64,000 nucleotides of DNA from a bacterium CG_4_9_14_3_um_filter_65_15 (GTDB taxonomy: Bacteria; Krumholzibacteriota; Krumholzibacteriia; LZORAL124-64-63). The position numbers were made by a program, and so were the translations under genes. A model generated the notes under the pieces. That model had not been told where the DNA came from. It worked only from the letters and a program-made list of their open reading frames with translations, and did no database searches. Of the stretch, positions 1-64,000 are shown one piece after another (position 1 is the stretch's first letter; every line of letters starts with the position of its first letter). The stretch is from contig PFVX01000024.1 in the NCBI GenBank assembly GCA_002790835.1, positions 7,167 to 71,166 on the forward strand, read 5' to 3'.

Positions 1-548
1 GAACACCGTGACGTCGTGCCCCTTCTGGACCAGGTCACTGGCGGCGGTCAGGCCCGCGGGTCCCGATCCGATGACCGCGACCTTCTTGCCGGTGGGCGGG
101 GCGATCTCGGGGGTGATGGTCAGGTTGTGCTCCATGGCGTAGTCGCCCAGGAACCGCTCGACCCGGCCGATGCCGCCGGGCTCGCGGCCCTTGTCCGGCT
201 TGTTCAGGGTGCAGACCATCTCGCACTGGTCCTCCTGGGGACACACGCGGCCGCAGATCGCCGGCAGGAAGTTCTTTTCCTTGATCTTGCGCAGGGCACC
301 CTCGAAATCCTTCTGGCCGACCAGTTGCAGGAAGGCGGGAATATCGATTCCCACCGGGCAACCGGCCACGCACGGTTTGCTCTTGCAATCGATGCAGCGC
401 AGGGCCTCCTGTGTCGCCTCGATCTCGTTGTACCCCAGGGGCACTTCCTCGAAGTTGTAGATGCGCTGATTGGGGTCCTGCTCGCGCATGGGGGTCTTGG
501 TCTTGCTCTTGTTGAGGACCTTCTTGGGCTTCTGCGGGCTGTCGGTCA
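1..548 (-). CDS. NADPH-dependent glutamate synthase beta-chain-like oxidoreductase (NfnB/SudA/GltD family), C-terminally truncated by the window edge
   Basis: Reverse-complement translation from an ATG at 548 gives MTDSPQKPKK...CIDCKSKPCVAGCPVGIDIP...CGRVCPQEDQCE...VAVIGSGPAGL. These are the two Cys clusters and FAD/NAD Rossmann GxGxxG of the GltD small subunit. It runs off the 5' edge and is absent from the ORF track for that reason. Confidence 0.8.
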
Positions 549-561
549 TGGCGGTCCTCCC

Positions 562-1428
562 TTAATCGGCCTTGGCCAGGTTGTCGGCGGCGGTTTCCAG
601 GCGGCACTGGTGGTGCAAGGTCAACGAGACCTGTTCCTCCGGCTTGTAGTAGCTCAGGCGCGTGATCAGTTCGTCGAAGTCCACCTGGTGGCCGTCGAAC
701 TCGGGGCCCTCCACGCAGGCGAAGCGGGTCTGGCCGCCGACGGTAACGCGGCAGGCGCCGCACATCCCTGTGCCGTCGACCATGATGGGATTCAGCGACG
801 CCTGGGTGGGGATGCCGTGGGGCTCGGTCGTCTTGCAGACGAACTTCATCATGACCACCGGTCCGATGGTGATGACCTCGTCGATCTTTTCGCCGCGCTC
901 GATGATTTCCTCCAGGGCGTGGGTGACCATGCCCTTCTTGCCGTAACTGCCGTCGTCGGTCGTGATCACGGTCTCGTCGGCCAGGCTGCGGATCTCGTCC
1001 TCGAGGATCAGGAGGCTCTTGTTGCGGGCGCCGAGAATGGCGATGGTCCGGTTGCCGCCCTCCTTCAAGGCCTGCACCTGGGGCCAGACCACGGCGTTGC
1101 CGATGCCGCCGCCGACGCACACCACCGTTTTTCCGGTGGGGATCTCGGTGGCCTTGCCCAGGGGTCCGGCCAGGTCGCGGATCTCGTCACCCACGTCCAG
1201 GCCCGCCAGCATTTCCGTCGTTTTGCCGACCACCTGGAAAACCAGGGTGATGGTGCCCCGTTCGGGATTGCGGTGCGCGATGGTCAGGGGGATGCGCTCA
1301 CCCTCATCGTTGACCCGCAGGATGATGAACTGGCCGGCCTTGCCACGCTTCGCGATGTGCTCGGCCTCGATCTCGAAGAGCTTCGTCTGGGGTGCGAGCT
1401 CCTTGGCGAATACGATTCTGTTCCCCAC
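562..1428 (-). CDS. Ferredoxin-NADP+ reductase / sulfide dehydrogenase subunit (NfnA/SudB, PyrK-like FAD/NAD-binding electron-transfer subunit)
   Basis: The 288-aa ORF has the PyrK/SudB-like fold motifs (RIPLTIA, VVCVGGGIG, C-terminal CGxCRV [2Fe-2S]-type Cys cluster). It lies immediately upstream of the GltD-like gene on the same strand, the typical nfnA-nfnB order. Confidence 0.8.
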   Translation of the reverse strand: MGNRIVFAKELAPQTKLFEIEAEHIAKRGKAGQFIILRVNDEGERIPLTIAHRNPERGTITLVFQVVGKTTEMLAGLDVGDEIRDLAGPLGKATEIPTGKTVVCVGGGIGNAVVWPQVQALKEGGNRTIAILGARNKSLLILEDEIRSLADETVITTDDGSYGKKGMVTHALEEIIERGEKIDEVITIGPVVMMKFVCKTTEPHGIPTQASLNPIMVDGTGMCGACRVTVGGQTRFACVEGPEFDGHQVDFDELITRLSYYKPEEQVSLTLHHQCRLETAADNLAKAD

Positions 1429-1508
1429 GGCTGGCTCCTTGGTCTGGTTCCTTGGAATCCGGGTGCAAGCGCGGCGGGGGCGAAGCGCCCGGGGTGTCGC
1501 GGACTCCG

Positions 1509-1539
1509 CTTTGCTGGTAGCAAAGATAATTTTCGAAAA
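1509..1539. promoter_or_regulatory. Two adjacent palindromes in the nfnA / folE divergent promoter region: CTTTGCT-ggt-AGCAAAG at 1509-1525 and TTTTCGAAAA at 1530-1539
   Basis: Perfect 7-3-7 inverted repeat followed by a 10-bp perfect palindrome in an AT-richer stretch about 100 bp upstream of the nfnA start; read directly from the sequence. Confidence 0.4.
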
Positions 1540-1834
1540 CGTTTATGCAAGATGTGCTTGACCGAAAAACCCTTGCCTGCAAAGGGATTTCAGTATCGAT
1601 AGGAGAATCAAGGGCCGGTGCCGCGGTGCCATTCCGGGGGGTACGGAATCGCGCCGTGGAAAACCCGGCCCTTGAGACGATTGCATATTGCCGCAGTGCT
1701 TTGCCCTGCTGAAGAGAGGCAGCAAGGTGCATGCCTGTGGTCATCTCGGGTCTGGTCCCGAGGTCCGGGCGGCATTAGATTGGGGCAGAGCCCGCCAGTC
1801 GGGGAGAATCGGCGTCAACAAGGGGAGGGGTATC

Positions 1835-2383
1835 GTGGAAGATCTGGTGCGCGGCATGTTGGAGGCGATCGGCGAGGATCCGCAGCGTGAGGGATTGATC
1901 GATACCCCCGCGCGGGTGAGCCGCTCCTGGGGTGAACTGGCCGCCGGCTACGCCATGGACCCGGGAGCCATGGTGCGGGGGGCCCTGTTCGCCGCCGAGA
2001 GCCGCGACATGATCGTGGTGAACGACATCGATTTCTACAGCGTCTGCGAGCACCACATGCTGCCGTTCTTCGGCAAAGCGCACGTGGCCTACATCCCCGA
2101 CGGCCGGATCGTGGGCCTGAGCAAGATCGCCCGCGTGGTCGAAGCCTTCGCGCGCCGCCTGCAGGTGCAGGAGCGGATGACCGCCCAGATCGCCGCCTGT
2201 CTCATGGAAAACCTTGAGCCGTTGGGGGTCGCGGTGACCCTGCACGCCCAGCATCTGTGCATGATGATGCGGGGAATCCAGAAGCAGAACAGCTACGCGG
2301 TGACCAGCGAGATGCTGGGTTGTTTCCGTACCGACTCCAAGACTCGCTCGGAATACCTCACCTTGATTCGCGAAACTCCCTGA
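1835..2383 (+). CDS. folE: GTP cyclohydrolase I
   Basis: [28 protein letters not shown]...[19 protein letters not shown]...HLCMMMRG are FolE signature regions. The GTG at 1835 is preceded by the RBS aaggggagggg; the track ORF begins upstream at 1688 but lacks an RBS. Confidence 0.85.
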
Positions 2384-2457
2384 GCGGGGGAGCCCTGCCG
2401 CCAATTTGCACGCCGGGAATCCCTGCCGTCCGGATGGGGCGGGAAACCTTGCGGCAT

Positions 2458-2520
2458 TGTTCTCCCGGGTCCCTCCCGGCTTAGCGCTTCGCGATGCGCC
2501 GGTCGGGACCCGGGAGAACA
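2458..2520. terminator. Perfect 16-bp inverted repeat (TGTTCTCCCGGGTCCC ... GGGACCCGGGAGAACA) separated by 31 nt, between convergent folE and trxB
   Basis: Seen directly in the sequence. Each arm embeds a CCCGGG palindrome. The position between two convergent stops suggests a bidirectional terminator or REP-like element. Confidence 0.45.
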
Positions 2521-2536
2521 CCGGGAGCGCAATGTC

Positions 2537-3478
2537 CTAGAACCCCTGCTCACCCAGCCATCGTTCCGCCTCGATGGCGGCCATGCAGCCGGTGCCGGCC
2601 GAGGTCACGGCCTGGCGGTAGACGTGATCCTGCACGTCTCCGGCGGCGAAAACCCCGGCGATCTCGGTGGCGGCCCGGCCTGGCTGGGTCACGAGGTAAC
2701 CGTTCTCGTCCGTGGTGAGCTGGCCGTCCAGGAACGCCGTGTTGGGGATGTGACCGATGGCGATGAAACATCCGGAAACCGGAAGTTCGCGCAGGGATTC
2801 GTCCTGGGTGTCCTTGAGCTCCAGCCCCTTGAGGTTGCCCTGGTCGTCGGGCAGGTAGCGATTGACTACGCTGTTCCAGGCGACCTCGATCTTGGGGTGA
2901 TCCAAGGCTCGCTGCTGCATGATCTGCGATCCGCGCAACTCGTCCCGGCGATGGATCAGGGTGACCTTGGTGGCGAAGTTGGTCAGGTAGAGGGCCTCTT
3001 CCAGCGCGGTATCCCCGCCGCCGACCACGGCGATCTCCTGGCCGCGGAAAAAGAAACCGTCGCAAGTCGCGCAGGCGCTCAGGCCCTTGCCCATGAATTT
3101 CTCCTCGTCGGGTAAACCCAACCAGCGGGCCGAACTTCCGGTGGAGATGATCACGGCGGGCACGACGTATTCACCCTTGTCGGTGGTGACCCGGAAGGGA
3201 TGGTTGCCCAGGTCGACGGCCGAGACGGTTTCGGCCTTGATCACGCTTCCGAAGCGTTCGGTCTGGGCCCGGAATTTCATCATCAACTCGGGGCCGTCGA
3301 TGCCGTCCGGAAAACCGGGATAGTTTTCCACTTCGGTGGTGATGGTCAACTGGCCTCCGGGCTGCTGCCCTTCGAAAATCAGGTTGGGGATGTTGGCCCG
3401 GCTGAGGTAGAGGCCGGCGGTGTAACCGGCAGGTCCACTGCCGATGATGATGACCCTGGGGTCCCGGTTTTCGGACAT
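2537..3478 (-). CDS. trxB: Thioredoxin-disulfide reductase
   Basis: 313 aa; N-terminal FAD motif IIGSGPAG, redox-active CATC motif (SACATCDGFFF), second Rossmann VVGGGDTA; full-length low-molecular-weight TrxR. Confidence 0.92.
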   Translation of the reverse strand: MSENRDPRVIIIGSGPAGYTAGLYLSRANIPNLIFEGQQPGGQLTITTEVENYPGFPDGIDGPELMMKFRAQTERFGSVIKAETVSAVDLGNHPFRVTTDKGEYVVPAVIISTGSSARWLGLPDEEKFMGKGLSACATCDGFFFRGQEIAVVGGGDTALEEALYLTNFATKVTLIHRRDELRGSQIMQQRALDHPKIEVAWNSVVNRYLPDDQGNLKGLELKDTQDESLRELPVSGCFIAIGHIPNTAFLDGQLTTDENGYLVTQPGRAATEIAGVFAAGDVQDHVYRQAVTSAGTGCMAAIEAERWLGEQGF

Positions 3479-3766
3479 ACTCTCTCTTCTCCCTGTGGCG
3501 GAGGCAGGCCGGGCCCGCCGGATTCGATATCATTTGATCGGTTTCATACTTACTAAACTTCCCCCAAATGTCAACGCCGGCCGGATTTTGGCGGTCCGCA
3601 GGATGGGGGGGTGGGGTTTTTCGGGCTTGAGCCCTTGACGGAAGGGCCTTGGGGTATTAATTATTCCCCCTTACGAGAGAATCCGGGAGGTTATGCCTCT
3701 CCGGCGGGTTTTTGTATGCCCCTTGTGGCGAGAGGCCCGATAAACTCAGTCAGCGGAGATACGCCA

Positions 3767-4081
3767 ATGTACGCGGTGGTCAAGATCAAGAACCAGCAGT
3801 ATCGGGTCGCACCTGACGCCACGCTGCAGGTGCCCCTGTTCGACAAAGAAGAAGTGGGCGCCATCCTGAATTTCGACGAGGTCATCCTGGTGTCCGACGG
3901 CGACAACATCCAGGTGGGTACTCCGACGGTTTCCGGCGCCAGCGTGGCTGCCGAGATCATCGAGCACGGCCGCAGTCGCAAGATCACGGTTTTCAAGAAG
4001 AAGCGGCGCAAGAACTATCGTCGCAAGGTGGGGCATCGCCAGCCCTATACCACCATCAAGGTCACCGGTATCAACGTCTGA
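3767..4081 (+). CDS. rplU: 50S ribosomal protein L21
   Basis: [29 protein letters not shown]...[26 protein letters not shown] is a canonical L21. The ATG at 3767 is internal to the track ORF that starts at 3611. Confidence 0.92.
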
Positions 4082-4124
4082 CGGACAGACTGCGAACGCA
4101 CGGATTCACCCAAGGAGCGCTGAA

Positions 4125-4379
4125 ATGGCTCACAAAAAAGCAGGCGGCAGTACACGCAACGGCCGCGACTCCAATGCCCAGCATCTGGGCGTCAAGCGAT
4201 TCGGCGGCCAGGCCGTGAGCGCCGGGACCATTCTGGTTCGGCAGCGCGGTACCCGGATCCATCCGGGCACCAACGTGGGCAAGGGCGGGGATGATACCCT
4301 GTTCGCCCTCGTGGACGGCACGGTCGAGTACCAGGATTTCCGGGGCAGCAAGAAGCGGGTGAATGTCCAGCCCTTCTAG
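4125..4379 (+). CDS. rpmA: 50S ribosomal protein L27
   Basis: [31 protein letters not shown]...[21 protein letters not shown] is a canonical L27; RBS aaggagcgc. Confidence 0.95.
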
Positions 4380-4400
4380 GCAGCGCACCGTGGAACCGGG

Positions 4401-4434
4401 AAAGCCCGCCCTTTTCGGGGCGGGCTTTTCTCTT
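4401..4434 (+). terminator. Rho-independent terminator after rpmA (GCCCGCCC stem, 6-nt loop, T-run)
   Basis: aaaGCCCGCCCttttcgGGGCGGGCttttctctt sits immediately after the rpmA stop and before the kdsB RBS. Confidence 0.7.
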
Positions 4435-4454
4435 GGAGGAAGGCACATCCGGCC

Positions 4455-5213
4455 ATGACCGCACCCGCATCCGCACCCCGAGTCCTGATCGTCGTTCCGG
4501 CCCGCTACGGGTCCAGTCGGTTTCCGGGCAAGGCCCTGGCCGACCTGGAAGGTGCACCCCTCATCGTGCGGGTCATGCAGAACGCCTCCCGGATCGAGGG
4601 AGCGGACCGGATCGTCGCCGCCACCGACGACGAACGCATCCTGGCCGCGGTCAGGGCAGGCGGTTTCGAGGCGGTGCTGACCGGCCGGCACGACACCGGC
4701 ACCGCCAGGGTGGGCGAGGTTGCCGCCTCCGACCCCGCCGACATCATCATCAACCTGCAGGGGGACGAACCGCTGCTGGAACCCGATACGGTAGGCTCCC
4801 TGCGGGGATTCCTGGCCGATCGTCCGGACTGTGACGTTGCGACCTGCGGTCATCCCTTCGCGGAACCCGCTGCCTGGCACGATCCCAACGCCGTCAAGGT
4901 GCTGTGCGACAGCCGCGACCGGGCTTTGTACTTTTCCCGCGCGCCCATACCGGGTACCTTCCCAGGCAGGGACGAGGTGGGACATTCCCTGGCCTTGCGC
5001 CACATCGGAATCTACGCCTTCCGCCGGCAGGCCCTCGAACGGTTCCTCGCCTTGCCACCCGGCAAGCTGGAAGCCAGCGAGGGACTCGAACAGTTACGGG
5101 CGCTCGAGGACGGAATGCGGATCGGGCTGGTGCGGGTCCCGCACGGCCCGGTGGGGGTCGACACTCCGGATGATCTGGAAGAGGTGCGCCGGCTCTGGCG
5201 GCTGCGCGATTGA
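4455..5213 (+). CDS. kdsB: 3-deoxy-manno-octulosonate cytidylyltransferase (CMP-KDO synthetase)
   Basis: 252 aa; [31 protein letters not shown]...[10 protein letters not shown] are KdsB nucleotidyltransferase motifs. Confidence 0.9.
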
Positions 5214-5251
5214 ATCGTGTCAGTCGTCACCGACGGCAGGAAAGGACGGCC

Positions 5252-6907
5252 ATGGCCAAGTTCGTTTTCGTTACCGGAGGAGTGGTCTCCGCCTTAGGCA
5301 AGGGTATTGCCTGCGCCTCTTTGGGCAATCTCCTGAAGGCCCGCGGTTTGAAGGTCGTCCTGCAGAAATTCGACCCCTACCTCAATGTGGACCCCGGCAC
5401 CATGAGCCCCTTCCAGCACGGCGAGGTCTTCGTCCTGGAAGACGGCGCCGAGTGCGACCTGGACCTGGGGCACTACGAGCGGTTCACCGACATCGATTTG
5501 TCCCAGATCAACAACCTGACCAGCGGCCGGGTCTACGAGACCATCCTGGCCAAGGAACGTAAGGGTGAGTATCTGGGCCGCACCGTGCAGGTGATCCCGC
5601 ACGTGACCGACGAGATCAAGCGGCGCATCATGTTGCCGGCGAAGGAGGATCCCGAGGTCGACGTGGTGATCACCGAGATCGGCGGCACCGTCGGCGACAT
5701 CGAGAGTCTGCCCTTTCTCGAGGCCATCAGGCAGTTCCGGCTCGAGCGACCCCCGGCGGATTCGGTTTCGGTGCACCTGACCCTGGTGCCATACATCGCG
5801 GCAGCCGGAGAGATCAAGACCAAGCCTACCCAGCATTCGGTCCGCGAGTTGCGCAGCATCGGAATCCAGCCGGACTTCCTGTGGTGCCGCACCACCCAGC
5901 TCCTGGAGGAGGAGGCCCGCCGCAAGATCGGTCTGTTCTGCAACCTTCCGGTGGGCCACGTGTTCGACGGTCGCGACGTGGAGAGCATCTACCAGGTGCC
6001 CTTGAACCTCCACGAGCAGAACTTCGACCGTCTGGTTTGCGAGCACCTTCAGCTGGAGACCAACGAGCCGGACCTGAGTCCCTGGCGTGAGATGGTGGGG
6101 ATGATCCTGTCGCCACCCGCCACGGTGAAGATCGCCGTGGTCGGCAAGTACATCGAGCTGAAGGATGCCTACAAGAGCATCATCGAGGCCTTCATCCACG
6201 CCGGCATTCCCAACCGGGTGGGGGTGGAACAGGTCTGGATCGATTCGGAAAGCCTCGAGGGCGATGACATCGGCGACCATCAGATGGCCGAGATCTTCGC
6301 CGGCATCCACGGCATTCTCGTGCCGGGGGGATTCGGGGAGCGGGGCATTCCCGGCAAGATCAACGCCGTCCGCTACGCCCGCGAGAACGGCGTTCCCTTC
6401 TTCGGCATCTGCCTCGGTCTCCAGTGCGCCATGATCGAGATCGGTCGCGACGTTGCGGGTCTGGAAAAAGCCGGCAGCTCCGAGTTCGATCCGGCATCGC
6501 CGCATCCGGTGATCCATCTCATGGAAAAGCAGAAGGGGATCACGAACCTCGGCGGGACCATGCGTCTGGGTGGGTATCCCTGCCGGTTGGCCCCCGATAC
6601 CCTGGCAGCCCGGTGTTACCGGCAGGAGGAAATCAGCGAGCGGCACCGACATCGGTACGAGGTGAACAACGATTACCGGGAACGTTTCGCCAAGGCCGGC
6701 GTGGTCTTTTCCGGAACCTCTCCGGACGGGCAGCTGGTGGAGATCATCGAGTATCCCGAGCACCCCTTCTTCATCGCGGTGCAGTTCCATCCCGAGCTGA
6801 AATCACGGCCCGGTCGGCCGCACCCCCTGTTCCGCGATTTTGTGGCCGCTGCCCTGGTCCACCGGGAGCAGGGAATCTGCGCCGAAACCCGGAAAGGTTC
6901 GGCATGA
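5252..6907 (+). CDS. pyrG: CTP synthase
   Basis: [32 protein letters not shown]... synthetase domain plus a C-terminal class-I glutamine amidotransferase ([15 protein letters not shown]). ATG at 5252 with RBS aggaaaggacgg. Confidence 0.95.
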
Positions 6908-7752
6908 GCGAGAAATCCGCCACCGCTTTGCCGATCGAGATCGCCGGGGTACCGGTTGGCTCAGGCCAAAGGCTGTACGTCATCGCAGGGCCCTGCGTGC
7001 TGGAGGACCCCGACGAAATGCTGCGCACCGCCGAATCCCTCGCTGCAACCTGTCGGGAGCTGGGACTCGGCTATTGCTTCAAGGCCAGTTACACCAAGGA
7101 CAATCGGACCAGCGGATCGTCCTATCGTGGACCAGGTTTGGAGGAGGGGCTGGCCTTGCTGCGCCGGATCGGCGGGGCCGTCGGGGCGCCGGTCCTGACG
7201 GATATCCATCATCCCCACGAAGCGGCTCCCGTCGGCGAAGTGGCGGAGGTTCTGCAGATTCCCGCCTTCATGTGCCGTCAGAGTTCCCTGCTGGAGGCGG
7301 CCGCGGCGACCGGCAAGGTGGTCAACGTCAAGAAGGGGCAGTTCCTGGCCCCGGAGGATATGGGCCATGTCGCCCGGAAGCTGAGGGAGGCCGGTTGCGG
7401 CCGCATTTTGCTGACTGAACGAGGTTCCTTTTTCGGGTACCGGGACCTGACCGTGGATTTCCGCTCCATCGGCGTCATGCGCGGCCTGGGGTGCCCGGTG
7501 GTTTTCGACGCCACCCACTCGGTGCAGACGCCCGGCTCCACCGGATCGACCACCGGTGGTCGGCCCGAGCTGGTACCCTTGCTGGCGCGCTGTGGGCTGG
7601 CCGCGGGCTCAGACGCCCTTTTTCTTGAAGTCCACCCCGAACCGTCCCGGGCCAAGAGCGACAGCGGCAGCCAGTTGCCTCTGGAGATGTTCCCCGACCT
7701 GATCCGCCGCCTAGCCGCTTGGCGGGACCTGTATCTGGAGCAGGAAGCATGA
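6904..7752 (+). CDS. kdsA: 2-dehydro-3-deoxyphosphooctonate aldolase (KDO-8-phosphate synthase)
   Basis: [35 protein letters not shown]...[13 protein letters not shown]...[11 protein letters not shown] is KdsA. Its ATG overlaps the pyrG stop (ATGA). The track ORF extends upstream in-frame to 6424, but that part is antisense GC noise. Confidence 0.9.
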
Positions 7753-8402
7753 GCGACACCGAGACCACCATCCCCGCCTGGTATCCGCTGACCCCGGATC
7801 AGGAACGCGCGGCGGCTGTGGCCGCCGTCGGCCCCGATTTGGTGGCCCGGCTGGCTGGGGTCCGATTGATTGTCCTGGATGCGGACGGGATCCTGACCAA
7901 CGGCGACCTGCTCTACGGGCCGCAGGGGGAGGCCTACAAGGCTTTCAACGCGCAGGACGGGCTGGGTCTGGTCCTGGCCCGGGCGGCGGGGATCCAGAGG
8001 GCGGTCCTGACCGGCCGCCACAGCGCCGTGGTCGCCCGCCGGGTCACCGAACTGCACTTCGAAGCCGCCAAGCTGGGTCGCTTCGATAAGGCCGACGCTC
8101 TGGCCGAGATTCTCCGGGAGACCGGCTGCCGGGCCGAAAACACCCTCTACATGGGGGACGATCTCATCGACATGGCCGCCTTGACCATGGTCGCGGTTCC
8201 GGTGACGGTGCCGGCGGCCCCGGATGTGGTCAAGGATGTCTGCGTCCATGTGACAAGCGCCGGCGGTGGGCATGGAGCCGTCAGGGAAATCACCGACCTG
8301 TTGTTGCGCAGCCGAGGTGGGCTGGGAACCGCCCTGGGACGGTTGCAGAGTCCGGATTGGCGACCGAAGGCCGAGGATCTGTCCAGCGACGAAACGGAGT
8401 AG
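7749..8402 (+). CDS. kdsC: KDO-8-phosphate phosphatase (HAD superfamily, subfamily IIIA)
   Basis: RLIVLDADGILTNGDLLYGPQGEAYKAFNAQDGLGL...LYMGDDLIDMAA matches KdsC HAD motifs. Its ATG overlaps the kdsA stop. Confidence 0.85.
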   Translation: MSDTETTIPAWYPLTPDQERAAAVAAVGPDLVARLAGVRLIVLDADGILTNGDLLYGPQGEAYKAFNAQDGLGLVLARAAGIQRAVLTGRHSAVVARRVTELHFEAAKLGRFDKADALAEILRETGCRAENTLYMGDDLIDMAALTMVAVPVTVPAAPDVVKDVCVHVTSAGGGHGAVREITDLLLRSRGGLGTALGRLQSPDWRPKAEDLSSDETE

Positions 8403-8406
8403 AGCT

Positions 8407-9420
8407 ATGATGTCCGCCGCAGCCGCCCGGGCCGCCGCCGCCGACGACCGGGCCGTGATCGAGCTGGGCGCCGCCGCTTTGGCCCAGGAGTCAGCCGCCT
8501 TGGCCGAGTTGGGGCGGTCTCTCGACGTCCGTTTTGCCGCGGTGGTGCGGGAGCTGCTGGACTGTCGCGGCATGGTCCTGCTGACCGGCATCGGCAAATC
8601 CGGTCTGGTGGCCCGCAAGCTCGCCGCCACGTTGACCAGCACCGGGACTCCCAGCCACTTCATCCACCCCGTGGAGGCAGCCCACGGCGACCTGGGAATC
8701 GTGCGTGAAGCCGATATTCTGCTGGCCATATCGCGCAGCGGCAACAACCCCGAGGTGATCAGCCTGGCCGAACGTTGCCGGCAATTCGGCATGCGGACCA
8801 TCGCCATGACCGGGAGCGGAGATTCTCCGCTGGCGCAGGTTTGCCATCTGGACCTGCCGACCCCCGTGGAGCGCGAGGCCTGCCCCTTGGACCTGACGCC
8901 CACCACCAGCGCCGTGGCCGCCATGGCCATGGGTGACGCGCTGGTCGTGGCCCTGATCAAATTGCGGGGCTTTCAGGCGGAGGACTTCGCCATGTTCCAC
9001 CCCAGCGGTGTGCTGGGCCGCAGTCTGCTGGTTCGCGTCGGCGAGGTGATGCACACCGGCAAGGAGTTGCCGGTTGTCAGGACAGGCATGAATCTGAGGG
9101 AATGCCTGCCGGAAATCGTCGACAAGCGCCTGGGGGGAACCTGTGTGGTGGACGGCGAGGGCCTCCTGTGCGGGATCTGCGTGGACGGCGACGTCAAGCG
9201 GGTGCTGCTGGCGCGCGAAGACGCCCTGGATCTTCCCATCACCGAGGTGATGAATTCCGCCCCCACCACGGTCGATGCGGATATGCTGGCCCTGAGCGCT
9301 CTGCGGATCATGGAACATCGGCCCGAGGGTGCGGTCACCCTGCTCATCGTTACCGACGGTGAGGGACGGCCTGTCGGCCTGTTGCACATCCACGATGTGC
9401 TCAAGGCGGGGTTGCTCTGA
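8407..9420 (+). CDS. kdsD: Arabinose-5-phosphate isomerase (SIS domain plus tandem CBS domains)
   Basis: VLLTGIGKSGLVARKLAATLTSTGTPSHFIHP...ISRSGNNPEV (SIS domain) followed by two CBS domains is the KdsD/KpsF/GutQ architecture. The ATGATG start is at 8407. Confidence 0.88.
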   Translation: MMSAAAARAAAADDRAVIELGAAALAQESAALAELGRSLDVRFAAVVRELLDCRGMVLLTGIGKSGLVARKLAATLTSTGTPSHFIHPVEAAHGDLGIVREADILLAISRSGNNPEVISLAERCRQFGMRTIAMTGSGDSPLAQVCHLDLPTPVEREACPLDLTPTTSAVAAMAMGDALVVALIKLRGFQAEDFAMFHPSGVLGRSLLVRVGEVMHTGKELPVVRTGMNLRECLPEIVDKRLGGTCVVDGEGLLCGICVDGDVKRVLLAREDALDLPITEVMNSAPTTVDADMLALSALRIMEHRPEGAVTLLIVTDGEGRPVGLLHIHDVLKAGLL

Positions 9421-9473
9421 CCGGGCGGCCGCTGTCCCTGTACCGGCGCCTGCGCCGGCGCGCCTGGTGGCTG

Positions 9474-10376
9474 GTGGTGGTCGTCGTCCTGTTCTGCTTC
9501 CGGCTGGTTCCCCTCGCCCTGGGGCGACGGTTGGGATCTGCGCTGGGGCTCCTGGCCCTGCGGGTTCGCCCACGCGAACGGCGGCGTGCGCGCGAGAACC
9601 TGACCCTGGCTTTCGGGGAACTCGCGCCCCGGCAACGCGAGGAATTGCTGAAAGCGACAGCCGGTACCCTGGGGCGGAACTTCTTCGACAATCTGTCTTG
9701 TGCCCGACTGGCCGGGAACGACGAGGGGTTTCAGGATTACCCGGGGGACACCGAACGCTATGGGGACTTCGGTTCACAACTGGCAAACCTGGCGGGCCGG
9801 GGCCGGGGGGTGATCCTGCTGACCGGCCATATCGGCAGCTGGGAATTGCTGGGCGCACGCGTGGCGCGACTGCTGGAGCGAAGGGGCTGCGGGCCCCTGG
9901 CGGTGGTGACCGGCACGATCCACAATCCACCGGTGGACGCCATGTTGAATCGCCGACGCTGCCGCCTGGGACTGCGGCCTCTGGCGCGGCGCGACGGGAT
10001 AAGGCCCCTCTTCGAACACCTGCGCCGGGGTGGCGTCGCGGCCTTGCTGCTGGATCAGAAGCTGTCGCAGCAGGATCCTCCGTCCCGGTTTTTCGGAGAG
10101 CCGGCGCCAACCCCCGACGGCATGGCGCGGATGGCGCGGAAACTCCAGGTGCCCATCCTGCCGGTGGCCATGGCTTGGGACGGTGCGTCCGGCCGCCACA
10201 CGATTCAACGCCTGCCCGTGCTCAATGCCCCGTCGCCGCGAGCCGATGACCGGGGCAACGAGGTGCGGCAGGTGGCCCGCTTGCAACAGGAGGCCCAGGA
10301 CTCCCTGGAGGAATTCGTGCGCCGGAACCCGGAGCAGTGGGTTTGGTTTCACGAGCGTTGGGCAACGAAAGGCTGA
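9474..10376 (+). CDS. Lipid A biosynthesis (Kdo)2-lipid IVA acyltransferase family protein (LpxL/HtrB-like lysophospholipid acyltransferase)
   Basis: 300 aa; LLTGHIGSWEL (HX4D-type acyltransferase motif region), N-terminal membrane anchor, C-terminal EQWVWFHERW is typical of the LpxL/LpxM family. The GTG start is uncertain; the frame is open back to the kdsD stop. Confidence 0.7.
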   Translation: MVVVVLFCFRLVPLALGRRLGSALGLLALRVRPRERRRARENLTLAFGELAPRQREELLKATAGTLGRNFFDNLSCARLAGNDEGFQDYPGDTERYGDFGSQLANLAGRGRGVILLTGHIGSWELLGARVARLLERRGCGPLAVVTGTIHNPPVDAMLNRRRCRLGLRPLARRDGIRPLFEHLRRGGVAALLLDQKLSQQDPPSRFFGEPAPTPDGMARMARKLQVPILPVAMAWDGASGRHTIQRLPVLNAPSPRADDRGNEVRQVARLQQEAQDSLEEFVRRNPEQWVWFHERWATKG

Positions 10377-10380
10377 TTTG

Positions 10381-10944
10381 ATGTCGGTGAGGATCTGGCT
10401 GGCTGGACTTTTTGCGGTGGCGCTGGGCATGTCCCTGGCCGGTTGCGGCGACGGGGATGACCAACCTGCGTTGCCGGTCTCCTCGGGGCCTCGACTGGAA
10501 CAGGTCTTCCGAGATCACGTCACCGTCGAGACCGAGAACGGCACGCGCAAATGGGTGCTCAGCAGCGACCAGATGCAGCAGTTCGCGGGCCAGGATGAGG
10601 TGCTGCTCATCGACTTGACCATGGATTTCTACCGGGACGGCGAGCCCTTCTCGACGCTGACCGCCGACAGCGGACGCGCCGATCCGGACAACCGCAACGT
10701 CCACGCCTGGGGCGACGTGGTGGTCGTGACCCGGGACGAGCGGCGCCTGGAAACCGAAGAGCTGTTCTATGACAACCAAACCCAGCTGATCACCAACGAC
10801 GTGTTCGATCGCTATACCTGGAGCGACGGCGAGGCGACGGGAATGGGGATGGAAGCGTCTCCTGATCTCGATTTTTTTGAGATCAAGCAGAGTTTCCAGA
10901 GCGAAATCATGGACCAGGCACCCGATTCCACCGGAGGCGGTTGA
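10381..10944 (+). CDS. lptC: LptC/LptA (OstA-like) family LPS-transport lipoprotein
   Basis: 187 aa; signal peptide with LAGC lipobox ([23 protein letters not shown]), OstA-like beta-jellyroll region. It sits directly upstream of lptB as in the kdsD-kdsC-lptC-lptA-lptB arrangement. No separate lptA is present. Confidence 0.7.
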
Positions 10945-11681
10945 TGGACAACCAGGATCGTTCCCTGCTGGAAGTGACGGGGCTGCGCAAGATCTACCGC
11001 AAACGTGCGGTGGTCGACGGCGTGGACCTGGAACTGCACCAGGGAGAGGTGGTGGGCCTGCTCGGCCCCAACGGTGCCGGCAAGACGACCTCCTTCTACA
11101 TGATCGTGGGGTTCATCACCCCCGACGCCGGTTCGGTGTATCTCGACGGCCAGGATGTCACCTCGCTGCCGATGTACAAGCGTGCCCGTCTGGGTATCGG
11201 CTACCTGCCCCAGGAATCCTCCATCTTCCGCAAACTGACGGTGGAGGAAAACGTCCTGGCAATCCTGGAACAGTTGAAGCTCACCCGCGGTGAGCGCCAG
11301 CACCGCCTGGACGAACTCCTCGAACTCATGGGAGTCCAGCACCTGCGCCAGAGCAGGGGCTACCAGCTTTCGGGTGGCGAACGCCGACGCGTGGAGATCG
11401 CCCGCGCCTTGGTCACCGATCCCAAATTCATGCTCCTCGACGAACCCTTCGCCGGCATCGACCCCATCGCCGTTGCGGATCTCCAGTCCGTGGTCGTCCA
11501 GCTCAAGGAGCGCGGCCTGGGGGTGTTGATCACCGATCACAACGTGCGGGAAACGTTGAGCATCACCGATCGGTCGTATATCCTGTTCGAAGGCAGAATC
11601 GAGCTGGCCGGGACGGCCGAGCAGATCGTGGGTTCGGAAAAGGCTCGGATGCTGTATCTTGGAGATAAGTTCAGACTTTGA
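10944..11681 (+). CDS. lptB: LPS export ABC transporter ATP-binding protein
   Basis: Walker [13 protein letters not shown] signature [15 protein letters not shown], Walker [11 protein letters not shown]; LptB-length at about 245 aa. The ATG at 10944 overlaps the lptC stop. Confidence 0.9.
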
Positions 11682-11732
11682 GGTTTTGCATCACACCGTC
11701 TGCAGCATCGCCGGACGGTCAAAGGATAGACC

Positions 11733-13160
11733 ATGGGTCCCAACCTCGGTTTGCGCCAGAGTATGCAGCTGCGGCAGCAGCTGGTCATGACCCAGCGCCT
11801 GCAGCAGGCGCTGAAGCTGCTGCAGGTTCCCACCCTGGAGCTCGAGCAGCTCCTGCGCACGGAACTCCAGGGCAATCCCCTGCTGGAGGAGATCGAACCG
11901 GAAGACGAGCTGGAGGACGAGGTCCGGCTGGATCGCGAGATCACCAAGCTGGAGGAAAATATCCGGGAGGGTGGCGATAACCCCCAGGATGAGCACAGGG
12001 ACTGGGGGGACAGCTGGGACGAAGGGTTCCGGGGGCTCGCCAACGAGCACGGGTACGAAGAGGAGGACGACCTCGAACGGCCCCAGAAATACATTCCCTC
12101 CGGCCAGGAGACCCTGACCCAGCAGCTGCAACTGGCGGTGCCCGAGGGTCTGGAACGCCGCATCGGCGAATATATCATCGGGTGTCTCAACGAGGACGGC
12201 ATGCTGGCCTGTCCGGTGGATGAGATCGCCGCCTATTTCGAAGTGGATCCGTCCGCGGTGGAAGCGGTGCTGTTCGTCATCCAGGGCTTCGACCCCCCCG
12301 GGGTAGGCGCACGGGATATCCGGGAATGCCTGCTGCTGCAACTCGAGGCGCGGGGGCAGGCCGAGTCGCCCGAAGCCCTGCTGATCAAGGACCATTTCGA
12401 CGACCTGATCAACCGACGTTTCGCCGAGATCGCCCGCGCCCTGAAAATCACACCGCGTGAGGTGCAGGAGATCGCCCAGCGCATCGGCGAACTCGATCCG
12501 CACCCCGGGATGTCCGCCGACGCCGAGGGTGCTCGGGCGGTGGTTCCGGACCTGGAAGTGGTCAAAATCAACGAGGACCCCATCGCGTACTCGGTCTACC
12601 TGAACGATTCCAACCTGCCCCGGTTGCGGGTCAGCCAGGCCTACGAGAACACCACCTCCCGCAACCAGGATGCGGTCAAGTTCATCGACGAGAAGAAGCG
12701 TCACGCCGAATGGGTCATCAAGACCATCGAACAGCGGCGACGCACCATGATCAAGGTCATGGAAGCCATCGTCGAGGAGCAGAAGGATTTCTTCAGCCAG
12801 GGCGCCATCGCCCTGAGGCCCCTGACCCTCCAGCAGATCGCCTCCCGGATCGGGATGCACGAATCCACCGTCAGCCGCGTCACCAGGCAAAAATACGTGC
12901 AGACTCCGCGCGGCGTGTTTCCCCTGAAGTTCTTCTTCTCCGCCGGCCTGGATTCCCAGGGGGGAGAGGAGATCGCGGCCAAGGCCGTGAAGATCATGAT
13001 CCAGGAGATCATCGGGCAGGAGAATACGTCCAAGCCTTTGTCAGACAAGAAGATCGTTGACATCCTGCAAGAGCGCGGATTGAAGATCGCCCGGCGCACG
13101 GTCGCCAAGTACCGGGAACAACTGGGGATCCTCAGCGCGAGGATGCGCAAACAATTCTAG
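11733..13160 (+). CDS. rpoN: RNA polymerase sigma-54 factor
   Basis: N-terminal Gln/Leu-rich region I (LRQSMQLRQQLVMTQRLQQALKLLQ), acidic region II, and the C-terminal RpoN box ARRTVAKYRE with an HTH. Confidence 0.95.
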   Translation: MGPNLGLRQSMQLRQQLVMTQRLQQALKLLQVPTLELEQLLRTELQGNPLLEEIEPEDELEDEVRLDREITKLEENIREGGDNPQDEHRDWGDSWDEGFRGLANEHGYEEEDDLERPQKYIPSGQETLTQQLQLAVPEGLERRIGEYIIGCLNEDGMLACPVDEIAAYFEVDPSAVEAVLFVIQGFDPPGVGARDIRECLLLQLEARGQAESPEALLIKDHFDDLINRRFAEIARALKITPREVQEIAQRIGELDPHPGMSADAEGARAVVPDLEVVKINEDPIAYSVYLNDSNLPRLRVSQAYENTTSRNQDAVKFIDEKKRHAEWVIKTIEQRRRTMIKVMEAIVEEQKDFFSQGAIALRPLTLQQIASRIGMHESTVSRVTRQKYVQTPRGVFPLKFFFSAGLDSQGGEEIAAKAVKIMIQEIIGQENTSKPLSDKKIVDILQERGLKIARRTVAKYREQLGILSARMRKQF

Positions 13161-13177
13161 GTCCAAGGAGGATAGCC

Positions 13178-13705
13178 ATGCAGATGGAAATCATCGACCG
13201 TCACTTCACCCTCGGCGAAGATCAGCGGGAACTCATCGAAGCCGCCCTGGAGAAACTGGAACGGTTCAGCCCCCGCCCGCTGGAAACGGTGAAGGTGGTG
13301 ATCAACCATGACGCCGGCTTGTTCGACGCCGACGGTGTGCTGTTCCTGAAGAGTCGGGAGTTCCGCGCCAAGGGCGAGGGCCGCGAACCCGAACTTGCCG
13401 TGGGCGAAATGGTGGAAAACCTCCGGACCCAGCTGATCAAGTTCAAGGGCAAGATGACCGCGCGCCAGAAGAGCGAAAGCGGGGGACTGGGACGGGCCAT
13501 GGTCGAGGGGGGGGGAGCCCTTCCGGCGCCCGCGGAGAATCCCCACACTTTCATCCTGAAGGACATGAGTGTGGAGGATGCGCGCGAGGCCTTCCAGACC
13601 GCAAACCAGCCCTTCCTGGTTTTCCGCAACGCGAAGAACGGCCGGGTCGCGGTCATCTACAGTTCCGATGACGGCTCCCTTGGACACATGGAGGCCGGCC
13701 AGTGA
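13178..13705 (+). CDS. hpf: Ribosome hibernation-promoting factor (long HPF / sigma-54 modulation protein)
   Basis: 175 aa; the YfiA/HPF N-domain follows rpoN and a C-terminal dimerisation extension is present; RBS aaggagga. Confidence 0.85.
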   Translation: MQMEIIDRHFTLGEDQRELIEAALEKLERFSPRPLETVKVVINHDAGLFDADGVLFLKSREFRAKGEGREPELAVGEMVENLRTQLIKFKGKMTARQKSESGGLGRAMVEGGGALPAPAENPHTFILKDMSVEDAREAFQTANQPFLVFRNAKNGRVAVIYSSDDGSLGHMEAGQ

Positions 13706-13750
13706 TCCCGGGCCGCATCCGTCCCGCAGGCGACAACGGGGAAGGCGAAC

Positions 13751-14719
13751 ATGTCTGAAGTCACGGTTCAGGGCCTTTTCGCCGCTCTGAAGGAACCTCT
13801 CCTGCTCGACCTGCTGGGCGAGATGCCGCAGCAGCCCGTGCCCATTTCGGCGCAGGACGTCCACCGACCGGGTATGGCGCTGATGGGTTTTGCCGAGAAC
13901 TTCCGCTCGCAAAGGATCCAGGTTCTGGGCGAATCCGAAACCGCCTTTCTCCATTCCCTGTCCCCGGAAGACCAACGCCTGGCCATGAGCCGAGTGCTCG
14001 ACCTGAAGCCGCCGGTGATCTTCATCGCCCGCGACCAGGACGTTCCCGTGCCCGTGATCGAACTGGTGCGGGAGCGGGGGTTCCCCCTGATCCGCTCGGC
14101 CCTGCCCGCCACGGATTTCCAGCGTGAACTGACCCTGCACATGGCCCGCATGTTCGCCCGGCGTCTCGAGGTGCACGGCACCCTGGTGGACGTGTACGGC
14201 GTGGGTTTGCTGTTTACCGGACGCAGCGGAATCGGCAAGAGTGAATGCGCCCTGGACCTGATCGAGAGGGGGCACCGCCTGGTCGCCGACGATATCGTCG
14301 AGATCACACGCACCAGCGAAGATCTGCTGATCGGCCGGTACCGCGAAGTCCTGCGCCATCACCTGGAGATCCGGGGGGTGGGGGTCATCGACGTGCAGGC
14401 CATTTTCGGCATCCGCTCCATCCGCATGCAGAAGCGTATCGAGGTCGAGGTCCAGCTCCAGGATTGGGATGATGGGTCGGATTACGAGCGCGTGGGTATG
14501 GAGGACCGGTTCACGGAGATCCTGGGCGTGAACATTCCCCAGGTGGTCGTCCCGTTGTTTCCCGGCAAGAACATCACGGTGATCAGCGAAGTCATCGCCC
14601 TGAATTTCATGCTCAAGGTCTACGGGTATGACGCGGCCCAGGCTCTCAATGACCGCATCATCGAGACCATGAAGAAGAGTGACCGCCTGCGTCACTACCT
14701 CGAACAGGACCGGGAATAG
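13751..14719 (+). CDS. hprK: HPr kinase/phosphorylase
   Basis: 322 aa; Walker A GRSGIGKSE, the HprK capping/central loop LVADD...LEIRGVGVID, and a conserved C-terminal domain. Confidence 0.92.
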   Translation: MSEVTVQGLFAALKEPLLLDLLGEMPQQPVPISAQDVHRPGMALMGFAENFRSQRIQVLGESETAFLHSLSPEDQRLAMSRVLDLKPPVIFIARDQDVPVPVIELVRERGFPLIRSALPATDFQRELTLHMARMFARRLEVHGTLVDVYGVGLLFTGRSGIGKSECALDLIERGHRLVADDIVEITRTSEDLLIGRYREVLRHHLEIRGVGVIDVQAIFGIRSIRMQKRIEVEVQLQDWDDGSDYERVGMEDRFTEILGVNIPQVVVPLFPGKNITVISEVIALNFMLKVYGYDAAQALNDRIIETMKKSDRLRHYLEQDRE

Positions 14720-14740
14720 GTATCCGGAGGTGATGTCGAT

Positions 14741-15145
14741 ATGCGTGGTCTCGTCGCAACCCACGGCAATCTCGGCGCCGAATTGGTGAAGGTCGTGGAA
14801 ATGATCATGGGCCCGGGCAGCGGTCTGACTTCCCTGACCAACCACGGCAAGAGTGCTCCGGATCTCGTCGCCGAAATGCGTGACTGGCTGGATGCCGAAG
14901 ACGGCGGTGAAGGACTGCCCGTGGGTGATGCCGTCCTGTTCCTGGACGACTACGGCGGCAGCTGTGCCCACGCCGCCCAGCTGGCTTGCCGGGCGGAAGA
15001 TCCGGTCGCCATCATCAGCGGTGTGAATCTGGCCATGCTGCTGGGGTTCGTGACCTGGCGCGATGACCTGGATCTGGCCGAACTCAGCGGGCGTCTGGTG
15101 TCCAAGGGTCGCGAAGCCATCACGCGGCTGGGTGGTTCGCCGTGA
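14741..15145 (+). CDS. PTS mannose/fructose/sorbose family EIIA component
   Basis: 134 aa; EIIA-Man fold with the phosphorylatable His in LVATHGNLG near the N-terminus. Confidence 0.8.
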   Translation: MRGLVATHGNLGAELVKVVEMIMGPGSGLTSLTNHGKSAPDLVAEMRDWLDAEDGGEGLPVGDAVLFLDDYGGSCAHAAQLACRAEDPVAIISGVNLAMLLGFVTWRDDLDLAELSGRLVSKGREAITRLGGSP

Positions 15146-15636
15146 CGGTTGTCCTGGCCAGGGTGGACGATCGTCTGATTCACGGGCAGGTCACGGTCGG
15201 CTGGTGCCAGCACCTGCACCCGGACCATCTGGTGCTGGCCGACAATGCCGTGGCCGCCGACCCTTGGCAGTCCCGGGTTTATGCCAGCTCGGTCCCCCCC
15301 CGCATAAAAGTCTCCATCCTTTCGGTGGCCGAGGCGGTCAATCATTTGCGCACTGGGGATCCCGCGGAGCGGGTCCTGGTGCTGACAAGCAATGTCCCGG
15401 CCATGGCCGACCTGGTCAGCCTGGGCGCACCCATCGATCGGGTCAATCTGGGTGGTCTGCATATGGGACCCGGAAAACGGGAAGTTTTTCCTTTCGTCTA
15501 TTTCGACGAGGTCGACCTGAAATCCCTGCTGCGTCTGGTCAATGCCGACGTGCGACTCCTCGCCCAGCAGGTGCCCGGGGGTAAGGAATTCAGGCTGGAA
15601 CCCGCAACCGTGCGCCAATTGGCATCCCCATGTTGA
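15142..15636 (+). CDS. PTS mannose/sorbose family EIIB component
   Basis: RVDDRLIHGQV is the diagnostic EIIB-Man active-site His motif; the GTG start overlaps the IIA stop. Confidence 0.85.
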   Translation: MTVVLARVDDRLIHGQVTVGWCQHLHPDHLVLADNAVAADPWQSRVYASSVPPRIKVSILSVAEAVNHLRTGDPAERVLVLTSNVPAMADLVSLGAPIDRVNLGGLHMGPGKREVFPFVYFDEVDLKSLLRLVNADVRLLAQQVPGGKEFRLEPATVRQLASPC

Positions 15637-16385
15637 GCCCCGAACTGGCCCTGGTTTTCGCCACACCCCACCCGTGGGCACTGCTGGGTCTGGCCTCGAT
15701 GCTGGCCGGGGTCCTGTGCCTGGACGATACCGCGGTTATCCAGTCCTGGCTGGGGCAACCCCTCCCGGCCGCATTGTTGACCGGTTTGCTCTGGGGACGG
15801 CCCGACCTTGGTTTGGCGGTGGGATTCCCTTTGCAACTGGCCCTGATCGGCAATCTGCCGGTGGGCCAGTCCTTCGTGGGGGATCCGGTGACCGCAACGG
15901 TTGCGGTCACCGCAGCGGCCTGTCGCATGTCCCTGGATCAGGTTGCCTTGCCGATGGGGTCGGGGCCGGTGGACTATCCCCTGTGGGGCTGGCTTCTTCT
16001 GGGCGCCGGGCTGATGAGCCTGGGCGGTCACTGGGTCGTCCATGCCGAGCGAACGGCATTCGGTCTCTGGATGCATGAAGGTCGGCTGTCCCTCAAGGAC
16101 GGCCGTTTGCGCCGCCTGGAAAACCTGCACCTGCGCTGCCTGAGCGTGACGTTCCTGCGGGGTGCGGTCCTCAGCGTCCTGGGTGTTCTCCTCGTCCAGC
16201 ATGTCTGGATCCCACTGCTGCCCCACGTCGGGCCGGTTATCCGGCGCGGAGTGGGAATCTTGCCCTTCCTGCTGCCCGGATTGGGCATCGGCGCCCTGTG
16301 CGAGCGATTCCACCGGACTCGGACCTGGTTCTGGGTTGTGGGCGGAGCCGGGTTGGCCCTGCTCTGGAAGGTGGTGGGGTCATGA
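15630..16385 (+). CDS. PTS mannose family EIIC membrane component
   Basis: A 251-aa polytopic hydrophobic protein placed between IIB-Man and IID-Man; the start overlaps the IIB stop. Confidence 0.7.
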   Translation: MLSPELALVFATPHPWALLGLASMLAGVLCLDDTAVIQSWLGQPLPAALLTGLLWGRPDLGLAVGFPLQLALIGNLPVGQSFVGDPVTATVAVTAAACRMSLDQVALPMGSGPVDYPLWGWLLLGAGLMSLGGHWVVHAERTAFGLWMHEGRLSLKDGRLRRLENLHLRCLSVTFLRGAVLSVLGVLLVQHVWIPLLPHVGPVIRRGVGILPFLLPGLGIGALCERFHRTRTWFWVVGGAGLALLWKVVGS

Positions 16386-17161
16386 ACCGGCCCGAACGCC
16401 TGCCTCTGCGCCTGCGCCTGCGCCTGTGGTTGCGTTTGCTGATCCTGCAGGCGTCGTGGAATCCCCAGCGGATGCAGAACCTGGGTTTTCTGTACTGCTT
16501 GCTGGGATGGTACAAGCGCCTTGATGAGGTGGCCGACGACCGCCGCCATTTCTTTTACCGGTACTTCGGTTTTTTCAACACCAACCCCTACCTCGCGGGC
16601 TTCCTGGTGGGCGGTCTGACGCGGCTGGAAGCCGAAAACCGCGACAACTCCGGCGTGTCCAGCCAGGTCCTGGTCACCTACCGGGATTCCCTGGCCCGCG
16701 CTTTCGCCTCGTTGGGGGACCAGCTGTTCTGGTTGGGACTCAAACCCGCCTTGACCCTGATTGCCTGTGTATTGGCCTTGGCGGGCAATGTGGCGGGTGC
16801 GCTCGGGGTCTTCGGGATGTTCCTGGTCTGTCAACTGGCCCTGAGGTGGTGGTCCCTGGAAGCGGGTTACCGGCGTGGATTGGATATCCTCGACCTTTTG
16901 GACAACCCGATCTGGCACCGGCTGATCCTGGTCGCCAAGCGGGTTTCCCTGGTCGCGGCGGGCCTGGTGGCCGGGATGTTCCTGGCGGGGACGTGGTCCG
17001 AGGGCTCCGCGGCGTGCGCGATCCTGTTCGGGACCGGCCTGGTCTTGGGGGCTGTGGTGCCTCGCCTGTCGAAAAGGCGGCTTCCGGGTGAGGTGTTGAT
17101 GCTGATCGGGGTGGCCGTCTGCCTCGGCCTTGGCTTTGCCATTTCCCTTCCTGGAGGCTAA
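16382..17161 (+). CDS. PTS mannose family EIID membrane component
   Basis: FFYRYFGFFNTNPYLAGFLVG matches the EIID-Man signature region. The ATG at 16382 overlaps the IIC stop; the track ORF 16298 start is upstream. Confidence 0.75.
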   Translation: MNRPERLPLRLRLRLWLRLLILQASWNPQRMQNLGFLYCLLGWYKRLDEVADDRRHFFYRYFGFFNTNPYLAGFLVGGLTRLEAENRDNSGVSSQVLVTYRDSLARAFASLGDQLFWLGLKPALTLIACVLALAGNVAGALGVFGMFLVCQLALRWWSLEAGYRRGLDILDLLDNPIWHRLILVAKRVSLVAAGLVAGMFLAGTWSEGSAACAILFGTGLVLGAVVPRLSKRRLPGEVLMLIGVAVCLGLGFAISLPGG

Positions 17162-17208
17162 ATTGTGCCCAGAATATTGCTCCCCGTCATCTGCAAGGGA
17201 TCCCAACG

Positions 17209-17487
17209 TTGAAAACCGTGGTCGCCAAAGTGTCCGATCCCGTCGGGTTCCACCTGCGGGCAGCCGGCAGGATCGTGAAACTCACCAAGACCTATGCTTC
17301 TTCCGTCACCATCAAATACGACGGAAAAATTGCTAATGCCAAAAGTATCATGGGGTTAGCAAGTTTGGCCGCCGAATTCGGAGCCGAGGTCGAGGTTCAT
17401 GTGGAAGGCCCCGACGAAGTTGAGGCCGCCGAAGCCATCGTCCGTCTCATCGCCGTGGATCTTGCGCATCCGGAGCAGGAAGAATAG
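17209..17487 (+). CDS. ptsH: Phosphocarrier protein HPr/NPr
   Basis: 92 aa; GFHLRAAG corresponds to the His15 region of HPr (GLHARPA), and a Ser46-region KSIMGL is present. TTG start; it directly precedes ptsI. Confidence 0.8.
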   Translation: MKTVVAKVSDPVGFHLRAAGRIVKLTKTYASSVTIKYDGKIANAKSIMGLASLAAEFGAEVEVHVEGPDEVEAAEAIVRLIAVDLAHPEQEE

Positions 17488-19245
17488 ATGAAGATGTATC
17501 AGGGCATAGCGGCTTCTCCCGGATATGCCCTGGGACCGGTGTATCCGGTGGCGCGCCGGCAGATTGTTGCGCCGCGCCGGGCCATCGCCGCCGACGAAGT
17601 TTCCGCAGAAATCGAGCGTTTCCGCACGGCGGTCAAGGGTGCCCGCGACCAGATCCAGGATCTGGTCGAGAGGTTGTCGGCGGAATTGGGCGGGACCGAG
17701 GCCGATATCCTGGCCAGCCAGCTGCTGGTGCTGGAGGATGAGCTGGTATGGGACGCCACCCAGGCGGTTATCCGCCTGGAACTGATCAACGCCGAGGCCG
17801 CCTTCAGCCGGGCCATGGGGGACATCGTTTCCCGGTTTCTGGAAATCGAGGAGCAAACCTTCCGGGAGCGGATCAACGACCTGCAGGACGTGGAACAGCG
17901 GGTGCTGCGGGCCTTTGACGGCAATCGACCGGGTTCCCTCCAGCCCCCGACCGAACCCTCGGTCATCGCCGCCCGAAACCTGACTCCCAGCGATACGGCG
18001 GCCCTCGGTCGGGAAAACATTCTGGGCTATATCATGGACGAGGGGGGAAGCACGAGCCACGTGGCGATCCTGGCGCGATCCCTGGGCGTTCCGGCCGTGG
18101 TGGGCTTGCGGAACCGCGCCTTCCGGTTGGCCGCCGGCCGGGTGGTCGCGGTCGACGGCATTGCCGGTCGCCTGGTCGTGGACCCGGATGAGGCCACCTG
18201 CGAAAGCATGAGGATGCTGACTCGGCATGAGGTGGTGGTCAACGAAAAGCTGGTGGGCCTGCGCGACCTGCCCGCCGAGACCCCTGACGGACACCGGGTC
18301 CGGATGATGGCCAACATCGAGTTGCCCCTGGAAGTCGACGAGGCGCTGGCCCGTGGCGCCGAAGGCATCGGTCTGCTGCGCACCGAATACCTGTTCTTTC
18401 AGCACGGCACCATCCCCACCGAAGACGAGCAGGTCACGGTCTATGGCGAGATCGTCCGGCGCATGGGCGGACGGCCGGTGGTGTTCCGGACGCTGGACGT
18501 GGGCGGCGACAAGGTCTCCGATTACCTGGGGGCCAAACGCGAATACAACCCCTTCCTGGGCTGGCGGGGGATCCGTTTCTCCCTGGCCAACCGGGGTCTG
18601 TTCAAAACCCAGATCAAGGCCATCTGGCGCGCTGCCGCCGGCGGGCCGGTCAAGATCATGTTTCCCATGATCACAGGGGTCGAAGAGCTGCGCAGCGCCA
18701 AGGAGATCTGCCGCGAGGCGGTCGCCGAACTGGACGCCCAGGGGCTGGAACACGGCGGGGAGCTGGAGATCGGAATCATGGTGGAAACCCCGGCCGCCGT
18801 CATGGCCGCCGACCTGTTGGCCACCGAATGCGATTTCTTCAGCATCGGCAGCAACGACCTGATCCAGTACACCCTCGCCATGGACCGGGGCAACGAGCGG
18901 GTGTCATACCTGTATCAGCCTCTCCATCCGGCCATCCTGCAATCCCTGGCCAGGGTCGTCGAGGCGGGTCACGCCCACGGAATCTGGGTCGGCATCTGCG
19001 GCGAGATGGGTTCGGAAACGCGGCTGGCCGAGGTCCTGCTGGGATTGGGCCTGGACGAGATCAGCACCCACGGAGTGGCGCTGCCCAAGATCAAACAGGT
19101 TATCCGCTGGACCGGACTCGCCGAGGCGCGCTCCCTGGTGGGCGACCTGATGAAACTGAGCACGGCCGAGGAAGCCAATGCCTTCCTGGCCCTGTACATC
19201 GCTGAACGCAAACGATTGCGTGCGGAAAAGGAGTCGAATTCGTGA
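17488..19245 (+). CDS. ptsI: Phosphoenolpyruvate-protein phosphotransferase (PTS Enzyme I)
   Basis: 585 aa; N-terminal HPr-binding domain, phospho-His domain (GGSTSHVAILARSLGVPAVVG), and a C-terminal PEP-utilising TIM barrel (FFSIGSNDLIQYTLA). Confidence 0.95.
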   Translation: MKMYQGIAASPGYALGPVYPVARRQIVAPRRAIAADEVSAEIERFRTAVKGARDQIQDLVERLSAELGGTEADILASQLLVLEDELVWDATQAVIRLELINAEAAFSRAMGDIVSRFLEIEEQTFRERINDLQDVEQRVLRAFDGNRPGSLQPPTEPSVIAARNLTPSDTAALGRENILGYIMDEGGSTSHVAILARSLGVPAVVGLRNRAFRLAAGRVVAVDGIAGRLVVDPDEATCESMRMLTRHEVVVNEKLVGLRDLPAETPDGHRVRMMANIELPLEVDEALARGAEGIGLLRTEYLFFQHGTIPTEDEQVTVYGEIVRRMGGRPVVFRTLDVGGDKVSDYLGAKREYNPFLGWRGIRFSLANRGLFKTQIKAIWRAAAGGPVKIMFPMITGVEELRSAKEICREAVAELDAQGLEHGGELEIGIMVETPAAVMAADLLATECDFFSIGSNDLIQYTLAMDRGNERVSYLYQPLHPAILQSLARVVEAGHAHGIWVGICGEMGSETRLAEVLLGLGLDEISTHGVALPKIKQVIRWTGLAEARSLVGDLMKLSTAEEANAFLALYIAERKRLRAEKESNS

Positions 19246-20222
19246 AAGCCCTCATTCCCGCGGCGGGTATCGGGACGCGCCTGCGCCCCCATACCCTCAA
19301 CAAACCCAAGGCCCTTTTGCCGGTGGCCGGCAAACCGATCCTGGCCCACATCATGGACGATTTGACCGATGCGGGGATCGACGGTTTCGTGCTGATCATC
19401 GGGTACCACGGGCAGGAGGTCCGCGATTGGGTCGCCCGGCAACGCCCGGACCTGGACATCACCTTCGTCGAGCAGACCGAGCGCCTGGGACTCGGTCACG
19501 CCGTGTGGACAGCCCGCGAGGCCCTGGGGGAGGAACCCTTTTTCTGTGTCCTGGGGGACACCATCCTGAAGGCGGATTATGCCGCCTTGCTCGGCGCAGC
19601 CGGCAACGTCATCGCCGTCCGGGAGGTCGAAGATCCGCGGCGGTTCGGTGTGGTGGAATTGGACGGTGACCGCGTGGTCCGTTTCGTGGAGAAACCCGAG
19701 GTTCCACCGAGCAACCTGGCCATCGTGGGTGCCTACCTGTTCCGGGGTTCGGCCGCCCTTTGGCGCGGACTCGACCATGTCGTGACCGGTGGCCACCGCA
19801 CGCGGGACGAGTTCCAGCTGACCGACGCCTTGCAGCACATGGTGGAGCACGAGGCGGCCTTCACCGTGGCGCCGGTCGAGGACTGGTTCGACTGCGGCAA
19901 GCCGGAGACCTGGTTGGCCACCAACCGCATCCTCCTTGATCGCGCCGAGGCGGACGGCACAGGCACCCGCGGCCCCGAAATCGTACCTCCCTGCTACATC
20001 GCCGAGGATGCCTTTGTCCGGGGATCGCAGATCGGGCCCCATGTATCCATCGGATCCGGCTGCGTGGTGGAAAACTGCCGGTTGAGCGATTGCGTGGTGG
20101 GGGAGAGGTCCCAGTTGACCGAATGTGGGCTTGCCAATTCCCTGGTCGGAAACGAATGTGTGCTGAATCACGTGGCCGGCGTCATCAATATCGGCGATTT
20201 TGGAACCGCCCGCGGCTCGTGA
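19242..20222 (+). CDS. Sugar-phosphate nucleotidyltransferase with a C-terminal left-handed beta-helix (hexapeptide) domain
   Basis: N-terminal [31 protein letters not shown] (GXGXRL NTP-transferase motif) and a C-terminal hexapeptide-repeat region. The GTG start overlaps the ptsI stop. Confidence 0.8.
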
Positions 20223-20250
20223 AGGTCCGAATTTCAACCGGGAGCAGACC

Positions 20251-21396
20251 ATGAGCAAGACCTACCTGTTCACCAGTGAATCCGTTACCGAGGGGCACCC
20301 CGACAAGGTCGCCGATCAGATAAGCGATGCCGTCGTCGACGCGATTCTGGCCGAGGACGCCCAGGGCCGCGTGGCCTGCGAGACCCTCGTGACTACCGGG
20401 CTGGTTTTCCTCGCCGGCGAGATCACGACCGACATCTATGTGGATCTGCCCAAGATCGTGCGCGGCACCGTGCGTGAAATCGGGTACGTTTCCTCGACCA
20501 TGGGTTTCGACGCCGATTCCTGTGCCGTCAACGTCTCCCTGGACAAGCAATCCGAAGACATCGCCCAGGGCGTTGACAGCGGCGGGGCCGGTGACCAGGG
20601 CCTGATGTTCGGTTACGCCTGCGGTGAGACCGACGTCCTGATGCCCCTGCCCATCACCCTGGCCCATCGCATGGCCCGGCAGTTGGCCGCGGTGCGCAAG
20701 GACGGCACCCTGCCCTGGGCTCTGCCCGACGGGAAGACCCAGGTCAGCGTCCGCTATGAGGACGACAAACCCGTTGCCGTGGACACGGTGGTGATTTCGA
20801 CCATGCACCGGGATTCGGTGAGCAACGACGATATCCGTGCGGGGATCCGCGCCCACGTCATCGAGCCGGTCCTGGACAGGTTCGCGGTGGCCCACGACGG
20901 CCTGAAGGTCCACATCAATCCCACCGGACGTTTCGTGACGGGGGGCCCCCAGGGGGACTGTGGCCTGACGGGGCGGAAAATCATCGTCGACACCTACGGC
21001 GGCAGCGCCTGTCACGGCGGGGGGGCCTTCAGCGGCAAGGACAGCACCAAGGTGGATCGCTCCGCGGCTTACGCCGCGCGGCATCTGGCCAAGAACATCG
21101 TGGCGGCCGAATTGGCCGGTCGGTGCCAGGTCCAGTTGGCCTACGCCATCGGCGTTCCCGAGCCGGTTTCCATTGCCGTGGACACCTACGGCACCGGCCG
21201 CGTTCCCGACGAGCGGATCACGGCTGCCATCACTCAGGTGGTGGATCTCACCCCGGGTGGAATCATCGCTCGGCTCGACCTGCGCAAGCCGATATTCCGT
21301 CAAACCGCCGCCTACGGGCACTTCGGGCGGGATGATGTGGAGTTCACCTGGGAAAAGCTGGATCTTAGGGATGCCCTGCAGAACGCCGCCGGCTGA
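20251..21396 (+). CDS. metK: S-adenosylmethionine synthetase
   Basis: [30 protein letters not shown]...GGGAFSGKD are MetK signature motifs. Confidence 0.95.
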
Positions 21397-21424
21397 GATC
21401 GTTGCCGATGTGGGCAAAGATACG

Positions 21425-21453
21425 AAACGGGCGGCCGCTGAGGCCGCCCGTTT
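21425..21453. terminator. Bidirectional rho-independent terminator between convergent metK and the PKD-lipoprotein gene
   Basis: aaACGGGCGGCCgctgaGGCCGCCCGTtt is a perfect 10-bp GC-rich stem flanked by A/T runs on both sides. Confidence 0.7.
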
Positions 21454-21477
21454 CGATTGTGCCCGGAGGTCTGGAGC

Positions 21478-22137
21478 TCAGGGAGCGTCGGTCACCGAAA
21501 TATGCAGCGTGTCGCGGCGCACGACCGCCCAGAACGGATAGTTGACGGCCAGGGTCACGTCGTATTCCCCGCTCTCGGTGAACCGGAACCGGGGAGCACG
21601 GCCCGTGAATACAGTTCCGGCCGCATCGTTCATGCGCCATTTGAAGAAGATCTTGGCGTAGTTCCCGGCGTTGTCCGGGTCGATGTCGCAGGATTCGGCG
21701 CGCAGGTCGAACTGGACCGTATCGGCAGTCGTCACGCTCCCGGCCGGGAAGTTGCTGCTGGCTTCGACCAACAGGCTGTCGGCAAGAACCCGGACCGGCA
21801 TGCTGGAACTGGCGGAGTTGCCGTCGGGGTCGGTGGCGGTCACGACCACGTTGAAATCACCGGCATCGGCGTAGGTATTGAAGGCGCGGGAAGTGGTGCC
21901 GATATGGCCGTCCCCGAAATTCCAGGAAATTTCCAGGTTGTTGGTGCCGCCGGTTGCGTTTCCGGTCTCGTTGCCGCCTGAAACCGCAACGTACCCCTCG
22001 ATCTGCAGGGGCATGACCCCGCAGAGGGGGGTGAGCGTCAGCCGGGTGATGGCGGGCTTCGTGTCTTGTTTGCATCCGGAAACAAAGAAAAGGACCAGCA
22101 GGGCTGCCGGTATCAAGAGCAGGCAGAAGCGTTTCAT
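21478..22137 (-). CDS. PKD-domain lipoprotein (secreted, function unknown)
   Basis: MKRFCLLLIPAALLVLFFVSGC is a signal peptide with a lipobox Cys. NFGDG...VVVTATDPDGNS is PKD-domain-like. The track ORF extends to 22290, but the ATG at 22137 with a signal peptide is the likely start. It is the last gene of the lptF-lptG transcription unit. Confidence 0.65.
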   Translation of the reverse strand: MKRFCLLLIPAALLVLFFVSGCKQDTKPAITRLTLTPLCGVMPLQIEGYVAVSGGNETGNATGGTNNLEISWNFGDGHIGTTSRAFNTYADAGDFNVVVTATDPDGNSASSSMPVRVLADSLLVEASSNFPAGSVTTADTVQFDLRAESCDIDPDNAGNYAKIFFKWRMNDAAGTVFTGRAPRFRFTESGEYDVTLAVNYPFWAVVRRDTLHISVTDAP

Positions 22138-22286
22138 GAGTTCGGTATTCTCCCTGTGGGGTGGCGGGAACCCGGAGCCCACCCGGGCACTGCCCGGAAT
22201 GACTCCACCGGCCTGGTCGCATAAGTTTACGTAGCTAGGATAGCCTGCACAAGTCGTCTCGTCAAATCCGGTTAGCAAGGGGTGAA

Positions 22287-23360
22287 TCATCGTCGGGCAC
22301 GACCGAACAGCACCAGGAACAGCCCGAGAAAGAAGACATTCCCGGACCAGGCCGCCAGCAGGGGGGGCACGGCTCCGGTGTGACCCAGACTCTTGCCGAA
22401 ATTCATGAACATGTAGTAGCCGAAACTCACCAGCAGGGTCAGGCCGAACCCCGAGGCGACGGTGGTCTTGCGGGGGCTCGAGGCCAGGATGATCCCCATC
22501 AGTGTCACGATGATGTTCACGAAGGGAAAGGCCAGGTTGAATTGCACGTCAACGATGCTTTTTCGCGGATCGCCGCCCGTTTGGCGGACCAGCCGAATAT
22601 GATCCTGCAACTGCCGGATGGTCATGTCCTCCTGGGGGATCCGGTCGCGGTAGAACCCCTTGGGGTCGATGGTCAGGTCCGAGGCGATCATCTTGTCGAG
22701 ATGGTCGATGGTCTCCTTGTCCTCGCTGAATCGCCGCCGGGTCACTCCCGACAGGCTCCAGGTGGCGCCGGTCCACGTGGCCCGATCGGCGGCGATGATT
22801 TCGGTGACGCGTGACCCCTGCCGGGTCACGATGCGCATCCCCTGCAGGATGCCCGTGTTGGGGTCGAATTTGTGCGCGTAGTACATCCGGCCGTCGGGTC
22901 CGCGCAGGGCGATGTCCCGGGTGGGATTGATGGTGTCGGCCTGTTTGTGGATCTCCACTTCCCAGACCTTGCGTTCCAGGATGTTCGCCCGGGGCAGGAC
23001 GTATTCGTGCCAGCTGAGGGAAAACCCGGTCAGCAGGATCGCCCCGATCAGCAGGGGACGGGCGACCTGCATCAGCGAGCATCCCGCCGCCATCAGGGCG
23101 GTCAGTTCCAGGTAGCGGGCCATGGAGCCGATGGTGAACAGGACCGACATCAAAACGGCGATGGGCATGACCGTGTCGACGATCCAGGCGCCCTTGTACA
23201 GGTAATAGCGCAGGACCATGGAGGCGGTGGCGGAGTTGTCCACGAAGCTGCCCATGTGATCCAGCAGGTCCATGATGGTGAACAGGAGCAGGGCACCCAG
23301 CAGCGTGTAGAGCAGGTTGCGCAGGAAGGAGCTCAAAAGATAACGGTGAATGATCGTCAT
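22287..23360 (-). CDS. lptG: LPS export ABC transporter permease (LptF/LptG, YjgP/YjgQ family)
   Basis: 357 aa; the N-terminal MTIIHRYLLSSFLRNLL is the classic LptF/G start. Topology is six TMs with a periplasmic beta-jellyroll insert. The F versus G assignment is by gene order only. Confidence 0.75.
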   Translation of the reverse strand: MTIIHRYLLSSFLRNLLYTLLGALLLFTIMDLLDHMGSFVDNSATASMVLRYYLYKGAWIVDTVMPIAVLMSVLFTIGSMARYLELTALMAAGCSLMQVARPLLIGAILLTGFSLSWHEYVLPRANILERKVWEVEIHKQADTINPTRDIALRGPDGRMYYAHKFDPNTGILQGMRIVTRQGSRVTEIIAADRATWTGATWSLSGVTRRRFSEDKETIDHLDKMIASDLTIDPKGFYRDRIPQEDMTIRQLQDHIRLVRQTGGDPRKSIVDVQFNLAFPFVNIIVTLMGIILASSPRKTTVASGFGLTLLVSFGYYMFMNFGKSLGHTGAVPPLLAAWSGNVFFLGLFLVLFGRARR

Positions 23361-24773
23361 GCGGTGGAGCCTCGGTCCGACACGGTGGCAGAGGGCTTCA
23401 CCCGGGGTTTGTGCGTGACGCTCAGGATGCTGGATTCCTTGACGGTGCGCATGAAGACCGGGATGCCCACGGCCAGCAGGAAGAAGTTGGCGCTCCACAT
23501 GGCCAGGAACGGGTCCAGACGGCCCCGATCCGCCATCTTTTCACCTCCGACCAGGAAAAGATAATATACCAGGAAAACCCCGATGGCCAAAGAGACGCTC
23601 ACTCCCCGGCCGCTGCGGCTGGAGGAAACGGCCATGGGCACGCCCAGGAGGGTGAACACCATGCAGGCAAAGGGAATGGCGAACTTCTTGTGGAATTCCA
23701 CCAGGTAGCGGTTCGCCTTGACGACGTACGAATCCAGCACGCGCTCCTGGAAACTGCATTGCTCGGCCGTGCGCTGGACCTTGGTCCTGGTTTCCCGGAA
23801 GCGTTCGGCCATGGCCAATTCGCGGCGGTCCGGCTCGAGTGAGATCCTGCCGCCCAGGACCAGGTCACGTTTTTTTGGCTGGAGCAGGTTCCACTCCCAG
23901 TTGAGGAAGCTGCCGGTGAACTCGGAGATCCGGCTGTGGATGTCCGCCTGACGAACTCTTTCCTTGTCGGCCGCCTGCAAGAGCTCCCCGAGGTCCATCT
24001 CCCGGTCGCCCTTGGCCTTGCGGTCGGTTTTCTGCATGTCCTGTTCGGCGTTGCCGATCGTCCGTGTCAGCTGGGAGAACCTGATGACCTGGTACTTGGC
24101 GGGATCCTCGGCGTCCTGTTGCTCGTGGGTTTCCCCGTTGTGGAGGTTGAGGATCAGGGCGTTGTCCTCATGGTCGTTGATGACGGTGCCCCATTCGGCG
24201 AAGGTCATGCGGGGGGAAATGTCCCCGGGATCTTCCTTCTCGATGATGGTGACGTCCTCGATCCGCCCGGTCTTGTCGTCCTTGGTCGCGACGAAGATGG
24301 TCAACTTGTCGTTGAGATCGTTGAATTGCTGGGGCTGGATTTCCAGCATGGGTCGTTTCTGGCTGATATCGCGCAGGAGGTTGGCCAGGGTGTGGTTCAT
24401 GTCCGGGAAAACGAAGTGGTTATAGGCCGTCATGGCCACCGTGATCACCGCGGCGGTGGCCAGCAGGGGGCGCAATACCGACCACAAGCTGATACCGCTG
24501 GCCTTCATGGCTGTAATTTCGTTGTCGGCAGCAAGTTGACCGACCCCCATCAAGACCCCGACGAGCACCGACATTGGTATGGATAATGCAAACGTGTGGG
24601 GAAGGCTCAGCAGCAGCACCTCTGTGGCGATGGGAAATGCTACCCCTTTGGTGACAAAGAGATCGACATAGTTGAACAGGGTATCTATCATCAGCAAGAA
24701 TGTGATGACCGAGAGCCCGAAGAAGAAGGGGCCGCGGCAGGTGAGGATCAAGTGCTTGTTTAGCAAGCGCATA
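23357..24773 (-). CDS. lptF: LPS export ABC transporter permease (LptF/LptG, YjgP/YjgQ family) with an enlarged periplasmic domain
   Basis: 472 aa; MRLLNKHLILTCRGPFFFGLSVITFLLM is the LptF/G N-terminus, and the C-terminal TMs are present. It overlaps the downstream paralogue by 4 bp. Confidence 0.75.
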
Positions 24774-24989
24774 TGAGCTTCGAGACCTTCCCCGGATCCG
24801 CCACTCCATCCATCTGGACGGTCCCCGGTATTCCTGCTGTGTTGACCCGGAGCCCTGCCCGCGTGCCGCGCCGGTGCTCCCATCCGGTTCACGTTACCGT
24901 GGCCGGTCTTCCCCGAGGGGGCGGCCGGGATGGGAAACCCTGATCGCACCCGGAGTCAGAATGACCATTTCCGGGGACGAATTCAAGTT

Positions 24990-27900
24990 ATGATCCGGCC
25001 CCATTCCCCCACCGGCCGCGGGCCAGGGAGTGTCCAGGTGAATCCGCGCCCGCCCAGCAGAGCTCCGCGGCAGTCGACAGGCCCAAGGTGGTACCTGGGC
25101 CTTTTGCTGTTGCTGGGAGTGTTGTGGGGGACTGCGGACAGGGCCCTGGCCGATCCAAACTACGAGGGGCCGCTTCTCTACGGTCTCGATCCGGTGATCC
25201 GGTCCACCGACAACCCGCGGTTGCTGGGAGTCGACCGTCTGTTGCTCCTGCGCAGGATGAAGTCCCTCGGTATCGACCCCCAGCGAACCGGGATTACCCG
25301 ACCCACCCTGGAAAGTTCCCTGCGCCGCGTGTGGGACGACCGTTCCCGGGTCGACCTCCAGCGTCGGGAAACCGTGCTGGAATACAACGGCCTCTTCGGG
25401 CTGATGTTCGAGTTCCGCTATCCGACCTTCATGTTCTTCTACCAGGAGGCGGTGGCCCTTCCCGGCGGTCTCACCTACTATCCGCCGCGCCCCGTGCGGG
25501 ATCCCGCGGTTCAGGTCTTCGTTGACGATCTCCACCAGGGCATGATGCGGCGCCAGACGGTGGATCGTCGGCTGACCCGGATGGATGACCTGGCCGTGGC
25601 GGGCAAGGGACGTCAGAACGGACAGAACGACGGCCTGATCAACCTGACCATCCCCATCAAGCTGCCCCACACCCTGGAAAAGATCATCGGCCGGGGGGAG
25701 AAGACCCGCATCAAGATCAGCGGTCGCGAACACTTCGCCCTCAACGGCGAGAGCACGGTGATCAAACCCTTCGTGGGCAACGAACGCATGTCCAACCAGT
25801 CGCTGTTCCCCTCGCTGGACATGAAGCAGGAACTGCAGATCAACCTGTCGGGAACCATCGGCGAGAAGATCATCATCGAGGTCGACCACAACAGCGAGGC
25901 CATCGGGCCCGAGGCCACCAAGATCAAACTGATGTACCAGGGGCTCGAGGACGAGGTCATCAAGACCATCGAGACCGGCGACGTGGGGCTGACCCTGCCG
26001 GGGAGCCAGTTGCTGGGTTACAGCTCCAACAAGTCGGGCCTGTTCGGCTTCAAGGTCACCGGTCAGGTGGGCCGGACCGACTTCACCTTCGTGACCTCCA
26101 AGCAGAAGTCCCAGTCCTCGTCCAAGACCTTCAACGCCAAGGGAGGCCAGGAGGAAGACCGGATCATCAACGCCTCCGACTACCTTAACAACCGCTTCTT
26201 CAAGCTGGATCTGCCGGATAGCGAACCCCAGGGTCGCCGGCAGGGGGAGACCATCGTTTACGGATCCGTGAAGATCTTCAAGTGGCTGGGAACCGGGATT
26301 CGCGGCGAGGGAGAAGTCGCCGTGGCGGCTTATTTCGACAGCTTGGGTGTTCATGCCTGGGACAGCATCGATTTCGGCCATCCGGAGCCCATCACCGAGG
26401 TCGGACCACGCTGGCAGGAAATCACGGATTTTGAAGCCTTGCTGGATGCTGCGGGAAGCCTGATCGCCATCGACATGGGCCGAAGCTATCTGGATGAAGA
26501 CGTGCTGGCGGTGATCTATGACGTTGTCGACGGGAATGGCGTCATCACCTCGGTGGGCGACAAACCCGGTGTGGATGAACCGGTTCAGGAGTTGCCCAAT
26601 GATGAGGGAACATTCTATCGGATGAAATTGCTCAAGGTCCCCCACAACAAGAGCAATTCCCGGCTGTTCAATTACGTCCTGCGGAACATCTACCCCCTGG
26701 GCGGGTCGAATATCGACGCCTCGACCTTCGATCTGCGCATCGAATACGAAAAACCCGGTTTGGACCAACCCCAGCAGGATGTGAACGGGCTGGATTTCTT
26801 CCGCATCTTCGGCCTGGACCAGGAAAACGCCCAGGGAGAGCCGGGGCACGACAACGTCGTGGACTTTCACGACCCGTACCTGTTCGACCTGGAACGGGGA
26901 CTGCTCAAGTTCCCCCTGGATTTCCCCACCCCCTTCGCCGCGGACAGCACCCAGTACGAGGCCTATGCCGACGACTCGGAGAAATTCAAATGGGAAACCA
27001 GCACCCTCAAGGATAACCTGGCGCCCGAATTCTACAACTACGACAAGACCATCCCACCCTCCCGCTTTGGGGAATACAGCCGCTTCCACTTCGTGGTCCA
27101 CCACGCTTCGGCCAGCAGCAACATCAGCCTGGGCACCTCCAGCATCGAGGAAGGCAGCGAGAGCGTGGTCGTCAACGGGCGCACCCTGACCCGCGGCACC
27201 GACTATTCCATCGACTACACCTTCGGCGAGATCCAGCTCCTGGGCGACGCGGCCAACCTGACTCCGGACAGCCAGATCTCGGTGAACTACCAGTACGCGC
27301 CCTTCATCGGCGGGGGCAAGACCAGTCTCACCGGCCTCAACCTGGGCTACGACCTGGGACGCAACGCCAAGATGTCCACAACCTGGCTCTACCAGAGCGA
27401 GGCGATCGTGGGGGAGAAGGCCAAGCTGGGCGAGGAGCCCAGCCATACCCTGGTGGGGAACGTCAACCTCAACACCACCCTCAAACCCTATCTGCTGACC
27501 CACGTGGCCAATTTCCTGAGTCGGCACGATTCCGACCGCGAGAGTTCCATCCAGCTCTCCGGTGAAATGGCCGTCAGCCTGCCCAACCCCAACACCAAGG
27601 GCCAGGCCTATCTGGAGGACTTCGAGGGCGTCGATTCCTCCAACTACGTCTCCCTGACGCGGGCGTCCTGGTCCTGGGCCAGCGTGCCCTTCCTGGGCGA
27701 AGCCTACCAGGACACCTCCCTGGATTTCCGCACTTTCGCGCCGGAGAAACGGGTCACCACCCGCTGGTTCCTGCCCCGGGACCGGGTGCTGCGCCGCTAC
27801 CTGAATCCCAACCTGATCAAGGAGGAGCGGGACGACACCCAGCAGGTCATGGACCTCTATCTGCGGGCCGACGAGGGTTGGGAAGGCGATAACTGGGGCG

Positions 27901-30900
27901 GGATCATGCGGGGCATCAGCCGCACGGGTCTGGACCTTTCCAAATCCCAGTTCGTGGAGATCTGGGTCAACGACGGGATCCCCGAAAAGGAATTCCGTTC
28001 CGGTCGCCTGCACATCGACTTCGGGTACATCAACGAGGACGGCTTCTGGACCCGGGATCTCGACAGCAGCCTGGTCATCGGCAATTTTGATCAGGAGGAT
28101 GGCATCACTTATAAACCGGGCCCTCCCCCCACGGGCACTCCCCCCGACGGCATATTTTCCGCGGGTGACGAGGATATCGGCCTGGACGGCCAAGGGGAGA
28201 ACGGGCCCCAGGGCTACAGCGCGGAATATGAGATCGGCGGCGATTCGCCTTTCCCTCGTATCAACGGCACCGCCCGCAACAGCCGCGAGGACACCGAGGA
28301 TCTGAACCGCAACGCGCGGATGGATCGCAACGACGGGTATTTCACCACCGTTATCGACCTCCAGGATACCCCGGCTCTGATCGACGTGGATTACGACTTC
28401 GATTCCGCTGACGTGGCTGAACTCAAGGACCAGAACATCGCCTGGCGCAAGTACCGCATTCCCCTCGGAGCGGTGGACAAGGTGTCTGTCGGGTCCACCG
28501 CGGACATCCGATCCATCACCCACGCCCGGATCTGGTACGAGAACGATACGCAGGAAGCTCCCGATGCCGTGCGCCTCCAGCTGTCGGACTTCAAATTCCT
28601 GGGCAGCCGCTGGGAACGCGAAGGCGTGCGCCGGATCAGCGACGAGGCGCTGCTGGACGACATCGAGCGCCGGGGCGCCCAGTTCTTCCTGGGAGAGGTC
28701 AACAACAAGGAGAATCCCGACTACGTCCCGCCCTTCGCCGTGCACGAGATCAACAGCATCCCGGAAAAGGAACAGGCCCTGGTGCTGGATTTCGACGACC
28801 TGCAGCGGGGACAGATGATCCGGACCAGCAAGGTGGTCTCCCCCCGGGGAGACGACTACACCTTCTACAAGGATCTGTCCTGGTACTTCTCCAACCCCTC
28901 CCAGCAGAATGTTGACCTGGATCTTTTCTTCCGCGTGGGGTCGGACTCGCTGAATTTCTACGAGGTCAACTACCGCTTCGCCCAATCGACCTTCAAGGTG
29001 GGCTGGCAGCAGTTCACGGTGAACCTGGCCGAACTTTCCAACATCAAGAACGGCGAGATCGACATCGAGGGCGTGGCCCACGGAGAGGTCCCCGATGTCA
29101 ACACCGGCGAACTCTATTCCGCCCGCGTCGTCGGCCGGCCGGACCTGCGCCACATCAGGCGCTACTACTTCGGAGTGATGAACCAGGTCCTCAGCGAGGG
29201 AGCGCAGGGCTATTTCTACTTCAACGATGTCCGATTGCTGGACGTGAAGAAGGAATCGGGCATGGCCCAGAGGGCCGGTGTGCGTCTGAACATGGCCGAC
29301 ATCATCAAGGTGGATTTCGACTGGAAGCACACGGACTCCGAATTCCACGGCCTGGATGAACGCGCCGGTTCGGGGGTGGATTTTCGGGACTGGAATGTGG
29401 CCACGAATTTCAAGGTCGATGATTTCGTGCCCTTGCTGGGGTTCCAGCTTCCGGTGAACCTGAGCCGTCGCCGCACCGTCAACCGCCCGAAGTACGAGGT
29501 GAACAGCGACATCGAGATTCTCGAGGCATCCACGGCCGATGCCATGTCCACCATCGATGCCCAGGAGCGGTTCTCCACCCGTCTGCGCCACCCGCCGAGC
29601 AAGGCCGTCCTCGCCCGCTACCTAGTGGACCCCTGGACCCTTCAGGTCAGCGGATCGCGCACGACCTACGACGGCCCTCTGGCCGAAAGGCGGGGGAAGA
29701 GCCTGCAGGGCTCACTCAACTACGACCTGCGGATCAGCGGGCGCCACAGCCTGGGCGACTACCCGGTGCTGGCCTCCGTGCCCTTGTTGCGGGGGCTGTC
29801 ACTGGTGCCCACCAAGGTGACCCTGGGGGCCAACTTCACCAACCGTTGGAACGCCACCACGACTCTCAACGAAGACGGCGTGGTGACCCAGCGTTCCCAG
29901 TCGCAGAGCCGGCCGGGGGTTCTCAGCGCCAACCTGGACTACAATCCCTCCCTGATCCTCGATCTCACCTTGGCGGCGAAATCGGACCGGGACCTCCTGC
30001 GCGAAAAGCGGGCCTTCGGAGTCAACGTCGGCGAGGAGAATCAACGCAGTTACGATATGCGCATGACCGTCAAGACTCCTCGCGCCAAGGATCTGCCCGA
30101 CGGCCCCCTGTTCATGCCCCTGCGGTCGGCGGCCCGCTTGGCCAACAAGCTGCGGCCCTCGGTCCAGTTCAACGGCAAATTCGTCGACCAGCACGGCCCC
30201 GGGGTGCGCCAGACCGCGGGTCAGACCAATGTGCGCAACATCAACAATTCGGGGAATTGGGACTTCCGATTCGATGTGCCTCTCGGCGACTGGGTCAAGA
30301 GCGTATTCCCGGAACACCGCGTAACGAGCCAGGAGAGGCAACGGTTGATCAACGAGCAGCGTCGCCTGGAAAAGCGTGCGCTCCGGCAGGGTGGGTCCCC
30401 TCCCGGTCAAGGCCAACCCGAACAGGATATCGACGAGTCCGGATTGACCCCCGAGGAACGTCAGCGCCGGGAAGAAGAGCGGCTCCTGGAAGGGGCGCAA
30501 CAGCGGCAAGAGGAGGAGGCTGACCAGGGCTTGGCCGAGCCGGAGGAAGCTCCGCCCCCGACGGAGGGCGAGCGCCTCAGCCCCATGATTCTCATCAACC
30601 CTTTCCTGGATCTGCTGCGGGGCACCGCGCCGGTGAAGATCTCCACTTCGCGGCAACAGAACAGCACCTACAGCCAGTTGCGGACCGGAGCCCCCTTCTG
30701 GTACCAGACGGGTATTGAAAATGTTCTGGATGCGGCCGACAGCCTGTATGCCTCCAGGAGCTACCAGGACCGCAAGACGCTCAATCTCTCGAGCAGTTCG
30801 AAAATCACGCGGAACATCGGCTTGGACACCAAGTACACCGTCACCAGGTCGGTGCGGGATCAGGTCGGCAGCACGACCCGGAACAAGCAGGTCGATTGGC

Positions 30901-31514
30901 CGGACTTTTCCCTATCGGTCAGCGGTCTGGAGAAATGGGGGGTTTTCGGGGGCATCGCCAGCGACCCCAATGCGGGCAGGTTCCGTTCCGCGAACTTCAA
31001 TATCAGCTACAAGAAATCCGAAACGGTGAACAACTACACCGATACCTATTACAACCCCACCGTCAACAAGGTGATTTCGCCCCGCCTGACCTTCAATTTC
31101 CGGAGTGGTTTGTCGGCAACGGCCAATGCCACGGTGACCAGCAACGATGCTCAGTCCAACGGTGTGTTGACGTCCCTGCGCCGCCAACGCATCGGCTTGC
31201 AACTGAGGCACCAGTTCCGGGCCCAGAGGCTGCTGGCGAAACTGGGGCTGTACCGGCCCGGAAACAATCCCTCCATCACCATGGATGTGGATATCTCCTA
31301 TCAGCGCTCCCGCACCGAACGTTTCACTCCGGGTAGCGTGGTTTCCGCCCCCACGGGCCAGTCCAGTATCAGCCTGCGCCCCCGCTTCAGTTATCAGATT
31401 TCCCGGAGTCTCAGCGGCGCCTTCAACATGGGTTTTTCGAAGTCCAAGGATATCGCCACCGACCGGACAACGACTTCTCTCGGCATGGGAGTGGAGATGA
31501 CCTTTGTATTCTAG
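24990..31514 (+). CDS. sprA: T9SS outer-membrane translocon SprA/Sov (giant beta-barrel, 'cell surface protein SprA')
   Basis: Size is about 2,175 aa (SprA-like). It has an N-terminal signal peptide (RWYLGLLLLLGVLWGTADRALA), a long beta-rich sequence with G/T/S/N/Y periodicity, and a C-terminal aromatic residue (…GMGVEMTFVF) typical of OM barrels. The N-terminal region resembles the SprA N-domain (..SGTIGEKI.IEVDHNS..). The start is uncertain between 24930 and about 25035. Confidence 0.7.
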   Translation: MIRPHSPTGRGPGSVQVNPRPPSRAPRQSTGPRWYLGLLLLLGVLWGTADRALADPNYEGPLLYGLDPVIRSTDNPRLLGVDRLLLLRRMKSLGIDPQRTGITRPTLESSLRRVWDDRSRVDLQRRETVLEYNGLFGLMFEFRYPTFMFFYQEAVALPGGLTYYPPRPVRDPAVQVFVDDLHQGMMRRQTVDRRLTRMDDLAVAGKGRQNGQNDGLINLTIPIKLPHTLEKIIGRGEKTRIKISGREHFALNGESTVIKPFVGNERMSNQSLFPSLDMKQELQINLSGTIGEKIIIEVDHNSEAIGPEATKIKLMYQGLEDEVIKTIETGDVGLTLPGSQLLGYSSNKSGLFGFKVTGQVGRTDFTFVTSKQKSQSSSKTFNAKGGQEEDRIINASDYLNNRFFKLDLPDSEPQGRRQGETIVYGSVKIFKWLGTGIRGEGEVAVAAYFDSLGVHAWDSIDFGHPEPITEVGPRWQEITDFEALLDAAGSLIAIDMGRSYLDEDVLAVIYDVVDGNGVITSVGDKPGVDEPVQELPNDEGTFYRMKLLKVPHNKSNSRLFNYVLRNIYPLGGSNIDASTFDLRIEYEKPGLDQPQQDVNGLDFFRIFGLDQENAQGEPGHDNVVDFHDPYLFDLERGLLKFPLDFPTPFAADSTQYEAYADDSEKFKWETSTLKDNLAPEFYNYDKTIPPSRFGEYSRFHFVVHHASASSNISLGTSSIEEGSESVVVNGRTLTRGTDYSIDYTFGEIQLLGDAANLTPDSQISVNYQYAPFIGGGKTSLTGLNLGYDLGRNAKMSTTWLYQSEAIVGEKAKLGEEPSHTLVGNVNLNTTLKPYLLTHVANFLSRHDSDRESSIQLSGEMAVSLPNPNTKGQAYLEDFEGVDSSNYVSLTRASWSWASVPFLGEAYQDTSLDFRTFAPEKRVTTRWFLPRDRVLRRYLNPNLIKEERDDTQQVMDLYLRADEGWEGDNWGGIMRGISRTGLDLSKSQFVEIWVNDGIPEKEFRSGRLHIDFGYINEDGFWTRDLDSSLVIGNFDQEDGITYKPGPPPTGTPPDGIFSAGDEDIGLDGQGENGPQGYSAEYEIGGDSPFPRINGTARNSREDTEDLNRNARMDRNDGYFTTVIDLQDTPALIDVDYDFDSADVAELKDQNIAWRKYRIPLGAVDKVSVGSTADIRSITHARIWYENDTQEAPDAVRLQLSDFKFLGSRWEREGVRRISDEALLDDIERRGAQFFLGEVNNKENPDYVPPFAVHEINSIPEKEQALVLDFDDLQRGQMIRTSKVVSPRGDDYTFYKDLSWYFSNPSQQNVDLDLFFRVGSDSLNFYEVNYRFAQSTFKVGWQQFTVNLAELSNIKNGEIDIEGVAHGEVPDVNTGELYSARVVGRPDLRHIRRYYFGVMNQVLSEGAQGYFYFNDVRLLDVKKESGMAQRAGVRLNMADIIKVDFDWKHTDSEFHGLDERAGSGVDFRDWNVATNFKVDDFVPLLGFQLPVNLSRRRTVNRPKYEVNSDIEILEASTADAMSTIDAQERFSTRLRHPPSKAVLARYLVDPWTLQVSGSRTTYDGPLAERRGKSLQGSLNYDLRISGRHSLGDYPVLASVPLLRGLSLVPTKVTLGANFTNRWNATTTLNEDGVVTQRSQSQSRPGVLSANLDYNPSLILDLTLAAKSDRDLLREKRAFGVNVGEENQRSYDMRMTVKTPRAKDLPDGPLFMPLRSAARLANKLRPSVQFNGKFVDQHGPGVRQTAGQTNVRNINNSGNWDFRFDVPLGDWVKSVFPEHRVTSQERQRLINEQRRLEKRALRQGGSPPGQGQPEQDIDESGLTPEERQRREEERLLEGAQQRQEEEADQGLAEPEEAPPPTEGERLSPMILINPFLDLLRGTAPVKISTSRQQNSTYSQLRTGAPFWYQTGIENVLDAADSLYASRSYQDRKTLNLSSSSKITRNIGLDTKYTVTRSVRDQVGSTTRNKQVDWPDFSLSVSGLEKWGVFGGIASDPNAGRFRSANFNISYKKSETVNNYTDTYYNPTVNKVISPRLTFNFRSGLSATANATVTSNDAQSNGVLTSLRRQRIGLQLRHQFRAQRLLAKLGLYRPGNNPSITMDVDISYQRSRTERFTPGSVVSAPTGQSSISLRPRFSYQISRSLSGAFNMGFSKSKDIATDRTTTSLGMGVEMTFVF

Positions 31515-32463
31515 ATTGCGAACCTGGATCTGCAGGGCCCTGGTCGGTTTGATCGGGGTGGCCTTTGCATGGTCGACTTTCGCCTACGCGACGTCGGACA
31601 GCGGGGCGGTTCCCGTATTTTCCGGGAAACGCGCCATGGAACTCGTTCATCTCCAGTGCGACCTGGGTCCGCGGGTGCCGGGATCGCCGGCCAACCGCGC
31701 CCTGCAGGACACCATCCTGGCTCATGCGGAGGAATTGGGGTTCGAGGCTCGACGGGGTTGTTTCCGCGCCACGAATCCCCTGACCGGCGAAGAGATGGAT
31801 GTCTGCAATTTCGTGGTCATCCTGCCGGGCACGGGAGCCGGGCCTTCCCTGTGGTTGGGGGTCCACTTCGATTCCCGACCCCTGGCCGACCAGGACCCCG
31901 ATCCCCGGATCCGGACTCAGCCCGTCCCCGGGGCCAACGACGGCGCCAGCGGTGTGGCCGTCCTGTGGCACCTCATGGAAATGGCGGGGGCCAGCCCTCC
32001 GGCGCGCACCGTCGTGTTGATGTTCCTGGACGGCGAAGACTCCGGCCGGGAAGGGGATCCGGAGAGCTTCTGCCTGGGCAGCGCGCACCTGGCGGCCGGG
32101 TGGGGTGGGTTCAATAGTCTGTTGCCTGCCGCGAGGCCCGAGGGTGTGATCATCCTGGATATGGTGGGCGATGCCGATCTGGAAATCACCCAGGAATCCC
32201 TATCCTTGAAGTATGCGCCGGGTTGGACCTCACGGGTGTTCGAGAGGGCCGCCGCGCTTGGTCTGCCGGCGTTCCAGGCGCGCGGTGGTCGGGCTGTTTT
32301 CGATGACCACATTCCGTTTTTGCGCCGCGGCCTTCCCGCGGTGGATCTCATCGATTTCGACTACTCGCCCTGGCATACCGGCGGGGATGTTCCGAGTGCC
32401 TGCAGCGCTGGGAGTCTCGCTCAATCGGGCGCCCTGCTCACGGACCTGATCTACAATCCGTAA
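31504..32463 (+). CDS. Glutaminyl-peptide cyclotransferase-like protein (M28-fold, mono-zinc QC type), membrane-anchored
   Basis: HFDSR...PGANDGASGVAVL...FLDGEDSG matches the M28 zinc-site layout, but with N-D where aminopeptidases carry D-D, as in animal-type/Bacteroidetes glutaminyl cyclases. It has an N-terminal hydrophobic anchor. The TTG start at 31504 or 31516 overlaps or abuts the sprA stop. Confidence 0.65.
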   Translation: MYSRLRTWICRALVGLIGVAFAWSTFAYATSDSGAVPVFSGKRAMELVHLQCDLGPRVPGSPANRALQDTILAHAEELGFEARRGCFRATNPLTGEEMDVCNFVVILPGTGAGPSLWLGVHFDSRPLADQDPDPRIRTQPVPGANDGASGVAVLWHLMEMAGASPPARTVVLMFLDGEDSGREGDPESFCLGSAHLAAGWGGFNSLLPAARPEGVIILDMVGDADLEITQESLSLKYAPGWTSRVFERAAALGLPAFQARGGRAVFDDHIPFLRRGLPAVDLIDFDYSPWHTGGDVPSACSAGSLAQSGALLTDLIYNP

Positions 32464-32570
32464 GCCATCCGAGGGGGAGGATGATTCGCACTAAATTCCC
32501 TGCGCGGCCTGCCGATATGTCGGGGGACCGTTATCGCGCCCAGACCTTGGAATGTGCAAAGGAGCAGGGA

Positions 32571-33107
32571 ATGATCACCACCTGCACGGAGTGCCAGGCT
32601 CGTTATCAACTGGAGGACCAGAAGGTTCCCCGCCGTGTCATCAAGGTCCGCTGCCCTGACTGCAGCGGTATCTTCTCTCTGGATGGGACCGCTCGCGCCG
32701 AGGCGGAAGCTCCCCTGGTGGTCGAGCACGGAGGGCGCGATTTGACGCCGCAGCCGGTTGCTCCCGCGCCCCAGCTGTCCGGGGAACCCGTTCGGGCCCA
32801 GGCTCCGTCTGCCGGGGTTGCCGTCCTGGAAGAAACCGGCGTCGCCCCCGCAGCGAGTCGTGGCCGCCGCCGCCGCAGCAAGGAAGAGATGTACGCCCGC
32901 GCCCTGGTGTCGGATATCCTCGTCTACAACCGGGATGCCCGCGACCAGGCCCTCAAGGACGGGACCCTGGTCGAAGCCCTGGGGCAGGAGATCAAGAAGA
33001 GCTGGGAACTCTACAAGGAAAAGGTCACCCCGGAGGTGGCCAACGGCACCGATCATTTCAAGAAAGCCCTCAACGAGATCCTGGCCGAGGGCGCCGAGCT
33101 GTTCTGA
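32571..33107 (+). CDS. MJ0042-family zinc-ribbon protein with a C-terminal helical domain (function unknown)
   Basis: MITTCTECQARYQLEDQKVPRRVIKVRCPDCSGIF carries two CxxC pairs in the MJ0042-type zinc-finger layout. It is followed by a Pro/Ala-rich linker and a conserved-looking C-terminal EEMYARALVSDILVYNRDARDQALKDG... domain. ATG 32571 with RBS aaggagcaggga; the track ORF starts upstream at 32481. Confidence 0.6.
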   Translation: MITTCTECQARYQLEDQKVPRRVIKVRCPDCSGIFSLDGTARAEAEAPLVVEHGGRDLTPQPVAPAPQLSGEPVRAQAPSAGVAVLEETGVAPAASRGRRRRSKEEMYARALVSDILVYNRDARDQALKDGTLVEALGQEIKKSWELYKEKVTPEVANGTDHFKKALNEILAEGAELF

Positions 33108-33186
33108 TCCCGGGCGCCCCGACTTCGAGGCGTCCCTGTCCATGGCGAGACCCGGTCCTCGACCGGGTCTCCGCTTTTTGGGTTTT

Positions 33187-33630
33187 CTAGGACCCACCCC
33201 ATTTATCCCGACTGATCTCCTCGAGAATATCGTCGATCTGCTGCCTCACCCGGACGTTCTGGTCGGGTTCGAAGAGGGCTTGCTTGACCCTGCCCTGATC
33301 GTCCTTCTTCACGTAGCGCAGGCTCTGGAGGTCGGCCATGGACATGAGGATGTCCTTGCTGACCCGGACCTCGACCGGATGGCCCTCCTGGTTGAGGCGG
33401 GGATTGTTGAAGGGATGCATGCCGTTCCCCCAGCCGTGGACGACCATGGAGCAGAGCAGGGCGCGGAAGGTATTCTGGCCCTGCACGGTTTCCAGGTCGA
33501 AACTGCCCCCGACCTTCGCGATGACGCTGTCGATGACTGCGCACAATTTTGCCGCCAGTTGGGGTTCCACGTCCATCTGCAACAGTCGCGAAAACATGGT
33601 GTTGAGGATCTTGTCGGTGTTGGTGGACAT
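33187..33630 (-). CDS. Hypothetical protein (147 aa), divergently transcribed from the MglA-like gene
   Basis: The ORF MSTNTDKILNTMFSRLLQMD... starts at 33630 with a good RBS (gggag, 7-nt spacing). It is a soluble protein with no recognisable family. The track's longer versions (33753 start) lack an RBS. Confidence 0.5.
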   Translation of the reverse strand: MSTNTDKILNTMFSRLLQMDVEPQLAAKLCAVIDSVIAKVGGSFDLETVQGQNTFRALLCSMVVHGWGNGMHPFNNPRLNQEGHPVEVRVSKDILMSMADLQSLRYVKKDDQGRVKQALFEPDQNVRVRQQIDDILEEISRDKWGGS

Positions 33631-33892
33631 CTTGGAACTCCCGATCCTGTGCGGTCCTGTCGTTTCCCGTATGGGGGGGGATTGTCCCGAAATCCCCCAT
33701 CGGGGAGCATTGCGCCCGATTTCCGGGGAGGGTGTTGCAAATTGCTTGCCCAATCCGGTCGTACCCCCCGAATTCCCTTGAGTTTGTCAATACACCGGAA
33801 AATTTTCCATGGCATACCGATTGCACCCAAGGGGTGATCATGCCGCTGACCGTTCCTTTTGCCGGGGGTTGGATCCCGGAGGAGAGCTGCCC

Positions 33893-34720
33893 ATGTCGGT
33901 TCAGAATTTGACCGCCACCGCCTGCTGCCGTCTTCTGTATTACGGCCAGGCCGGAGTGGGCAAACGGGAGAATCTGCGGCTGATCCACCAGTTCGTGCCA
34001 CCGGAATCGCGCCTGTCGATCGCGGTGGAGGATCCCGAACGTCAGATCGGCTTCAACCTGCCCCAGCCGGGACAATCGTCGCGCCAGGTCCTGGTGCAGG
34101 CAGTGGATGTGGGGAAGGAGCGTTATCACGCCGCCGGGATGACGTCGCGGTTGCCCTTCGACGGCGTGGTCTTCGTCATCAACTCCGGAGTTTCCCAACT
34201 CGACCAATCGCTGGCCGCCTTCGAATCCCTCAAGATGTTCCTGGATTCGTGGGGGATGGACCTCATGCGGATCCCGGTGGTCCTTCAGTACAACCGCACC
34301 GGAAGTAACGAGGAAACGATCCCCGTGGATCGGCTGGAGAGCCTGCTCAATCCTTGGGGACTGCTCTCCTTCCCCGCCGCCACATTGCGCGGCGAAGGGG
34401 TCCGTGAAACCCTCAAGGCCGTCCTCGGCTTGGCGGTCAAGCACCAGGAGGAGCAGGCCGTCATGATGCCCAATTTCAACCCCCGGCACTCCGAGGCCCC
34501 ACCGGCGGAACCGGAGCCTCCGACGGAATCGAAGCTGCAACTGGAGTACGGCCCGGCGTTACCCGGCGCCGAGATGGAGGAATCCACCCGTCTGCGCAGT
34601 GAGCAGATCTTCAACGACCTGCGCCCTCCGCTGGTGATCCCGGTCAAGATTCCCCGTCGTCTGGTCAGCGGCCTCAAGGGACCGCTACGGGTCTTCCTGG
34701 AAATCGAATTCGAGGATTAG
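33893..34720 (+). CDS. MglA-like Ras-family small GTPase with degenerate nucleotide-binding motifs and an about 90-aa Pro/Glu-rich C-terminal extension
   Basis: Block-wise similarity to Myxococcus MglA: CCRLLYYGQAGVGKRENLRLI vs KIVYYGPGLCGKTTNLQYI; PFDGVVFVINSG vs GVDGVVFVADSQ; IPVVLQYNRTGS vs IPYVIQYNKRDL; GEGVRETLKAVLGLAV vs GVGVFDTLKAVAKLVL. The P-loop Ser/Thr is Arg, the switch-II Gln is Lys, and NKxD is NRTG. ATG 33893 with RBS ggaggagag. Confidence 0.7.
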   Translation: MSVQNLTATACCRLLYYGQAGVGKRENLRLIHQFVPPESRLSIAVEDPERQIGFNLPQPGQSSRQVLVQAVDVGKERYHAAGMTSRLPFDGVVFVINSGVSQLDQSLAAFESLKMFLDSWGMDLMRIPVVLQYNRTGSNEETIPVDRLESLLNPWGLLSFPAATLRGEGVRETLKAVLGLAVKHQEEQAVMMPNFNPRHSEAPPAEPEPPTESKLQLEYGPALPGAEMEESTRLRSEQIFNDLRPPLVIPVKIPRRLVSGLKGPLRVFLEIEFED

Positions 34721-34755
34721 CCGCCTGACTGTTGACCTGTTTGCGATCCTACCCT

Positions 34756-35637
34756 ATGGTCCCGACCATGGACACTCCAAGCACGACATCAGGGAAATCC
34801 GCCATCGGGCCGGATACCTTGGCGGACCAGCTGGCCGCCGGGCTCCGCCTGGAACGAGAGGGCCGGTGCGCGGCCGCCCTCGATCTTTACCACCACCTCC
34901 TGAGCGACCACCCCGACGAATGCCGCCTGCATTATCGGGCCGGCTGCGCGGCGCTCAAGATGGGTGAAGCCGCAACGGCCCAATCCTTTTTCCAGACCGC
35001 GGTGGCGCAGGATCCCGACAATCCCCGCTACCTGACGAATCTCGGGGTGGCTCTCGATCGCCTGGGCCGGCGCGAGGACGCCGTGAGGCTCTACAAACGG
35101 ACGGCCATGCTGGATGGGGGCACCGTGGTGGCTCACCATAATTTGGGTGCGATCTATGCCGAACAGGGGCGCATGGACGAAGCCTTGCGTTCGTTCCGGG
35201 CCGCCATCGCCCTGGAACCGGACGCCGAGGGCTATCACAACCTGGGACTCGTCCACTTCCGGGTCGATGATTTCGTTGCCGCCCTGGAGAATTTCCGCAA
35301 CGCCGTGGCGTGTGACTCCGGCTACGCGGTGGGCCACTATTACGTTGGCCTGTGCCTGATGAAAACGGGGAACTACATCGCCGCCATGGAAGCTTTCCAT
35401 AGAGCCTGGGGCCTGGATTCACGCCTCGCGCGGGTTCCCTACCACCTGGGATGCTGCCTGCACAAGCTGCAGCGGCATGAGGAGGCCCGCAGCCGCCTCG
35501 AACAGGCCCTGGACGCCTTCCCCGAGGATGGCCGTCTCCACTACCAGCTGGCCCTGACCTGTGACGCCTTGGGATTGCACCCCGAAGCCCGGATTCACTA
35601 CGGCATGGCCACGGGACGCAACAACCCCAACGAATGA
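34756..35637 (+). CDS. Tetratricopeptide-repeat (TPR) protein
   Basis: About 290 aa with at least six TPR units (e.g. AHHNLGAIYAEQGRMDEALRSFRAAIALEPD; GHYYVGLCLMKTGNYIAAMEAFHRAW). It lies immediately downstream of the MglA-like gene. Start is uncertain (TTG 34732, ATG 34756 or ATG 34768). Confidence 0.7.
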   Translation: MVPTMDTPSTTSGKSAIGPDTLADQLAAGLRLEREGRCAAALDLYHHLLSDHPDECRLHYRAGCAALKMGEAATAQSFFQTAVAQDPDNPRYLTNLGVALDRLGRREDAVRLYKRTAMLDGGTVVAHHNLGAIYAEQGRMDEALRSFRAAIALEPDAEGYHNLGLVHFRVDDFVAALENFRNAVACDSGYAVGHYYVGLCLMKTGNYIAAMEAFHRAWGLDSRLARVPYHLGCCLHKLQRHEEARSRLEQALDAFPEDGRLHYQLALTCDALGLHPEARIHYGMATGRNNPNE

Positions 35638-35675
35638 CACTTCCTTCACTGCCCTGAATACCGAAAGGATCCTCC

Positions 35676-36464
35676 GTGCCCGAGTTTCTCAACATGCTTA
35701 TCCTGGCGGTAGTCCAGGGGTTGACCGAGTTCCTGCCCGTCAGCAGTTCCGGTCATCTCGTCCTGCTCCAGCATTTCCTGGGAACCCGGGAAGGCGATGT
35801 GTTCTTCGATGTCGTCCTGCATGGAGGCACCCTGTTTTCGATTCTCGCGGTGTACCGCAGGGAACTGGTCCGGCTGCTGAAACTCGATTCCGATTCACTC
35901 CGGTACATTCTGGCCCTCGGCTTGGCGACGGTGCCGGCGGTGGTGGTGGGTCTGCTGGCGCAGGATACCATCGATCGCCTGTTCGGCGCCCCACGTCTGG
36001 CCAGCCTGGGCCTGATCTTCACGGGGTTGGTGCTGCTTTCCACCCGTCTGGTCCACGGGGCCGGGGGGGGCGACGCTGGCGAATGGAAACCCCGGCCGGT
36101 GGCACCGCTTCAGGCCCTGTTGATCGGATGCGCCCAGGCCCTGGCCATATGTCCGGGAATCAGCCGCTCGGGTTCGACCATCGCGGCATCCCTGTGGCTC
36201 GGATTGCCACGGACGGAGGCCACCCGCTTCAGCTTCCTGATGGCCATCCCGGCCATCGCCGGCGCGGTCGTCTTGAATCTGGTCAAGGGTGGCGGGGCCG
36301 ATAGTGTGGGGGGCGGGTTCCTGCTGGCTGCCGCCGTGGTTTCCTTCGGGGTGGGGCTGTTGGCTATCCGTTTGACGGCTCTGGCGGTGGTCCGGGCGCA
36401 TTTCTGGAAGTTCAGCTTCTACTGCCTCGCCGTGGGAGCGGTGGCCTGGATCGTCCTGTCCTGA
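35676..36464 (+). CDS. uppP: Undecaprenyl-diphosphate phosphatase
   Basis: VQGLTEFLPVSSSGHLVL is the N-terminal UppP/BacA signature; 262 aa, polytopic; a second conserved motif PGISRSGSTI is present. GTG start. Confidence 0.9.
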   Translation: MPEFLNMLILAVVQGLTEFLPVSSSGHLVLLQHFLGTREGDVFFDVVLHGGTLFSILAVYRRELVRLLKLDSDSLRYILALGLATVPAVVVGLLAQDTIDRLFGAPRLASLGLIFTGLVLLSTRLVHGAGGGDAGEWKPRPVAPLQALLIGCAQALAICPGISRSGSTIAASLWLGLPRTEATRFSFLMAIPAIAGAVVLNLVKGGGADSVGGGFLLAAAVVSFGVGLLAIRLTALAVVRAHFWKFSFYCLAVGAVAWIVLS

Positions 36465-36477
36465 TCGGGGCGGTCGA

Positions 36478-36852
36478 TCAGGCCGGGCTGCCCTGCAAGA
36501 GATTGGCCACCGTGGCTGCCACGCGGTTTTCGTCGAAGGGCTTGATGATGAAATCCTTCGCTCCGGCCTTGATGCCCGAAAGGACCAGGTTGCGTTGGCC
36601 CAGAGGTGCGACCAGGACGACCTGGGCCTCGGGATCGGCCGTCAGGATGCCGGTGAGGGCCTCCAGACCGTCTGCATCGGGCAAGGTGGTGTCCAGCATG
36701 ACAATCTGGGGCCGGAGTCTCCGGAATTCCTTGATGGTTTCTTCGGCGTCGGCGGCTTCGCCGACAACCTTCATTCCCATGTTTTCCAGAATGTCCCTGA
36801 GCATGGCCCGCATGAAGTCTGCGTCGTCGGCGATGAGTACGGTGTGGCCCAA
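36478..36852 (-). CDS. Stand-alone response regulator receiver domain (CheY-like)
   Basis: HTVLIADDADFMRAMLRDILENMGMKVVGEAADAEE...IVMLDTTLPDADG...VVLVAPLGQ...AGAKDFIIKPF carries the receiver Asp pocket (DD, D, T/S, K). A TTG at 36852 has RBS ggagg; the track ORF's upstream extension to 36945 is unlikely. Confidence 0.75.
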   Translation of the reverse strand: MGHTVLIADDADFMRAMLRDILENMGMKVVGEAADAEETIKEFRRLRPQIVMLDTTLPDADGLEALTGILTADPEAQVVLVAPLGQRNLVLSGIKAGAKDFIIKPFDENRVAATVANLLQGSPA

Positions 36853-37027
36853 AGGGTAAACCTCCGCGATGCTTGCTATGGGCGCCGCGAGGGCCAGCGC
36901 GGGGAACGGATTTCCGGGCGGTCTGTTTGCAAAGTACGCGTACATGATCGGCCCGGTAGCCGGGGACTTTAGGACCCGGTGTCACGGGTGAGTTGAATAG
37001 GTGGTGGGATCCTCGAGGAGGGGACTT

Positions 37028-38449
37028 ATGCGATCAAGAACAAGAATTCTCTGGGGGACGGCCCTGGCTCTGACCTGCAGCCTTATGGCGGCTCAGATTC
37101 TCGCCGCAGAGGTCCCCGTCCTGCATTCCGACCGTTCGGACCTGCAGGAGGTCTACCTGACGGTTTACAACCAGAACCTGGCTCTGGTCAGGGAGGTCCG
37201 GGAAATCAACCTCCCGGCCGGAGACTTCTCCCTCGAATACCGGGAAGTCCCCTCGTCCATCCAGCCGGCGACCCTGCTGGTTGAGGCCGACCCCCGCACC
37301 AGGTTGACGCTCTACGACCAGAACTACGAGTATGACCTGATGACTCCCGATAAGATCCTGGAAAAGTATGTGGGGCGCGAGGTGTCCTGGATCCAGGAGG
37401 ACGGGTCGCGGATCACCGGGCGCCTGCTGGGCGTCAACGGTCGTCCGGTCTACCAGGTTGGTGAGGAGATCCTGTTCGGGGTCCCCGGTCGCCTGGCTCT
37501 TCCCGATTTGCCCCCCAACCTGCGGGCGCGGCCGACCCTGGTGTGGAATGCCCATGCCGGGCAGTCCGGCAAGACGCGGGTCGAGGCGTCCTACCTGACC
37601 GGCGGTTTGAATTGGCATTGCGACTACGTGTTGCAGCTCGACCGGGCCGGCACCTCGGCGGGCATGCAAGCCTGGGTGACGCTTGACAATCAATGCGGAA
37701 CGGGCTTTGACGGAGCCACACTCCAGCTCGTAGCCGGGGATATCAACCGCGCCACCCAGGATCGGGCCCGACCGATGGATATGGGATTTGCCGTGAAATC
37801 CTTGGCCGGAGCACCGCCGAGCTTCCAGGAGGAGAGCCTTTACGACTACCATCTGTACACCCTGGACCGGCCGACCGATCTGAAGGACAAACAGACCAAG
37901 CAGGTCTCCCTCTTCGACCGCAGCGGAATCAAGGTGAGTCGGCGCTACCTTCTGCAGGGTAATCCCCGCTTTTTCCGGGGTTACGACCAGCTTCAGGACT
38001 ACGGCAAGATCAAGGTGATCTACAGCTTCGAAAATGCCGAGGACAACCGACTGGGGATGCCCATGCCGGCGGGAGTGGTGCGGATCTACGGCCTGTCGTC
38101 TTCGGGTGGCAGGCAGCTCCTCGGTGAGGATCGGATCGATCATACGCCGCAGGATGAGACCGTCGACCTGACCGTGGGCACGGCGTTCGACATCGTCGCC
38201 GAGCGGGTGCGCGAAAGTGTCGAAAAGGTGAGCGACCGGATCACGCGCAACACCAATCGCGTGACCCTGCGCAACCACAAGGACGAGGATATCGTCGTCG
38301 ACGTGCGCGAACCGGTCGGGGGCCAATGGGAAGTCTTGGAGAGCACTTTCCCCGCCAAGAGGATCAGCGCCTCGGAGTTGGGCTTTTCCGTTCCGGTCAA
38401 AGCAGGCAAGGAGGCGGTGTTGAAGTACCGGGTGGAAGTGCGGTACTGA
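37028..38449 (+). CDS. DUF4139/DUF4140-domain protein (mucoidy-inhibitor MuiA-like family), secreted
   Basis: Signal peptide MRSRTRILWGTALALTCSLMAAQILA; N-terminal VYLTVYNQNLALVREVREINLPAGD... resembles the DUF4140 start, and the long C-terminal beta-rich region resembles DUF4139. ATG 37028 with RBS gaggagggg. Confidence 0.55.
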   Translation: MRSRTRILWGTALALTCSLMAAQILAAEVPVLHSDRSDLQEVYLTVYNQNLALVREVREINLPAGDFSLEYREVPSSIQPATLLVEADPRTRLTLYDQNYEYDLMTPDKILEKYVGREVSWIQEDGSRITGRLLGVNGRPVYQVGEEILFGVPGRLALPDLPPNLRARPTLVWNAHAGQSGKTRVEASYLTGGLNWHCDYVLQLDRAGTSAGMQAWVTLDNQCGTGFDGATLQLVAGDINRATQDRARPMDMGFAVKSLAGAPPSFQEESLYDYHLYTLDRPTDLKDKQTKQVSLFDRSGIKVSRRYLLQGNPRFFRGYDQLQDYGKIKVIYSFENAEDNRLGMPMPAGVVRIYGLSSSGGRQLLGEDRIDHTPQDETVDLTVGTAFDIVAERVRESVEKVSDRITRNTNRVTLRNHKDEDIVVDVREPVGGQWEVLESTFPAKRISASELGFSVPVKAGKEAVLKYRVEVRY

Positions 38450-38474
38450 TGATGTGTGCGGTACTGATGATGTC
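38439..38474. repeat. 18-bp tandem direct repeat (TGCGGTACTGATGATGTG / ...TC) spanning the stop codons of two convergent genes
   Basis: Read directly: two adjacent copies, 17/18 identical. Copy 1 contains the TGA of the DUF4139 gene, and copy 2 abuts the TAG (reverse strand) of the TPR-membrane gene. Confidence 0.6.
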
Positions 38475-40654
38475 TAGCGGCCGCGCAGCTGCCTGAGTCG
38501 GTTGCGCAACCCCGGGTCCTGGGGCCTGAGGGCCACGGCCTTTTCCAGAGCGGCGATCGCTGAAGGGCGGTCGCCGTTCTGCATCTGGGCCACGCCCAGA
38601 TTGGCCCAACCCTGGAAGTCGTCGGGGTCGAGGGCCACCGCGCGACGAAACCAGGTTACGGCACCCGGGGCATCGCCGAGATTCAGGGCGCAAACACCGG
38701 CGTTGAGCATCGAACCCGATTGGCGGGGATTGACCTCCACGGCGGCGGCGAAATGCCGGGCGGCGGCCGGGAAATCGCCCTTGGCCATTTCCCGATTTCC
38801 CAGGTTGTGCAACAGACCGGGATGGTCGGGACGCCGACTCAGCCCCTCCTGGAGAATCGTCGCGGACTGGGCGGGGAGGCCGGCCAACTCGGCCAGGCGG
38901 GAGGCGGCCAGGAAGAGATCCGCCGCCCTTGCCGCGCGCGCGCAGGAGCGGGCGGATTCCCGGGCAGAGGAAACGGCCCGGCCGAGAACGTCGCCTGAGG
39001 GGGGCGGGGAATTCTTCACCCACAGCATCCCGCCCGGACCGGCCGCCTGCAGGGACCAATCCTGCTCGTTCTGGAGGGAGCCGGCCAGACCATCGGCCGC
39101 GCCGCTGCCCTGGGCCAGACAGACCGCCGTGACCCGCTGCCGGTCCAGTTCCGCCAGGGCCCCGGTCCCACCCTGCTTGATCAGGTTGTAGGTGTTCCAG
39201 GTCGCAGCCGGAAACAGCTCGGTCCTGCCGTCGATGAACAGGGGGTTCGCGGTCCGGGCGATCACGAAGGCGGCGGCATCGAGGTTGGCGAAGGTTCGCT
39301 GGGGCTTTTGCCCTGCCAGGGCAGCGGTGGCGTCGATCGGATAAACCGCGGGGGTCAAGCCGCCTCCGAACCGTCGGCCCACGCCTTCGCGGAGGTAAAA
39401 ATCGTCGTGGATAATGCCGGGCCACCACACCAACAACGCGCCCAGCGCCGCTGCCAGGGGCAGCAAGGTCAGGGTCCGGGAGACCGCACGGGCGTGCAGG
39501 ATTCTGCGGATCGGTTGCGGCGGCCCGCCCCAGTCACCGCCGGGAAGCAGCATGAAGGCCACCGCCGCGAAGCCCAGGTTGCGGGCGCTGAACCACGCCG
39601 CCCAGGCGGCGGCGAAGAACACGAGGCTGCGCAGGATGTTGGGGCGCGGCCAGGCCAGCAGGATCCGACCGAGTCCCCAGAGTACGGCCACCTTGAACAG
39701 CAGGATGGTGGTGAATAGGCTTTGCGGCGACCGGGCCAGGGGGACCAGTTCACTGATGGTTCCGCGGAGATCCGCGCCATGGCCCGTGAATTGGCCGATG
39801 ACGGTGAAGGGATAGACCCAGCCCCGCCAACCTGCCGGAGTCAGGCCCAGGGCAAGCCAGCAAAACGCGAGGGTGGTTGCCCAGCGCCGCCAGTCGAAGG
39901 GTTGCCGGTTTCGGTTCAGCTTGGCCTGAAGCGGGAACAGGATTCCCGCCAGCAAAACCAGCAGGGGAACCAGCACCGCAAATCCGTGGAACTGGGCCCA
40001 GACGAGAGCAAGCCACGACACGCGCCCGCATTCGTGGCCCGGGTGGAGATAACTGCGCCAGCCGGGACGTCGGCCCGGCGGAGCTTGCATACATTTCTCG
40101 ATGGCGGGGATGGTCAGCACCAGCATGAGGTAGGAGATCAGCTCCGGCCGGATGGTCAGGCGGGGCCACAACAACCCCAGGCCCAGGAGCTGGGCCGGCA
40201 GGGTCCAGGCGTCAGCCAGGTGGGACCGGCTCTGTGTGGGGCGGACCAGCAGGGTCGTCAGGACAAGGACCAGGGCCAGCCGCAGGGTATTCCAGCCGGC
40301 CGCAAGAGTCGCCGGGTCGGTGGGGGCATTGGCGAGAGCGGTCGCCAGCTTCCCGACCCCCGCGATCAGGACCTGGAATAGCCACTCGTGATCAAACCAG
40401 GGGACGCCGGCTGCGCTGAAGGTGAAGAGGTTGGATTGGGGAAAGCGCCCGGCGAGAATTTCTCCCCCCACACGCCAATGGAGCCAGATGTCCAGGTCCC
40501 CCAGGGAATGCCAGGCCAGGAGGAGGGCCGTCACCAGGAGGGGCAGGCGGCTCCCCAGACGCGCCCAGCGCATCCCGCCGGAACCGACGCCTGTCGGGGG
40601 CCCGGGGAGATCCGTGTTTTCGGATGGTTCATTCATGGGGTGCCAATTTATCAT
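38474..40654 (-). CDS. Polytopic membrane protein (GT-C / protein-O-mannosyltransferase-like, DUF2723-type) with a C-terminal TPR-repeat domain
   Basis: 726 aa. The N-terminal ~300 residues hold many hydrophobic segments with Trp/Arg-rich loops; the C-terminal ~200 aa contain clear TPR units (HNLGNREMAKGDFPAAARHFAAAVEVNP; GWANLGVAQMQNGDRPSAIAALEKAVALRP). Family assignment is by architecture only. Confidence 0.5.
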   Translation of the reverse strand: MINWHPMNEPSENTDLPGPPTGVGSGGMRWARLGSRLPLLVTALLLAWHSLGDLDIWLHWRVGGEILAGRFPQSNLFTFSAAGVPWFDHEWLFQVLIAGVGKLATALANAPTDPATLAAGWNTLRLALVLVLTTLLVRPTQSRSHLADAWTLPAQLLGLGLLWPRLTIRPELISYLMLVLTIPAIEKCMQAPPGRRPGWRSYLHPGHECGRVSWLALVWAQFHGFAVLVPLLVLLAGILFPLQAKLNRNRQPFDWRRWATTLAFCWLALGLTPAGWRGWVYPFTVIGQFTGHGADLRGTISELVPLARSPQSLFTTILLFKVAVLWGLGRILLAWPRPNILRSLVFFAAAWAAWFSARNLGFAAVAFMLLPGGDWGGPPQPIRRILHARAVSRTLTLLPLAAALGALLVWWPGIIHDDFYLREGVGRRFGGGLTPAVYPIDATAALAGQKPQRTFANLDAAAFVIARTANPLFIDGRTELFPAATWNTYNLIKQGGTGALAELDRQRVTAVCLAQGSGAADGLAGSLQNEQDWSLQAAGPGGMLWVKNSPPPSGDVLGRAVSSARESARSCARAARAADLFLAASRLAELAGLPAQSATILQEGLSRRPDHPGLLHNLGNREMAKGDFPAAARHFAAAVEVNPRQSGSMLNAGVCALNLGDAPGAVTWFRRAVALDPDDFQGWANLGVAQMQNGDRPSAIAALEKAVALRPQDPGLRNRLRQLRGR

Positions 40655-40940
40655 TGGTCACCGGCAACGCGAACATCAAAAAAGAATTTGACAACCTGAC
40701 CTCGTGAACAGCCCCGCTTTTGTCAAAATGTCAAAACCGGCTCCTGTTTGAGTGGGTGGGAGGATCCCGCGCCGATGTTGGCAAATTAACATTAGTGTTT
40801 GCAATGGGTTGTAACGGTCAAGAAATGTCAGAATTGGGTGAGGGCGTGGTATGGGAATTGTAATTAGGGAAGCAAAGCAACCCCACCGGCAACGGGAATT
40901 TCTGGGGGAATTGCAAAAACCCCCGGGAAGGAAGGTCGAA

Positions 40941-41894
40941 ATGGCCAAGGTTGGAAAGAACCCCGCAGCCCGCAAAGTGCGCAAGGCTGCCAAGACTCCC
41001 CACGGCAAGAGTGCCAAGTCTGCGCGCAACCAGCGCAGCACGGTGCCTGCGGCCCAGTTGATGAGCAACCTGGACCTGTATTTCCAGGAAGTGAAGACCT
41101 ACTCCCTGTTGACCAGGGACGAGGAATGCGAACTGGCCCGCGGTATCCATAGCAACGACAGCGAAAGCCTGCACAAGCTGGTCAAGGCCAATCTGCGTTT
41201 CGTCGTGTCCATCGCCAAGGAATACGCCCACTACGGTGTGCCCCTGGAAGACCTGATCAACGAAGGCAACCTGGGGCTGCTCAAGGCCGCCCAGCGTTTC
41301 GACGAGACCCGTGGCTACAAGTTCATCTCCTATGCGGTGTGGTGGATTCGTCAGTCCATCCTGGCTTCCCTGGCCAACCACAGCAAGATCGTGCGCATGC
41401 CCCTGAATCGGGCCCGCGTGCTCAACCAGATCAAGAAGGCAAGCGGTGAGCTGCAGCAGAAACTGCGCCGCAAGCCCGAGCCCGAAGAGATCGCCGCCAA
41501 GCTGGGACTGTCCATCGACGAGGTGAAAGATACCCTGCCGCTGATGCAGGACAATTTCTTCCTCGACGACTTCGTCGGCAATGACGAGGACAGCACCTAC
41601 ATGGACTTCCTGGAGGACACCACCAGCGAGGGTCCGGACTGCAAGGTCATGGACGACGACCTGAACCGGAGCATCGACCGCATGCTGTGTGACCTGAAGG
41701 AGCGCGAGGCCAAGGTTCTGAAGCTCTACTACGGCCTGGGCAGCGATCGGGAAATGACCCTGGAGGAGATCGGTAAGATCATGGGGTTGACCCGGGAACG
41801 CATCCGGCAGATCAAGGAAGAGGCCTTCGAGAAGATCCGCACCAGCAAGGCCTTCCGCTACATGCACGATTATGCCGAGGACACGCGAATCTGA
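40941..41894 (+). CDS. RNA polymerase sigma factor, sigma-70 (RpoD/SigA) family
   Basis: Region 1.2/2 (LLTRDEECELARGI...LVKANLRFVVSIAKEY...EDLINEGNLGLLKAAQRFD...FISYAVWWIRQSI), region 3 and region 4 (LTLEEIGKIMGLTRERIRQI) are present. ATG 40941 with RBS gggaaggaagg. At 317 aa with a short region 1 it is a compact primary-like sigma factor. Confidence 0.85.
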   Translation: MAKVGKNPAARKVRKAAKTPHGKSAKSARNQRSTVPAAQLMSNLDLYFQEVKTYSLLTRDEECELARGIHSNDSESLHKLVKANLRFVVSIAKEYAHYGVPLEDLINEGNLGLLKAAQRFDETRGYKFISYAVWWIRQSILASLANHSKIVRMPLNRARVLNQIKKASGELQQKLRRKPEPEEIAAKLGLSIDEVKDTLPLMQDNFFLDDFVGNDEDSTYMDFLEDTTSEGPDCKVMDDDLNRSIDRMLCDLKEREAKVLKLYYGLGSDREMTLEEIGKIMGLTRERIRQIKEEAFEKIRTSKAFRYMHDYAEDTRI

Positions 41895-41948
41895 TCCGAT
41901 GTCCCGAACGGCGAACGAAGAGCGGCCCCGGTTTTACCGGGGCCGTTT

Positions 41949-42599
41949 TTATGCCCGGTCTTCAGGAAATTCCCGGGGTACGACGGAGCCGGCGGTCGCT
42001 TCACGGACCATGGCCAAAAATTTTGGATACTGGGAGTGGGGCAGCCAGATCCGCCAGCTGATCTGCTCGGTGTAGGATTCGTCCCGGATCCGGCCGCGGC
42101 ATTGTTGCAGCAGATAGTCCAGGGTCTTGCGCTGGTCATAGGGGAAATCCAGGGCCAGGTCGCGGCCGAGCCGAACCACGCGTGTGCCCGCTTGCTCGAG
42201 GACCGTACCGGCGGCTTCACCATAGGCCCGGGAAAGTCCTCCGGTGCCCAACTTGATACCGCCGAAGTACCGCACCACCACGACCACCGCGTCGCTTACG
42301 TCGACCTTGCGCAGGGCCGCCAGAATGGGTTCGCCCGCCGTGCCTGAAGGTTCGCCGGCATCGCTGCGGTTCTCGGTGATCGCCGTGCCGTGGCCCAGGC
42401 GCCAGCCGAAGCAGACATGGCGGGCGTCATGGTAGCGCTTTTCCTGGACCTCGACCCAGGAGCGGACGGCGGTCGCCTCGCAGACCGGGGCGACGAGTCC
42501 GATGAAACGGGAACGTTTGATCTTCACCTCGCAAGCGGCTTCGCCGGCGACGGTGAGGAAGAAATCTTCCGGTGGAAGGGGAGGTCGGGGGTCGCACAT
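41949..42599 (-). CDS. yigZ: YigZ/IMPACT family protein (UPF0029)
   Basis: KRSRFIGLVAPV...DAGEPSGTAGEPIL...VVVVVRYFGGIKLGTGGL are YigZ N-domain motifs; 216 aa. Confidence 0.8.
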   Translation of the reverse strand: MCDPRPPLPPEDFFLTVAGEAACEVKIKRSRFIGLVAPVCEATAVRSWVEVQEKRYHDARHVCFGWRLGHGTAITENRSDAGEPSGTAGEPILAALRKVDVSDAVVVVVRYFGGIKLGTGGLSRAYGEAAGTVLEQAGTRVVRLGRDLALDFPYDQRKTLDYLLQQCRGRIRDESYTEQISWRIWLPHSQYPKFLAMVREATAGSVVPREFPEDRA

Positions 42600-42800
42600 G
42601 GCCTTTTCCGTTGCCCATTATTCAACCAGGACGGTGTTGGCGTATCTGCCCCACCGGCCTGGGGTGGGCGCCAACGACATTGCAAGGATAATACAACCTC
42701 TTGCCGTGTAAGGCAATATGAGTCCGGCGGGGAGTGGTCAACTCTGGCATCGCCCTTGCAAATCCAGCCCCGGCTTGCATCACCCAACCAGGAGACGACC

Positions 42801-43457
42801 ATGGACACCCAGGCTCTGCGCATTCGCCTCGACAGGATTATCCTGCCGGCCCTGCCGGCCCTGCTGTCTCTGGTGGCCTTGGTGGGCCTCTTGCCGGGTT
42901 CGGCCCAGGGCAGCCCGCGAGAGAACCCCCGACTGTCCCTGCCGCGTTCGGGCCTCGGCCTGGATCCCGATTGTCCCGTCTATCTGCTCGGCCGGGTGGG
43001 CGCCGGAGGGGCCTTTTCCAACTCGAACGGCCAGTTCGGCTATGGCGGAGCCGTGGTATTTCATCCCGGCCAGGCGGCCAACTTCCTGGAATTTCTGGGC
43101 CAGTGGAATGCCGGGCTGGTTCTTCAGGTGGATTACCAGGAACTCTACACCCATTACCGGATCCGTAGCGGGGATCTCGTCGTGCGGCGTTACCTCGGCG
43201 CCGTGGACTCCGAGGACGCCGGCCGGGTCTTCTTCGTGGAAGCGGGGATCGGCATCAGCGAGATCAGCTTTGCCGAGGGTGAACAGCGGGGCACGCAGAT
43301 CGGTTGGGCCCCTTTGGGGGGGGTGGGCTTTGAATGGCCCATCGGGGACAAGTATCTGTGCGAGTTGCGGGGGCAGTACCTTCAATACAAGCGCCAGGGA
43401 CACGATTACATCAACTGGTCGGCGCGTCTGGGGCTGGGCATTCCGTTGCCCTGGTAA
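42801..43457 (+). CDS. Small outer-membrane beta-barrel protein (OmpW/PorT-like size class)
   Basis: Signal peptide MDTQALRIRLDRIILPALPALLSLVALVGLLPGSAQG; alternating-hydrophobic beta-strand pattern; ends in an aromatic residue (…LGIPLPW). ATG 42801 with RBS aggagacgacc. Confidence 0.55.
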   Translation: MDTQALRIRLDRIILPALPALLSLVALVGLLPGSAQGSPRENPRLSLPRSGLGLDPDCPVYLLGRVGAGGAFSNSNGQFGYGGAVVFHPGQAANFLEFLGQWNAGLVLQVDYQELYTHYRIRSGDLVVRRYLGAVDSEDAGRVFFVEAGIGISEISFAEGEQRGTQIGWAPLGGVGFEWPIGDKYLCELRGQYLQYKRQGHDYINWSARLGLGIPLPW

Positions 43458-43563
43458 CACCGGGATCGGGTCCGATCCGGACGGGATTTCGCGGGACGCG
43501 CGCGGCGATTTGGGCTATATTCCCTCTCACCCCTGCTCCTTCTTTTGAACCACGAGGTTGACC

Positions 43564-44367
43564 ATGTTTGTGACCCGTTTCCTGTGTATCGCCATCCTGT
43601 GCCTCATGTCGTGTTTCGTGGCGGTGAGTTCGCTGGGGGCCCCACCGACAGGAGAACTTTCCTATAGCCAGTACCATGATCTGTCCCGCACCGCCCAGCG
43701 GCTGAATCATATGGTCCAGTTCGAACCCCTGGATGGGGAAGCGGGGATGAATTTCGTCATCGCCGAACGCTTCGGCACCGTCCATGTCATCAAACTCACG
43801 GCCCGCGGCGTGCAGGAAGTCTGGAAGAGCAAGACCTTGTCCGGCGCACCGGAGGAGGTCCTGGTGGTGGACCTGGCGGGTGACGGCCTCGATGACGCGT
43901 TGCTGTGCCGCACCGCCGGCGGCATGGTGTACGCGTGGAGTCTGGATGGTTTCGCGTTACTTTGGGAGACGCTCACGGGTGAGTACACGCAGATTCCCTG
44001 CTTCACCACGGGCCATCTGGACGACGACCCGCAATCCGAAATCGTCATGATCGCCGATGGCCGGCTCGTCCAGGTGGACGGGTCCAGTTTCTCCAAGGAG
44101 AACACGAGTATCGACGAGTACTCCGCCACCCAGATCCGGTGCGGTGATGTGGACGGGGACGGGAGCAACGAGGTGGTTCTGAACACCGGCAAGGTGCTCG
44201 ACCCCATCAGCGGCAACGTGGAATGGGAAGACGAGAATTTCTTCAGCCGGATCGAACTGCTGGATATCGACGGTGATGGGATGGTCGAGATCCTCACCGA
44301 AAACGAAACCGGTGGATTGATCAAGGTGTTCGACGTCGACCGTCGCAGCGAAGTGCGGTTCCAGTAG
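43564..44367 (+). CDS. Secreted FG-GAP/VCBS-repeat (beta-propeller) protein
   Basis: Signal peptide MFVTRFLCIAILCLMSCFVAVSS; repeated Ca-binding-like DxDGDG motifs (DLAGDGLDD, GDVDGDGSNE, DIDGDGMVE) characteristic of FG-GAP repeats. Confidence 0.6.
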   Translation: MFVTRFLCIAILCLMSCFVAVSSLGAPPTGELSYSQYHDLSRTAQRLNHMVQFEPLDGEAGMNFVIAERFGTVHVIKLTARGVQEVWKSKTLSGAPEEVLVVDLAGDGLDDALLCRTAGGMVYAWSLDGFALLWETLTGEYTQIPCFTTGHLDDDPQSEIVMIADGRLVQVDGSSFSKENTSIDEYSATQIRCGDVDGDGSNEVVLNTGKVLDPISGNVEWEDENFFSRIELLDIDGDGMVEILTENETGGLIKVFDVDRRSEVRFQ

Positions 44368-44434
44368 GATTGAAGTGGCGAGGGATCCAGGCCGTCGGCG
44401 CTGAGCGCCGGCGGCCTGTTCCGTTTCGGGCGTC

Positions 44435-46261
44435 TCAGCGCACCTTCTGAAGAGTGTCCAGCATCTTGTCGGCCTCCTGGAAGCCGGTGCTGAGGCCGTC
44501 GAGTATCTTGCCGCGGCTGTCGATGAACACGACACGCGGCAGGCCGGGGACCTTCAACTCCTCCTTGATGGCCGTCATCTCGTCGTCGTCCGGGGCGGTG
44601 GCGTCGACCTTGATCGTGACGAACCGTGCCGCTTCGGCCGCCACCGCCGGGTCATGCCACACGAGCTTATCCAGCTTCTTGCAGTAGACGCACCAGCTGG
44701 CCCAGAAATCGATGAGCATGGGTTTGCCTGCGGCCTTGGCCTCGGCCCGCTTGGCAGTCAGAAAGTCCTGGGCCCCGGGTCCGGACTGCACCACGGTGAA
44801 TTCGATCTCCCGCGGAGCGGAAACTGATTCGGCGGATCCGGTGCCCCGTGTTTGATCCGTAGGGGTGACCCGAACCGTTTCCGCTGTCTGCAAGGCGTCC
44901 TGGACCGGCAGGAGGGACGGCAAATCGAAGTGTAGGGAAAACCCGATGAGCAGGATGATCAGGCCGGCGGTCAGGGTGCAGAGGCCGAGACCCTTGCGGG
45001 TCTTGGCCCACCAGCCGGTCTCGGGGGTGACGCTGTCGAAGGCGCCCATGAAGACGGCCACCAGCACCGTGGTTATTCCCAGCAGCGGATAGAAGAACGT
45101 CGCGGGCAACACGGCCCCGGGGCGGACGAAGTAGAAGGCCATGGCCAGCAGGATCAGCCCCATGCCGTTGCGGACGGTGACCATCCAGCCACCGCTCGAA
45201 GGCATGCTGCCCATCAAGCTGGGGAAGGTGCCCACCCCGATCAGCAGCATTCCCATCCCGATACCGAAGGTGAACAGGGAGAAGAAACCCAGCATTACGT
45301 TTCCGGTCGTGGCCACCCACACCAGCAAGGCGGCGAGGAAGGGGCCGACACAGGGCGAGGCCACCAACCCGGCGACCATGCCCATGACCAGCACGCCCAG
45401 CAGGTTTCCGCCCTGGCCGCCGCCTGTCTTCTGCAGCCGGTCGCGCAGAAAAGCCGGGGCCTCCAGCTCGTAGGCTCCGAACATGCTCAGGGCCAGACCG
45501 GCCATGAGCAGGGCGATGGGCACCAGCACATAGGGGCTCTGCATGAAGGCGGTGATGCCGCTGAAAACCGTGGCGCTCAAGGCGCCCAGGATGGCGTAGA
45601 CCAAGGCCATGCCGACCACGTAAGTCACCGAGAGCATGAGGCCGTGGGCGGGACCCTTGTCCTGGGTGCGGGCTCCGATCACGGCCAGGGTGATGGGGAT
45701 CATGGGGTAGATGCAGGGGGAGAGGCTCATGAGCAGGCCGAAACCGAACACGGCCGCCAGGAAGAGTCCCAACCCTTTGCGCTCGATGTACGAGGAGATC
45801 TTGTCGGCTGTCCAGTCACTTCCATAATCCACGGGGACGGACCCGGTCCAGGTCAGGCGGACGGGGCTGCCGTCGCTCCAATTCCCCGTGAAGACGACAT
45901 GCAACTCACGTGGCCCAACTTCGGCACCGGACGGAACCGGGGCGGTCCACCGGAGCGTGGTGGTCGAACCCGGGCCCGAGGGGGGTTCGAGGATTTCCAC
46001 AGGGTAGGCCTCGTCAAGGAACGGTCCACCGTTTCCCGACACCTGAAGATCCCATGTGCCGGGCGCCAGGCTCTGGCCGGTCGGGGGAGTCACGGTGACC
46101 TCCATCTGGAGGTTTTGCCCGATTGTCGCCAGGCCATCACCGATGGAAACGGCAAGAGCCCCGCCCGCGGTCTGGGCGTCGGTGGGAATCGCCAGACCCA
46201 ACAGGAGCAGGGTCAAGGTTACCCGGGCAAAGATGGGGAGGCATTTTCGTTCAATGTTCAC
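44435..46261 (-). CDS. dsbD: Thiol:disulfide interchange protein DsbD (N-terminal periplasmic domain, DsbD/CcdA transmembrane core, C-terminal thioredoxin domain)
   Basis: 608 aa; signal peptide; central polytopic region with the two TM Cys (LSPCIYPMIP and SPCVGPFL); C-terminal thioredoxin fold with WASWCVYCK. Confidence 0.88.
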   Translation of the reverse strand: MNIERKCLPIFARVTLTLLLLGLAIPTDAQTAGGALAVSIGDGLATIGQNLQMEVTVTPPTGQSLAPGTWDLQVSGNGGPFLDEAYPVEILEPPSGPGSTTTLRWTAPVPSGAEVGPRELHVVFTGNWSDGSPVRLTWTGSVPVDYGSDWTADKISSYIERKGLGLFLAAVFGFGLLMSLSPCIYPMIPITLAVIGARTQDKGPAHGLMLSVTYVVGMALVYAILGALSATVFSGITAFMQSPYVLVPIALLMAGLALSMFGAYELEAPAFLRDRLQKTGGGQGGNLLGVLVMGMVAGLVASPCVGPFLAALLVWVATTGNVMLGFFSLFTFGIGMGMLLIGVGTFPSLMGSMPSSGGWMVTVRNGMGLILLAMAFYFVRPGAVLPATFFYPLLGITTVLVAVFMGAFDSVTPETGWWAKTRKGLGLCTLTAGLIILLIGFSLHFDLPSLLPVQDALQTAETVRVTPTDQTRGTGSAESVSAPREIEFTVVQSGPGAQDFLTAKRAEAKAAGKPMLIDFWASWCVYCKKLDKLVWHDPAVAAEAARFVTIKVDATAPDDDEMTAIKEELKVPGLPRVVFIDSRGKILDGLSTGFQEADKMLDTLQKVR

Positions 46262-46438
46262 TGGCGCTCCATTTCAGCCGTCGGAAAGTTTCATGGACAG
46301 CATACGAAGGCTCGAACGAGGCACAAGTTCCCAATTCATGGGGCCGGTTCGGGCCGGGAGTGTTGCCGGAATGCGCGGATGTTACCATATTGCCGCAGAC
46401 CAACAAGTCTCTTCAGGATCGTCGGGAAAGGAAGCGCC

Positions 46439-46957
46439 GTGCGGATTGCCACCAGATTTTCGCTGCTGATCATTTTGGCCTTCGGCCTCTGGTCGTATCC
46501 GGGCTGCGGATCCCGGGATCAGGTTGTCGATGTCGGGTCCGAGGTTGGCCAGACCGCGCCCGCTTTTTCCCTGGAGCGCGTGGATGGGGGCCGGTTGGAC
46601 CTGAAGGAGTTGCGGGGCAAGACCGTCCTGGTGGATTTCTGGGACACCTGGTGCCCGCCCTGTCGCCGGGCCCTCCCGCACTTGGAGGAGCTCAGTCGGG
46701 AGCACAGCAGGGATTTCGTGGTGGTGGGGGTGTCGTTGGGGCAGGAAGGGCCTTCGAAGGTCAAAGCCTACGTGGAAAAGGGCGGGTTCACCTTCCCCTT
46801 CGTATTCGGCGATGCCGACGTTTTCCAGAAGTTCGGCGTGCAGAACCTTCCCACGACCTTCTTGCTGGATGCCAACGGTGTGATCAGGAATAAGTGGGTC
46901 GGTGGGTATCCCAAGGGTGCTTATGAACAGGAAATTTTCAAACTTCTGGAAAATTAG
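46439..46957 (+). CDS. TlpA/ResA-like periplasmic thiol-disulfide oxidoreductase
   Basis: Signal peptide RIATRFSLLIILAFGLWSY; thioredoxin-fold with VLVDFWDTWCPPCRRALP. The GTG at 46439 follows RBS ggaaaggaagc; the track ORF's long upstream part (from 45644) is antisense to dsbD and rejected. Confidence 0.75.
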   Translation: MRIATRFSLLIILAFGLWSYPGCGSRDQVVDVGSEVGQTAPAFSLERVDGGRLDLKELRGKTVLVDFWDTWCPPCRRALPHLEELSREHSRDFVVVGVSLGQEGPSKVKAYVEKGGFTFPFVFGDADVFQKFGVQNLPTTFLLDANGVIRNKWVGGYPKGAYEQEIFKLLEN

Positions 46958-46990
46958 CGAATGCATGCAGGCGATGGGTAAGGATGGAAA

Positions 46991-47029
46991 AAGCCCCTGA
47001 CGTCAGCCTTTGCCGGGAGTCAGGGGCTT
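46991..47029. terminator. GC-rich hairpin (AAGCCCCTGAC ... GTCAGGGGCTT, 17-nt loop) between convergent tlpA-like and phosphatase genes
   Basis: 11-bp perfect stem read from the sequence; it is flanked by an A-run upstream and a weak T-run downstream. Confidence 0.5.
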
Positions 47030-47258
47030 AACTTGCGCTCGTCATTTTCTCAACCACCAAAAGAGATCGATCAAGGCAAGACCCGCCATAATACAAATAT
47101 CAGGTCCCATTTTCGATCCCCCCTTTCCTGTCCAAAGGGTTAAGGGAACACTGCCATGTTGGGAATCGGTTGGATCGCCGCAGACTTGAGTCTTCATTTC
47201 CGGGCGAGGCCGCTTCTTGCCCGAAGCTTGCAAGAGGGGTACCGGAATCCTTTAATTC

Positions 47259-49754
47259 TTATATCTGGTTGATAATCAACAACATCGCTGTTTTGTCGTC
47301 CGGCTCCCGGTCGTCGCCGAAGTCCGATACCCTGCAAAATATTCTGTCAAGTCGCTGGCCGCAGGTGTCCGTTGCCGGTCCGTTGGCTTCCTCGCACAGC
47401 CTCTCGATGTCGAAGAATTCCCCCTGGCGGTTCCGCTGCTCGGTCAATCCGTCCGTGTAAAAAAGCACGAAATCCCCAGGCTGGAGGGTCAAGTGGCCTT
47501 CGCGATACTCCCGCTGAGAATCGACCCCCAGCACGGGTCCTCCCCGGCGCAGGAATTCCTTGATCCCGGCGGCGGCGCGGAACAGGACCGGTGGATCCAT
47601 TCCCGCGTTGCAATAGGTCAATCCCCCGCTGCGAGGATCCAGGATGCCGAAGAAGAAACACACGAACTGACCGGGGGTGACGAGCCCGTGGACGGTCCGG
47701 TTCAAGCGGGCGATGACCTCGCGCGCGCCTGAAGCCGGATTGGCCTCGTTGCGAAAGGCCACGCTCAGGGAGGTCATCAAGAGGGCGGCGGGGATGCCCT
47801 TGCCCGAGACGTCGGCGATGGCCAGGGCCACCGATCCGTCGGGAAGCTGGAAGTAATCGAAAAAATCGCCTCCCACCATGCGGGACGGTTCATTTCGCCC
47901 TTGGATGACAAACCCCTCGCCCCGCAGGGTCTCGGTGGGCAGCAGCCGGGTCTGGATCTCCCGGGCGACTTCCAGCTCCGCCTCCAGGCGCTTCTGGTGC
48001 AGGCTTTCCCGGTAGAGCTGCCGGCTTTCGATCAGGGGGGCGGCCTGGATCGCCAGGGACAGCAGGTTGGCGAGATCTTCCTGGCTGTAGAGGGCCTTGC
48101 CCTTCTTGTCACCCAGGGCCAGGAAGCCCAGCAACCGGTTGCCCGTGATCAGGGGGACCAGAAGCTGGGGCTGCATGACCGTCAGCAGGGCCATGGAGTC
48201 CTGGTCGCTGCCCGCCTCCAGCAGGAGATCTTCCACCTCCTCGGTGAACAGAGGGTAGCGGATTCTGCCGAGCAGGCGCACGAGGGTGCCGTCGGGCGGC
48301 TGGGCGGGCGGAGGTTCCTCGTCGGTGACGGGTCCGGATACCGGGAAGAATGACCCGGACGAGTCGACCAGGTAGATGGCCAGGGTGGTGGGCATGAAGA
48401 GGGCTTGCAGCCGCTCGTGGAGCAGTGCGATGGCCTCGTCGGCATCGATCAATTCGGTCAATTCGCCGGCCAGACGATTCATGGCGCGGCGGTTGGCCTG
48501 GCGGGCCGGGTAGAAGGCGCGGTCGACCCAGCGCTGGGCCAGGTTCCGCAGAGGCAGGGCCAGCAATCCGCACCCGGCGACCATCGCCAGGGTGATCTGA
48601 TCCGAACGCACCCCGAGCAGGCGGCCGAAAACGAGGCCGATCCCCACCACGACCACGAAATAGCACCCCAGGACCATGGCCGTCAGCAGGCCGTAGATCA
48701 GACTGGTGCGCAGGATGAAGTCCTTGTCCAGAGCGCCGAAGCGCATGATGGCCAGGGCGAAGCTGGCCGGAACCAACAGGAGGGAGAAGGCCAGGTATTG
48801 CCACTGGGGCAAGGCGGCGCCCGGCATGAGGTTGCCGACGATGGCCGCGGACAGGAAGGGTGTCAGGCCACAGAGGATCCCGATGAGCACAACGCGCATC
48901 TTGGTGTGTTCGATGGGCCGGTCCCTGCGGCGGATCTTGCGCGCGAAGATCACCAGGCCGGCCACGATGAAACCGAGCATGTAGAGGAGGGAGATGCCTT
49001 CCAGCCAGGCGGCCATGCGGGGCAGGAGTCCGGTCAAGCCCGTCACGTCTCCCAGGGTGGTCAGGAGAAAGAGGGTCCAGCCGGGAATCAGCATCCAACG
49101 CAGCTTGTCCGGTTGGCCGGAGGGGGTTCGGCGGGGTGCCGGGAACTGGACGAAGAATCTCAGAAAATACGCGGGCAAAAGGAGTTGCAGAAGCCATCGC
49201 AGGCTTTCTTTGAACCACATATAGTCCAGGTAGGGTCGATCCGGGATCTCCATGAGCACGAAGGCGAAGATCATGCACAAGGCGAAGAAGTTGCGGGCCA
49301 CCGGGTCGTGGCGCCGCCGCAGCACCCACCAACCGATGACCAGAAAGGCGAGGCCGACCCCCCACTGGCTGTAGGAACGGGTCAGGCGAGCCTGGGATGG
49401 GGGATGGGGCACGACGACCACAGCCAGAGCACGGCCGTTCCGCGTCACCTCCAGGGGCAAGGGATCGAGGGTGCGATGCCTGGCCAGGGCCGTGAAGTAA
49501 CCGGGCATGGTGGACACCGGCCGGCCGGCGATCGTCGTGATGCGATCACCGGGCTCCAGGCCGGCTGCGCGTGCGGAACGCTCCACCGCCACGACCTCGA
49601 GTTGGCGAACGGAAAAATCCAGTTCCGGTTTATCGGGTATCTCCAGCAGAACAGCCAGGCCCAGGATCGCGAAAATGGGGACGATCCCGTACAGCCCCAA
49701 ACGGCGGGGGGCCTTTTCCACGAGGGGGTCGGAATAGACGGAACGATAGCGCAT
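47259..49754 (-). CDS. Membrane-anchored PP2C-family serine phosphatase (SpoIIE/RsbU-like) with N-terminal PDZ, multi-TM region and GAF domain
   Basis: 832 aa from ATG 49754. PDZ-like AAGLEPGDRITTIAGRPV; about eight hydrophobic TMs; GAF-like region; C-terminal PP2C motifs (GGDFFDY..., AIADVSGKGIPAAL, TDGLTE). Confidence 0.8.
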   Translation of the reverse strand: MRYRSVYSDPLVEKAPRRLGLYGIVPIFAILGLAVLLEIPDKPELDFSVRQLEVVAVERSARAAGLEPGDRITTIAGRPVSTMPGYFTALARHRTLDPLPLEVTRNGRALAVVVVPHPPSQARLTRSYSQWGVGLAFLVIGWWVLRRRHDPVARNFFALCMIFAFVLMEIPDRPYLDYMWFKESLRWLLQLLLPAYFLRFFVQFPAPRRTPSGQPDKLRWMLIPGWTLFLLTTLGDVTGLTGLLPRMAAWLEGISLLYMLGFIVAGLVIFARKIRRRDRPIEHTKMRVVLIGILCGLTPFLSAAIVGNLMPGAALPQWQYLAFSLLLVPASFALAIMRFGALDKDFILRTSLIYGLLTAMVLGCYFVVVVGIGLVFGRLLGVRSDQITLAMVAGCGLLALPLRNLAQRWVDRAFYPARQANRRAMNRLAGELTELIDADEAIALLHERLQALFMPTTLAIYLVDSSGSFFPVSGPVTDEEPPPAQPPDGTLVRLLGRIRYPLFTEEVEDLLLEAGSDQDSMALLTVMQPQLLVPLITGNRLLGFLALGDKKGKALYSQEDLANLLSLAIQAAPLIESRQLYRESLHQKRLEAELEVAREIQTRLLPTETLRGEGFVIQGRNEPSRMVGGDFFDYFQLPDGSVALAIADVSGKGIPAALLMTSLSVAFRNEANPASGAREVIARLNRTVHGLVTPGQFVCFFFGILDPRSGGLTYCNAGMDPPVLFRAAAGIKEFLRRGGPVLGVDSQREYREGHLTLQPGDFVLFYTDGLTEQRNRQGEFFDIERLCEEANGPATDTCGQRLDRIFCRVSDFGDDREPDDKTAMLLIINQI

Positions 49755-49951
49755 GGAAACCTCACGGTGCCGGTTGAAGGGATCATACCAGATCCCCCGG
49801 GCTTCGCCAGGAAGAACCCGACCCAATCGCGGCTTTGCTCCACTCCAACGTTGATGTTAGATTCGGGATTCAGCCCGGGCGGACGGGACGCAAGCATCCA
49901 CAGGGGGTTTGCCCCATCCGCTTGCCCAATCAGGACAGCCAGGAGAACACC

Positions 49952-52729
49952 GTGAGCGAAACCCGGAACATGGCGCAGTACAGTCCCGAGGGACTCGAGG
50001 AACGATGGTATGACCGTTGGGAAAATGCGGGGTTGTTCGCCCCGGACGAGGATCTGCCCGGTGCACCCTTCGTGATCACTCTGCCGCCTCCCAACGTCAC
50101 CGGCATCCTGCATATGGGGCACTGCCTGGGCAATGCCATCCAGGATACGTTGATCCGTTGGGCGCGGATGCGCGGCCAGCCCACCCTGTGGGTGCCCGGT
50201 ACCGACCACGCCAGCATTGCCACCGAGCAGGTGGTCACCCGCCAGATGGCCGCCGATGGGATTGACAAGCGCGCCGCCGGACGGGAGGCCTTCCTGGAAA
50301 GGGCCTGGGTCTGGAAGGAGAAGACCCACAGCCGGATCACCCAGCAGATCCGGCGTCTCGGCTGCAGCCTGGACTGGAAACGCGAAGCCTTCACCATGGA
50401 CGAAGCGCGCAACCGCGCCGTGACCGAGGCTTTCGTGCGCTTGAAGGAAAAGGGCCTGATCTACCGGGATGTGTATCTGGTGAACTGGTGCCCCCACTGT
50501 CTGACCGCCATCAGCGACGACGAGGTGGAATACCAGGAATTGCAGGGGCATTACTGGCACTTGATCTACCCCTTGGCCGACGGCAGCGGCCAGGTGACCG
50601 TGGCCACCACCCGACCGGAGACCATGTTCGGCGACACGGCGGTGGCCGTGCACCCGAGCGACCCGGAGCGCAGCCGGTTGATCGGCAAGACCGTGCTGCT
50701 GCCGCTGACCGGAAGGGAGATCCCCATCATCGGGGATCACCACGCAGACCCAGAGAAGGGCACCGGCTTCGTGAAGATCACTCCGGCCCACGACCCCAAC
50801 GATTTCCAGGTCGGCCGGCGCCACGATCTGCCCCAGGTGATCTGCATGACCCCCGAAGGCGTGATGAACGAGTCCGCCGGCAAGTTTGCGGGGTTGGATC
50901 GCTATGCCTGCCGGGAGGCCGTCGTGGCCGCCCTCGGGGACGAGGGGCTGTTGGGCAAGGTGGAAGCCCAGGAGCACCAGGTGGGGCACCACGACCGCTG
51001 CGGCACCATCATCGAACCCTATCTGTCGCGGCAATGGTTCCTACGCATGGACCAGTTGGCGCAACCGGCGGTGAAGGCCGTTGCCGACGGCGAGGTGATG
51101 CTCTATCCCGAGCGCTGGATCGGTGTCTTCAACAACTGGATGACCAATATCCGGGACTGGTGCATCAGCAGGCAATTGTGGTGGGGACACCGGATTCCGG
51201 TCTGGTATTGCGACGGTTGCGGCGGCGAGATCGCGGCCGTCGAGGCGCCCACCGCGTGCCCCGATTGCGGTGGGGAGGCCCTGCGTCGGGACGAGGACGT
51301 GCTCGACACCTGGTTCAGCAGCTGGCTGTGGACCTTTTCGCCCCTGGGCTGGCCCGAAGCCACTGCGGACCTCAAGCGGTATCATCCGACCAGCGTGCTG
51401 GTCACGGCCGCGGATATCATCTTTTTCTGGGTGGCCCGGATGATGATGGCCAGCTACGAATTCCTGGGGGAGAAGCCCTTCGGCGAAGTGCTCTTCACCG
51501 GAATCGTGCGTGACGACGACGGTCGCAAGATGAGCAAATCCCTGGGCAACAGTCCCGATCCCATCGACCTGATCGACAAGTACGGCGCGGACGCCCTGCG
51601 TTGCAGTCTGGTCATGCTGACGCCGACGGGGCAGGACATCTTCTTCAGCGAGGCGACCCTCGAGGTGGGACGCAACTTCTGCAACAAGATCTTCCAGGCG
51701 ACCAAGCTGGTGCTGGGGACCTGGGACGAGGCGGGGTTGCCCGCGCGTGAGGAAGCCCCTGCGACCGCGCCGCGGATTCTGGACCTGCAGAAGGCCCTGG
51801 GCGCCCACGATTGGCACGACGATGCCGGAGCCTGGTTCACGGAGCTGTGGGAGGCGGTTTTCGGCACTCCTTTGCCCGCGAACGTCGGTGACGAGGACCT
51901 GGAACTTGCCGACCGCTGGGTCCTGGGAAGACTGATGCGGACGGTGGCCGACTACGAGGACGCCATGGGAAGGCGGCGGCTCAACGACGCCTCCTACGGC
52001 GTGTTCAACTTTTTCCGCCACGAGTTCTGCGACTGGTACCTGGAAGCGGTCAAATCCCGCATGCGGGATGCCGACGCCCGGGCCGTCGCGGTCCAGGTGC
52101 CGGTCCTGGTCCTGGGAGTCGCGTACAAGCTCCTGCATCCGGTGATGCCCTTCATCACCGAGGAACTTTGGAGCTGGTTGCCTCCCGCCCGAGGATTCCT
52201 GATGGTTTCTTCCCTGCCGGAGAACGCGGGTGCGGAGACGTTCGCCGCCGACCAGGAACGCTTTGGCCGGGTCATGGAAATCGTGACCGTGATCCGCAAC
52301 CTGCGCAACGAGCTGGATGTGGCTCCGGGACGTCGGGGCCGGGTCCTGTTGCGCGTCCCGGATCCCGACCAGGTGGATGACCTGCGGGAGGATGCCGCGG
52401 AAATCACCCTGCTGAGCAAACTCGAGGAAGTGACCGTGGTCTGCGGTGGAGACGATCCTGCTCCCGCGGGAACTGGAGTATGCGGAACGGTCGAGGTTTT
52501 CCTGCTGATGGCCGGTCTGGTGGATCTGGACAAGGAACGGCAGCGTCTGACCAAGGAACTGGACAAGGTCCGGGGTTGGATCAAGGGTTGCGAGGCCAAG
52601 CTGGCCAACGAGAAATTCACCGCCAACGCCCCGGCCGAGGTGGTGCGCAAGCAGGAGGAGTTGCTGGCGGAAAACCGCGCCACGGCCGAGACATTGGCGC
52701 AGCGGTTGATGGCCCTCGCAGAGGGCTAG
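49952..52729 (+). CDS. valS: Valine--tRNA ligase
   Basis: Class-I HIGH motif (PPPNVTGILHMGH), KMSKS (KMSKSLGN), CP1 editing domain and a C-terminal coiled-coil. GTG 49952 with RBS aggaga; the ATG at 49970 is an alternative. Confidence 0.93.
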   Translation: MSETRNMAQYSPEGLEERWYDRWENAGLFAPDEDLPGAPFVITLPPPNVTGILHMGHCLGNAIQDTLIRWARMRGQPTLWVPGTDHASIATEQVVTRQMAADGIDKRAAGREAFLERAWVWKEKTHSRITQQIRRLGCSLDWKREAFTMDEARNRAVTEAFVRLKEKGLIYRDVYLVNWCPHCLTAISDDEVEYQELQGHYWHLIYPLADGSGQVTVATTRPETMFGDTAVAVHPSDPERSRLIGKTVLLPLTGREIPIIGDHHADPEKGTGFVKITPAHDPNDFQVGRRHDLPQVICMTPEGVMNESAGKFAGLDRYACREAVVAALGDEGLLGKVEAQEHQVGHHDRCGTIIEPYLSRQWFLRMDQLAQPAVKAVADGEVMLYPERWIGVFNNWMTNIRDWCISRQLWWGHRIPVWYCDGCGGEIAAVEAPTACPDCGGEALRRDEDVLDTWFSSWLWTFSPLGWPEATADLKRYHPTSVLVTAADIIFFWVARMMMASYEFLGEKPFGEVLFTGIVRDDDGRKMSKSLGNSPDPIDLIDKYGADALRCSLVMLTPTGQDIFFSEATLEVGRNFCNKIFQATKLVLGTWDEAGLPAREEAPATAPRILDLQKALGAHDWHDDAGAWFTELWEAVFGTPLPANVGDEDLELADRWVLGRLMRTVADYEDAMGRRRLNDASYGVFNFFRHEFCDWYLEAVKSRMRDADARAVAVQVPVLVLGVAYKLLHPVMPFITEELWSWLPPARGFLMVSSLPENAGAETFAADQERFGRVMEIVTVIRNLRNELDVAPGRRGRVLLRVPDPDQVDDLREDAAEITLLSKLEEVTVVCGGDDPAPAGTGVCGTVEVFLLMAGLVDLDKERQRLTKELDKVRGWIKGCEAKLANEKFTANAPAEVVRKQEELLAENRATAETLAQRLMALAEG

Positions 52730-52741
52730 GAAGGGCGTGTC

Positions 52742-53623
52742 GTGCAGACTCCCGGAGAGATCCTGGCTGCCGCCAGGAAAAAACGCGATCTGACCCTCAC
52801 CGAGGTGGCGGGTCTGACCAAGATTCCCGAAGCCATGGTCATGGCGGTGGAGGCGGACGAGTATCACAAGTTGTCCGGACCGCTCTACGTCAAAAGCTTC
52901 CTGCGCACCATCGCCCAGGCCGTGGGAGAGGATCCCCGGCGGGTGCTTGATCTCTACGGGGATATGACCGGAGGAGAGCAGAGGAGCGCGGCTTCGCAGG
53001 GCGCCTCGGTCTGGGATGCGGAGGAAGTGGTCGTCCAGAAGCTCGGCATGTCCTGGCGGCCCTGGATGATCTATGCGGCCGGCGCCGTCGTCGCCCTGGT
53101 GATCATCCTGTTCGCGGTGCGGGGTTGCCGGCAGCAGCCGCCCGCCGAGCGGACAACCATTCCGGCATCGGCTACCGTCGATACCAGCTCCGCAACCACG
53201 GCCGCATCACCCGCCGATTCGACGGAGCAACAGAGTTCCGTGGCGGTCCCGGCGACCGTCCCCTGCCCACGGGGGGGGGACTTCGATTTCACTTCGGGCC
53301 GGGGGGACCTCACCCTTTTGCTGCGGATGCCGTCGCACACCGGAATCCAGGTGCGGGTGGATGGGGAACATGATTTCGCCCCGGCCGTGTGGCCGGCCGT
53401 CGACGGTGACCTGCCCGTGTTCCCCGGTGGCAGCGTCGAATCCGGTCGCGTCTATCGCTGCCGGGACGGATACGTCGTGGCCTGGCGGGGCGACGACCAC
53501 TTCGGTCTGAAGCTGGACCGCGTCGAAGGGGTCGAGGTCCTGCTCCAGGATCGGCCCTGCACCCTGGTCGGTCTGAGACCCGGTCAGGAAATCATTCTCG
53601 ACCGGCACTCGGTCGGTCTGTAA
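52742..53623 (+). CDS. rodZ: RodZ-like cytoskeleton protein (N-terminal XRE-type HTH, single TM, C-terminal DUF4115)
   Basis: HTH LTLTEVAGLTKIPEAMVMAVEADEY...LYVKSFLRTIA; one TM (MIYAAGAVVALVIILFAV); beta-rich C-terminal domain. Confidence 0.7.
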   Translation: MQTPGEILAAARKKRDLTLTEVAGLTKIPEAMVMAVEADEYHKLSGPLYVKSFLRTIAQAVGEDPRRVLDLYGDMTGGEQRSAASQGASVWDAEEVVVQKLGMSWRPWMIYAAGAVVALVIILFAVRGCRQQPPAERTTIPASATVDTSSATTAASPADSTEQQSSVAVPATVPCPRGGDFDFTSGRGDLTLLLRMPSHTGIQVRVDGEHDFAPAVWPAVDGDLPVFPGGSVESGRVYRCRDGYVVAWRGDDHFGLKLDRVEGVEVLLQDRPCTLVGLRPGQEIILDRHSVGL

Positions 53624-53628
53624 CCGCC

Positions 53629-55638
53629 ATGTCACTGTTCCGCCTCGTTGCCCCATTTTCGCCCACGGGCGACCAGCCCACAGCCATCGCCGAGCTCGTG
53701 CGTGAAGCGCGCCGCGGCTCGCGCTGGCAGACCCTGCTGGGCGTGACGGGATCGGGGAAGACCTTCACCATCGCCAGCGCCATCGCCGAACTCGAGCGTC
53801 CGGCCCTGGTCTTCAGCCACAACAAGACCCTGGCCGCCCAGCTCTACGGGGAGCTCAAGGGGTTCTTCCCCGACAATGCGATCGAGTACTACATCTCCTA
53901 CTACGACTACTATCAGCCCGAGGCCTTCATTCCGGCCACCAATACCTACATCGAGAAAGACACCAGCATAAACGACGAGATCGAACGCTTGCGGCTGCGG
54001 GCGACGAGCAGCCTGCTGTCGCGCCGCGACGTCATTGTGGTGGCCAGCGTGTCGGCGATCTACGGCGTCGGCAATCCCCGCACCTTCAAGGAAGGGATCA
54101 TCGGATTGCGCGTCGGACTGGAGCTGGACCGGGACGAATTGCTGGCCAAGCTGGTGGCCATCCAGTACCACCGCAACGACCTGGAGGCCGACTACGGGAC
54201 CTTCCGGGTGCGCGGCGATTCGGTGGAAATCCGCTCGGGTTTCGACGACAAGATCCTGCGGGTGGAGTTCTTCGGCGATGAAATCGAACAGCTGACCTGG
54301 GTGGAACCGTTGACCGGCCGGACCAGGGAGAAGGTGGGGGGAGCGGCCATCTACCCGGCCACCCAGTTCGTCCTGGGGCAGGGAGGGGTGGGACCGGTCA
54401 TCGACGCCATCGGTCGGGATCTGGAGGTGCGCCTGGGCGAGTTCGATCGGGACGGTCGCAACCTGGAGGCCCAGCGGCTCGCCTCCCGCTGCCGCTACGA
54501 CATGGAGATGATCCAGCAGCTGGGGCATTGTCCCGGTGTGGAGAACTATTCCCGCTACTTCGACGGCCGCAACGAGGGTGAGCGGCCCGCCTGCCTGCTG
54601 GACTATTTCCCCGAAGATTACCTCATGGTCATCGACGAATCCCACGCCACGATCCCGCAGATCGGGGCCATGTACCAGGGCGACCGCTCGCGCAAGCAGA
54701 ACCTCGTGGAGCACGGTTTCCGCTTGCCCAGCGCCCTGGACAACCGCCCCCTGACCTTCGCGGAATTCGAAGCCGTTACGCCCCAGACGATCTTCGTTTC
54801 GGCGACCCCCGGCGACTACGAGCTGGAAAAGTCCGGCGGCGTGGTGGTGGAACAGGTGATCCGTCCCACTGGTCTGATCGACCCGCCCATCACCGTCCTG
54901 CCGGTCAAGTTCCAGGTGGACGACCTGATCGAGCGCATCGGCAAAGTGACCGCGCGCGGGGAACGGGTACTGGTGACGACGCTGACCAAGAAGATGTCCG
55001 AGGACCTCACGGGATACCTCGCGGCCGCGGGGATCAAGGTCTGTTACCTCCACTCGGACATCATGGCGTTGGACCGCATCGAGATCCTGCGCAACCTGCG
55101 CCTGGGGAAGAGCGACGTGCTGGTGGGCGTGAACCTGCTGCGCGAAGGTCTGGACTTTCCGGAGGTTTCGCTGGTCGCCATTCTGGATGCTGACCGGGAA
55201 GGGTTCCTGCGCAGCGAACGCAGCCTGATCCAGACATCCGGCCGCGCGGCCCGGAATCTCAACGGTGAAGTCATCATGTATGCCGACCGCATCACGCGCT
55301 CCATGCGCAGGGCCATCGACGAAACCGACCGCCGCCGCAAGCGGCAAATTGCCTGGAACAAGGAACACAACATCACCCCGCGCACGGTGACCAAATCGCG
55401 CGAGGAGATCATCATGTCCACCAGTGCCGCCGGAGGTCGGGGCCTCCAGGAGGATGTCGTCGACAACAAGCCCTGGGAAGCGGTGTTGCGGGAAGACCTC
55501 TCGCCGCGCGAACTTGTCCATTGGCTGGAGCGGGAAATGCTGGCGGCGGCCGGGAACCTTGAATTCGAAAAGGCCGCCACGTTGCGGGATCGGCTCGATG
55601 ACCTCAAGGCCCAGTGGGGCATCGGCACGGAGGATTGA
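53629..55638 (+). CDS. uvrB: Excinuclease ABC subunit B
   Basis: 669 aa; Walker A GVTGSGKT, beta-hairpin region, helicase motifs, and the C-terminal UvrC-interaction coiled-coil (…EFEKAATLRDRLDDLKAQ). Confidence 0.96.
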   Translation: MSLFRLVAPFSPTGDQPTAIAELVREARRGSRWQTLLGVTGSGKTFTIASAIAELERPALVFSHNKTLAAQLYGELKGFFPDNAIEYYISYYDYYQPEAFIPATNTYIEKDTSINDEIERLRLRATSSLLSRRDVIVVASVSAIYGVGNPRTFKEGIIGLRVGLELDRDELLAKLVAIQYHRNDLEADYGTFRVRGDSVEIRSGFDDKILRVEFFGDEIEQLTWVEPLTGRTREKVGGAAIYPATQFVLGQGGVGPVIDAIGRDLEVRLGEFDRDGRNLEAQRLASRCRYDMEMIQQLGHCPGVENYSRYFDGRNEGERPACLLDYFPEDYLMVIDESHATIPQIGAMYQGDRSRKQNLVEHGFRLPSALDNRPLTFAEFEAVTPQTIFVSATPGDYELEKSGGVVVEQVIRPTGLIDPPITVLPVKFQVDDLIERIGKVTARGERVLVTTLTKKMSEDLTGYLAAAGIKVCYLHSDIMALDRIEILRNLRLGKSDVLVGVNLLREGLDFPEVSLVAILDADREGFLRSERSLIQTSGRAARNLNGEVIMYADRITRSMRRAIDETDRRRKRQIAWNKEHNITPRTVTKSREEIIMSTSAAGGRGLQEDVVDNKPWEAVLREDLSPRELVHWLEREMLAAAGNLEFEKAATLRDRLDDLKAQWGIGTED

Positions 55639-55643
55639 ACACG

Positions 55644-56525
55644 ATGGAAAACTCCCTGACCTTCCCTGTCGACCCCTGGGTTTCCGAACTGGTGCGCCGA
55701 AGCCTGGCCGAGGATATCGGGCCGGGCGACGCCACGACGGCCGTGGCGGTGGATCCCTCCTCACGCGCGCGCGCGCTGGTGGTTCCTCGCCGCGCGGGGG
55801 TCTGTGCAGGGCTGCCCCTGTTGACGCTGGTGTATGGAGGATTGTCGGACGAGGTTCATTGCGAACTCCTGGCCCGGGACGGCCAAAGTGTGGAAGCGGG
55901 ACAGCCCCTGGCCGAAGTGGCCGGGCCGGCGGCCGCCATCCTGACGGGCGAGCGCACGGCCTTGAATTTCCTGCAGCACCTGGGCGGCATCGCCACGCGG
56001 ACGGCCCAGCTGGTGGACGCCGTGTCCGGGACCGACTGCCGCATTCTCGACACCCGCAAGACCCTGCCCGGCTACCGGCGATTGGCAAAATACGCCGTGC
56101 GGTGCGGGGGCGGGGATAACCATCGCATGGGGCTTTTCGATCGCATCATGCTCAAGGATAACCATTGGGCGGCGCGGCGCGAACCCCTGGCCGACATTGT
56201 CGCCCGCGCCCGGCGGGAATTTCCCGCCCTGGCCATCGAAGTCGAGGTCGACGATCTGGATCAGTTGACCGCCGCGCTGTCGTTGGGCGTGGAGTGGATC
56301 CTGCTGGACAACTTCAGCGTGGAGATGACGCGCGAAGCGGTGGCGTGCCGTGGCCGGGCCGGCGTTGCCAGCCGGCTGGAATCGTCCGGGAACATGGGGC
56401 TGGAAACGGTGGCCGCCTACGCCCAGGCCGGGGTGGATGCGATCTCCGTGGGCAGCTTGACCCACTCGGTGACGGCCTGGGACGTGGGTCTGGACTTCGC
56501 GCCGGAAAGCGGGGACGCGCCATGA
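55644..56525 (+). CDS. nadC: Nicotinate-nucleotide diphosphorylase (carboxylating) / quinolinate phosphoribosyltransferase
   Basis: LAEDIGPGDATT...ILTGERTALNFLQHLGGIATRT...ILDTRKTLPGYR...GGGDNHR are NadC motifs. ATG 55644; the track ORF 55614 start is upstream. Confidence 0.9.
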   Translation: MENSLTFPVDPWVSELVRRSLAEDIGPGDATTAVAVDPSSRARALVVPRRAGVCAGLPLLTLVYGGLSDEVHCELLARDGQSVEAGQPLAEVAGPAAAILTGERTALNFLQHLGGIATRTAQLVDAVSGTDCRILDTRKTLPGYRRLAKYAVRCGGGDNHRMGLFDRIMLKDNHWAARREPLADIVARARREFPALAIEVEVDDLDQLTAALSLGVEWILLDNFSVEMTREAVACRGRAGVASRLESSGNMGLETVAAYAQAGVDAISVGSLTHSVTAWDVGLDFAPESGDAP

Positions 56526-57463
56526 CGGGATTCCACTCGGGGAGCGGGACGCCGAAGAGTGTGGCCCGAGACTGGTTCGGGCTGGCCAGCTTCACGCCGG
56601 GTAATCGTTTCCTGCGGGACGGGGGGCGCCTGTACCTGCTGGACAGTGTCGGCAGCACCAACGATTTCCTGCGTGGACTGGGGGAGACGGCTACCGGTCG
56701 GCTATGTGAGTGGGACGGCTGGGGATGGCGGGCCCGGGAAATCGAGCAACTATCGCCGGTCCAGGAGGCGGGGACGGGCAACCTGGTTGTTGCCCGCACC
56801 CAGACCGCCGGCCATGGGCGTCAGGGCCGCAAGTGGACCGACTGCGGGGGATTGAATCTTTCGGTGGTGATTCCGTCTCACCGTGTGGCGCTCGGACGCG
56901 GATTCTCGGTCTGGCTGGGCTTGATGACGGTGACCATGTTGCGCGAAACCCTCCGGGTCGACGCACGTTTGAAGTGGCCCAACGATATCATGGTCGGTGA
57001 ACGCAAGCTGGGAGGAATCCTGCTGCAGCGCGAGGTCACCGCGACGGCTTCCCTGACGGTGGGGGGCTTGGGATTGAACCTTGCGACCCCCAGGGGGGGC
57101 TTTCCCGCCGACCTCCAGGGTACGGCGACCAGTGTGCTGCAGGAAACCGGTAGCCTGGTCAAACCCTCCGTTCCAGCCGGCGCGCTGATGGCCAAGGTCG
57201 AGGATGAACTGGACCGGTTCGAGGCCGAAGGGTGGGCACCCTATCGCAGCAGCCTGGACCATCTGGACTGCCTGCTGGGACGGGAAGTCCGGGTGCAGTC
57301 GATCAACAAGGTCCTCGCAGGCCGGGCGGCAGGGATCGACGACGGCGGAGGGTTGAAACTCACGGCCGCCGATGGCGAGTTGATTCTGGTCCAGGTCGGG
57401 GATGTGCATATCCTGCACACCAGTGGACCGGACGGAAAGGCGGAGGATCCCCATGGCCGCTAG
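56522..57463 (+). CDS. birA: Biotin--[acetyl-CoA-carboxylase] ligase
   Basis: GHGRQGRKW matches the BirA GRGRRGRxW biotin-binding loop; 313 aa without an N-terminal HTH (group I). The ATG overlaps the nadC stop. Confidence 0.85.
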   Translation: MTGFHSGSGTPKSVARDWFGLASFTPGNRFLRDGGRLYLLDSVGSTNDFLRGLGETATGRLCEWDGWGWRAREIEQLSPVQEAGTGNLVVARTQTAGHGRQGRKWTDCGGLNLSVVIPSHRVALGRGFSVWLGLMTVTMLRETLRVDARLKWPNDIMVGERKLGGILLQREVTATASLTVGGLGLNLATPRGGFPADLQGTATSVLQETGSLVKPSVPAGALMAKVEDELDRFEAEGWAPYRSSLDHLDCLLGREVRVQSINKVLAGRAAGIDDGGGLKLTAADGELILVQVGDVHILHTSGPDGKAEDPHGR

Positions 57464-58271
57464 GGGAGACGGGGCCCGGCGTGTGGCAACCCTCAACGTC
57501 GGAAACTCACGCCTGCATCTGGGCCTGTGCTCCCTGCAACACCTGCCCCCATGCCGGCCGACCAGGGATCAGCTAGCGGCAAGACTACCCGACCCCGCAT
57601 CCTTGCGTGGCTGGGAAGCTTGCCCTGCGGACTCCCCCGACGCCTCCCACTTGGCTTCGGCGGTCGCCGATACCGTGAAGAATCTTCAGGCGGACCGGGT
57701 GGTCCTGGTGTCGGTGGTGCCGGACTGGTCGCAGCGGCTTGCGGGAGTCATCCCCGAACTCGAGATCATCGACCACACCTGGTCCATGCCTTTCTCGTGG
57801 GGAGTCGATCAACCCTCGCAGGTGGGTGCGGACCGACTGGCCAACATGGCTCTGGCGCGTGCTTGGGGGCTTGAGGAAGCCCTGGTCGTGGATGCGGGCA
57901 CGGCGACGACCTTCGACCTGCTTGCCGACGGTGTCTTCCAGGGTGGGCTCATCGCGCCGGGTATGGCCTTTGCCGCCCGCAAGCTGGGGGAGTACGCCGC
58001 CCGTCTCGATGTCGTTCCTTTCGCTCCCGCGCCAGTGGAAATTGGTCGTGACACGGCCTCGGCCATGGCCGCCGGTGCCTGGTTGACGGGCGTCCACGGC
58101 ATCCTCGGTACCATCGACGCCCTCCAGGAGAAATATGGCCCCAGCCCGGTGGTGCTGACCGGGGGACTGGGTGCCTATTTGGCAGGAGATTCCCGCGTTC
58201 TGGATCCTTTCTGGACCCTGCGCGGGGCAGCTTGGTTGAGCCTTCAGCGGTCCGGTGATCTCAATTTGTGA
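57453..58271 (+). CDS. coaX: Type III pantothenate kinase
   Basis: LNVGNSRLHLGL (DxGNT-like N-terminus) and VVDAGTATTFD (the DAGTA motif) are CoaX signatures; 272 aa; RBS aaaggcggagga. Confidence 0.85.
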   Translation: MAARGDGARRVATLNVGNSRLHLGLCSLQHLPPCRPTRDQLAARLPDPASLRGWEACPADSPDASHLASAVADTVKNLQADRVVLVSVVPDWSQRLAGVIPELEIIDHTWSMPFSWGVDQPSQVGADRLANMALARAWGLEEALVVDAGTATTFDLLADGVFQGGLIAPGMAFAARKLGEYAARLDVVPFAPAPVEIGRDTASAMAAGAWLTGVHGILGTIDALQEKYGPSPVVLTGGLGAYLAGDSRVLDPFWTLRGAAWLSLQRSGDLNL

Positions 58272-58365
58272 GTGGTTGTGTCAGGTGAGTGCGACATTTT
58301 GACAGGAAAATCCCTCTAATTCATTTTTTTTGCCGATTTCCCGGGAATGAGCTTGCGGGGCTTGA

Positions 58366-58388
58366 GTGACCGGGTATATTGCGGTCAC
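58366..58388. promoter_or_regulatory. Inverted repeat GTGACCG-N9-CGGTCAC overlapping a putative -10 (TATATT) upstream of groES; candidate heat-shock operator, not canonical CIRCE
   Basis: Read directly from the sequence. TTGCGG-N16-TATATT is a plausible sigma-70-type promoter at about 58353-58380; the 7-9-7 inverted repeat is centred on the -10. No TTAGCACTC-N9-GAGTGCTAA CIRCE is present. Confidence 0.4.
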
Positions 58389-58459
58389 GTTGGCAGTCGA
58401 ATGCCGGGACTGCTAAACAGTCTCGAATCACCTGAAGATCGAACGAGGGAGGAGCGAGC

Positions 58460-58750
58460 ATGGCTATCAAATTGAAGCCGCTGGCTGACCGGGTCGTTGT
58501 GGCCCCGATGGAAAAGGAAACGATGAAGGGTGGGATCATCATCCCCGATACGGCCAAGGAAAAGCCCCAGCAGGGCAAGATCATCGCCGCGGGTCCGGGA
58601 CAGATCAGCGACAGCGGCGAGCGCGTGCCGCCCGAGGTCAAGAAGGGCGACATCGTGCTGTACGGCAAGTATGCCGGCACCGAAGTGAACGTCGACGGCA
58701 ACGATTATCTCATCCTGCGCGAAAGCGACGTCCTGGCGATCCTGGGCTGA
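58460..58750 (+). CDS. groES: Co-chaperonin GroES
   Basis: [45 protein letters not shown]... is a canonical 96-aa GroES. Confidence 0.97.
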
Positions 58751-58824
58751 CGGACGTATCCGTCCCTGAAAACGCGGAATCCGCGCCGGCCCTTTGCGGC
58801 GCCTGACCAGAAGGAGAATCTGAC

Positions 58825-60477
<1,653 letters not shown>

Positions 60478-60515
60478 TCATCCGTCTCATGGCGACCGCG
60501 TCAGCCTGGAAAAGA

Positions 60516-60550
60516 ATCCCCCTTCCCGTCAAGGCGAAGGGGGATTTTTT
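60516..60550 (+). terminator. Rho-independent terminator downstream of groEL
   Basis: ATCCCCCTTCccgtcaaggcGAAGGGGGATtttttt has a 10-bp stem, a 10-nt loop and a T6 run. Confidence 0.8.
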
Positions 60551-60693
60551 GCCACCCGGTCAGCTTGTCCGGGCGTGAGGCCGTTCATGGGAGCGGTCCG
60601 GCGTGTCGACTTCGCAGATCCGATCCCAAGATCGAGCGAGGTGTTACCGGCTTCCCGCTTTGCGAGCGGCGGGTGTTGCCCTACAATCGGTTC

Positions 60694-61836
60694 ATGAGAA
60701 TCCTGCACGTGGGCAAGCACTATCCCCCCCATACCGGGGGCATGGAAACGGTCTTGGAAAACATCGCCCAGGGCCTGCTCCATGAAGGCGACGAGGTCGC
60801 CGTGTTGGCCGCCTCGCCTGACGCCGTCGGTCGCCGCGCGGTCATCAGCGCACCCCAGACCGGTCGCCGGGGCATCCTGGCGCTGTCGGCTTGCCCGGGG
60901 CATTGGAACTCCCAGCCCCTGACCTGGGACCTGATGCGGGACTTGCGGGATCTCCAACGGGATTTCTCTCCGCAGATCGTCCACCTTCACCTGCCCAATC
61001 CCCTGGTTGCGGGAGCCTGGCTGGCGTGGTCATCCTGGAACACCGGGCCCAGGCCGGCGCTGGCCGTATGGCACCATGCGGACATGGTGCGACAGAAGCT
61101 GGGCGGGCGTCTGTTGCGGCCCATGGTCCGAAAGTGCCTGGAGCAGGCGGCGGGAATCTGTGTTTCGTCGTCGGCCCTGGCCGAGGCCTCCACCGAGCTG
61201 AAGGGTTTGTCCGACCGGGTGGAAGTGATTCCGTTCGGGATCGCGCCCGCGGCGCAGACCGCTCCCACGGACCGCGGGCCCGACACGTTTCTCTTCGTGG
61301 GCCGTCTGGTTGCGTACAAGGGGGTCTCGGTCCTGGTGGAAGCCATGGCGCTGGTCCCCGGGGCCCGGTTGCAGATCGTGGGAGACGGGCCGCGGCGTCG
61401 GTCCCTGCAGGAGCAGGTGACCCGGCTCGGTCTTGGCGACCGGATCACCTTTGCCGGGGCGGTTTCCCCCCGTGAACTGGAGGCCCGTCTGGCGGGGGCC
61501 AGGGCCCTGGTGCTGCCGAGCGTCGACGGCGGCGAGACCTTCGGGCTGGTCCAACTGGAGGCCATGGCGGCCGGCACGGCGGTCATCGCCTCGGATCTGC
61601 CCATGGGAGTATCGCAGGTGGGGGAGGCCGGACGAACCGCGATCCTGGTTCCTCCCCGTGATGTGGCCGCCTTGGGCGGAGCCTTGGCGAGGCTTCTGGC
61701 CGATCCGGACCTGGCGCGCCGGATGGGCGAGGCCGGCCGGCAGCGTTATCAAGAACATTTCACGCGTCCCAGGATGATCGCCGATTTGCGCAGCTGGTAC
61801 CGTCGCCTCCTGCACGATGGGCCCGGGAGGATTTGA
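60694..61836 (+). CDS. Glycosyltransferase family 4 (GT-B, 'group 1')
   Basis: MRILHVGKHYPPHTGGME (GT4 N-domain) and C-terminal E-X7-E-like FGLVQLEAMAAGTAVIASD. ATG 60694; the track ORF's upstream extension is rejected. Confidence 0.85.
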   Translation: MRILHVGKHYPPHTGGMETVLENIAQGLLHEGDEVAVLAASPDAVGRRAVISAPQTGRRGILALSACPGHWNSQPLTWDLMRDLRDLQRDFSPQIVHLHLPNPLVAGAWLAWSSWNTGPRPALAVWHHADMVRQKLGGRLLRPMVRKCLEQAAGICVSSSALAEASTELKGLSDRVEVIPFGIAPAAQTAPTDRGPDTFLFVGRLVAYKGVSVLVEAMALVPGARLQIVGDGPRRRSLQEQVTRLGLGDRITFAGAVSPRELEARLAGARALVLPSVDGGETFGLVQLEAMAAGTAVIASDLPMGVSQVGEAGRTAILVPPRDVAALGGALARLLADPDLARRMGEAGRQRYQEHFTRPRMIADLRSWYRRLLHDGPGRI

Positions 61837-61837
61837 T

Positions 61838-62554
61838 ATGGATTATGCCTTTCTGGAGCCGTGGCATGCATTCCTTCCGAGAGAAGGCGGGCACGTGCTG
61901 GGCCTCGTCGGGGACGGGGACTTGGAGGCCATGGTCGCGCAGATCGCCGCTTTTTTCGCCGAACTCGAACTCGGGGTGATCGTGTGCGCGAATGTGCCGG
62001 CCGATCGATTGCCGGGGTTTTCCCCTGCGACCTGGTCCGGTCGCGGGTCGTTGCCGGCTGGATCCCGTCTGCTGGTATCACCGCCTTCAACCGGGTCTGC
62101 TGCTGCCTATGTTGACGATCTGCGGGAGCAAAACCCCGCAAGGGTTGTGGTCTATTTGCCGGAAGACCTTTCTGCTCCCGACCAAAGCGAGGGCATCTCC
62201 TGGCCGCAGACCACTTCCCTGGCCGTGGTCCTCATGGCGGGACAAGGTGTGGGGCTGCCCGTCGATTCCGGGGCGGGGTTCGACTCCCGGCAGCCGGCTG
62301 ACCTGTACCGGTGGGAGGATCTGGAGGCACGACTGGTGGGGACCGGTGGTTATCTGGACCGGATCCCGCCGGGTCTCCCGGTGGTCGCGGCGATTTCCGG
62401 GCTGGAAGATGTTGACGACAGCATCGGGCTGTTCGCCCTGACCGACCGCATCATGCAGCATCCGCGGCTGCCTCTGGTCAGCTTCCTGACGCGGCGCGAG
62501 GACGGCCCGGTGGTCCGTACCGCCTACCGCGAGGAAAACGGAGGGAACCCATGA
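61838..62554 (+). CDS. Hypothetical protein (238 aa), translationally coupled to the downstream MocA-like and XdhC-like genes
   Basis: ATG 61838 sits 1 nt after the GT4 stop with RBS gggagga. There is no recognisable motif; the protein is soluble and Gly/Pro/Leu-rich. Confidence 0.5.
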   Translation: MDYAFLEPWHAFLPREGGHVLGLVGDGDLEAMVAQIAAFFAELELGVIVCANVPADRLPGFSPATWSGRGSLPAGSRLLVSPPSTGSAAAYVDDLREQNPARVVVYLPEDLSAPDQSEGISWPQTTSLAVVLMAGQGVGLPVDSGAGFDSRQPADLYRWEDLEARLVGTGGYLDRIPPGLPVVAAISGLEDVDDSIGLFALTDRIMQHPRLPLVSFLTRREDGPVVRTAYREENGGNP

Positions 62555-63195
62555 ACCGGGACGAACGGCGTTGCGACCTGGTGGTCATCCTGGCCCGGGG
62601 GGACTCGCGTCGCATGGGGACCCCGAAGGGCCTGTTGTCCCTGACCGAGGGCGGCCCTCCATTCGCCGCGCTCATTGCCGAACTCTACCGGAGTTGGGCC
62701 GATGTCGTCCTGGTGGCGCGTCACCGTGATGTGGAGCATTATGTTGTGGCCCTGGCGGATATGCCGGAGGTGGAAATCCTGGGCGGGGACCCGGGTGGGG
62801 AAACGGCTCTGACCCTCTGGACGGGGTGGAACCACAGTCGGTGTGGCCCGCAGGCCACCCACATCTGGGCGCACCCGGTGGATATGCCCCTGGTCGGCGC
62901 GAAGACGGTGAGCGCCCTGGCCGCGGCCAGTCGCCGGCGCTCCGAGGCGGTGGTCCGTCCGACCCGGAACGAGGAACCCGGGCATCCCGTAGTGCTTCCG
63001 GCGACCCTCCTGGGGGAACTGGCGGCCCACGACCCCTGGCTCCAGAGGCCTTTCCGGGAATTTCTGGCTTGGCGCAGCTCTCAGCCCTGCGCGCCGGAAT
63101 TCCTGGCATTACCCGACACCGATGCGGGAACAGTGCAGGATTTCGACCGACCGGGCGATCTGGTCGGTGACGGGGAAGGGGCGGAATATGTGTAA
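62551..63195 (+). CDS. MobA/MocA-like molybdenum-cofactor nucleotidyltransferase (NTP_transf_3 family)
   Basis: LVVILARGDSRRMGTPKGLL matches the MobA/MocA LAGGxSxRMGxxK N-terminal motif; 214 aa. Its start overlaps the upstream stop (ATGA). Confidence 0.7.
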   Translation: MNRDERRCDLVVILARGDSRRMGTPKGLLSLTEGGPPFAALIAELYRSWADVVLVARHRDVEHYVVALADMPEVEILGGDPGGETALTLWTGWNHSRCGPQATHIWAHPVDMPLVGAKTVSALAAASRRRSEAVVRPTRNEEPGHPVVLPATLLGELAAHDPWLQRPFREFLAWRSSQPCAPEFLALPDTDAGTVQDFDRPGDLVGDGEGAEYV

Positions 63196-64000
63196 GGGAC
63201 GGGATTTTCCGGTCGGCGACGGCAGGGAGGATGTGAACCGGGTGTGGAGCGACCTGATCGGAGACGGGCGCCAGGGAGTGCTCGCCACGGTCGTGGCGGC
63301 GGCCGAAAACGGTCCCGTCGAGGTCGGCGACAAACTCCTGGTCGTTGCCGATGGACGGCGGATCGGCACCGTGGGCGGGGGACCCCTCGAGTTGGAGGTT
63401 GTCGCCGCCGCCGAGGCCCTGCTTGCAGCGGGGGGATGTCGCCTCCTGAACTGGCAGCCGGGTCCCAGGGACGACGAATGCACGGGCAGGGTGGAAATCT
63501 TCCTGGAGTCCCTGCGGCAGGGTTATTCCTTCTGGATCCTGGGCGCCGGCCACGTGGGCCGCGCGGTGATGGAAATGGGCCGGGGTCTGCCATTCCTCTT
63601 CAAGGTCTGCGATGACAGAGCGGAGTCCTTGGCTGGATTGGCCGGCGAAGGACGGGTCAACACCTTCTGCCTGCCGCCCGATGGCTTGTCTCCGATCCTG
63701 GAAGCGGCGCCCGATGCCGCCCTGTTGATCGCCGGCCCCAGCCATGACCACGACCGGGAATATCTTCAGGCCGCCTTGGCGGCCGAGGATCGTTGCCAGG
63801 CCCGTTTCGGTTTCCTGGGGTTGCTGGGCAGCTCTCGAAAAATCAACAAGTTGAGGGAAAAGTTATCCGAACGGCCGGATTGGTTGAGCCGACTGGATTC
63901 GGCCCAGATGCCGGTGGGCCTGGAACTGGGTGACGGTTCTCCCCACGGCATCGCTCTGGCGATTCTGGCCGAGGCCATGGCCGTTCTCAACGGTCGGGAC
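63188..64000 (+). CDS. XdhC/CoxI-family molybdenum-hydroxylase accessory protein (partial, runs off the 3' edge)
   Basis: Manual translation from ATG 63188: ...GVLATVVAAAENGPVEVGDKLLV..DGRRIGTVGGGPLE (XdhC_CoxI N-domain), then FWILGAGHVGRAVMEMG...LLIAGPSHDHDRE (XdhC_C Rossmann). It is absent from the ORF track because no stop falls in the window, and it overlaps the MocA-like stop. Confidence 0.75.
   Translation, partial: MCKGRDFPVGDGREDVNRVWSDLIGDGRQGVLATVVAAAENGPVEVGDKLLVVADGRRIGTVGGGPLELEVVAAAEALLAAGGCRLLNWQPGPRDDECTGRVEIFLESLRQGYSFWILGAGHVGRAVMEMGRGLPFLFKVCDDRAESLAGLAGEGRVNTFCLPPDGLSPILEAAPDAALLIAGPSHDHDREYLQAALAAEDRCQARFGFLGLLGSSRKINKLREKLSERPDWLSRLDSAQMPVGLELGDGSPHGIALAILAEAMAVLNGRD

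Follow-up and report, generated by a model that had tools for sequence, protein, structure and literature searches.

We consider it likely that the long open reading frame at 24990-31514 on the plus strand of the 64,000-nt stretch analysed here (the window) encodes a Krumholzibacteriota orthologue of SprA/Sov, the T9SS outer-membrane translocon, that it lies in an operon with a glutaminyl cyclase (QC) gene, and that it shares a regulated intergenic region with lptF and lptG. SprA/Sov forms a very large beta-barrel in the outer membrane, the route by which folded proteins tagged with a C-terminal domain leave the periplasm in the T9SS. The contig comes from a metagenome assembly of Candidatus Krumholzibacteriota, the label also carried by its relatives. 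The first-pass annotation, which had proposed a less-studied candidate phylum of the FCB group, was therefore right in kind. Previous work has placed T9SS across FCB phyla (PMC11285876).

Profile searches and a modelled fold confirm the earlier reading of the frame as a SprA/Sov-type translocon, here from a non-Bacteroidota FCB lineage. The TIGR04189 (SprA) profile, which the first-pass annotation had named as the search to run, gives 503.8 bits, 2.5 times its equivalog cutoff of 200, and Pfam PF14349 (SprA_N) gives 66.6 bits; all matches in NCBIfam and Pfam are to SprA models. Searched by sequence against the PDB, the protein matches only FjSprA, with 137 bits to 6h3i_A from the single sequence (phmmer) and 222 bits from a profile, which aligns in four collinear segments over Fj residues 168-2381. 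An AlphaFold (AF2) model of residues 1000-2174 consists of long strands with a pLDDT of 81.2, and Foldseek matches it to 8gl6, 8gl8, 6h3i and 6h3j, all FjSprA, at E values from 6.7e-39 to 5.3e-30, while the first match other than FjSprA, to other barrels, reaches only 4e-6. TM-scores of this half-barrel against FjSprA are low (0.35-0.37), the sequence profile yields no alignment to FjSprA over about residues 1500-1985, and a clade-specific charged helical insert occupies about residues 1780-1877. The family comprises 788 clusters (50% identity) at E<=1e-30, and NCBI already names the relatives in Candidatus Krumholzibacteriia 'cell surface protein SprA' or 'T9SS outer membrane translocon Sov/SprA', so that the gene itself is a further member of a known family.

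The frame is open without a break from the ATG codons at 24930 and 24990 to the stop at 31514. Gene calls on six public metagenome contigs place sprA at exactly 24990-31514 (2,174 aa), in agreement with the single frame of about 2,175 aa described before. Also as described, the protein has a signal peptide (cleavage between ADRALA and DPNYEG) and a C-terminal Phe (MTFVF before the stop). Its GC3 of 0.83 is usual for the real genes of the window; GC content is 0.61-0.62 near sprA and about 0.64 on average over the window, slightly below the 65% given earlier. The true start is more likely the GTG at 25038-25040 than the public ATG at 24990, since it stands 7 nt after a probable Shine-Dalgarno sequence, AGGGAG (25025-25030), in register with a block aligned among the relatives, ACAAGGAGTGTC-N5-8-start. 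With this start SprA would have about 2,158 residues and the region between lptF and sprA about 265 bp; the 216-bp control region of the first-pass annotation corresponds to the gap up to 24990 (217 bp) and is probably too short.

Downstream, a gene at 31504-32463 (plus strand) encodes a type II (M28-fold) glutaminyl cyclase-like protein of 319 aa. The first-pass annotation did not mention this gene, which overlaps the sprA stop codon. Its product scores 80.5 bits with Pfam Peptidase_M28, and its top PDB matches are bacteroidal glutamine cyclotransferases (6qql at 1.2e-35, 7cje, 6qro, 4fuu/7d1d), followed by animal QCs; a true aminopeptidase reaches merely 4e-3. Across 58 orthologues, conservation reaches at least 95% for GANDGxSG, D-x-E-D-x-G, DDHxPF and W-H-T; the Trp-His motif that sets QCs apart from M28 aminopeptidases (PMC7948796) is present. 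An N-terminal signal or anchor sequence is found in all 58 orthologues, and they share no conserved lipobox.

The TTG start of the QC gene (31504-31506) lies inside sprA, so that the two genes share the last 11 nt of sprA, and the start and its ribosome-binding site, GGAG at 31493-31496, are embedded in the sprA codons for V-E-M-T-F-V-F and the stop. The same overlapping start (TTG or ATG) occurs in 56 of 62 loci, and all 56 have GGAG(G) 6-7 nt 5' of it. The sprA Phe(-3) codon is TTT in 54 of 54 F-V contexts, compared with a TTT share of 12.5% elsewhere in sprA, and synonymous sites beside it do vary. In two loci sprA has TAT-GTA here, which produces an ATG start for the QC gene at the same position. 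Taken together, the invariant TTT, the ATG variant and the embedded GGAGG argue that coupled expression of sprA and the QC gene is under selection rather than just tolerated, and we infer that the QC gene is translationally coupled to sprA through the 11-nt overlap. The adjacency of the two genes extends to sister and deeper clades (about 41% and 30% SprA identity, respectively), in which the downstream genes are different.

On the other side, sprA is divergent from two genes for LPS export ABC permeases on the minus strand, as noted earlier. lptF (23357-24772, 471 aa) scores 235.7 bits with TIGR04407 (cutoff 230) and matches Pfam LptF_LptG; lptG (22287-23360, 357 aa), which overlaps lptF by 4 nt and matches the same Pfam family, scores 214.4 bits with TIGR04408, under the cutoff of 240, yet this is its best-scoring family (E 1.6e-63). 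All 77 genomes of related species retain the divergent arrangement, which is seen in every related locus with enough flank, and it also occurs in loci L085-L089, which belong to sister clades and Gemmatimonadota-labelled genomes. We found no paper describing lptF-lptG head-to-head with sprA.

Between lptF and sprA lies a conserved non-coding element (24941-24982, plus strand), with the core TGACCATTTCCGGGGACG at 24962-24979 and the consensus tGgcc..cc.GGGG.CAG..TGACCATTTTCG.GGACG. Its conserved part of about 26 nt is retained across the phylum, nearly unchanged among relatives with diverged flanks; of the roughly 72 loci, 66 carry it, each in the orientation of sprA, and it occurs once in the window and once per locus. 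All 11 extended-consensus matches in a metagenome scan fall between lptF and sprA. The frame of the element relative to sprA is random (22/17/19), which indicates that it is not coding; Rfam gives no match for it, and RNAalifold predicts no pairs (0), as for an unstructured element. No promoter consensus was recognised in the region, so its role is a guess, of which a putative binding site for a regulator or an alternative sigma factor seems the most likely.

By its sequence and fold, SprA is an outer-membrane protein exported by way of a Sec signal peptide and retaining the C-terminal aromatic beta-signal, and by homology it should form a 36-strand, laterally gated translocon as in Flavobacterium johnsoniae. 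We propose that in this phylum sprA and the QC gene would form an operon of two, with sprA first, and ribosomes ending sprA may re-initiate at the overlapping TTG, such that a periplasmic zinc glutaminyl cyclase would be made alongside the pore. The operon would be transcribed away from lptF-lptG, and a putative regulator or alternative sigma factor acting at the dedicated, unstructured element in their common intergenic region might co-ordinate translocon synthesis with LPS export.

It is possible, if rather doubtful, that intact inheritance of the region alone keeps sprA next to the QC gene and lptFG, and that their products have no functional tie beyond being envelope proteins. The metK and NTP-transferase genes by lptG are likewise conserved in the phylum and sister clades. 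Within the phylum, synteny covers the whole of metK-lptGF-sprA-QC, so inheritance may explain some of the conservation. Such a view is also consistent with the two flavobacterial loci examined, where neither lptFG nor a QC gene is near sprA, with the Gemmatimonadota-labelled loci, which have lptGF divergent from sprA and lack the QC gene, and with experiments in Porphyromonas gingivalis that spoke against pyroglutamate formation in T9SS targeting (PMC5837995). The Q-rule has been reported as Bacteroidetes-specific, 'not the entire FCB group' (PMC5837995), and by eye only 1-2 of about 7 secreted proteins of the window fit it. Against mere inheritance stand the specific selection on the overlapping start and the dedicated element between the two operons, and the divergent lptGF-sprA pair is kept where both outer flanks differ: rimP-nusA-infB versus Zn-ribbon/MglA genes downstream, and sulfatase/UPF0182 versus PKD/metK genes upstream.

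The wider neighbourhood bears on whether the barrel serves a T9SS. No gldK/L/M/N, porV, porU or Plug family was detected in the window or in contig positions 12.6-77.9 kb, nor any other T9SS component or CTD-bearing cargo in the window and about 70 kb of the contig, so the earlier observation that no gldK/L/M/N, porV or Plug gene is nearby holds over that distance. The PKD-domain protein downstream of lptG (21478-22290, minus strand; PF18911/PF00801) has no match to T9SS CTD families; its real start is probably MKRF, at about 22137, after which the lipobox LFFVSG-C suggests a lipoprotein. By tblastn this gene is matched in all loci L007-L083 with flank, in Krumholzibacteriota only, and is absent in L085, L086 and L088. 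Upstream of sprA, kdsB, pyrG, kdsA, a kdsC-like gene, kdsD, a lipid A acyltransferase gene, lptC, lptB, rpoN, hpf and hprK run in one direction, followed by a mannose-family PTS that is complete (EIIA-man, IIB-sorb, IIC, IID) and accompanied by HPr and EI. Given this order, the earlier impression of a Proteobacteria-style rpoN neighbourhood was fair, but the PTS is of the mannose type and not PTS-Ntr; ribosomal proteins L21/L27, also expected on the contig, are absent from every gene call covering the window.

A SprA-fold barrel outside the canonical T9SS, acting for example as a stand-alone outer-membrane translocon or as a factor for envelope biogenesis linked to LPS export, would fit the missing partners and cargo, the constant neighbours (lptF/lptG and QC rather than gld/por genes), the location of sprA on the margin of a long LPS/Kdo gene cluster and the divergent distal third with its insert. 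We nevertheless regard it as improbable. In Bacteroidota, too, T9SS genes lie dispersed, with sprA alone in flavobacterial loci, so missing partners near sprA say little; the TIGR04189 score is far above the equivalog cutoff; and T9SS core genes are listed for several non-Bacteroidota FCB phyla, including Gemmatimonadetes (PMC11285876). For the T9SS translocon that we favor, the gldKLMN motor/ring genes, porV and the remaining components presumably occupy other parts of the genome, as in Bacteroidota; the search covered about 70 kb of the contig, and that this organism has a complete T9SS is an assumption. Another giant envelope protein (TamB/AsmA-like or an autotransporter, the alternatives raised by the first-pass annotation, or LptD-like), SprA-like in composition alone, is recommended by nothing but size and beta-rich composition and can be dismissed, as NCBIfam, Pfam, the PDB and the structure search return SprA, the last with FjSprA at E<=5e-30 and other barrels at E>=4e-6.

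Compared with known systems, the protein belongs to the same TIGR04189 family as FjSprA (Fjoh_1653; PDB 6H3I/6H3J/8GL6/8GL8) and Sov of P. gingivalis. It is of the same length class as FjSprA (2,174 and 2,403 aa), collinear with it from the conserved N-terminal region as far as the C-terminal strands and of the same fold in the distal half, and shares with it a Sec signal peptide and a gene apart from gldKLMN. The structural alignment shows a low identity to FjSprA, 14-15%, and the gene context is wholly different, ruvA-sprA-gcvH in Flavobacteriia versus divergent lptG-lptF and sprA-QC here. The bacteroidal QCs (PgQC 6QQL, TfQC 6QRO, BtQC 4FUU/7D1D) are closest to the sprA-overlapping gene (E 1e-35) and have in common with it the single-zinc ligand pattern, with DDHIPF and an E-D pair whose Asp is specific to bacteroidal enzymes, and an extracytoplasmic location. 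PgQC, however, is a lipoprotein with the anchor Cys21, whereas the 58 orthologues have no conserved lipobox, and we know of no QC gene adjoining sov in P. gingivalis. The kds/lpt/rpoN/hpf run is comparable to the E. coli-type cluster kdsD-kdsC-lptC-lptA-lptB-rpoN-hpf-ptsN-rapZ-npr, but hprK is followed by a mannose-family PTS and not by EIIA-Ntr/NPr. Among the genes for LptB2FG, lptF and lptG stand here separate from the kds/lpt cluster, head-to-head with sprA.

Sequence profiles and a structural model together identify the forward-strand ORF at 24990-31514 as a SprA orthologue. The first-pass annotation had read it as the SprA/Sov translocon of a type IX secretion system (T9SS), and this was borne out when the product was searched with the NCBIfam equivalog model for the T9SS outer membrane translocon Sov/SprA (TIGR04189), which it matched in four stretches with a score of 503.8 bits (cutoff 200; E 1.1e-150). 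Pfam SprA_N matched as well (66.6 bits, threshold 27). The only family returned by a single-sequence search of all PDB sequences was SprA of Flavobacterium johnsoniae (FjSprA), and a profile built from 12 clade members matched 6h3i_A at 222 bits, with one borderline match besides FjSprA (3us9, E 7.5e-4). In the profile alignment, residues 250-407, 436-883, 948-1499 and, weakly, 1985-2137 were collinear with FjSprA residues 168-323, 412-886, 985-1623 and 2217-2381, respectively, and between residues ~1500 and 1985 similarity to FjSprA was undetected by sequence profile. Because the distal third could not be aligned in this way, residues 1000-2174 were modelled from an alignment of 67 homologues. 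The model has a mean pLDDT of 81.2 and about 35 long beta-strands, and its top four Foldseek matches in the PDB were the FjSprA structures 8gl6, 8gl8, 6h3i and 6h3j (E 6.7e-39 to 5.3e-30); the other matches, including SlpA, MtrB and TonB-dependent transporters, had E values of 4e-6 or worse. The TM-scores of this half-barrel model against FjSprA chains are low (0.35-0.37), since a half barrel folded alone cannot close. A TamB/AsmA-like protein or an autotransporter is ruled out by the SprA-specific HMM, PDB and Foldseek matches.

Within the beta-barrel region, at SprA residues ~1780-1877 (window ~30327-30620), lies a highly charged helical insert that is conserved in the clade (…EQRRLEKRALRQ…LTPEERQRREEERLLEGAQQRQEEE…). 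Confidence in its modelled helices is low, pLDDT dropping below 50 at model residues 801-819 and 850-864; the insert falls inside the stretch that is unalignable to FjSprA by profile.

The ORF runs uninterrupted to its stop at 31514, and its GC content by codon position (0.60/0.43/0.83) matches that of the real genes of the window. The 2,174-aa product from the ATG at 24990 exists as an exact record on six metagenome contigs, the longest of which is 102 kb (ENA ERZ27293362 k141_269755). Read by eye, the N-terminus is a signal peptide (...WYLGLLLLLGVLWGTADRALA-DPNYEG, also written ...GVLWGTADRALA-DPNYEG) and the C-terminus, ...MTFVF, is an aromatic beta-signal of outer membrane proteins; a C-terminal ATFVF is kept in 54 of 62 relatives. 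In relatives, a block ACAAGGAGTGTC followed by 5-8 nt and a start codon lies ~70-80 nt downstream of the conserved intergenic element described below. Since the equivalent in the window is a putative ribosome-binding site AGGGAG (25025-25030, forward strand), then 7 nt, then GTG, translation probably starts at the GTG at 25038, giving a product of ~2,158 aa. Thus, the first-pass ORF was right in its reality, its stop, its signal peptide and its C-terminal Phe, and its start should probably be moved to 25038. The gap to lptF, given as 216 bp, was measured as 217 bp to 24990, and the start correction shifts this boundary to the probable start at 25038.

By homology and motif content, the gene that follows sprA (31504-32463, forward strand) encodes an M28-fold enzyme of glutaminyl cyclase (QC) type, with catalytic motifs intact and an export signal present. 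Among its 42 PDB matches, the top 41 are QCs or reannotated bacteroidal QCs, 3tc8 and 4fuu being among those reannotated (PMC7948796), and the sole true aminopeptidase is YwaD (E 4e-3). The best solved relatives are Porphyromonas gingivalis QC (6qql, E 1.2e-35), then 7cje, 6qro and 4fuu/7d1d; animal QCs come next, human QC at ~1e-8. The product carries the motifs GANDGASG (Asp), DGEDSG (Glu-Asp), ILDMVG, DDHIPFLRRG and PWHT, whose key residues are at least 95% conserved among 58 orthologues. They include the diagnostic residues known from P. gingivalis QC (PMC7948796), with single-zinc ligands Asp/Asp(Glu)/His and a catalytic Glu: the zinc-binding Asp in GANDGxSG, a Glu-Asp pair with the Asp ligand specific to bacteroidal enzymes, DDHIPF, and a Trp-His motif, its Trp standing before the His ligand, that sets QCs apart from aminopeptidases. 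At the N-terminus, all 58 orthologues have n- and h-regions closed by an Ala-rich end, consistent with a cleavable signal or an uncleaved signal anchor, and a conserved lipobox Cys is absent among them.

The TTG start codon of the QC gene overlaps the last 11 nt of sprA, and a start codon stands at this same -11 position in 56 of 62 relatives. It arises from the SprA codons for Phe-Val (TTT-GTN yields TTG). This Phe, at position -3, is encoded by TTT in all 54 Phe-Val cases, compared with 12.5% of the Phe codons elsewhere in sprA (149/1,192). TTC encodes the terminal Phe in 60 of 61 cases, and there is free variation at the neighbouring synonymous sites (Val, Thr, stop). An ATG at the -11 position is reached by TAT-GTA in two genomes, and in five genomes with Thr or Asn in place of Val, TTC is used and the QC gene starts 8-17 nt after the sprA stop. 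Moreover, GGAG(G) precedes the overlapping start by 6-7 nt in all 56 cases (56/56), embedded in ...E-A/M-T... codons. This pattern of codons and GGAG(G) indicates that selection keeps the overlapping initiation site, maintaining a start codon inside sprA, and we infer from it that, throughout the phylum, QC and SprA are co-translated and the enzyme is produced in step with the pore. An M28 gene also adjoins sprA in sister clades with ~41% and ~30% SprA identity, where the genes further downstream differ (rimP-nusA-infB); the M28 proteins of these clades are 40-41% identical to the QC of the window (E 1e-62 to 1e-66) and have the same motifs. No QC gene follows sprA in two loci labelled Gemmatimonadota, and a 284-aa gene found after sprA in such a locus is not a cryptic QC, as it has no similarity.

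On the other side, sprA faces the genes of the LPS export permease. LptF (23357-24772, reverse strand; 471 aa) was assigned by TIGR04407 (235.7 bits against a cutoff of 230) and LptG (22287-23360, reverse strand; 357 aa) by TIGR04408, its best family, at 214.4 bits, just below the cutoff of 240, with residues 3-354 aligned to model positions 1-350; both match Pfam LptF_LptG. The TIGR04407 model has 347 positions; LptF exceeds it by ~100 aa and matched it in two stretches, suggesting an insertion, probably within the periplasmic domain. The LptF proteins of the sister and Gemmatimonadota-labelled loci are long as well, at 424-513 aa. After lptG comes a gene for a PKD-domain protein (21478-22290, reverse strand), which is probably a lipoprotein, judging from an internal start MKRF... 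with the lipobox LFFVSG-C; the called start adds 51 implausible residues. This gene is present in all Krumholzibacteriota loci and absent in the sister clades.

The divergence of sprA from lptF-lptG proposed by the first-pass annotation was confirmed and is kept across related loci with enough flank. Our scan of one genome per GTDB species gave 77 loci, and by tblastn the PKD, lptG and lptF genes, all on the opposite strand, lie directly upstream of sprA in every one of them with enough flank. The head-to-head arrangement also occurs in sister clades, and in two loci encoding a SprA with 90% identity to a protein that NCBI labels Gemmatimonadota; there both outer flanks have changed (sulfatase and UPF0182 genes upstream; HHH, NYN and obg downstream). 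Comparative gene order thus establishes the pairing of sprA and lptFG across deep lineages. Two flavobacterial genomes have sprA between ruvA and gcvH, and lptFG and QC are not nearby. This context was taken from two calls on Mb-scale contigs, in L090 (GCA_000801625.1; 9627-16862) and L091 (10001-17265), where two to four neighbouring calls share the 7-kb sprA gene between them; such splits, for which frameshifts or faulty assembly are the probable cause, explain why a search seeded with FjSprA returned only fragments. We found nothing relevant in the literature that links SprA with LptF or LptG.

Between the two operons stands a dedicated conserved element, as alignment of the intergenic regions demonstrates: among the closest relatives a block upstream of sprA is almost invariant, and its flanks are scrambled. 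The element spans 24941-24982 and has the core TGACCATTTCCGGGGACG; anchoring on TGAC[CT]NNTTTCGNGGAC located it in 66 of ~72 loci, always in the sprA orientation. The 64-kb window contains a single copy, as does each 18-kb locus. The sprA ribosome-binding site follows it after ~60-80 nt in the closer subclade; in the more distant subclade its distance to the lptF start codon is constant, at 42-44 nt. An exact-pattern scan of metagenomes for a wider regulon had a bimodal outcome: among the matches listed, 11 had the extended upstream consensus, and every one of these fell between lptF and sprA; the remaining 69 were unrelated chance matches.

We consider the element a putative protein-binding site, for a regulator or an alternative sigma factor, that is private to the divergent pair. 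Of the other readings, an N-terminal extension of SprA would fit the '...DHFRGR...' translation and a wobble-like variation; it was discarded, as the element falls in frames 0, 1 and 2 relative to sprA in 22, 17 and 19 loci, i.e. at random, and stops intervene, which makes the element non-coding. A sigma-54 promoter was rejected since TGGCAC-N5-TTGC is unmatched in the intergenic region and its window-wide counts equal chance, and the lone sigma-70-like match lies inside lptF. A structured RNA or riboswitch was discarded too, since Rfam (E<=10) yielded nothing credible and RNAalifold (30 sequences) predicted 0 pairs.

The wider neighbourhood is rich in envelope genes. Upstream and in one direction run kdsB, pyrG, kdsA, a kdsC-like hydrolase gene and kdsD, next a lipid A acyltransferase gene, lptC and lptB, and then rpoN, hpf and hprK, so that at 4380-13160 a co-directional LPS/Kdo cluster (kdsB to lptB) leads into rpoN-hpf-hprK; no lptA was called between lptC and lptB in this cluster. 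Together with lptFG and bacA (35676-36464), it places sprA amid envelope-biogenesis genes. The surroundings of rpoN, described earlier as Proteobacteria-style, do resemble the classical Gram-negative kds/lpt-rpoN-hpf cluster. The PTS-Ntr organisation also proposed did not hold: hprK is followed by genes for EIIA-man (PF03610), IIB-sorb (PTSIIB_sorb, PF03830), IIC (EII-Sor, PF03609), IID (EIID-AGA, PF03613), HPr and EI, i.e. a mannose-family sugar system, and no EIIA of the fructose/Ntr family (PTS_EIIA_2) lies next to rpoN-hpf. A sugar-nucleotidyl transferase gene and metK follow. The ribosomal L21/L27 genes expected on this DNA are not among the window genes. The left edge holds gltD-like, folE and trxB-like genes. 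Downstream of sprA come QC, a Zn-ribbon protein, a 147-aa unknown, an MglA-like GTPase and a TPR protein, further on bacA, a response regulator, a DUF4139 protein, a 720-aa TPR protein and a sigma-70 factor, and then housekeeping genes (dsbD, valS, uvrB, nadC, birA, coaX, groES/EL and others).

No GldK/L/M/N (PorK/L/M/N), PorV, PorU/PorZ, SprE/PorW or CTD cargo was detected among the window genes or in the contig at 12.6-77.9 kb, in agreement with the earlier remark that gldK/L/M/N and porV are not nearby. The 720-aa TPR protein as SprE/PorW, and the 275-aa and 147-aa unknowns as PorV/PorP-like proteins, were rejected, as none has a T9SS family match, the 275-aa one being the MglA-like GTPase. 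The four genes at 32571-35637 resemble a small polarity/motility-type GTPase module, which is confined to the closer half of the Krumholzibacteriota loci. It consists of an MJ0042-type Zn-ribbon protein with a weak N-terminal match to GltJ (32571-33107), the 147-aa protein (33187-33630, reverse strand) without a family or PDB match, an MglA-like Ras-family GTPase (33893-34720; PDB MglA, E 1.4e-14) with a C-terminal extension of ~90 aa, and a TPR protein (34756-35637). The 147-aa protein is the most conserved of the four, being 79-89% identical across genomes whose SprA is 45-69% identical. The two best sigma-54-type -24/-12 matches, each intergenic, on the forward strand and with one mismatch, lie at 33810-33825 (TGGCATACCGATTGCA), upstream of the GTPase gene at 33893, and at 42745-42760 (TGGCATCGCCCTTGCA), upstream of a gene for a 218-aa secreted unknown at 42801; window-wide match counts are no higher than chance.

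As a gene, sprA is ordinary here and adds little, since the NCBI pipeline already gives SprA homologues of this candidate phylum their name and the phylum falls within the accepted T9SS range. Its full-length relatives (45-92% identity) are MAG proteins, many of them named 'cell surface protein SprA' or 'T9SS outer membrane translocon Sov/SprA' by NCBI, from Candidatus Krumholzibacteria/-ota. A library of 50%-identity representatives contains 2,008 relatives of the conserved SprA core at E<=1e-3, 788 of them at E<=1e-30, so SprA is a large family of which the Krumholzibacteriota clade is one branch. Reviews confine T9SS to the FCB superphylum, and we found no mention of T9SS together with Krumholzibacter* in the open-access literature. 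Nearly all of the 77 loci are titled Krumholzibacteriia/-ota or have placeholder names. Many loci of this type are publicly titled 'uncultured Fibrobacteraceae' (L013, L015, L023, L032 and others) and single genomes 'Latescibacterota' or 'Gemmatimonadales' (also L053 and L061); their sprA regions are fully syntenic with Krumholzibacteriia-labelled ones, which suggests placeholder or wrong labels.

The observation is real and its core interpretation correct. What is new is the context: comparative data give good support to the sprA-QC coupling, the pairing with lptFG and the private cis-element. SprA most likely serves as the T9SS pore here, with motor and ring presumably encoded elsewhere; QC is probably made in step with it, and lptFG and sprA-QC are probably co-regulated. 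A plausible reason for these links is the anchoring of cargo to LPS, known from P. gingivalis (e.g. PMC8545088); secreted proteins capped by pyroglutamate would be another candidate (PMC5837995, PMC10653852). It is tempting, if rather unlikely in full, to see in Krumholzibacteriota and their sister lineages not a free-standing pore gene but a conserved envelope module, with sprA as its core, translationally coupled to a periplasmic QC and co-regulated with lptFG through one cis-element. The 2018 Q-rule paper reported a 'striking phylogenetic coincidence' of T9SS with high Q-values, found no mechanistic link in P. gingivalis and gave no explanation for the coincidence (PMC5837995). The secreted proteins of the window mostly lack an N-terminal Gln (n~7, by eye), too few to conclude from. 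If the module were real, with QC acting on or docking at the translocon to cap T9SS cargo or SprA partners at their N-termini, and with LPS export tuned to pore synthesis because cargo are anchored to LPS, it would for the first time connect T9SS, the 'Q-rule' and LPS transport by a mechanism.

A QC start kept in the last codons of sprA across a phylum reopens the question of a link between N-terminal pyroglutamate formation and type IX secretion. Furthermore, the private element and the lptFG/sprA pair, shared with Gemmatimonadota-labelled genomes, suggest that translocon synthesis and LPS export are co-ordinated, which is plausible because T9SS cargo is anchored to LPS in Porphyromonas. P. 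gingivalis QC has an inner-membrane lipoprotein anchor at Cys21, whereas the QC orthologues described here are without a conserved lipobox Cys. The context of sprA in this phylum, with its QC coupling and its lptFG pairing with the element, provides leads that are not on offer in model organisms.

Follow-up and report, generated by a model that had tools for sequence, protein, structure and literature searches.

Bacterial type II glutaminyl cyclases (QCs) are already known, and the enzyme is a drug target in P. gingivalis. Glu201, Asp248 and Asp305 of the human enzyme (HsE201-D248-D305) reportedly form a carboxylic-acid hydrogen-bond network in QC. The P. gingivalis enzyme (PgQC) had been taken, in the first-pass annotation of the DNA analysed here, as specific to type IX secretion system (T9SS) cargo, but its action extends to most signal peptidase I substrates, about 77% of them all; its gene is not beside sov, and experiments in this species argue against pyroglutamate (pGlu) controlling type IX secretion (PMC5837995, PMC10653852). 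A high Q-value and the T9SS have been noted to occur together across the phylogeny (Bochtler 2018; Szczesniak 2023), and a mechanistic pGlu-T9SS link has been argued against from P. gingivalis data alone (Bochtler 2018). The first ligand Asp is followed by Gly in bacterial QCs, by Ser in those of animals and by Asn or Asp in aminopeptidases, and the absence of Asn/Asp from this position has been connected with the loss of the second zinc site (PMC7948796). According to PMC13424184, citing Huang 2021, true QCs retain all five ligand positions and are able to take up a second zinc.

A functional tie of N-terminal pGlu formation to type IX secretion is a standing question. We describe here a QC-type gene coupled to sprA, in which the genomic context, not the enzyme itself, is new. 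No paper on the sprA-QC gene pair was found in the literature; the operon is conserved and apparently unreported, and the enzyme is a member of a known family.

The gene overlapping the 3' end of sprA

The window, that is, the whole stretch of 64,000 nucleotides that was analysed, contains sprA (sov), the gene for the outer-membrane translocon of the T9SS (24930 to 31514, plus strand; 2194 aa as the longest ORF). Its product matches TIGR04189 (SprA/Sov) at 1.4e-150 (503 bits, cutoff 200) and PF14349 (SprA_N) at 2.7e-18, and has TFVF as its C-terminus before the TAG stop at 31512-31514. The predicted signal peptide of SprA ends in DRALA, with DPNYEG following, and its position suggests that the true start is near 25038. 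The divergent genes lptG and lptF are located 5' of sprA (22287 to 24949, minus strand; PF03739 at 6e-76 and 2e-85), and the window is a region of LPS and outer-membrane biogenesis (lptFG, kds, lpx). A weakly supported sigma-70-like promoter match 5' of sprA (24663 to 24691, plus strand; TCGACA-17-TATCAT, 10 of 12 consensus matches) is regarded as a candidate only, since the region contains no more such matches than expected from shuffled sequence.

The QC gene occupies 31504 to 32463 on the plus strand and encodes 319 aa, exactly as first described. Its GC contents at the three codon positions (0.67/0.52/0.76) resemble those of neighbouring genes, and the matches to Pfam Peptidase_M28 (PF04389, 1.8e-22) and PgQC (1.2e-35) confirm that the ORF is real and not a chance one. 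The TTG start overlaps the sprA end (TAG) by 11 nt (31504 to 31514, plus strand), and a Shine-Dalgarno-like GGAG, read from the sequence with the junction compared with relatives, lies 7 nt 5' of this TTG (31493 to 31496, plus strand); the location of both within the last sprA codons implies translational coupling. An alternative in-frame TTG at 31516, 1 nt past the sprA stop, is the NCBI call (315 aa, P0001), and both starts agree with the earlier description of a start 11 bp before or right after the stop. We regard 31504 as the likelier start because the TTG at -11 recurs in relatives: it is the sole start 5' of the signal-peptide core in L002 and L004, one of two candidate starts in L001, and also the choice of the gene caller in L082.

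A gene for a Zn_ribbon_4 protein, 17 nt past the QC stop (32481 to 33107, plus strand; PF13717 at 8e-12), is probably the third gene of the same transcription unit, and the same position is filled in L081 and L082. An intrinsic-terminator-like hairpin with an 11-bp GC-rich stem and a T run, found by a sequence scan (33147 to 33181, plus strand), would end the unit. The 11-nt overlap, the GGAG at -7 and the fact that a terminator-like hairpin comes only behind the Zn-ribbon gene support the proposed co-transcription and translational coupling; the QC gene is almost certainly co-transcribed with sprA and, from the sequence and consensus scans, would be expressed as the second cistron of a sprA-QC-Zn-ribbon unit.

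Assignment of the product and its active site

In the PDB sequence search, PgQC was followed by the F. ruber QC (FrQC, 3e-32) and TfQC (9e-29); animal QCs were found at about 1e-8 to 1e-12, and the nearest aminopeptidase, YwaD (6hc6), at only 4e-3. When the AF2 model of the product (pLDDT 93.6) was searched by Foldseek, the best 50 matches were all QCs, with TM scores of 0.78-0.82 to bacterial QCs, and no aminopeptidase was among these 50. In a poorly resolved NJ tree, the query grouped with PgQC, TfQC and FrQC, and HsQC, SGAP and AAP fell outside this group. Database labels for these proteins are "M28 family peptidase" or "hypothetical".

The three motifs pointed out earlier are present, HFDSR at residues 121-125, GANDGASG at 143-150 and DGEDSG at 176-181, and the residues below, all encoded on the plus strand, were equated with those of known enzymes by alignment. 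His121 in HFDSR (31864 to 31866) corresponds to His140 of human QC and His97 of AAP, the His of the second metal site, which is still present in QCs, and is found in 81 of 81 family sequences. In Asn145-Asp146-Gly147 (31936 to 31944), Asp146 corresponds to a zinc ligand (PgAsp149, HsAsp159; PMC7948796), and Gly147 to PgQC Gly150, a hallmark of bacterial QCs, Gly being found at this position in 77 of 81 sequences. Glu178 and Asp179 (32035 to 32040) align with PgE182-D183, as the general base (HsGlu201) and a zinc ligand (PgAsp183; human Glu202), respectively (PMC7948796). Asp219 (32158 to 32160) is equivalent to HsAsp248 and PgAsp218, a catalytic and hydrogen-bond-network residue. In Asp267-Asp268-His269 (32302 to 32310), Asp267 is equivalent to HsAsp305, a position that is Ser in aminopeptidases (SGAP S203, AAP S228) and is therefore QC-specific. 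In Trp290-His291 (32371 to 32376), His291 is a zinc ligand (HsHis330, PgHis299; PMC7948796) and Trp290 is the counterpart of HsTrp329, a position taken by Tyr or Ile in aminopeptidases; the QC pattern of Trp before the His ligand and an aromatic at HsPhe325, against Tyr or a small aliphatic in aminopeptidases, is matched in the query by Trp290 and Tyr287. Among the 81 family sequences, the zinc ligands D146, D179 and H291 are kept in 80-81, E178, D219 and D267 are invariant, and the QC-type positions are kept in 77-81 and also in the 29 closest homologues.

The Asn-Asp pair had been read as a mono-zinc or QC signature, and this reading has to be given up: PgQC and TfQC have Asp there (GADDGGSG), human QC has Thr, and of the aminopeptidases, di-zinc SGAP carries Asn and AAP carries Asp. 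In the alignment, Asn145 before the ligand Asp is not diagnostic, and the discriminating positions are the residue after the ligand Asp (Gly147), Asp267 and Trp290. It had also been held that a full HxD/D/EE/D/H set would make the protein an ordinary aminopeptidase, which is invalid: all five classical metal-ligand positions (H121, D146, D179, D219 and H291) are present in the query, and the set does not discriminate between the two classes because proven QCs carry all five. As both the His and the Asp of the second site are retained in QCs, sequence is no guide to a mono-zinc state. For annotation, QCs are recognisable by Gly after the ligand Asp, Asp-Asp-His and Trp-His, and not by the N-D pair.

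An ordinary co-catalytic (di-zinc) M28 aminopeptidase, trimming N-termini of periplasmic or secreted proteins, would share the Peptidase_M28 match, the five ligand positions and the public label of the relatives, but we consider it very improbable. The same five positions occur in proven QCs, the class-separating positions are all QC-type (Gly147, Asp267 and Trp290 against Asn/Asp, Ser and Tyr/aliphatic in co-catalytic aminopeptidases), the nearest solved aminopeptidase is at 4e-3 against 1e-35 for QCs, and the best 50 Foldseek matches include none. From the sequence matches and the modelled fold, the product of 31504-32463 is assigned as a type II QC of the PgQC kind; its best matches by sequence are solved QCs, the best 50 by structure are all QCs, and the QC-specific residues are all present, in agreement with the first proposal of a QC-type M28 protein.

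Residues 1-29 (31504 to 31590, plus strand), MYSRLRTWICRALVGLIGVAFAWSTFAYA followed by TSD, are a predicted N-terminal signal peptide or signal anchor, for which a heuristic predictor gave cleavage between AYA and Thr, and the AF2 model has a helix at residues 3-27. Both predictions point to an extracytoplasmic protein; no lipobox was found in the query N-terminus, while most sprA-linked homologues have one. The protein would be exported by Sec and then released, or held on the periplasmic side by its N-terminal hydrophobic segment. As judged from the family, one Zn2+ would be bound by Asp146, Asp179 and His291, Glu178 would act as the proton shuttle in a hydrogen-bonded network with Asp219 and Asp267, and an N-terminal Gln bared by signal peptidase I would be converted to pGlu.

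SprA has periplasmic protein partners, and its expression is tightly coupled to that of QC, which would suit a catalytically irrelevant structural partner of SprA with a QC fold, like the Flavobacterium plug and PPI proteins. The catalytic and metal-binding residues are, however, kept across phyla (80-81 of 81 sequences), a sign of selection for chemistry, and a lipobox, as in PgQC with its inner-membrane anchor, is found in most linked homologues; such a structural role appears extremely improbable to us.

Distribution of the gene pair and of N-terminal Gln

A QC homologue with sprA directly 5' on the same strand, mostly abutting, was found in 42 of 80 genome loci (38 by tblastn and four by an HMM of the SprA C-terminus) and on two extra contigs (L081 and L082, from precomputed Pfam), with stop-to-start distances mostly of -26 to +15 nt. 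The linked loci belong to about nine lineages of the FCB group: Krumholzibacteriota-like, Eisenbacteria, Gemmatimonadota, KSB1, Zixibacteria, Marinimicrobia, Calditrichota, Ignavibacteria and Zhuqueibacter. At the genomic level, QC is tied to the T9SS translocon more strongly than could be known from the first reading. Genes 3' of QC vary across phyla and are not conserved; lptFG is kept 5' of sprA in 16 loci, as well as on the contigs L081 and L082. Among the 80 loci, no sprA linkage was found in those of Bacteroidota, Cloacimonadota and Fibrobacteria, where the QC homologues are unlinked. Homologues of 35-42% identity with the same active site were also found in Poribacteria, Armatimonadota, Chloroflexota, Planctomycetota and Sumerlaeota; those of the first four, phyla not known to have T9SS, are unlinked to sprA, and QC therefore needs no T9SS. 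Viewed as a T9SS accessory, the gene is adjacent to a core T9SS gene across distant lineages and is not restricted to T9SS-bearing organisms; QC structures of planctomycete and acidobacterial origin have been solved as well.

In the window, Gln is the first mature residue of about two of six credible signal peptidase I substrates, as called by a heuristic predictor with many false positives. These are a DsbD-like protein (TDA before the Gln) and an OMP-like ORF at 42390 (GSA before the Gln, kept as VQA before Gln in L081); SprA (Asp), QC (Thr) and a DUF4139 protein (Ala) start otherwise, and an FG-GAP protein has no clear cleavage site. Mature SprA starts with Asp-Pro, not Gln, in six of seven SprA sequences of the window clade. 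Crude rates of Gln at +1, from a predictor with many false positives, are 8% in the window clade, 25% in other linked FCB loci, 50% in Marinimicrobia and 21% in non-FCB loci. With a home-built CTD HMM, no T9SS cargo (CTD proteins) was found in the window or in L001-L004. In other FCB loci that bear QC, linked or related, 14 of 24 CTD cargo proteins have Gln directly after the signal peptide, but the 14 are not independent, nine being orthologues of one Marinimicrobia protein; by independent family, the count is about 6 of 16.

The reading that we prefer, and hold to be somewhat better than an even chance, is that of a zinc-dependent type II QC that is exported, coupled to sprA and has mostly T9SS users or builders as its clients. 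Because about nine FCB-group lineages have retained sprA and QC as a pair, the enzyme's main clients would most likely be proteins using or building this secretion system. The pair abuts or overlaps in 44 loci while every other downstream gene varies, gene order across phyla is rarely kept without a functional tie, lptFG is divergent and kept in fewer loci (16) than QC, and the CTD cargo of these lineages is enriched for Gln at +1. These observations count against a general-purpose periplasmic QC whose place behind sprA reflects co-regulation with lptFG, kds and lpx or a historical accident. We regard this alternative as rather unlikely, though it agrees with the same-active-site homologues in phyla not known to have T9SS, the unlinked homologues in Bacteroidota, Cloacimonadota and Fibrobacteria, the wide substrate range of PgQC and the results against pGlu control of secretion, the LPS and outer-membrane setting of the window, and the fact that neither window protein with Gln at +1 (DsbD-like, OMP-like) is T9SS cargo.

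With the translationally coupled pair conserved in about nine non-Bacteroidota lineages, comparative genomics provides independent evidence that the two processes are functionally tied. Marinimicrobia, Eisenbacteria, Zixibacteria, Ignavibacteria and Krumholzibacteriota would allow the question to be addressed free of the confounding genome-wide Q-rule. Tentatively, the sprA-QC operon may be the ancestral state of the FCB group, and the genome-wide Q-rule of Bacteroidota (and Ignavibacteria and Marinimicrobia) a later generalisation, the gene then being free to leave the operon.

Comparison with described systems

PgQC (PG2157; PDB 6qql and 7cje), taken with TfQC, PdQC and BtQC, is the best sequence match of the query (about 31% identity) and one of its leading structural matches (TM about 0.8). 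The two share Asp, Asp and His as zinc ligands, including the bacterial-specific Asp that replaces human Glu202, as well as Asp-Gly after the first ligand, the Glu, Asp and Asp-Asp-His motifs and a predicted extracytoplasmic location. The query has N-D where PgQC has D-D, Phe189 for PgQC Trp193 and Val171 for PgAsp175, and PgQC is an inner-membrane-anchored lipoprotein, whereas the query has a predicted signal peptidase I type signal or anchor and no lipobox. The PgQC gene is the first of the PG2157-2159 operon and not beside sov, whereas the query gene follows sprA as the next cistron; a genome-wide Q-rule is served by PgQC, and such a rule is not apparent from the small sample of the query lineage.

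The Fimbriiglobus ruber QC (7d1b; the Acidobacteriales QC is 7d18) matches at 3e-32 by sequence, with a TM of 0.80, and has the N-D-G motif (SANDGTAG) and the segment DFDY-x-x-WH in common with the query, so that N-D does occur in a protein that was deposited as a QC. Its source is a planctomycete, from a phylum in which T9SS is not known, and it lacks the sprA context and has Glu-Glu at the second ligand in place of the Glu-Asp of the query. The human and animal QCs (QPCT, QPCTL), which are eukaryotic secretory-pathway enzymes of about 23-25% identity to the query, have the same fold, with D159/E202/H330 for D146/D179/H291, the same E201-D248-D305 network and W329, and a nearly identical DDHIPFLRRG segment; they differ in Ser instead of Gly after the ligand Asp and Glu instead of Asp as the second ligand. 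AAP (Vibrio/Aeromonas), SGAP (Streptomyces) and YwaD (Bacillus) share the M28 fold and have metal ligands at the same five positions, but have Asn/Asp after the bridging Asp, Ser at Asp267 and Tyr/Ile at Trp290, and their sequence similarity is very weak (4e-3). The Q-rule system of Bacteroidetes likewise combines a QC with Sec/signal peptidase I substrates in a T9SS-bearing lineage. Most substrates there have Gln at +1, whereas the local sample of the window does not show such a majority; that work gave no mechanistic or genomic QC-T9SS link, whereas here, outside Bacteroidota, the QC gene is coupled to sprA.

The reading frame and its junction with sprA

The open reading frame of the glutaminyl cyclase (QC) was found in the ORF listing exactly as noted in the first-pass annotation (31504-32463 on the plus strand, TTG start, 319 aa), and reading the translation confirmed the motifs HFDSR, GANDGASG and DGEDSG. 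Its GC content by codon position (0.67/0.52/0.76) is similar to that of the neighbour genes. The preceding sprA frame, which ends at 31514, encodes 2194 aa, with hits to TIGR04189, an NCBIfam equivalog named “T9SS outer membrane translocon Sov/SprA” (1.4e-150; 503 bits, cutoff 200), and to Pfam SprA_N. The QC gene had been proposed to start either 11 nt inside sprA or just past its stop, and both codons are present. TTG 31504 overlaps the sprA stop TAG (31512-31514, plus strand) by 11 nt and is preceded by GGAG at a distance of 7 nt; the in-frame TTG 31516 is the start in the public annotation (protein record P0001, 315 aa, “hypothetical protein CO151_03530”).

The upstream TTG is the more likely start, as judged from related loci, because it is the only start codon 5' of the signal-peptide core in L002 and L004. 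It is one of two candidates in L001, and an independent gene caller picked it in the additional contig L082. The lack of another start is a better argument than conservation, which alone is no proof since the TTG sits in codons of the constrained SprA C-terminus (...TFVF*); at 31500-31514 the Phe-Val codons of this terminus create the QC start. In L003 and in the second additional contig, L081, SprA ends in ...TFTF*, the TTG is absent and QC begins just past the sprA stop, so that a single residue in the C-terminal beta-barrel motif of SprA decides whether the genes overlap.

A gene for an MJ0042-type finger protein (Zn_ribbon_4; 32481-33107, plus strand) begins 17 nt past the QC stop and is probably the third gene of the operon. 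Its product is probably cytoplasmic, since it is predicted from sequence to have no signal peptide. In consensus scans, a promoter-like site was found at 24663-24691, and the first strong terminator-like element on the plus strand after sprA begins is a hairpin at 33147-33181, in which a GC-rich stem of 11 bp precedes a T run.

Protein family and active-site residues

The assignment to glutaminyl-cyclase-type M28 proteins was borne out by sequence matches in the PDB, by Foldseek and by QC-type residues. The query matches Pfam Peptidase_M28 at 1.8e-22, and an NCBIfam scan of it gave no match. When compared with all PDB sequences, its top matches are QCs, namely the Porphyromonas gingivalis enzyme PgQC (1.2e-35), 7d1b (3e-32) and TfQC (9e-29), followed by PdQC, BvuQC and BtQC and then by animal QCs (1e-8 to 1e-12). 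The AlphaFold model (29 homologues; pLDDT 93.6) gave only QCs among its best 50 Foldseek matches in the PDB, with TM 0.78-0.82 to bacterial QCs, and these include 7d1b from the planctomycete Fimbriiglobus ruber and 7d18 from Acidobacteriales. We regard the query as very probably adding a new member to the bacterial type II QCs, a known family. That it is an ordinary aminopeptidase is highly improbable; the first such enzyme in the PDB sequence search, YwaD, appears merely at 4e-3.

For human QC and the aminopeptidases SGAP and AAP, the residue alignment used what we take to be their sequences, and known residue numbers were matched in 25/25 cases. D146 of the query corresponds to PgQC D149, human D159 and the bridging Asp of aminopeptidases (SGAP D97, AAP D117), and G147 to PgQC G150, human S160, SGAP N98 and AAP D118. 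E178-D179 aligns with PgQC E182-D183, human E201-E202 and the Glu-Glu pair of aminopeptidases (SGAP E131-E132, AAP E151-E152), D219 with PgQC D218, human D248 and an Asp (SGAP D160, AAP D179), and D267 with PgQC D267, human D305 and a Ser (SGAP S203, AAP S228). W290-H291 corresponds to human W329-H330 and to Tyr or Ile followed by His in aminopeptidases (the PgQC fragment is not aligned here). The zinc ligands of PgQC are Asp149, Asp183 and His299; directly after the ligand Asp, aminopeptidases consistently have Asn/Asp, whereas animal QCs have Ser and PgQC has Gly, and where PgQC has Trp298 and Phe294 the aminopeptidases carry Tyr and a small aliphatic side chain (Taudte et al., PMC7948796). 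All positions named by these authors are QC-type in the query. Each QC-type position is kept in 77 to 81 of the 81 family members, which come from many phyla, and this conservation argues for a functional enzyme and against a degenerate fold. That the protein serves SprA only as a structural partner is very unlikely.

The N-D pair, previously taken as a mono-zinc marker and QC signature, did not hold up in either role. At the first position PgQC and TfQC carry Asp (GADDGGSG) and human QC carries Thr, and Asn occurs in the F. ruber QC but also in the di-zinc SGAP, with Asp in AAP; because residues are mixed in both classes, the Asn145 position does not separate QCs from aminopeptidases. Asn145 is invariant in the 29 closest homologues, its invariance across the 80 loci of our survey is partly due to a retrieval pattern that contains Asn, and on these alignments it is a mere clade feature. 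A full ligand set does not indicate an aminopeptidase either, as QCs keep all five classical positions (H121, D146, D179, D219 and H291 in the query, and likewise in PgQC and human QC). In human Golgi QC a second zinc can be bound at Asp186-Asp269-His168 (PMC13424184, citing Huang et al. 2021).

Distribution and surroundings of the sprA-QC pair

An alignment of close homologues, run in a single scan over about 185,000 species genomes, yielded 80 loci. The retrieval patterns were GANDGASG[VT] and AH[FY]D[TS]RP, and PgQC-type (GADDGGSG) genes are thus under-sampled. A same-strand SprA homologue ending right at the QC gene was detected by tblastn with the window SprA in 38/80 loci, and an HMM of the SprA C-terminus added four with short upstream flanks, giving 42/80, with the upstream sequence of five loci too short for this test. 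The linked loci carry record labels of Krumholzibacteriota-like bacteria, Eisenbacteria, Gemmatimonadota, KSB1, Zixibacteria, Marinimicrobia, Calditrichota, Ignavibacteria and Zhuqueibacter. QC genes with an assignable start mostly begin at -26 to +15 nt from the sprA stop, with -11, -4, -1 and +1 recurrent, and the genes 3' of QC vary between phyla. L081 (part of a 3.84-Mb contig) and L082, both retrieved by exact protein identity, show by precomputed Pfam labels the order PKD - lptG - lptF, divergent from SprA_N - Peptidase_M28 - Zn_ribbon_4. A tblastn of window genes 3' of QC against the 80 loci gave zero matches, and the resulting view that the Zn_ribbon_4 gene is not conserved was rejected, as these two closer relatives have it.

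Unlinked loci belong to Bacteroidota (L046, L062), Cloacimonadota and Fibrobacteria, and also to phyla not known to carry a T9SS, namely Poribacteria, Armatimonadota, Chloroflexota, Planctomycetota and Sumerlaeota. The N-D-G motif with a fully conserved active site is common in homologues from such phyla: Poribacteria (L012, L018, L029, L037, L051, L059), Armatimonadota (L047, L052, L058, L060, L064, L067, L075), Chloroflexota (L053, L068) and Pirellulaceae (L080). In some loci with a QC gene not linked to sprA, the upstream neighbour is nevertheless related to secretion: secA (L038 6981-9530), a beta-helix protein gene with a Por_Secre_tail C-terminal sorting domain (CTD; L032 40-2343) and a CTD-like (FlgD_ig) protein gene (L011 1-2454). 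A neighbour-joining tree of the family was too star-like to show whether linkage is ancestral.

The genes lptG and lptF (22287-24949, minus strand) are divergent from sprA in the window, in L081 and L082, and in 16 loci covering several phyla (L001-L004, L006, L008, L019, L024, L033, L034, L048, L055, L072, L074, L076, L077). This second conserved neighbourhood ties the T9SS translocon gene to LPS export genes. It belongs to an LPS/outer-membrane biogenesis supercluster 5' of sprA (about 4455-24949) with kdsB, pyrG, a kdsC-like HAD gene, kdsD, the lipid A acyltransferase gene lpxL, lptB, rpoN, hprK, ptsI, metK and lptFG. Apart from the sprA operon and lptFG, the window holds largely LPS/outer-membrane biogenesis and housekeeping genes, and no T9SS gene other than sprA was found among its annotated genes. 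Downstream of lptG, a PKD-domain lipoprotein gene (21478-22290, minus strand; lipobox VSGC) is kept in L002-L004, L081 and L082, and its product has no recognisable T9SS CTD. The ORF at 33809-34720 (plus strand), which has no Pfam match and contains a P-loop-like motif (YYGQAGVGKRENL), and the following TPR protein gene (34732-35637, plus strand) are kept as a pair in L081 and L082.

N-terminal glutamine and the relation to known systems

Rates of Gln directly after signal-peptide cleavage (Gln+1) were obtained with home-made predictors, the first of which called too few signal peptides and the second many false positives, including segments of CTP synthase, UvrB and LptG; the percentages per group are accordingly no more than rough figures and did not serve as proof. 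The window encodes few exported proteins, and about 2/6 credible signal peptidase I substrates have Gln+1, which is above typical background with n far too small. These are a DsbD-like protein (TDA|Q) and an OMP-like ORF (GSA|Q, kept as VQA|Q in L081). SprA (ALA|D), QC (AYA|T) and a DUF4139 protein (ILA|A) have other residues, and the sixth, an FG-GAP protein, has no clear cleavage site. Mature SprA begins with Asp-Pro in 6/7 members of the window clade, and with Gln in Eisenbacteria L034, KSB1 L048 and four Marinimicrobia-clade loci.

With a CTD profile seeded by a Pfam-confirmed Por_Secre_tail domain, no T9SS CTD cargo was found in the window or in L001-L004, and 28 CTD proteins were found in other loci. 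Gln directly follows the signal peptide in 14/24 of those with a readable N-terminus; orthologues of a single Marinimicrobia protein of about 555 aa make up nine of the 14, which leaves an independent count of about 6/16 families. These counts fit an action of QC on T9SS cargo in the lineages with linkage and are not direct evidence for the window organism. The 555-aa protein, with both CTD and Gln+1, is encoded about 1 kb past the QC gene that follows sprA in Marinimicrobia-type loci (L009 11681-13327; L015 8332-10017; L022 4296-5981; L041 4181-5854; L050 6077-7753; L065 8816-10477; L069 5536-7143; L071 10546-12240; L073 11739-13433) and is a candidate model substrate. The crude predictor gave very rough Gln+1 counts of 9/29 for Armatimonadota and 3/17 for Poribacteria, which hints at behaviour like the Q-rule outside the FCB group.

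The Q-rule was described as Bacteroidetes-specific by Bochtler et al. (2018; PMC5837995), a study without gene-neighbourhood analysis, as the words “operon” and “neighbo(u)r” never occur in its text. A full-text literature search, with most subscription papers outside its coverage, found no published QC-sprA gene linkage, which is absence of evidence only, and a conserved sprA-QC operon outside Bacteroidota appears to be unreported. From the conserved and tightly coupled gene order, we lean towards a functional tie of QC to T9SS. The chief competing reading, in which a periplasmic QC of general function is merely co-regulated with sprA, we consider rather unlikely. The first-pass view of PgQC as a cargo-specific enzyme cannot be kept, since about 77% of all signal peptidase I substrates are modified (PMC10653852). 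The enzyme itself is ordinary, and it is the conserved operon that reopens a question answered negatively from P. gingivalis data alone. PgQC has a lipobox like most sprA-linked homologues, unlike the window clade, in which a signal peptidase I type signal or anchor is found instead, and the P. gingivalis QC gene heads its own PG2157-2159 operon, whereas the window QC gene sits behind sprA.

Follow-up and report, generated by a model that had tools for sequence, protein, structure and literature searches.

A conserved Krumholzibacteriota gene cluster encoding a probable pseudo-GTPase related to MglA

Introduction

The closest described counterparts of the locus analyzed here are the polarity systems built around MglA, the group 1 Ras-like GTPase of Myxococcus xanthus and Thermus thermophilus. 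In M. xanthus, RomX binds MglA-GTP through a surface on its helix 1 and contacts RomR-REC through residues L75, R76 and W87 (bioRxiv 10.1101/2024.02.20.581209); whether it acts as a GEF or as an effector is disputed (PMC13408092). The N-terminal part of GltJ, from the same organism, joins a zinc ribbon, a linker and a GYF domain into a switch operated by MglA-GTP (PMC11135422). The MglA of Bdellovibrio bacteriovorus operates without MglB, is believed to stay in its GTP-locked form and binds a TPR protein, Bd2492, at the cell pole (PMC3983030).

Here we describe a four-gene locus in the window, a 64,000-nucleotide stretch of a Krumholzibacteriota genome (contig PFVX01000024.1), and trace it through related genomes and metagenomes. 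The locus is a variant of the MglA polarity system, and its GTPase-like protein, at 275 aa, would fall outside the 150-240 aa size filter with which prokaryotic Ras-like GTPases were surveyed in 2014 (PMC4316618).

Results

The four genes at positions 32571-35637 are all real. They show a coding-type GC1/GC2/GC3 pattern in a genome of 63% GC, and independent gene calls on public contigs with an identical protein return the same four-gene set, in agreement with the preliminary description of this DNA. The genes encode a fusion of a zinc ribbon to a RomX-like domain (hereafter Zn protein; 32571-33107, plus strand, 178 aa), a 147-aa protein supported by coding statistics (u147; 33187-33630, minus strand), a GTPase-like protein derived from MglA (33893-34720, plus strand, 275 aa) and a TPR protein (34756-35637, plus strand, 293 aa). 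The u147 gene is convergent with the Zn gene and, as already noted in that description, divergent from the GTPase-like gene. Between the convergent genes, a consensus scan located a hairpin with a perfect 11-bp stem followed by a T-run (33147-33171), a likely bidirectional terminator, and the Zn gene would therefore not be co-transcribed with the GTPase-like gene. The u147 and GTPase-like genes share a divergent intergenic region of 262 bp (33631-33892; median spacing 255 bp in 54 loci), whose geometry suggests that it presumably contains both promoters; a sigma-70 consensus scan of the region yielded no match. The TPR gene starts 35 nt past the GTPase-like stop codon and is therefore a probable operon partner. 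In 53 loci the two genes adjoin and their tblastn matches lie a median of 79 nt apart, which bears out the earlier placement of one immediately after the other.

Across 55 species-level genome loci, the four genes are contiguous in essentially all cases in which the sequence is available. This clustering is far beyond chance and establishes the quartet, as previously proposed, as a deeply conserved unit, centered on an MglA relative. Across the Krumholzibacteriota, a stretch of about 20 kb surrounding the locus is collinear. Genes for UppP, CheY, DUF4139, a TPR protein and a sigma-70 factor show synteny equal to that of the four genes. Since synteny extends well past the quartet, gene order alone cannot delimit a module.

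No match to the GTPase-like protein was found in Pfam or NCBIfam at E ≤ 0.1. Its longest ORF begins at 33809, and homologs and gene calls use the ATG at 33893. A profile of its family searched against the PDB matched MglA at E = 8e-23 and 8e-21, the next family being Arl6 at 1.6e-3, and hhalign aligned the protein to M. xanthus MglA with a probability of 99.3. The AlphaFold (AF2) model (pLDDT 83) has the same G-domain fold, and its top 14 Foldseek matches are all MglA, which makes MglA the best match in both sequence and structure and upholds the grouping with MglA, not Rab or Arf, on which the earlier reading depended. Features kept from MglA comprise the YYG...GK context of the P-loop, the Arg aligned to R53, QYN in G4 and G.GV..TLK in G5. 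The protein differs from MglA in its GKR and ERQ motifs, in lacking Gln82 and the NKxD lysine, in its linker and C-terminal tail, and in having no MglB encoded nearby. Behind the G domain (aa ~11-190) come a linker rich in Pro and Ala, a helix spanning aa 231-243 and a conserved C-terminal tail motif (aa 244-275; 34622-34717, plus strand), RPPLVIPVKIPRRLVSGLKGPLRVFLEIEFED, where AF2 pLDDT is ~75-85.

This tail is common to an undescribed group of canonical "long MglA" proteins (P0394-P0513) from Latescibacterota, Eisenbacteria and related candidate lineages, in which it reads VLEIPVTLD..L..G..IRIVLNL. Searched with a tail HMM, 101 of 110 long MglAs have their best match at the very end of the protein, and shuffled controls score at most 0.9 bits. 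Long MglAs are encoded in the same cluster (Zn-RomX, u147, TPR and often UppP), with the same divergence from u147. Unlike the GTPase-like protein, they keep canonical GKT, DRT, TVPGQ and NKRD motifs, and their disordered linkers are much longer, giving totals of 350-560 aa. Judged from these sequences, the GTPase-like protein is a degenerate, shortened derivative of long MglA.

The degeneration affects every catalytic and specificity motif. In the P-loop, GQAGVGKR (33944-33967, plus strand), an invariant Arg takes the place of the Walker A Ser/Thr; GK-R is present in 119 of 120 members of the degenerate family, whereas 114 of 120 canonical long MglAs have GKT. The Switch I equivalent, DPERQIGF (34031-34054, plus strand; DPERQIAF, nearly invariant, across the family), carries Gln instead of the G2 Thr54 and retains the Arg aligned to the arginine finger R53. 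In the G3 equivalent, VDVGKE (34103-34120, plus strand), the position of the catalytic Gln82 varies within the family (R/K/Q/S/T/H), and in the G4 equivalent, QYNRTG (34286-34303, plus strand), no member has the NKxD lysine and only about half retain the Asp. These family-wide replacements (GKT to GKR, DRT to ERQ, PGQ to xG[RK] and NKxD to N[RGN]xx) indicate that the protein is probably a pseudo-GTPase, as first suggested from the window, and its motifs suggest that nucleotide binding may have been lost. The P-loop glycines and lysine, the Arg at the arginine-finger position and an Asp/Glu in the G3 region are strictly conserved. The retained GxxxxGK and invariant Arg could permit Mg-independent nucleotide binding. 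The gene is not a pseudogene, given that its ORFs are intact in 55 genome and 39 metagenome loci, with ~60 invariant columns and normal codon statistics.

In the Zn protein, an N-terminal zinc ribbon and a variable Pro/Ala-rich linker precede a basic RRRR stretch, and a RomX-like domain forms the C-terminal part. Its CxxC...CxxC ribbon (aa 1-39; 32571-32687, plus strand) is of the MJ0042 type found in GltJ and in Caulobacter ZitP; the assignment made earlier is sustained by scores above the Pfam and NCBIfam cut-offs (Zn_ribbon_4, 45.6 bits against 30.3; TIGR02098 also passes), and the ribbon is nearly invariant across 42 Krumholzibacteriota orthologs. The three-helix domain at aa 103-178 (32877-33104, plus strand), overlooked in the preliminary description, matched RomX (PDB 8zna) at E = 2.6e-8 in a single-sequence phmmer search of the PDB and at 3.2e-17 with a domain profile, the next match being at 5.6e-3. 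This homology, covering RomX residues 3-76, provides the cluster with its strongest functional link. Helix-1 residues R14 and D19 are conserved (ARALVSDI), whereas the equivalent of R11 is Met in 41 of 42 Krumholzibacteriota sequences. RomX stands alone, while its counterpart here is fused behind the ribbon and a flexible linker and ends just past helix 3, with no clear equivalent of L75, R76 and W87; no RomR was identified. Across loci, GKR goes with Met at the R11 position (85 loci) and GKT with Arg (14 loci), a correlation that probably reflects one event on one branch and is therefore not independent evidence. Distant Zn-RomX-like genes also exist without an MglA neighbor.

Like the GltJ switch, the Zn protein joins a zinc ribbon by a flexible linker to a second binding module, but this module is RomX-like instead of GYF and the transmembrane and periplasmic part is absent; against the GltJ equivalog model it scored 15.6 bits, with a cut-off of 450. 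The earlier proposal that the Zn protein is tied to MglA thus stands insofar as the protein belongs with the module, but the tie is its RomX-like domain and not the ribbon. The parallel then drawn, that the GltJ zinc finger binds MglA, was mistaken: the GltJ linker binds MglA-GTP and the ribbon binds MglB (PMC11135422).

No other protein of the cluster is as conserved as u147, which belongs to an orphan family. Within the Krumholzibacteriota its identity is 70-89%, against ~55% for neighboring genes, and 64-66% to orthologs in Latescibacterota and two further long-MglA loci (L068, L071); 55 of 147 positions are at least 97% invariant, with an invariant core QGQNTFRAL.CSM..HGWG.GMHP. No relative of u147 was found in Pfam, NCBIfam or the PDB, and no similarity to Roadblock/MglB was detectable. 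Distant u147 homologs, including those of loci L126 and L128, occur without an MglA neighbor.

The TPR protein matches TPR_1, TPR_2 and related Pfam models (E down to 6e-35), has an alternative TTG start at 34732 and is predicted to be cytoplasmic, no signal peptide being evident by eye. Homologous genes follow canonical MglA in L070, L071 and L072. Like Bd2492, it would be the TPR partner of an MglA-type protein; the Bdellovibrio TPR gene lies in a tamAB operon, not beside mglA, and Bdellovibrio MglA, unlike the GTPase-like protein, keeps its GTP-binding residues. Downstream lies, as a context gene, that for the undecaprenyl-diphosphatase UppP/BacA (35676-36464, plus strand; Pfam BacA, E = 1.9e-67), which also follows MglA-TPR in L071 and the Eisenbacteria locus; uppP, ubiA and trpA are variably present between the TPR gene and the genes that follow.

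The Zn-RomX, u147, MglA and TPR arrangement is found again in Latescibacterota (L070, CP070763.1), L068 and L071, there with a canonical MglA that has a long tail, and MglA-TPR-UppP is retained on an Eisenbacteria contig. The Zn-u147-MglA trio persists at phylum-level divergence, with MglA identity of only 31-34%. In a metagenome neighborhood sample of 80 u147 loci, an MglA or MglA-like neighbor was found in 45 of the 48 with enough sequence, and a Zn-RomX gene in 46 of 46. GKR was confined to loci whose u147 shares at least 70% identity with that of the window (39 loci), and GKT to those below 70% (20 loci). Called genes within the fetched 8-10 kb on each side gave no Roadblock/MglB match in Pfam.

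Upstream of the quartet in the window are sprA (24930-31514, plus strand; annotated SprA_N) and an M28/glutaminyl-cyclase-like gene (31504-32463, plus strand; annotated Peptidase_M28), as previously described; the closest solved structures to the latter are bacterial glutamine cyclotransferases (PDB matches, 1e-35). Among 43 resolved genome loci, sprA/M28 lies upstream of the Zn gene in 35 and recG in 8, the latter in the order ftsA-ftsZ-TPR-x-recG; no sprA match was found within recG-type loci having 10-kb flanks. Clusters with canonical MglA likewise have ftsA-ftsZ-recG upstream: recG occupies this position in 13 of 13 resolved metagenome loci of this kind (sprA in 0 of 13) and in the Latescibacterota genome, and sprA adjacency is confined to one subclade of the degenerate (GKR) lineage. 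Because the recG arrangement occurs in both GKT and GKR lineages, it is ancestral, and the absence of sprA upstream of canonical-MglA clusters makes its adjacency a derived rearrangement within that subclade. Co-localization with T9SS genes in related genomes, proposed earlier as a check, is seen in the 35 genome loci but neither in the 8 with recG nor in the canonical-MglA loci, and the link to T9SS or gliding is not supported. The sprA adjacency arose by a recent rearrangement specific to this lineage; it is no sign that the genes share a function and does not mark out T9SS as the target. The surroundings, judged by eye from ORF translations, are long-range syntenic core genome.

Discussion

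We consider it likely that an old, conserved MglA-type cytoplasmic small-G-protein module has become, in the Krumholzibacteriota form seen at this locus, a degenerate, fixed-state scaffold. The preliminary description took the quartet for a dedicated module, clustered with the gene for the SprA translocon, that regulates or spatially controls T9SS or the gliding that depends on it. This idea draws on sprA and the glutaminyl-cyclase-like gene, which immediately precede the Zn gene in the same orientation in the window as well as in 35 of the 43 resolved species-level loci; on possible read-through from sprA-M28 into the Zn gene, the first terminator-like hairpin coming only after that gene; and on the surface machines that MglA modules govern in Myxococcus and Bdellovibrio. 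It is nevertheless improbable, given the ancestral recG arrangement (8 of 43 genome loci, and all 13 canonical-MglA metagenome loci and Latescibacterota, never with sprA), the syntenic core character of the window and the absence of any T9SS or gliding family match for the four proteins in Pfam and NCBIfam. The ancestral chromosomal home, at the end of a division cluster, could instead point to cell division, cell-pole identity or envelope growth: clade B Krumholzibacteriota and Latescibacterota carry ftsA-ftsZ-(TPR)-recG upstream, and L068 and L071 carry recG there; uppP, for undecaprenyl-phosphate recycling, follows MglA-TPR in Krumholzibacteriota, L071 and Eisenbacteria; and M. xanthus MglA connects to MreB (PMC4508894). 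Yet adjacency to housekeeping genes in an order-conserved region has the same weakness as the sprA argument, and uppP, ubiA and trpA are inconstant, leaving such a role in place of motility or secretion rather unlikely.

Similarly doubtful is a working non-canonical nucleotide switch, for example one binding GTP or ATP independently of Mg2+ with the invariant Arg after the P-loop lysine standing in for the metal, with u147 as its GAP or GEF replacing MglB. The strictly conserved P-loop, arginine-finger-aligned Arg and G3-region Asp/Glu speak for it, as the P-loop usually decays in pseudo-GTPases without nucleotide binding, and u147 adjoins mglA where mglB, missing nearby, would be expected. 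However, the protein has lost the G2 Thr, the catalytic Gln and the NKxD that reads guanine, with the Gln and Asp positions variable within the family, and u147, besides its lack of detectable Roadblock/MglB similarity, is equally conserved beside canonical and degenerate MglA and occurs in some lineages without MglA, a distribution that speaks against a purely catalytic role on MglA. That the four genes are functionally unrelated neighbors kept together by slow genome rearrangement is the least probable explanation. The ~20 kb of collinearity and the solitary distant homologs of Zn-RomX and u147 would fit it, but a RomX homolog next to an MglA homolog is unlikely by coincidence, the TPR gene follows closely (35 nt; median 79 nt between tblastn matches, 53 loci), and the Zn-u147-MglA trio has stayed together across the recG/sprA breakpoint and phylum-level divergence, even where HATPase_c_2 and REC genes were inserted or lost.

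Under the favored explanation of a degenerate scaffold, the ancestral form would have comprised a Zn-ribbon/linker/RomX-like adaptor, a divergent u147, a cytoplasmic TPR protein and a long MglA in which a disordered linker joins a canonical G domain to a C-terminal tail motif of ~30 residues. This form, still found in Latescibacterota, L068 and L071, lies 3' of ftsA-ftsZ-recG and has no MglB nearby. In the Krumholzibacteriota, the G protein has lost every residue for Mg2+ coordination, gamma-phosphate sensing, water activation and guanine reading, while keeping its fold, P-loop glycines and lysine, arginine-finger position, tail motif and all partner genes. From the homologies, motif losses and gene-cluster conservation observed here, we infer a nucleotide state, physical interactions and a cellular target as follows. 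The GTPase-like protein would have stopped cycling and act as a fixed-state scaffold, for which the MglB-less Bdellovibrio MglA offers a precedent; it would bind the RomX-like domain via the helix-1 surface that RomX uses for MglA-GTP, and the TPR protein as well, possibly with the tail at its C-terminus. The zinc ribbon, the TPR domain and u147 may then link this complex to a cellular landmark or envelope machine.

Organization of the region downstream of sprA

Since the GC content of the window is 63% and long spurious ORFs abound in it, every candidate gene was vetted by its codon-position GC (GC1/GC2/GC3). Together with public gene calls, this identified sprA (24930-31514, + strand), an M28-family gene (31504-32463, +), a zinc-ribbon protein gene (32571-33107, +), the gene for a 147-aa protein designated u147 (33187-33630, -), and genes for a GTPase-like protein (33893-34720, +), a TPR protein (34756-35637, +), UppP (35676-36464, +) and a CheY-type receiver (36478-36945, -). 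The same gene list is found in calls on public contigs encoding an identical GTPase-like protein. A 147-aa ORF on the + strand (33338-33781) was rejected as a non-coding antisense artifact on account of its atypical GC1/GC2/GC3. Between the convergent zinc-ribbon and u147 genes lies a GC-rich hairpin (33147-33171) with a perfect 11-bp stem and a T-run, likely a bidirectional terminator, and the likely transcription units are therefore the zinc-ribbon gene (possibly with sprA and the M28-family gene), u147 alone, and the GTPase-like and TPR genes (possibly with uppP).

sprA overlaps the M28-family gene by 11 nt and the pair is kept in 35 species-level loci, the best solved relatives of the M28-family protein being bacterial glutamine cyclotransferases (6qql and 7cje, E ~1e-35). 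An operon of sprA and a glutaminyl cyclase gene would presumably be consistent with pyroglutamate being formed at the N-terminus of T9SS-related proteins.

The TPR protein is matched by generic TPR models only, the named equivalogs Tgl, GltE, PilW and MamA falling below their cut-offs. The receiver (36478-36945) carries about 30 extra N-terminal residues, finds its best PDB matches in Thermotoga-type CheY (1e-31) and is conserved, on the opposite strand, as part of the syntenic block; being CheY-type and on that strand, it was rejected as a RomR equivalent. It has no tblastn match to the REC gene adjacent to mglA in Latescibacterota (L070, 9204-9569), and the two genes are not orthologous. Further downstream, a DUF4139/DUF4140 protein with an N-terminus that by eye resembles a signal peptide (37001-38449) and a protein of 726 aa whose C-terminal part bears TPR repeats (38474-40654) are conserved across the phylum. 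Judged by eye from ORF translations, the flanks of the window (1-24000 and 41000-64000) are housekeeping core genome and appear to hold L27, CTP synthase, an LptB-like ABC ATPase, RpoN, HPF, HprK, PtsI, MetK, LptF/G, a sigma-70 factor, a DsbD-like protein, UvrA/UvrB and GroES/GroEL, identities that are Pfam-backed only for LptF/G, sigma-70 and DsbD.

The GTPase-like protein is a degenerate relative of MglA

The GTPase-like protein had no match at E <= 0.1 in Pfam or NCBIfam scans. Its family has no fewer than 482 members, each about 275 aa long, and a profile built from 30 of these retrieved from the PDB the MglA proteins of M. xanthus and T. thermophilus (E = 8e-23 and 8e-21), with Arl6 as the next family (E = 1.6e-3). 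Alignment of the family with M. xanthus MglA in hhalign yielded a probability of 99.3, and the independent PDB search gave the same alignment. In Foldseek searches with the AlphaFold model of the protein (pLDDT 83), ranks 1 to 14 were occupied by MglA only, and FeoB, Rab and Ras trailed by four to five orders of magnitude. Profile and structure searches thus place the protein with MglA rather than with Rab/Arf, the test that the preliminary description had itself set.

We then compared 120 members of the family with the canonical motifs. The G1 P-loop, canonically GxxxxGK[ST], reads GxxxxGKR in 119 of the 120. At G2/switch I, the canonical DRT is replaced by DPERQIAF, where the arginine-finger Arg (MglA R53) is kept and the Thr (T54) has become an invariant Gln. 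The canonical G3 TVPGQ (TxxGQ) is VDxGxE, with R/K/Q/S/T/H/A/L at the position of the catalytic Gln, and G4 has changed from [NT]KxD to N[RGNEQSH]xx, with Lys always absent and Asp present in about half. These motifs predict that GTP binding and hydrolysis would be lost. Since conservation extends to the replacements, every locus has an intact ORF and about 60 columns show no variation, the gene is under selection and not decaying. The four defining motifs compared here are all altered, and the protein is therefore not a member of the MglA family in the strict sense.

Beyond the G domain, the protein continues through a Pro/Ala-rich linker into a helix and a conserved 30-residue tail. An HMM of this tail, built on the Krumholzibacteriota family, placed its best match at the very end of the protein in 101 of 110 long MglAs, the canonical MglA proteins with linker and tail that occupy the same gene cluster outside Krumholzibacteriota, with shuffled controls reaching 0.9 bits at most. 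The degenerate G-domain profile scores 65-116 bits against long MglAs and 84 bits against M. xanthus MglA, and thus fails to separate the candidates, so that descent from long MglA rests on synteny and the tail motif. No Roadblock Pfam match that would point to MglB was detected among the called genes within 10 kb on either side; coupling of mglB to mglA within four genes, the criterion applied here, is typical but not obligatory.

A 2014 survey of prokaryotic Ras-like GTPases covered only proteins of 150-240 aa (PMC4316618) and predates the genomes of the phyla concerned here. Full-text literature searches returned no paper joining MglA to Krumholzibacteriota or Latescibacterota and none that describes a pseudo-GTPase of the MglA type.

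A RomX-like domain in the zinc-ribbon protein

Known models cover only residues 1-35 of the zinc-ribbon protein, an MJ0042-type ribbon (CxxC-N(n)-CxxC) that scores 45.6 bits with Zn_ribbon_4 (cut-off 30.3) and 31.8 bits with TIGR02098 (cut-off 20.9). The last 75 residues are strongly conserved, and this C-terminal domain, for which there is no Pfam model, matches RomX (PDB 8zna) with E = 2.6e-8 as a single sequence and E = 3.2e-17 as a 31-sequence profile, the runner-up standing at 5.6e-3. The homology extends over the three-helix bundle. In RomX, the helix-1 residues R11, R14 and D19 contact MglA-GTP, and L75, R76 and W87 contact the RomR receiver (bioRxiv 10.1101/2024.02.20.581209); it is debated whether RomR-RomX acts as a GEF or as an effector (PMC13408092). 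R14 and D19 are conserved in the zinc-ribbon protein, whereas the R11 position is Met in 41 of 42 Krumholzibacteriota sequences and Arg in lineages with canonical MglA. The RomR-contacting residues L75/R76/W87 find no counterpart, as the zinc-ribbon protein stops about 5 residues past the aligned helix 3 and no Trp corresponds to W87. Every GKR P-loop goes with Met at the position of R11 (85 loci) and every GKT P-loop with Arg (14 loci), a correlation that probably reflects a single event.

The preliminary description had connected the zinc ribbon to MglA through GltJ. Against the GltJ equivalog (NF033761), the protein scores 15.6 bits, with a cut-off of 450, in an alignment limited to the zinc ribbon, and in GltJ it is the linker that binds MglA-GTP, whereas the zinc ribbon binds MglB and not MglA (PMC11135422). 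A link to MglA is thus supported by the homology to RomX, but not by analogy with the GltJ ribbon.

Exhaustive searches revealed the combination of zinc ribbon, linker and RomX-like domain to be a widespread architecture. A two-part query (RomX-like domain and u147) returned about 900 clusters at 50% identity with E <= 1e-3; among the 150 matches listed, about 15 fell in the u147 part and the others in the RomX-like part. The co-occurrence of zinc-finger domains with the RomX fold has already been noted (bioRxiv 10.1101/2024.02.20.581209). Some proteins carry 3-5 RomX-like repeats: in P0287, P0288, P0298, P0324 and P0381 (600-970 aa) these are in tandem, preceded by a clear N-terminal zinc ribbon in all except P0381. 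As far as our searches show, this multi-RomX architecture is undescribed.

The gene cluster is conserved beyond Krumholzibacteriota

Across 55 species-level genome loci, the zinc-ribbon/RomX-like (Zn-RomX), u147, GTPase-like and TPR genes are contiguous wherever sequence is present, with median gaps between matches of 97, 255 and 79 nt, respectively. The Zn-RomX and u147 matches of locus L025 lie 1.3 kb apart, and the gaps of 755 and 691 nt in L056 may reflect partial matches. The downstream genes (uppP, cheY, and those for DUF4139, a TPR protein and a sigma-70 factor) are likewise syntenic in Krumholzibacteriota, so that within the phylum no module can be delimited from gene order alone. The homologs bear Candidatus Krumholzibacteria or Krumholzibacteriota labels, which are record titles and in some cases evidently wrong. 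Twelve MAG records with a Krumholzibacteriota-type cluster (L003, L004, L014, L027, L029, L042, L044, L048, L051, L053, L054 and L057) are titled 'uncultured Fibrobacteraceae', 'Gemmatimonadales' or 'Deltaproteobacteria' and are likely mislabelled or mis-binned.

A relative of Zn-RomX led to a further locus, L068, with the order recG, x, HDOD, Zn-RomX, HATPase_c_2, u147 (-), MglA. Its u147 is 64% identical to that of the window, and its 504-aa MglA is fully canonical (GKT/DRT/TVPGQ/NKRD) with the same kind of C-terminal tail. Searches with this MglA returned more than 100 long MglA proteins of 350-560 aa, with GKT in 114 of 120, some of them in records labelled Eisenbacteria or Latescibacterota. 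The cluster is arranged as ftsA, ftsZ, x, recG, Zn-RomX, HATPase_c_2, u147 (-), MglA, REC, TPR in Latescibacterota CP070763.1 and as recG, Zn-RomX, u147 (-), MglA, TPR, trpA, uppP in locus L071, and an Eisenbacteria contig retains MglA-TPR-uppP. The cluster is hence conserved in at least three labelled candidate phyla, in one of them only in part, and the locus in the window combines the features by which we define the long MglA cluster family: a divergent u147, a nearby Zn-RomX, a downstream TPR gene and the tail.

In a metagenome scan seeded with u147 (80 loci), MglA or an MglA-like protein was the divergent neighbor in 45 of the 48 loci with room for it, and Zn-RomX was present in all 46 with room for that gene. 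The 39 loci with a GKR P-loop all encode a u147 at least 70% identical to that of the window, and the 20 with GKT all encode one below 70%. In most lineages with canonical MglA, an RsbW/SpoIIAB-like HATPase_c_2 gene lies between Zn-RomX and u147 (L068, 8902-9768; L070, 6129-6950; and 20 metagenome loci with sufficient sequence on the Zn side). It is missing from all GKR (Krumholzibacteriota) loci, a loss coinciding with GTPase degeneration.

u147, the most conserved protein of the cluster

u147 shows the highest conservation in the cluster, with 70-89% identity across Krumholzibacteriota and 64-66% to the orthologs of Latescibacterota, L068 and L071. This exceeds the value for FtsZ (57%) in the same comparisons, where RecG reaches 44-49% and MglA 31-34%. 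Of its 147 positions, 55 are at least 97% invariant, with the core QGQNTFRAL.CSM..HGWG.GMHP and invariant Cys60, His65 and His72, and its homologs form about 15 clusters at 50% identity among the 150 matches listed in the exhaustive search. No match was found at E <= 0.1 in Pfam or NCBIfam, and two profile searches of the PDB, one with a broader alignment, recovered no relative, MglB chains included. The AF2 model is poor (pLDDT 53), and Foldseek with this unreliable model returned nothing below E = 1. As structure and profile searches were empty, the candidate identity of u147 as a divergent MglB/Roadblock protein is unsupported. Furthermore, conservation of u147 is as high next to canonical as next to degenerate MglA, which makes a role limited to stimulating GTP hydrolysis unlikely.

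Homologs of u147 that are not next to MglA are mostly distant (34-55% identity), with a few closer ones. In distant lineages the neighbors (an MFS transporter, an RsbW-like kinase, a CHU_C cargo protein, a PorV-like protein) are inconsistent and uninformative; a 43%-identical homolog (L064/L065) adjoins both a CHU_C protein bearing a T9SS signal and a weakly PorV-like protein. At two loci (L126 and L128) TPR-uppP directly abuts u147, as though mglA had been deleted, and the Krumholzibacteriota-type contig L075 carries parAB/jag/yidC on the side of u147 where MglA would be expected.

Adjacency to sprA is confined to one subclade

Upstream of the zinc-ribbon gene, the 55 genome loci carry M28/sprA in 35 cases and recG in 8, with 12 unresolved; in the recG-type loci, recG is preceded by ftsA-ftsZ and two TPR-like genes. 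The gene beyond Zn in metagenome loci is sprA/M28 in 22 and recG in 7 of the GKR type, versus sprA in 0 and recG in 13 of the GKT type. These results demonstrate that the ancestral upstream neighbors of the cluster are a division cluster and recG, and that adjacency to sprA arose inside one Krumholzibacteriota subclade. Comparison of the four proteins with known T9SS/Gld families (Pfam, NCBIfam) gave no match, and a full-text literature search for Krumholzibacteriota with type IX secretion returned nothing relevant. The preliminary description had read the quartet beside sprA as a control module for T9SS or gliding. This lead proved false: the locus is not a T9SS component, and a place beside sprA does not imply that the module controls T9SS.

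A putative scaffold derived from a polarity switch

MglA, RomX and their TPR effectors, such as SgmX and Bd2492, form what is to our knowledge the best-understood cell-polarity switch of bacteria, and work on it has been confined almost entirely to Myxococcus, Bdellovibrio and Thermus. The locus is filed here as a new variant of this system. Starting from the homologies and motif losses observed, we envisage that the Krumholzibacteriota pseudo-MglA would act as a fixed-state scaffold, binding the RomX-like domain via the helix-1 surface that RomX uses for MglA-GTP and the TPR protein perhaps via its C-terminal tail, and that u147, together with the zinc ribbon and the TPR domain, would tie the complex to an envelope machine, the division site or a pole. 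The closest functional precedent for such a scaffold is Bdellovibrio MglA, which is MglB-less, is presumed to be fixed in its GTP-bound form and works with a TPR protein (PMC3983030). A bolder proposal, which we regard as speculative and rather improbable as a whole, is that Krumholzibacteriota possess a polarity or landmark complex that works independently of nucleotide and in which pseudo-MglA is permanently engaged with the zinc-ribbon/RomX-like adaptor, the TPR protein and u147, that u147 represents a new class of MglA partner replacing MglB across several FCB candidate phyla, and that in the sprA-linked subclade the complex positions or gates a machine of the envelope, for example the T9SS translocon.

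Several other explanations, each rather unlikely, compete with this scaffold. The GTPase-like protein may be a non-canonical yet active nucleotide switch, to which the conserved P-loop glycines and lysine and the retained arginine-finger Arg would lend themselves, and against which stand the changes at G2, G3 and G4. A role of the cluster in division or the envelope would suit its ancestral place beside ftsA-ftsZ; a role in T9SS would suit the sprA-linked subclade, and the recG-type loci speak against it. Lastly, the arrangement may be mere synteny, as the equally syntenic downstream genes illustrate within the phylum, although the cluster recurs with canonical MglA in other phyla.

The cluster gives the MglA/RomX-type partnership a conserved genomic footprint, one fixed gene cluster in uncultured FCB-group phyla, and adds two partners not known from the model systems, the zinc-ribbon/RomX fusion and u147. 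It also constitutes a natural experiment, in which one phylum has made the GTPase an apparent pseudo-GTPase with all partners kept, and which bears on the question of which MglA functions require the nucleotide cycle.
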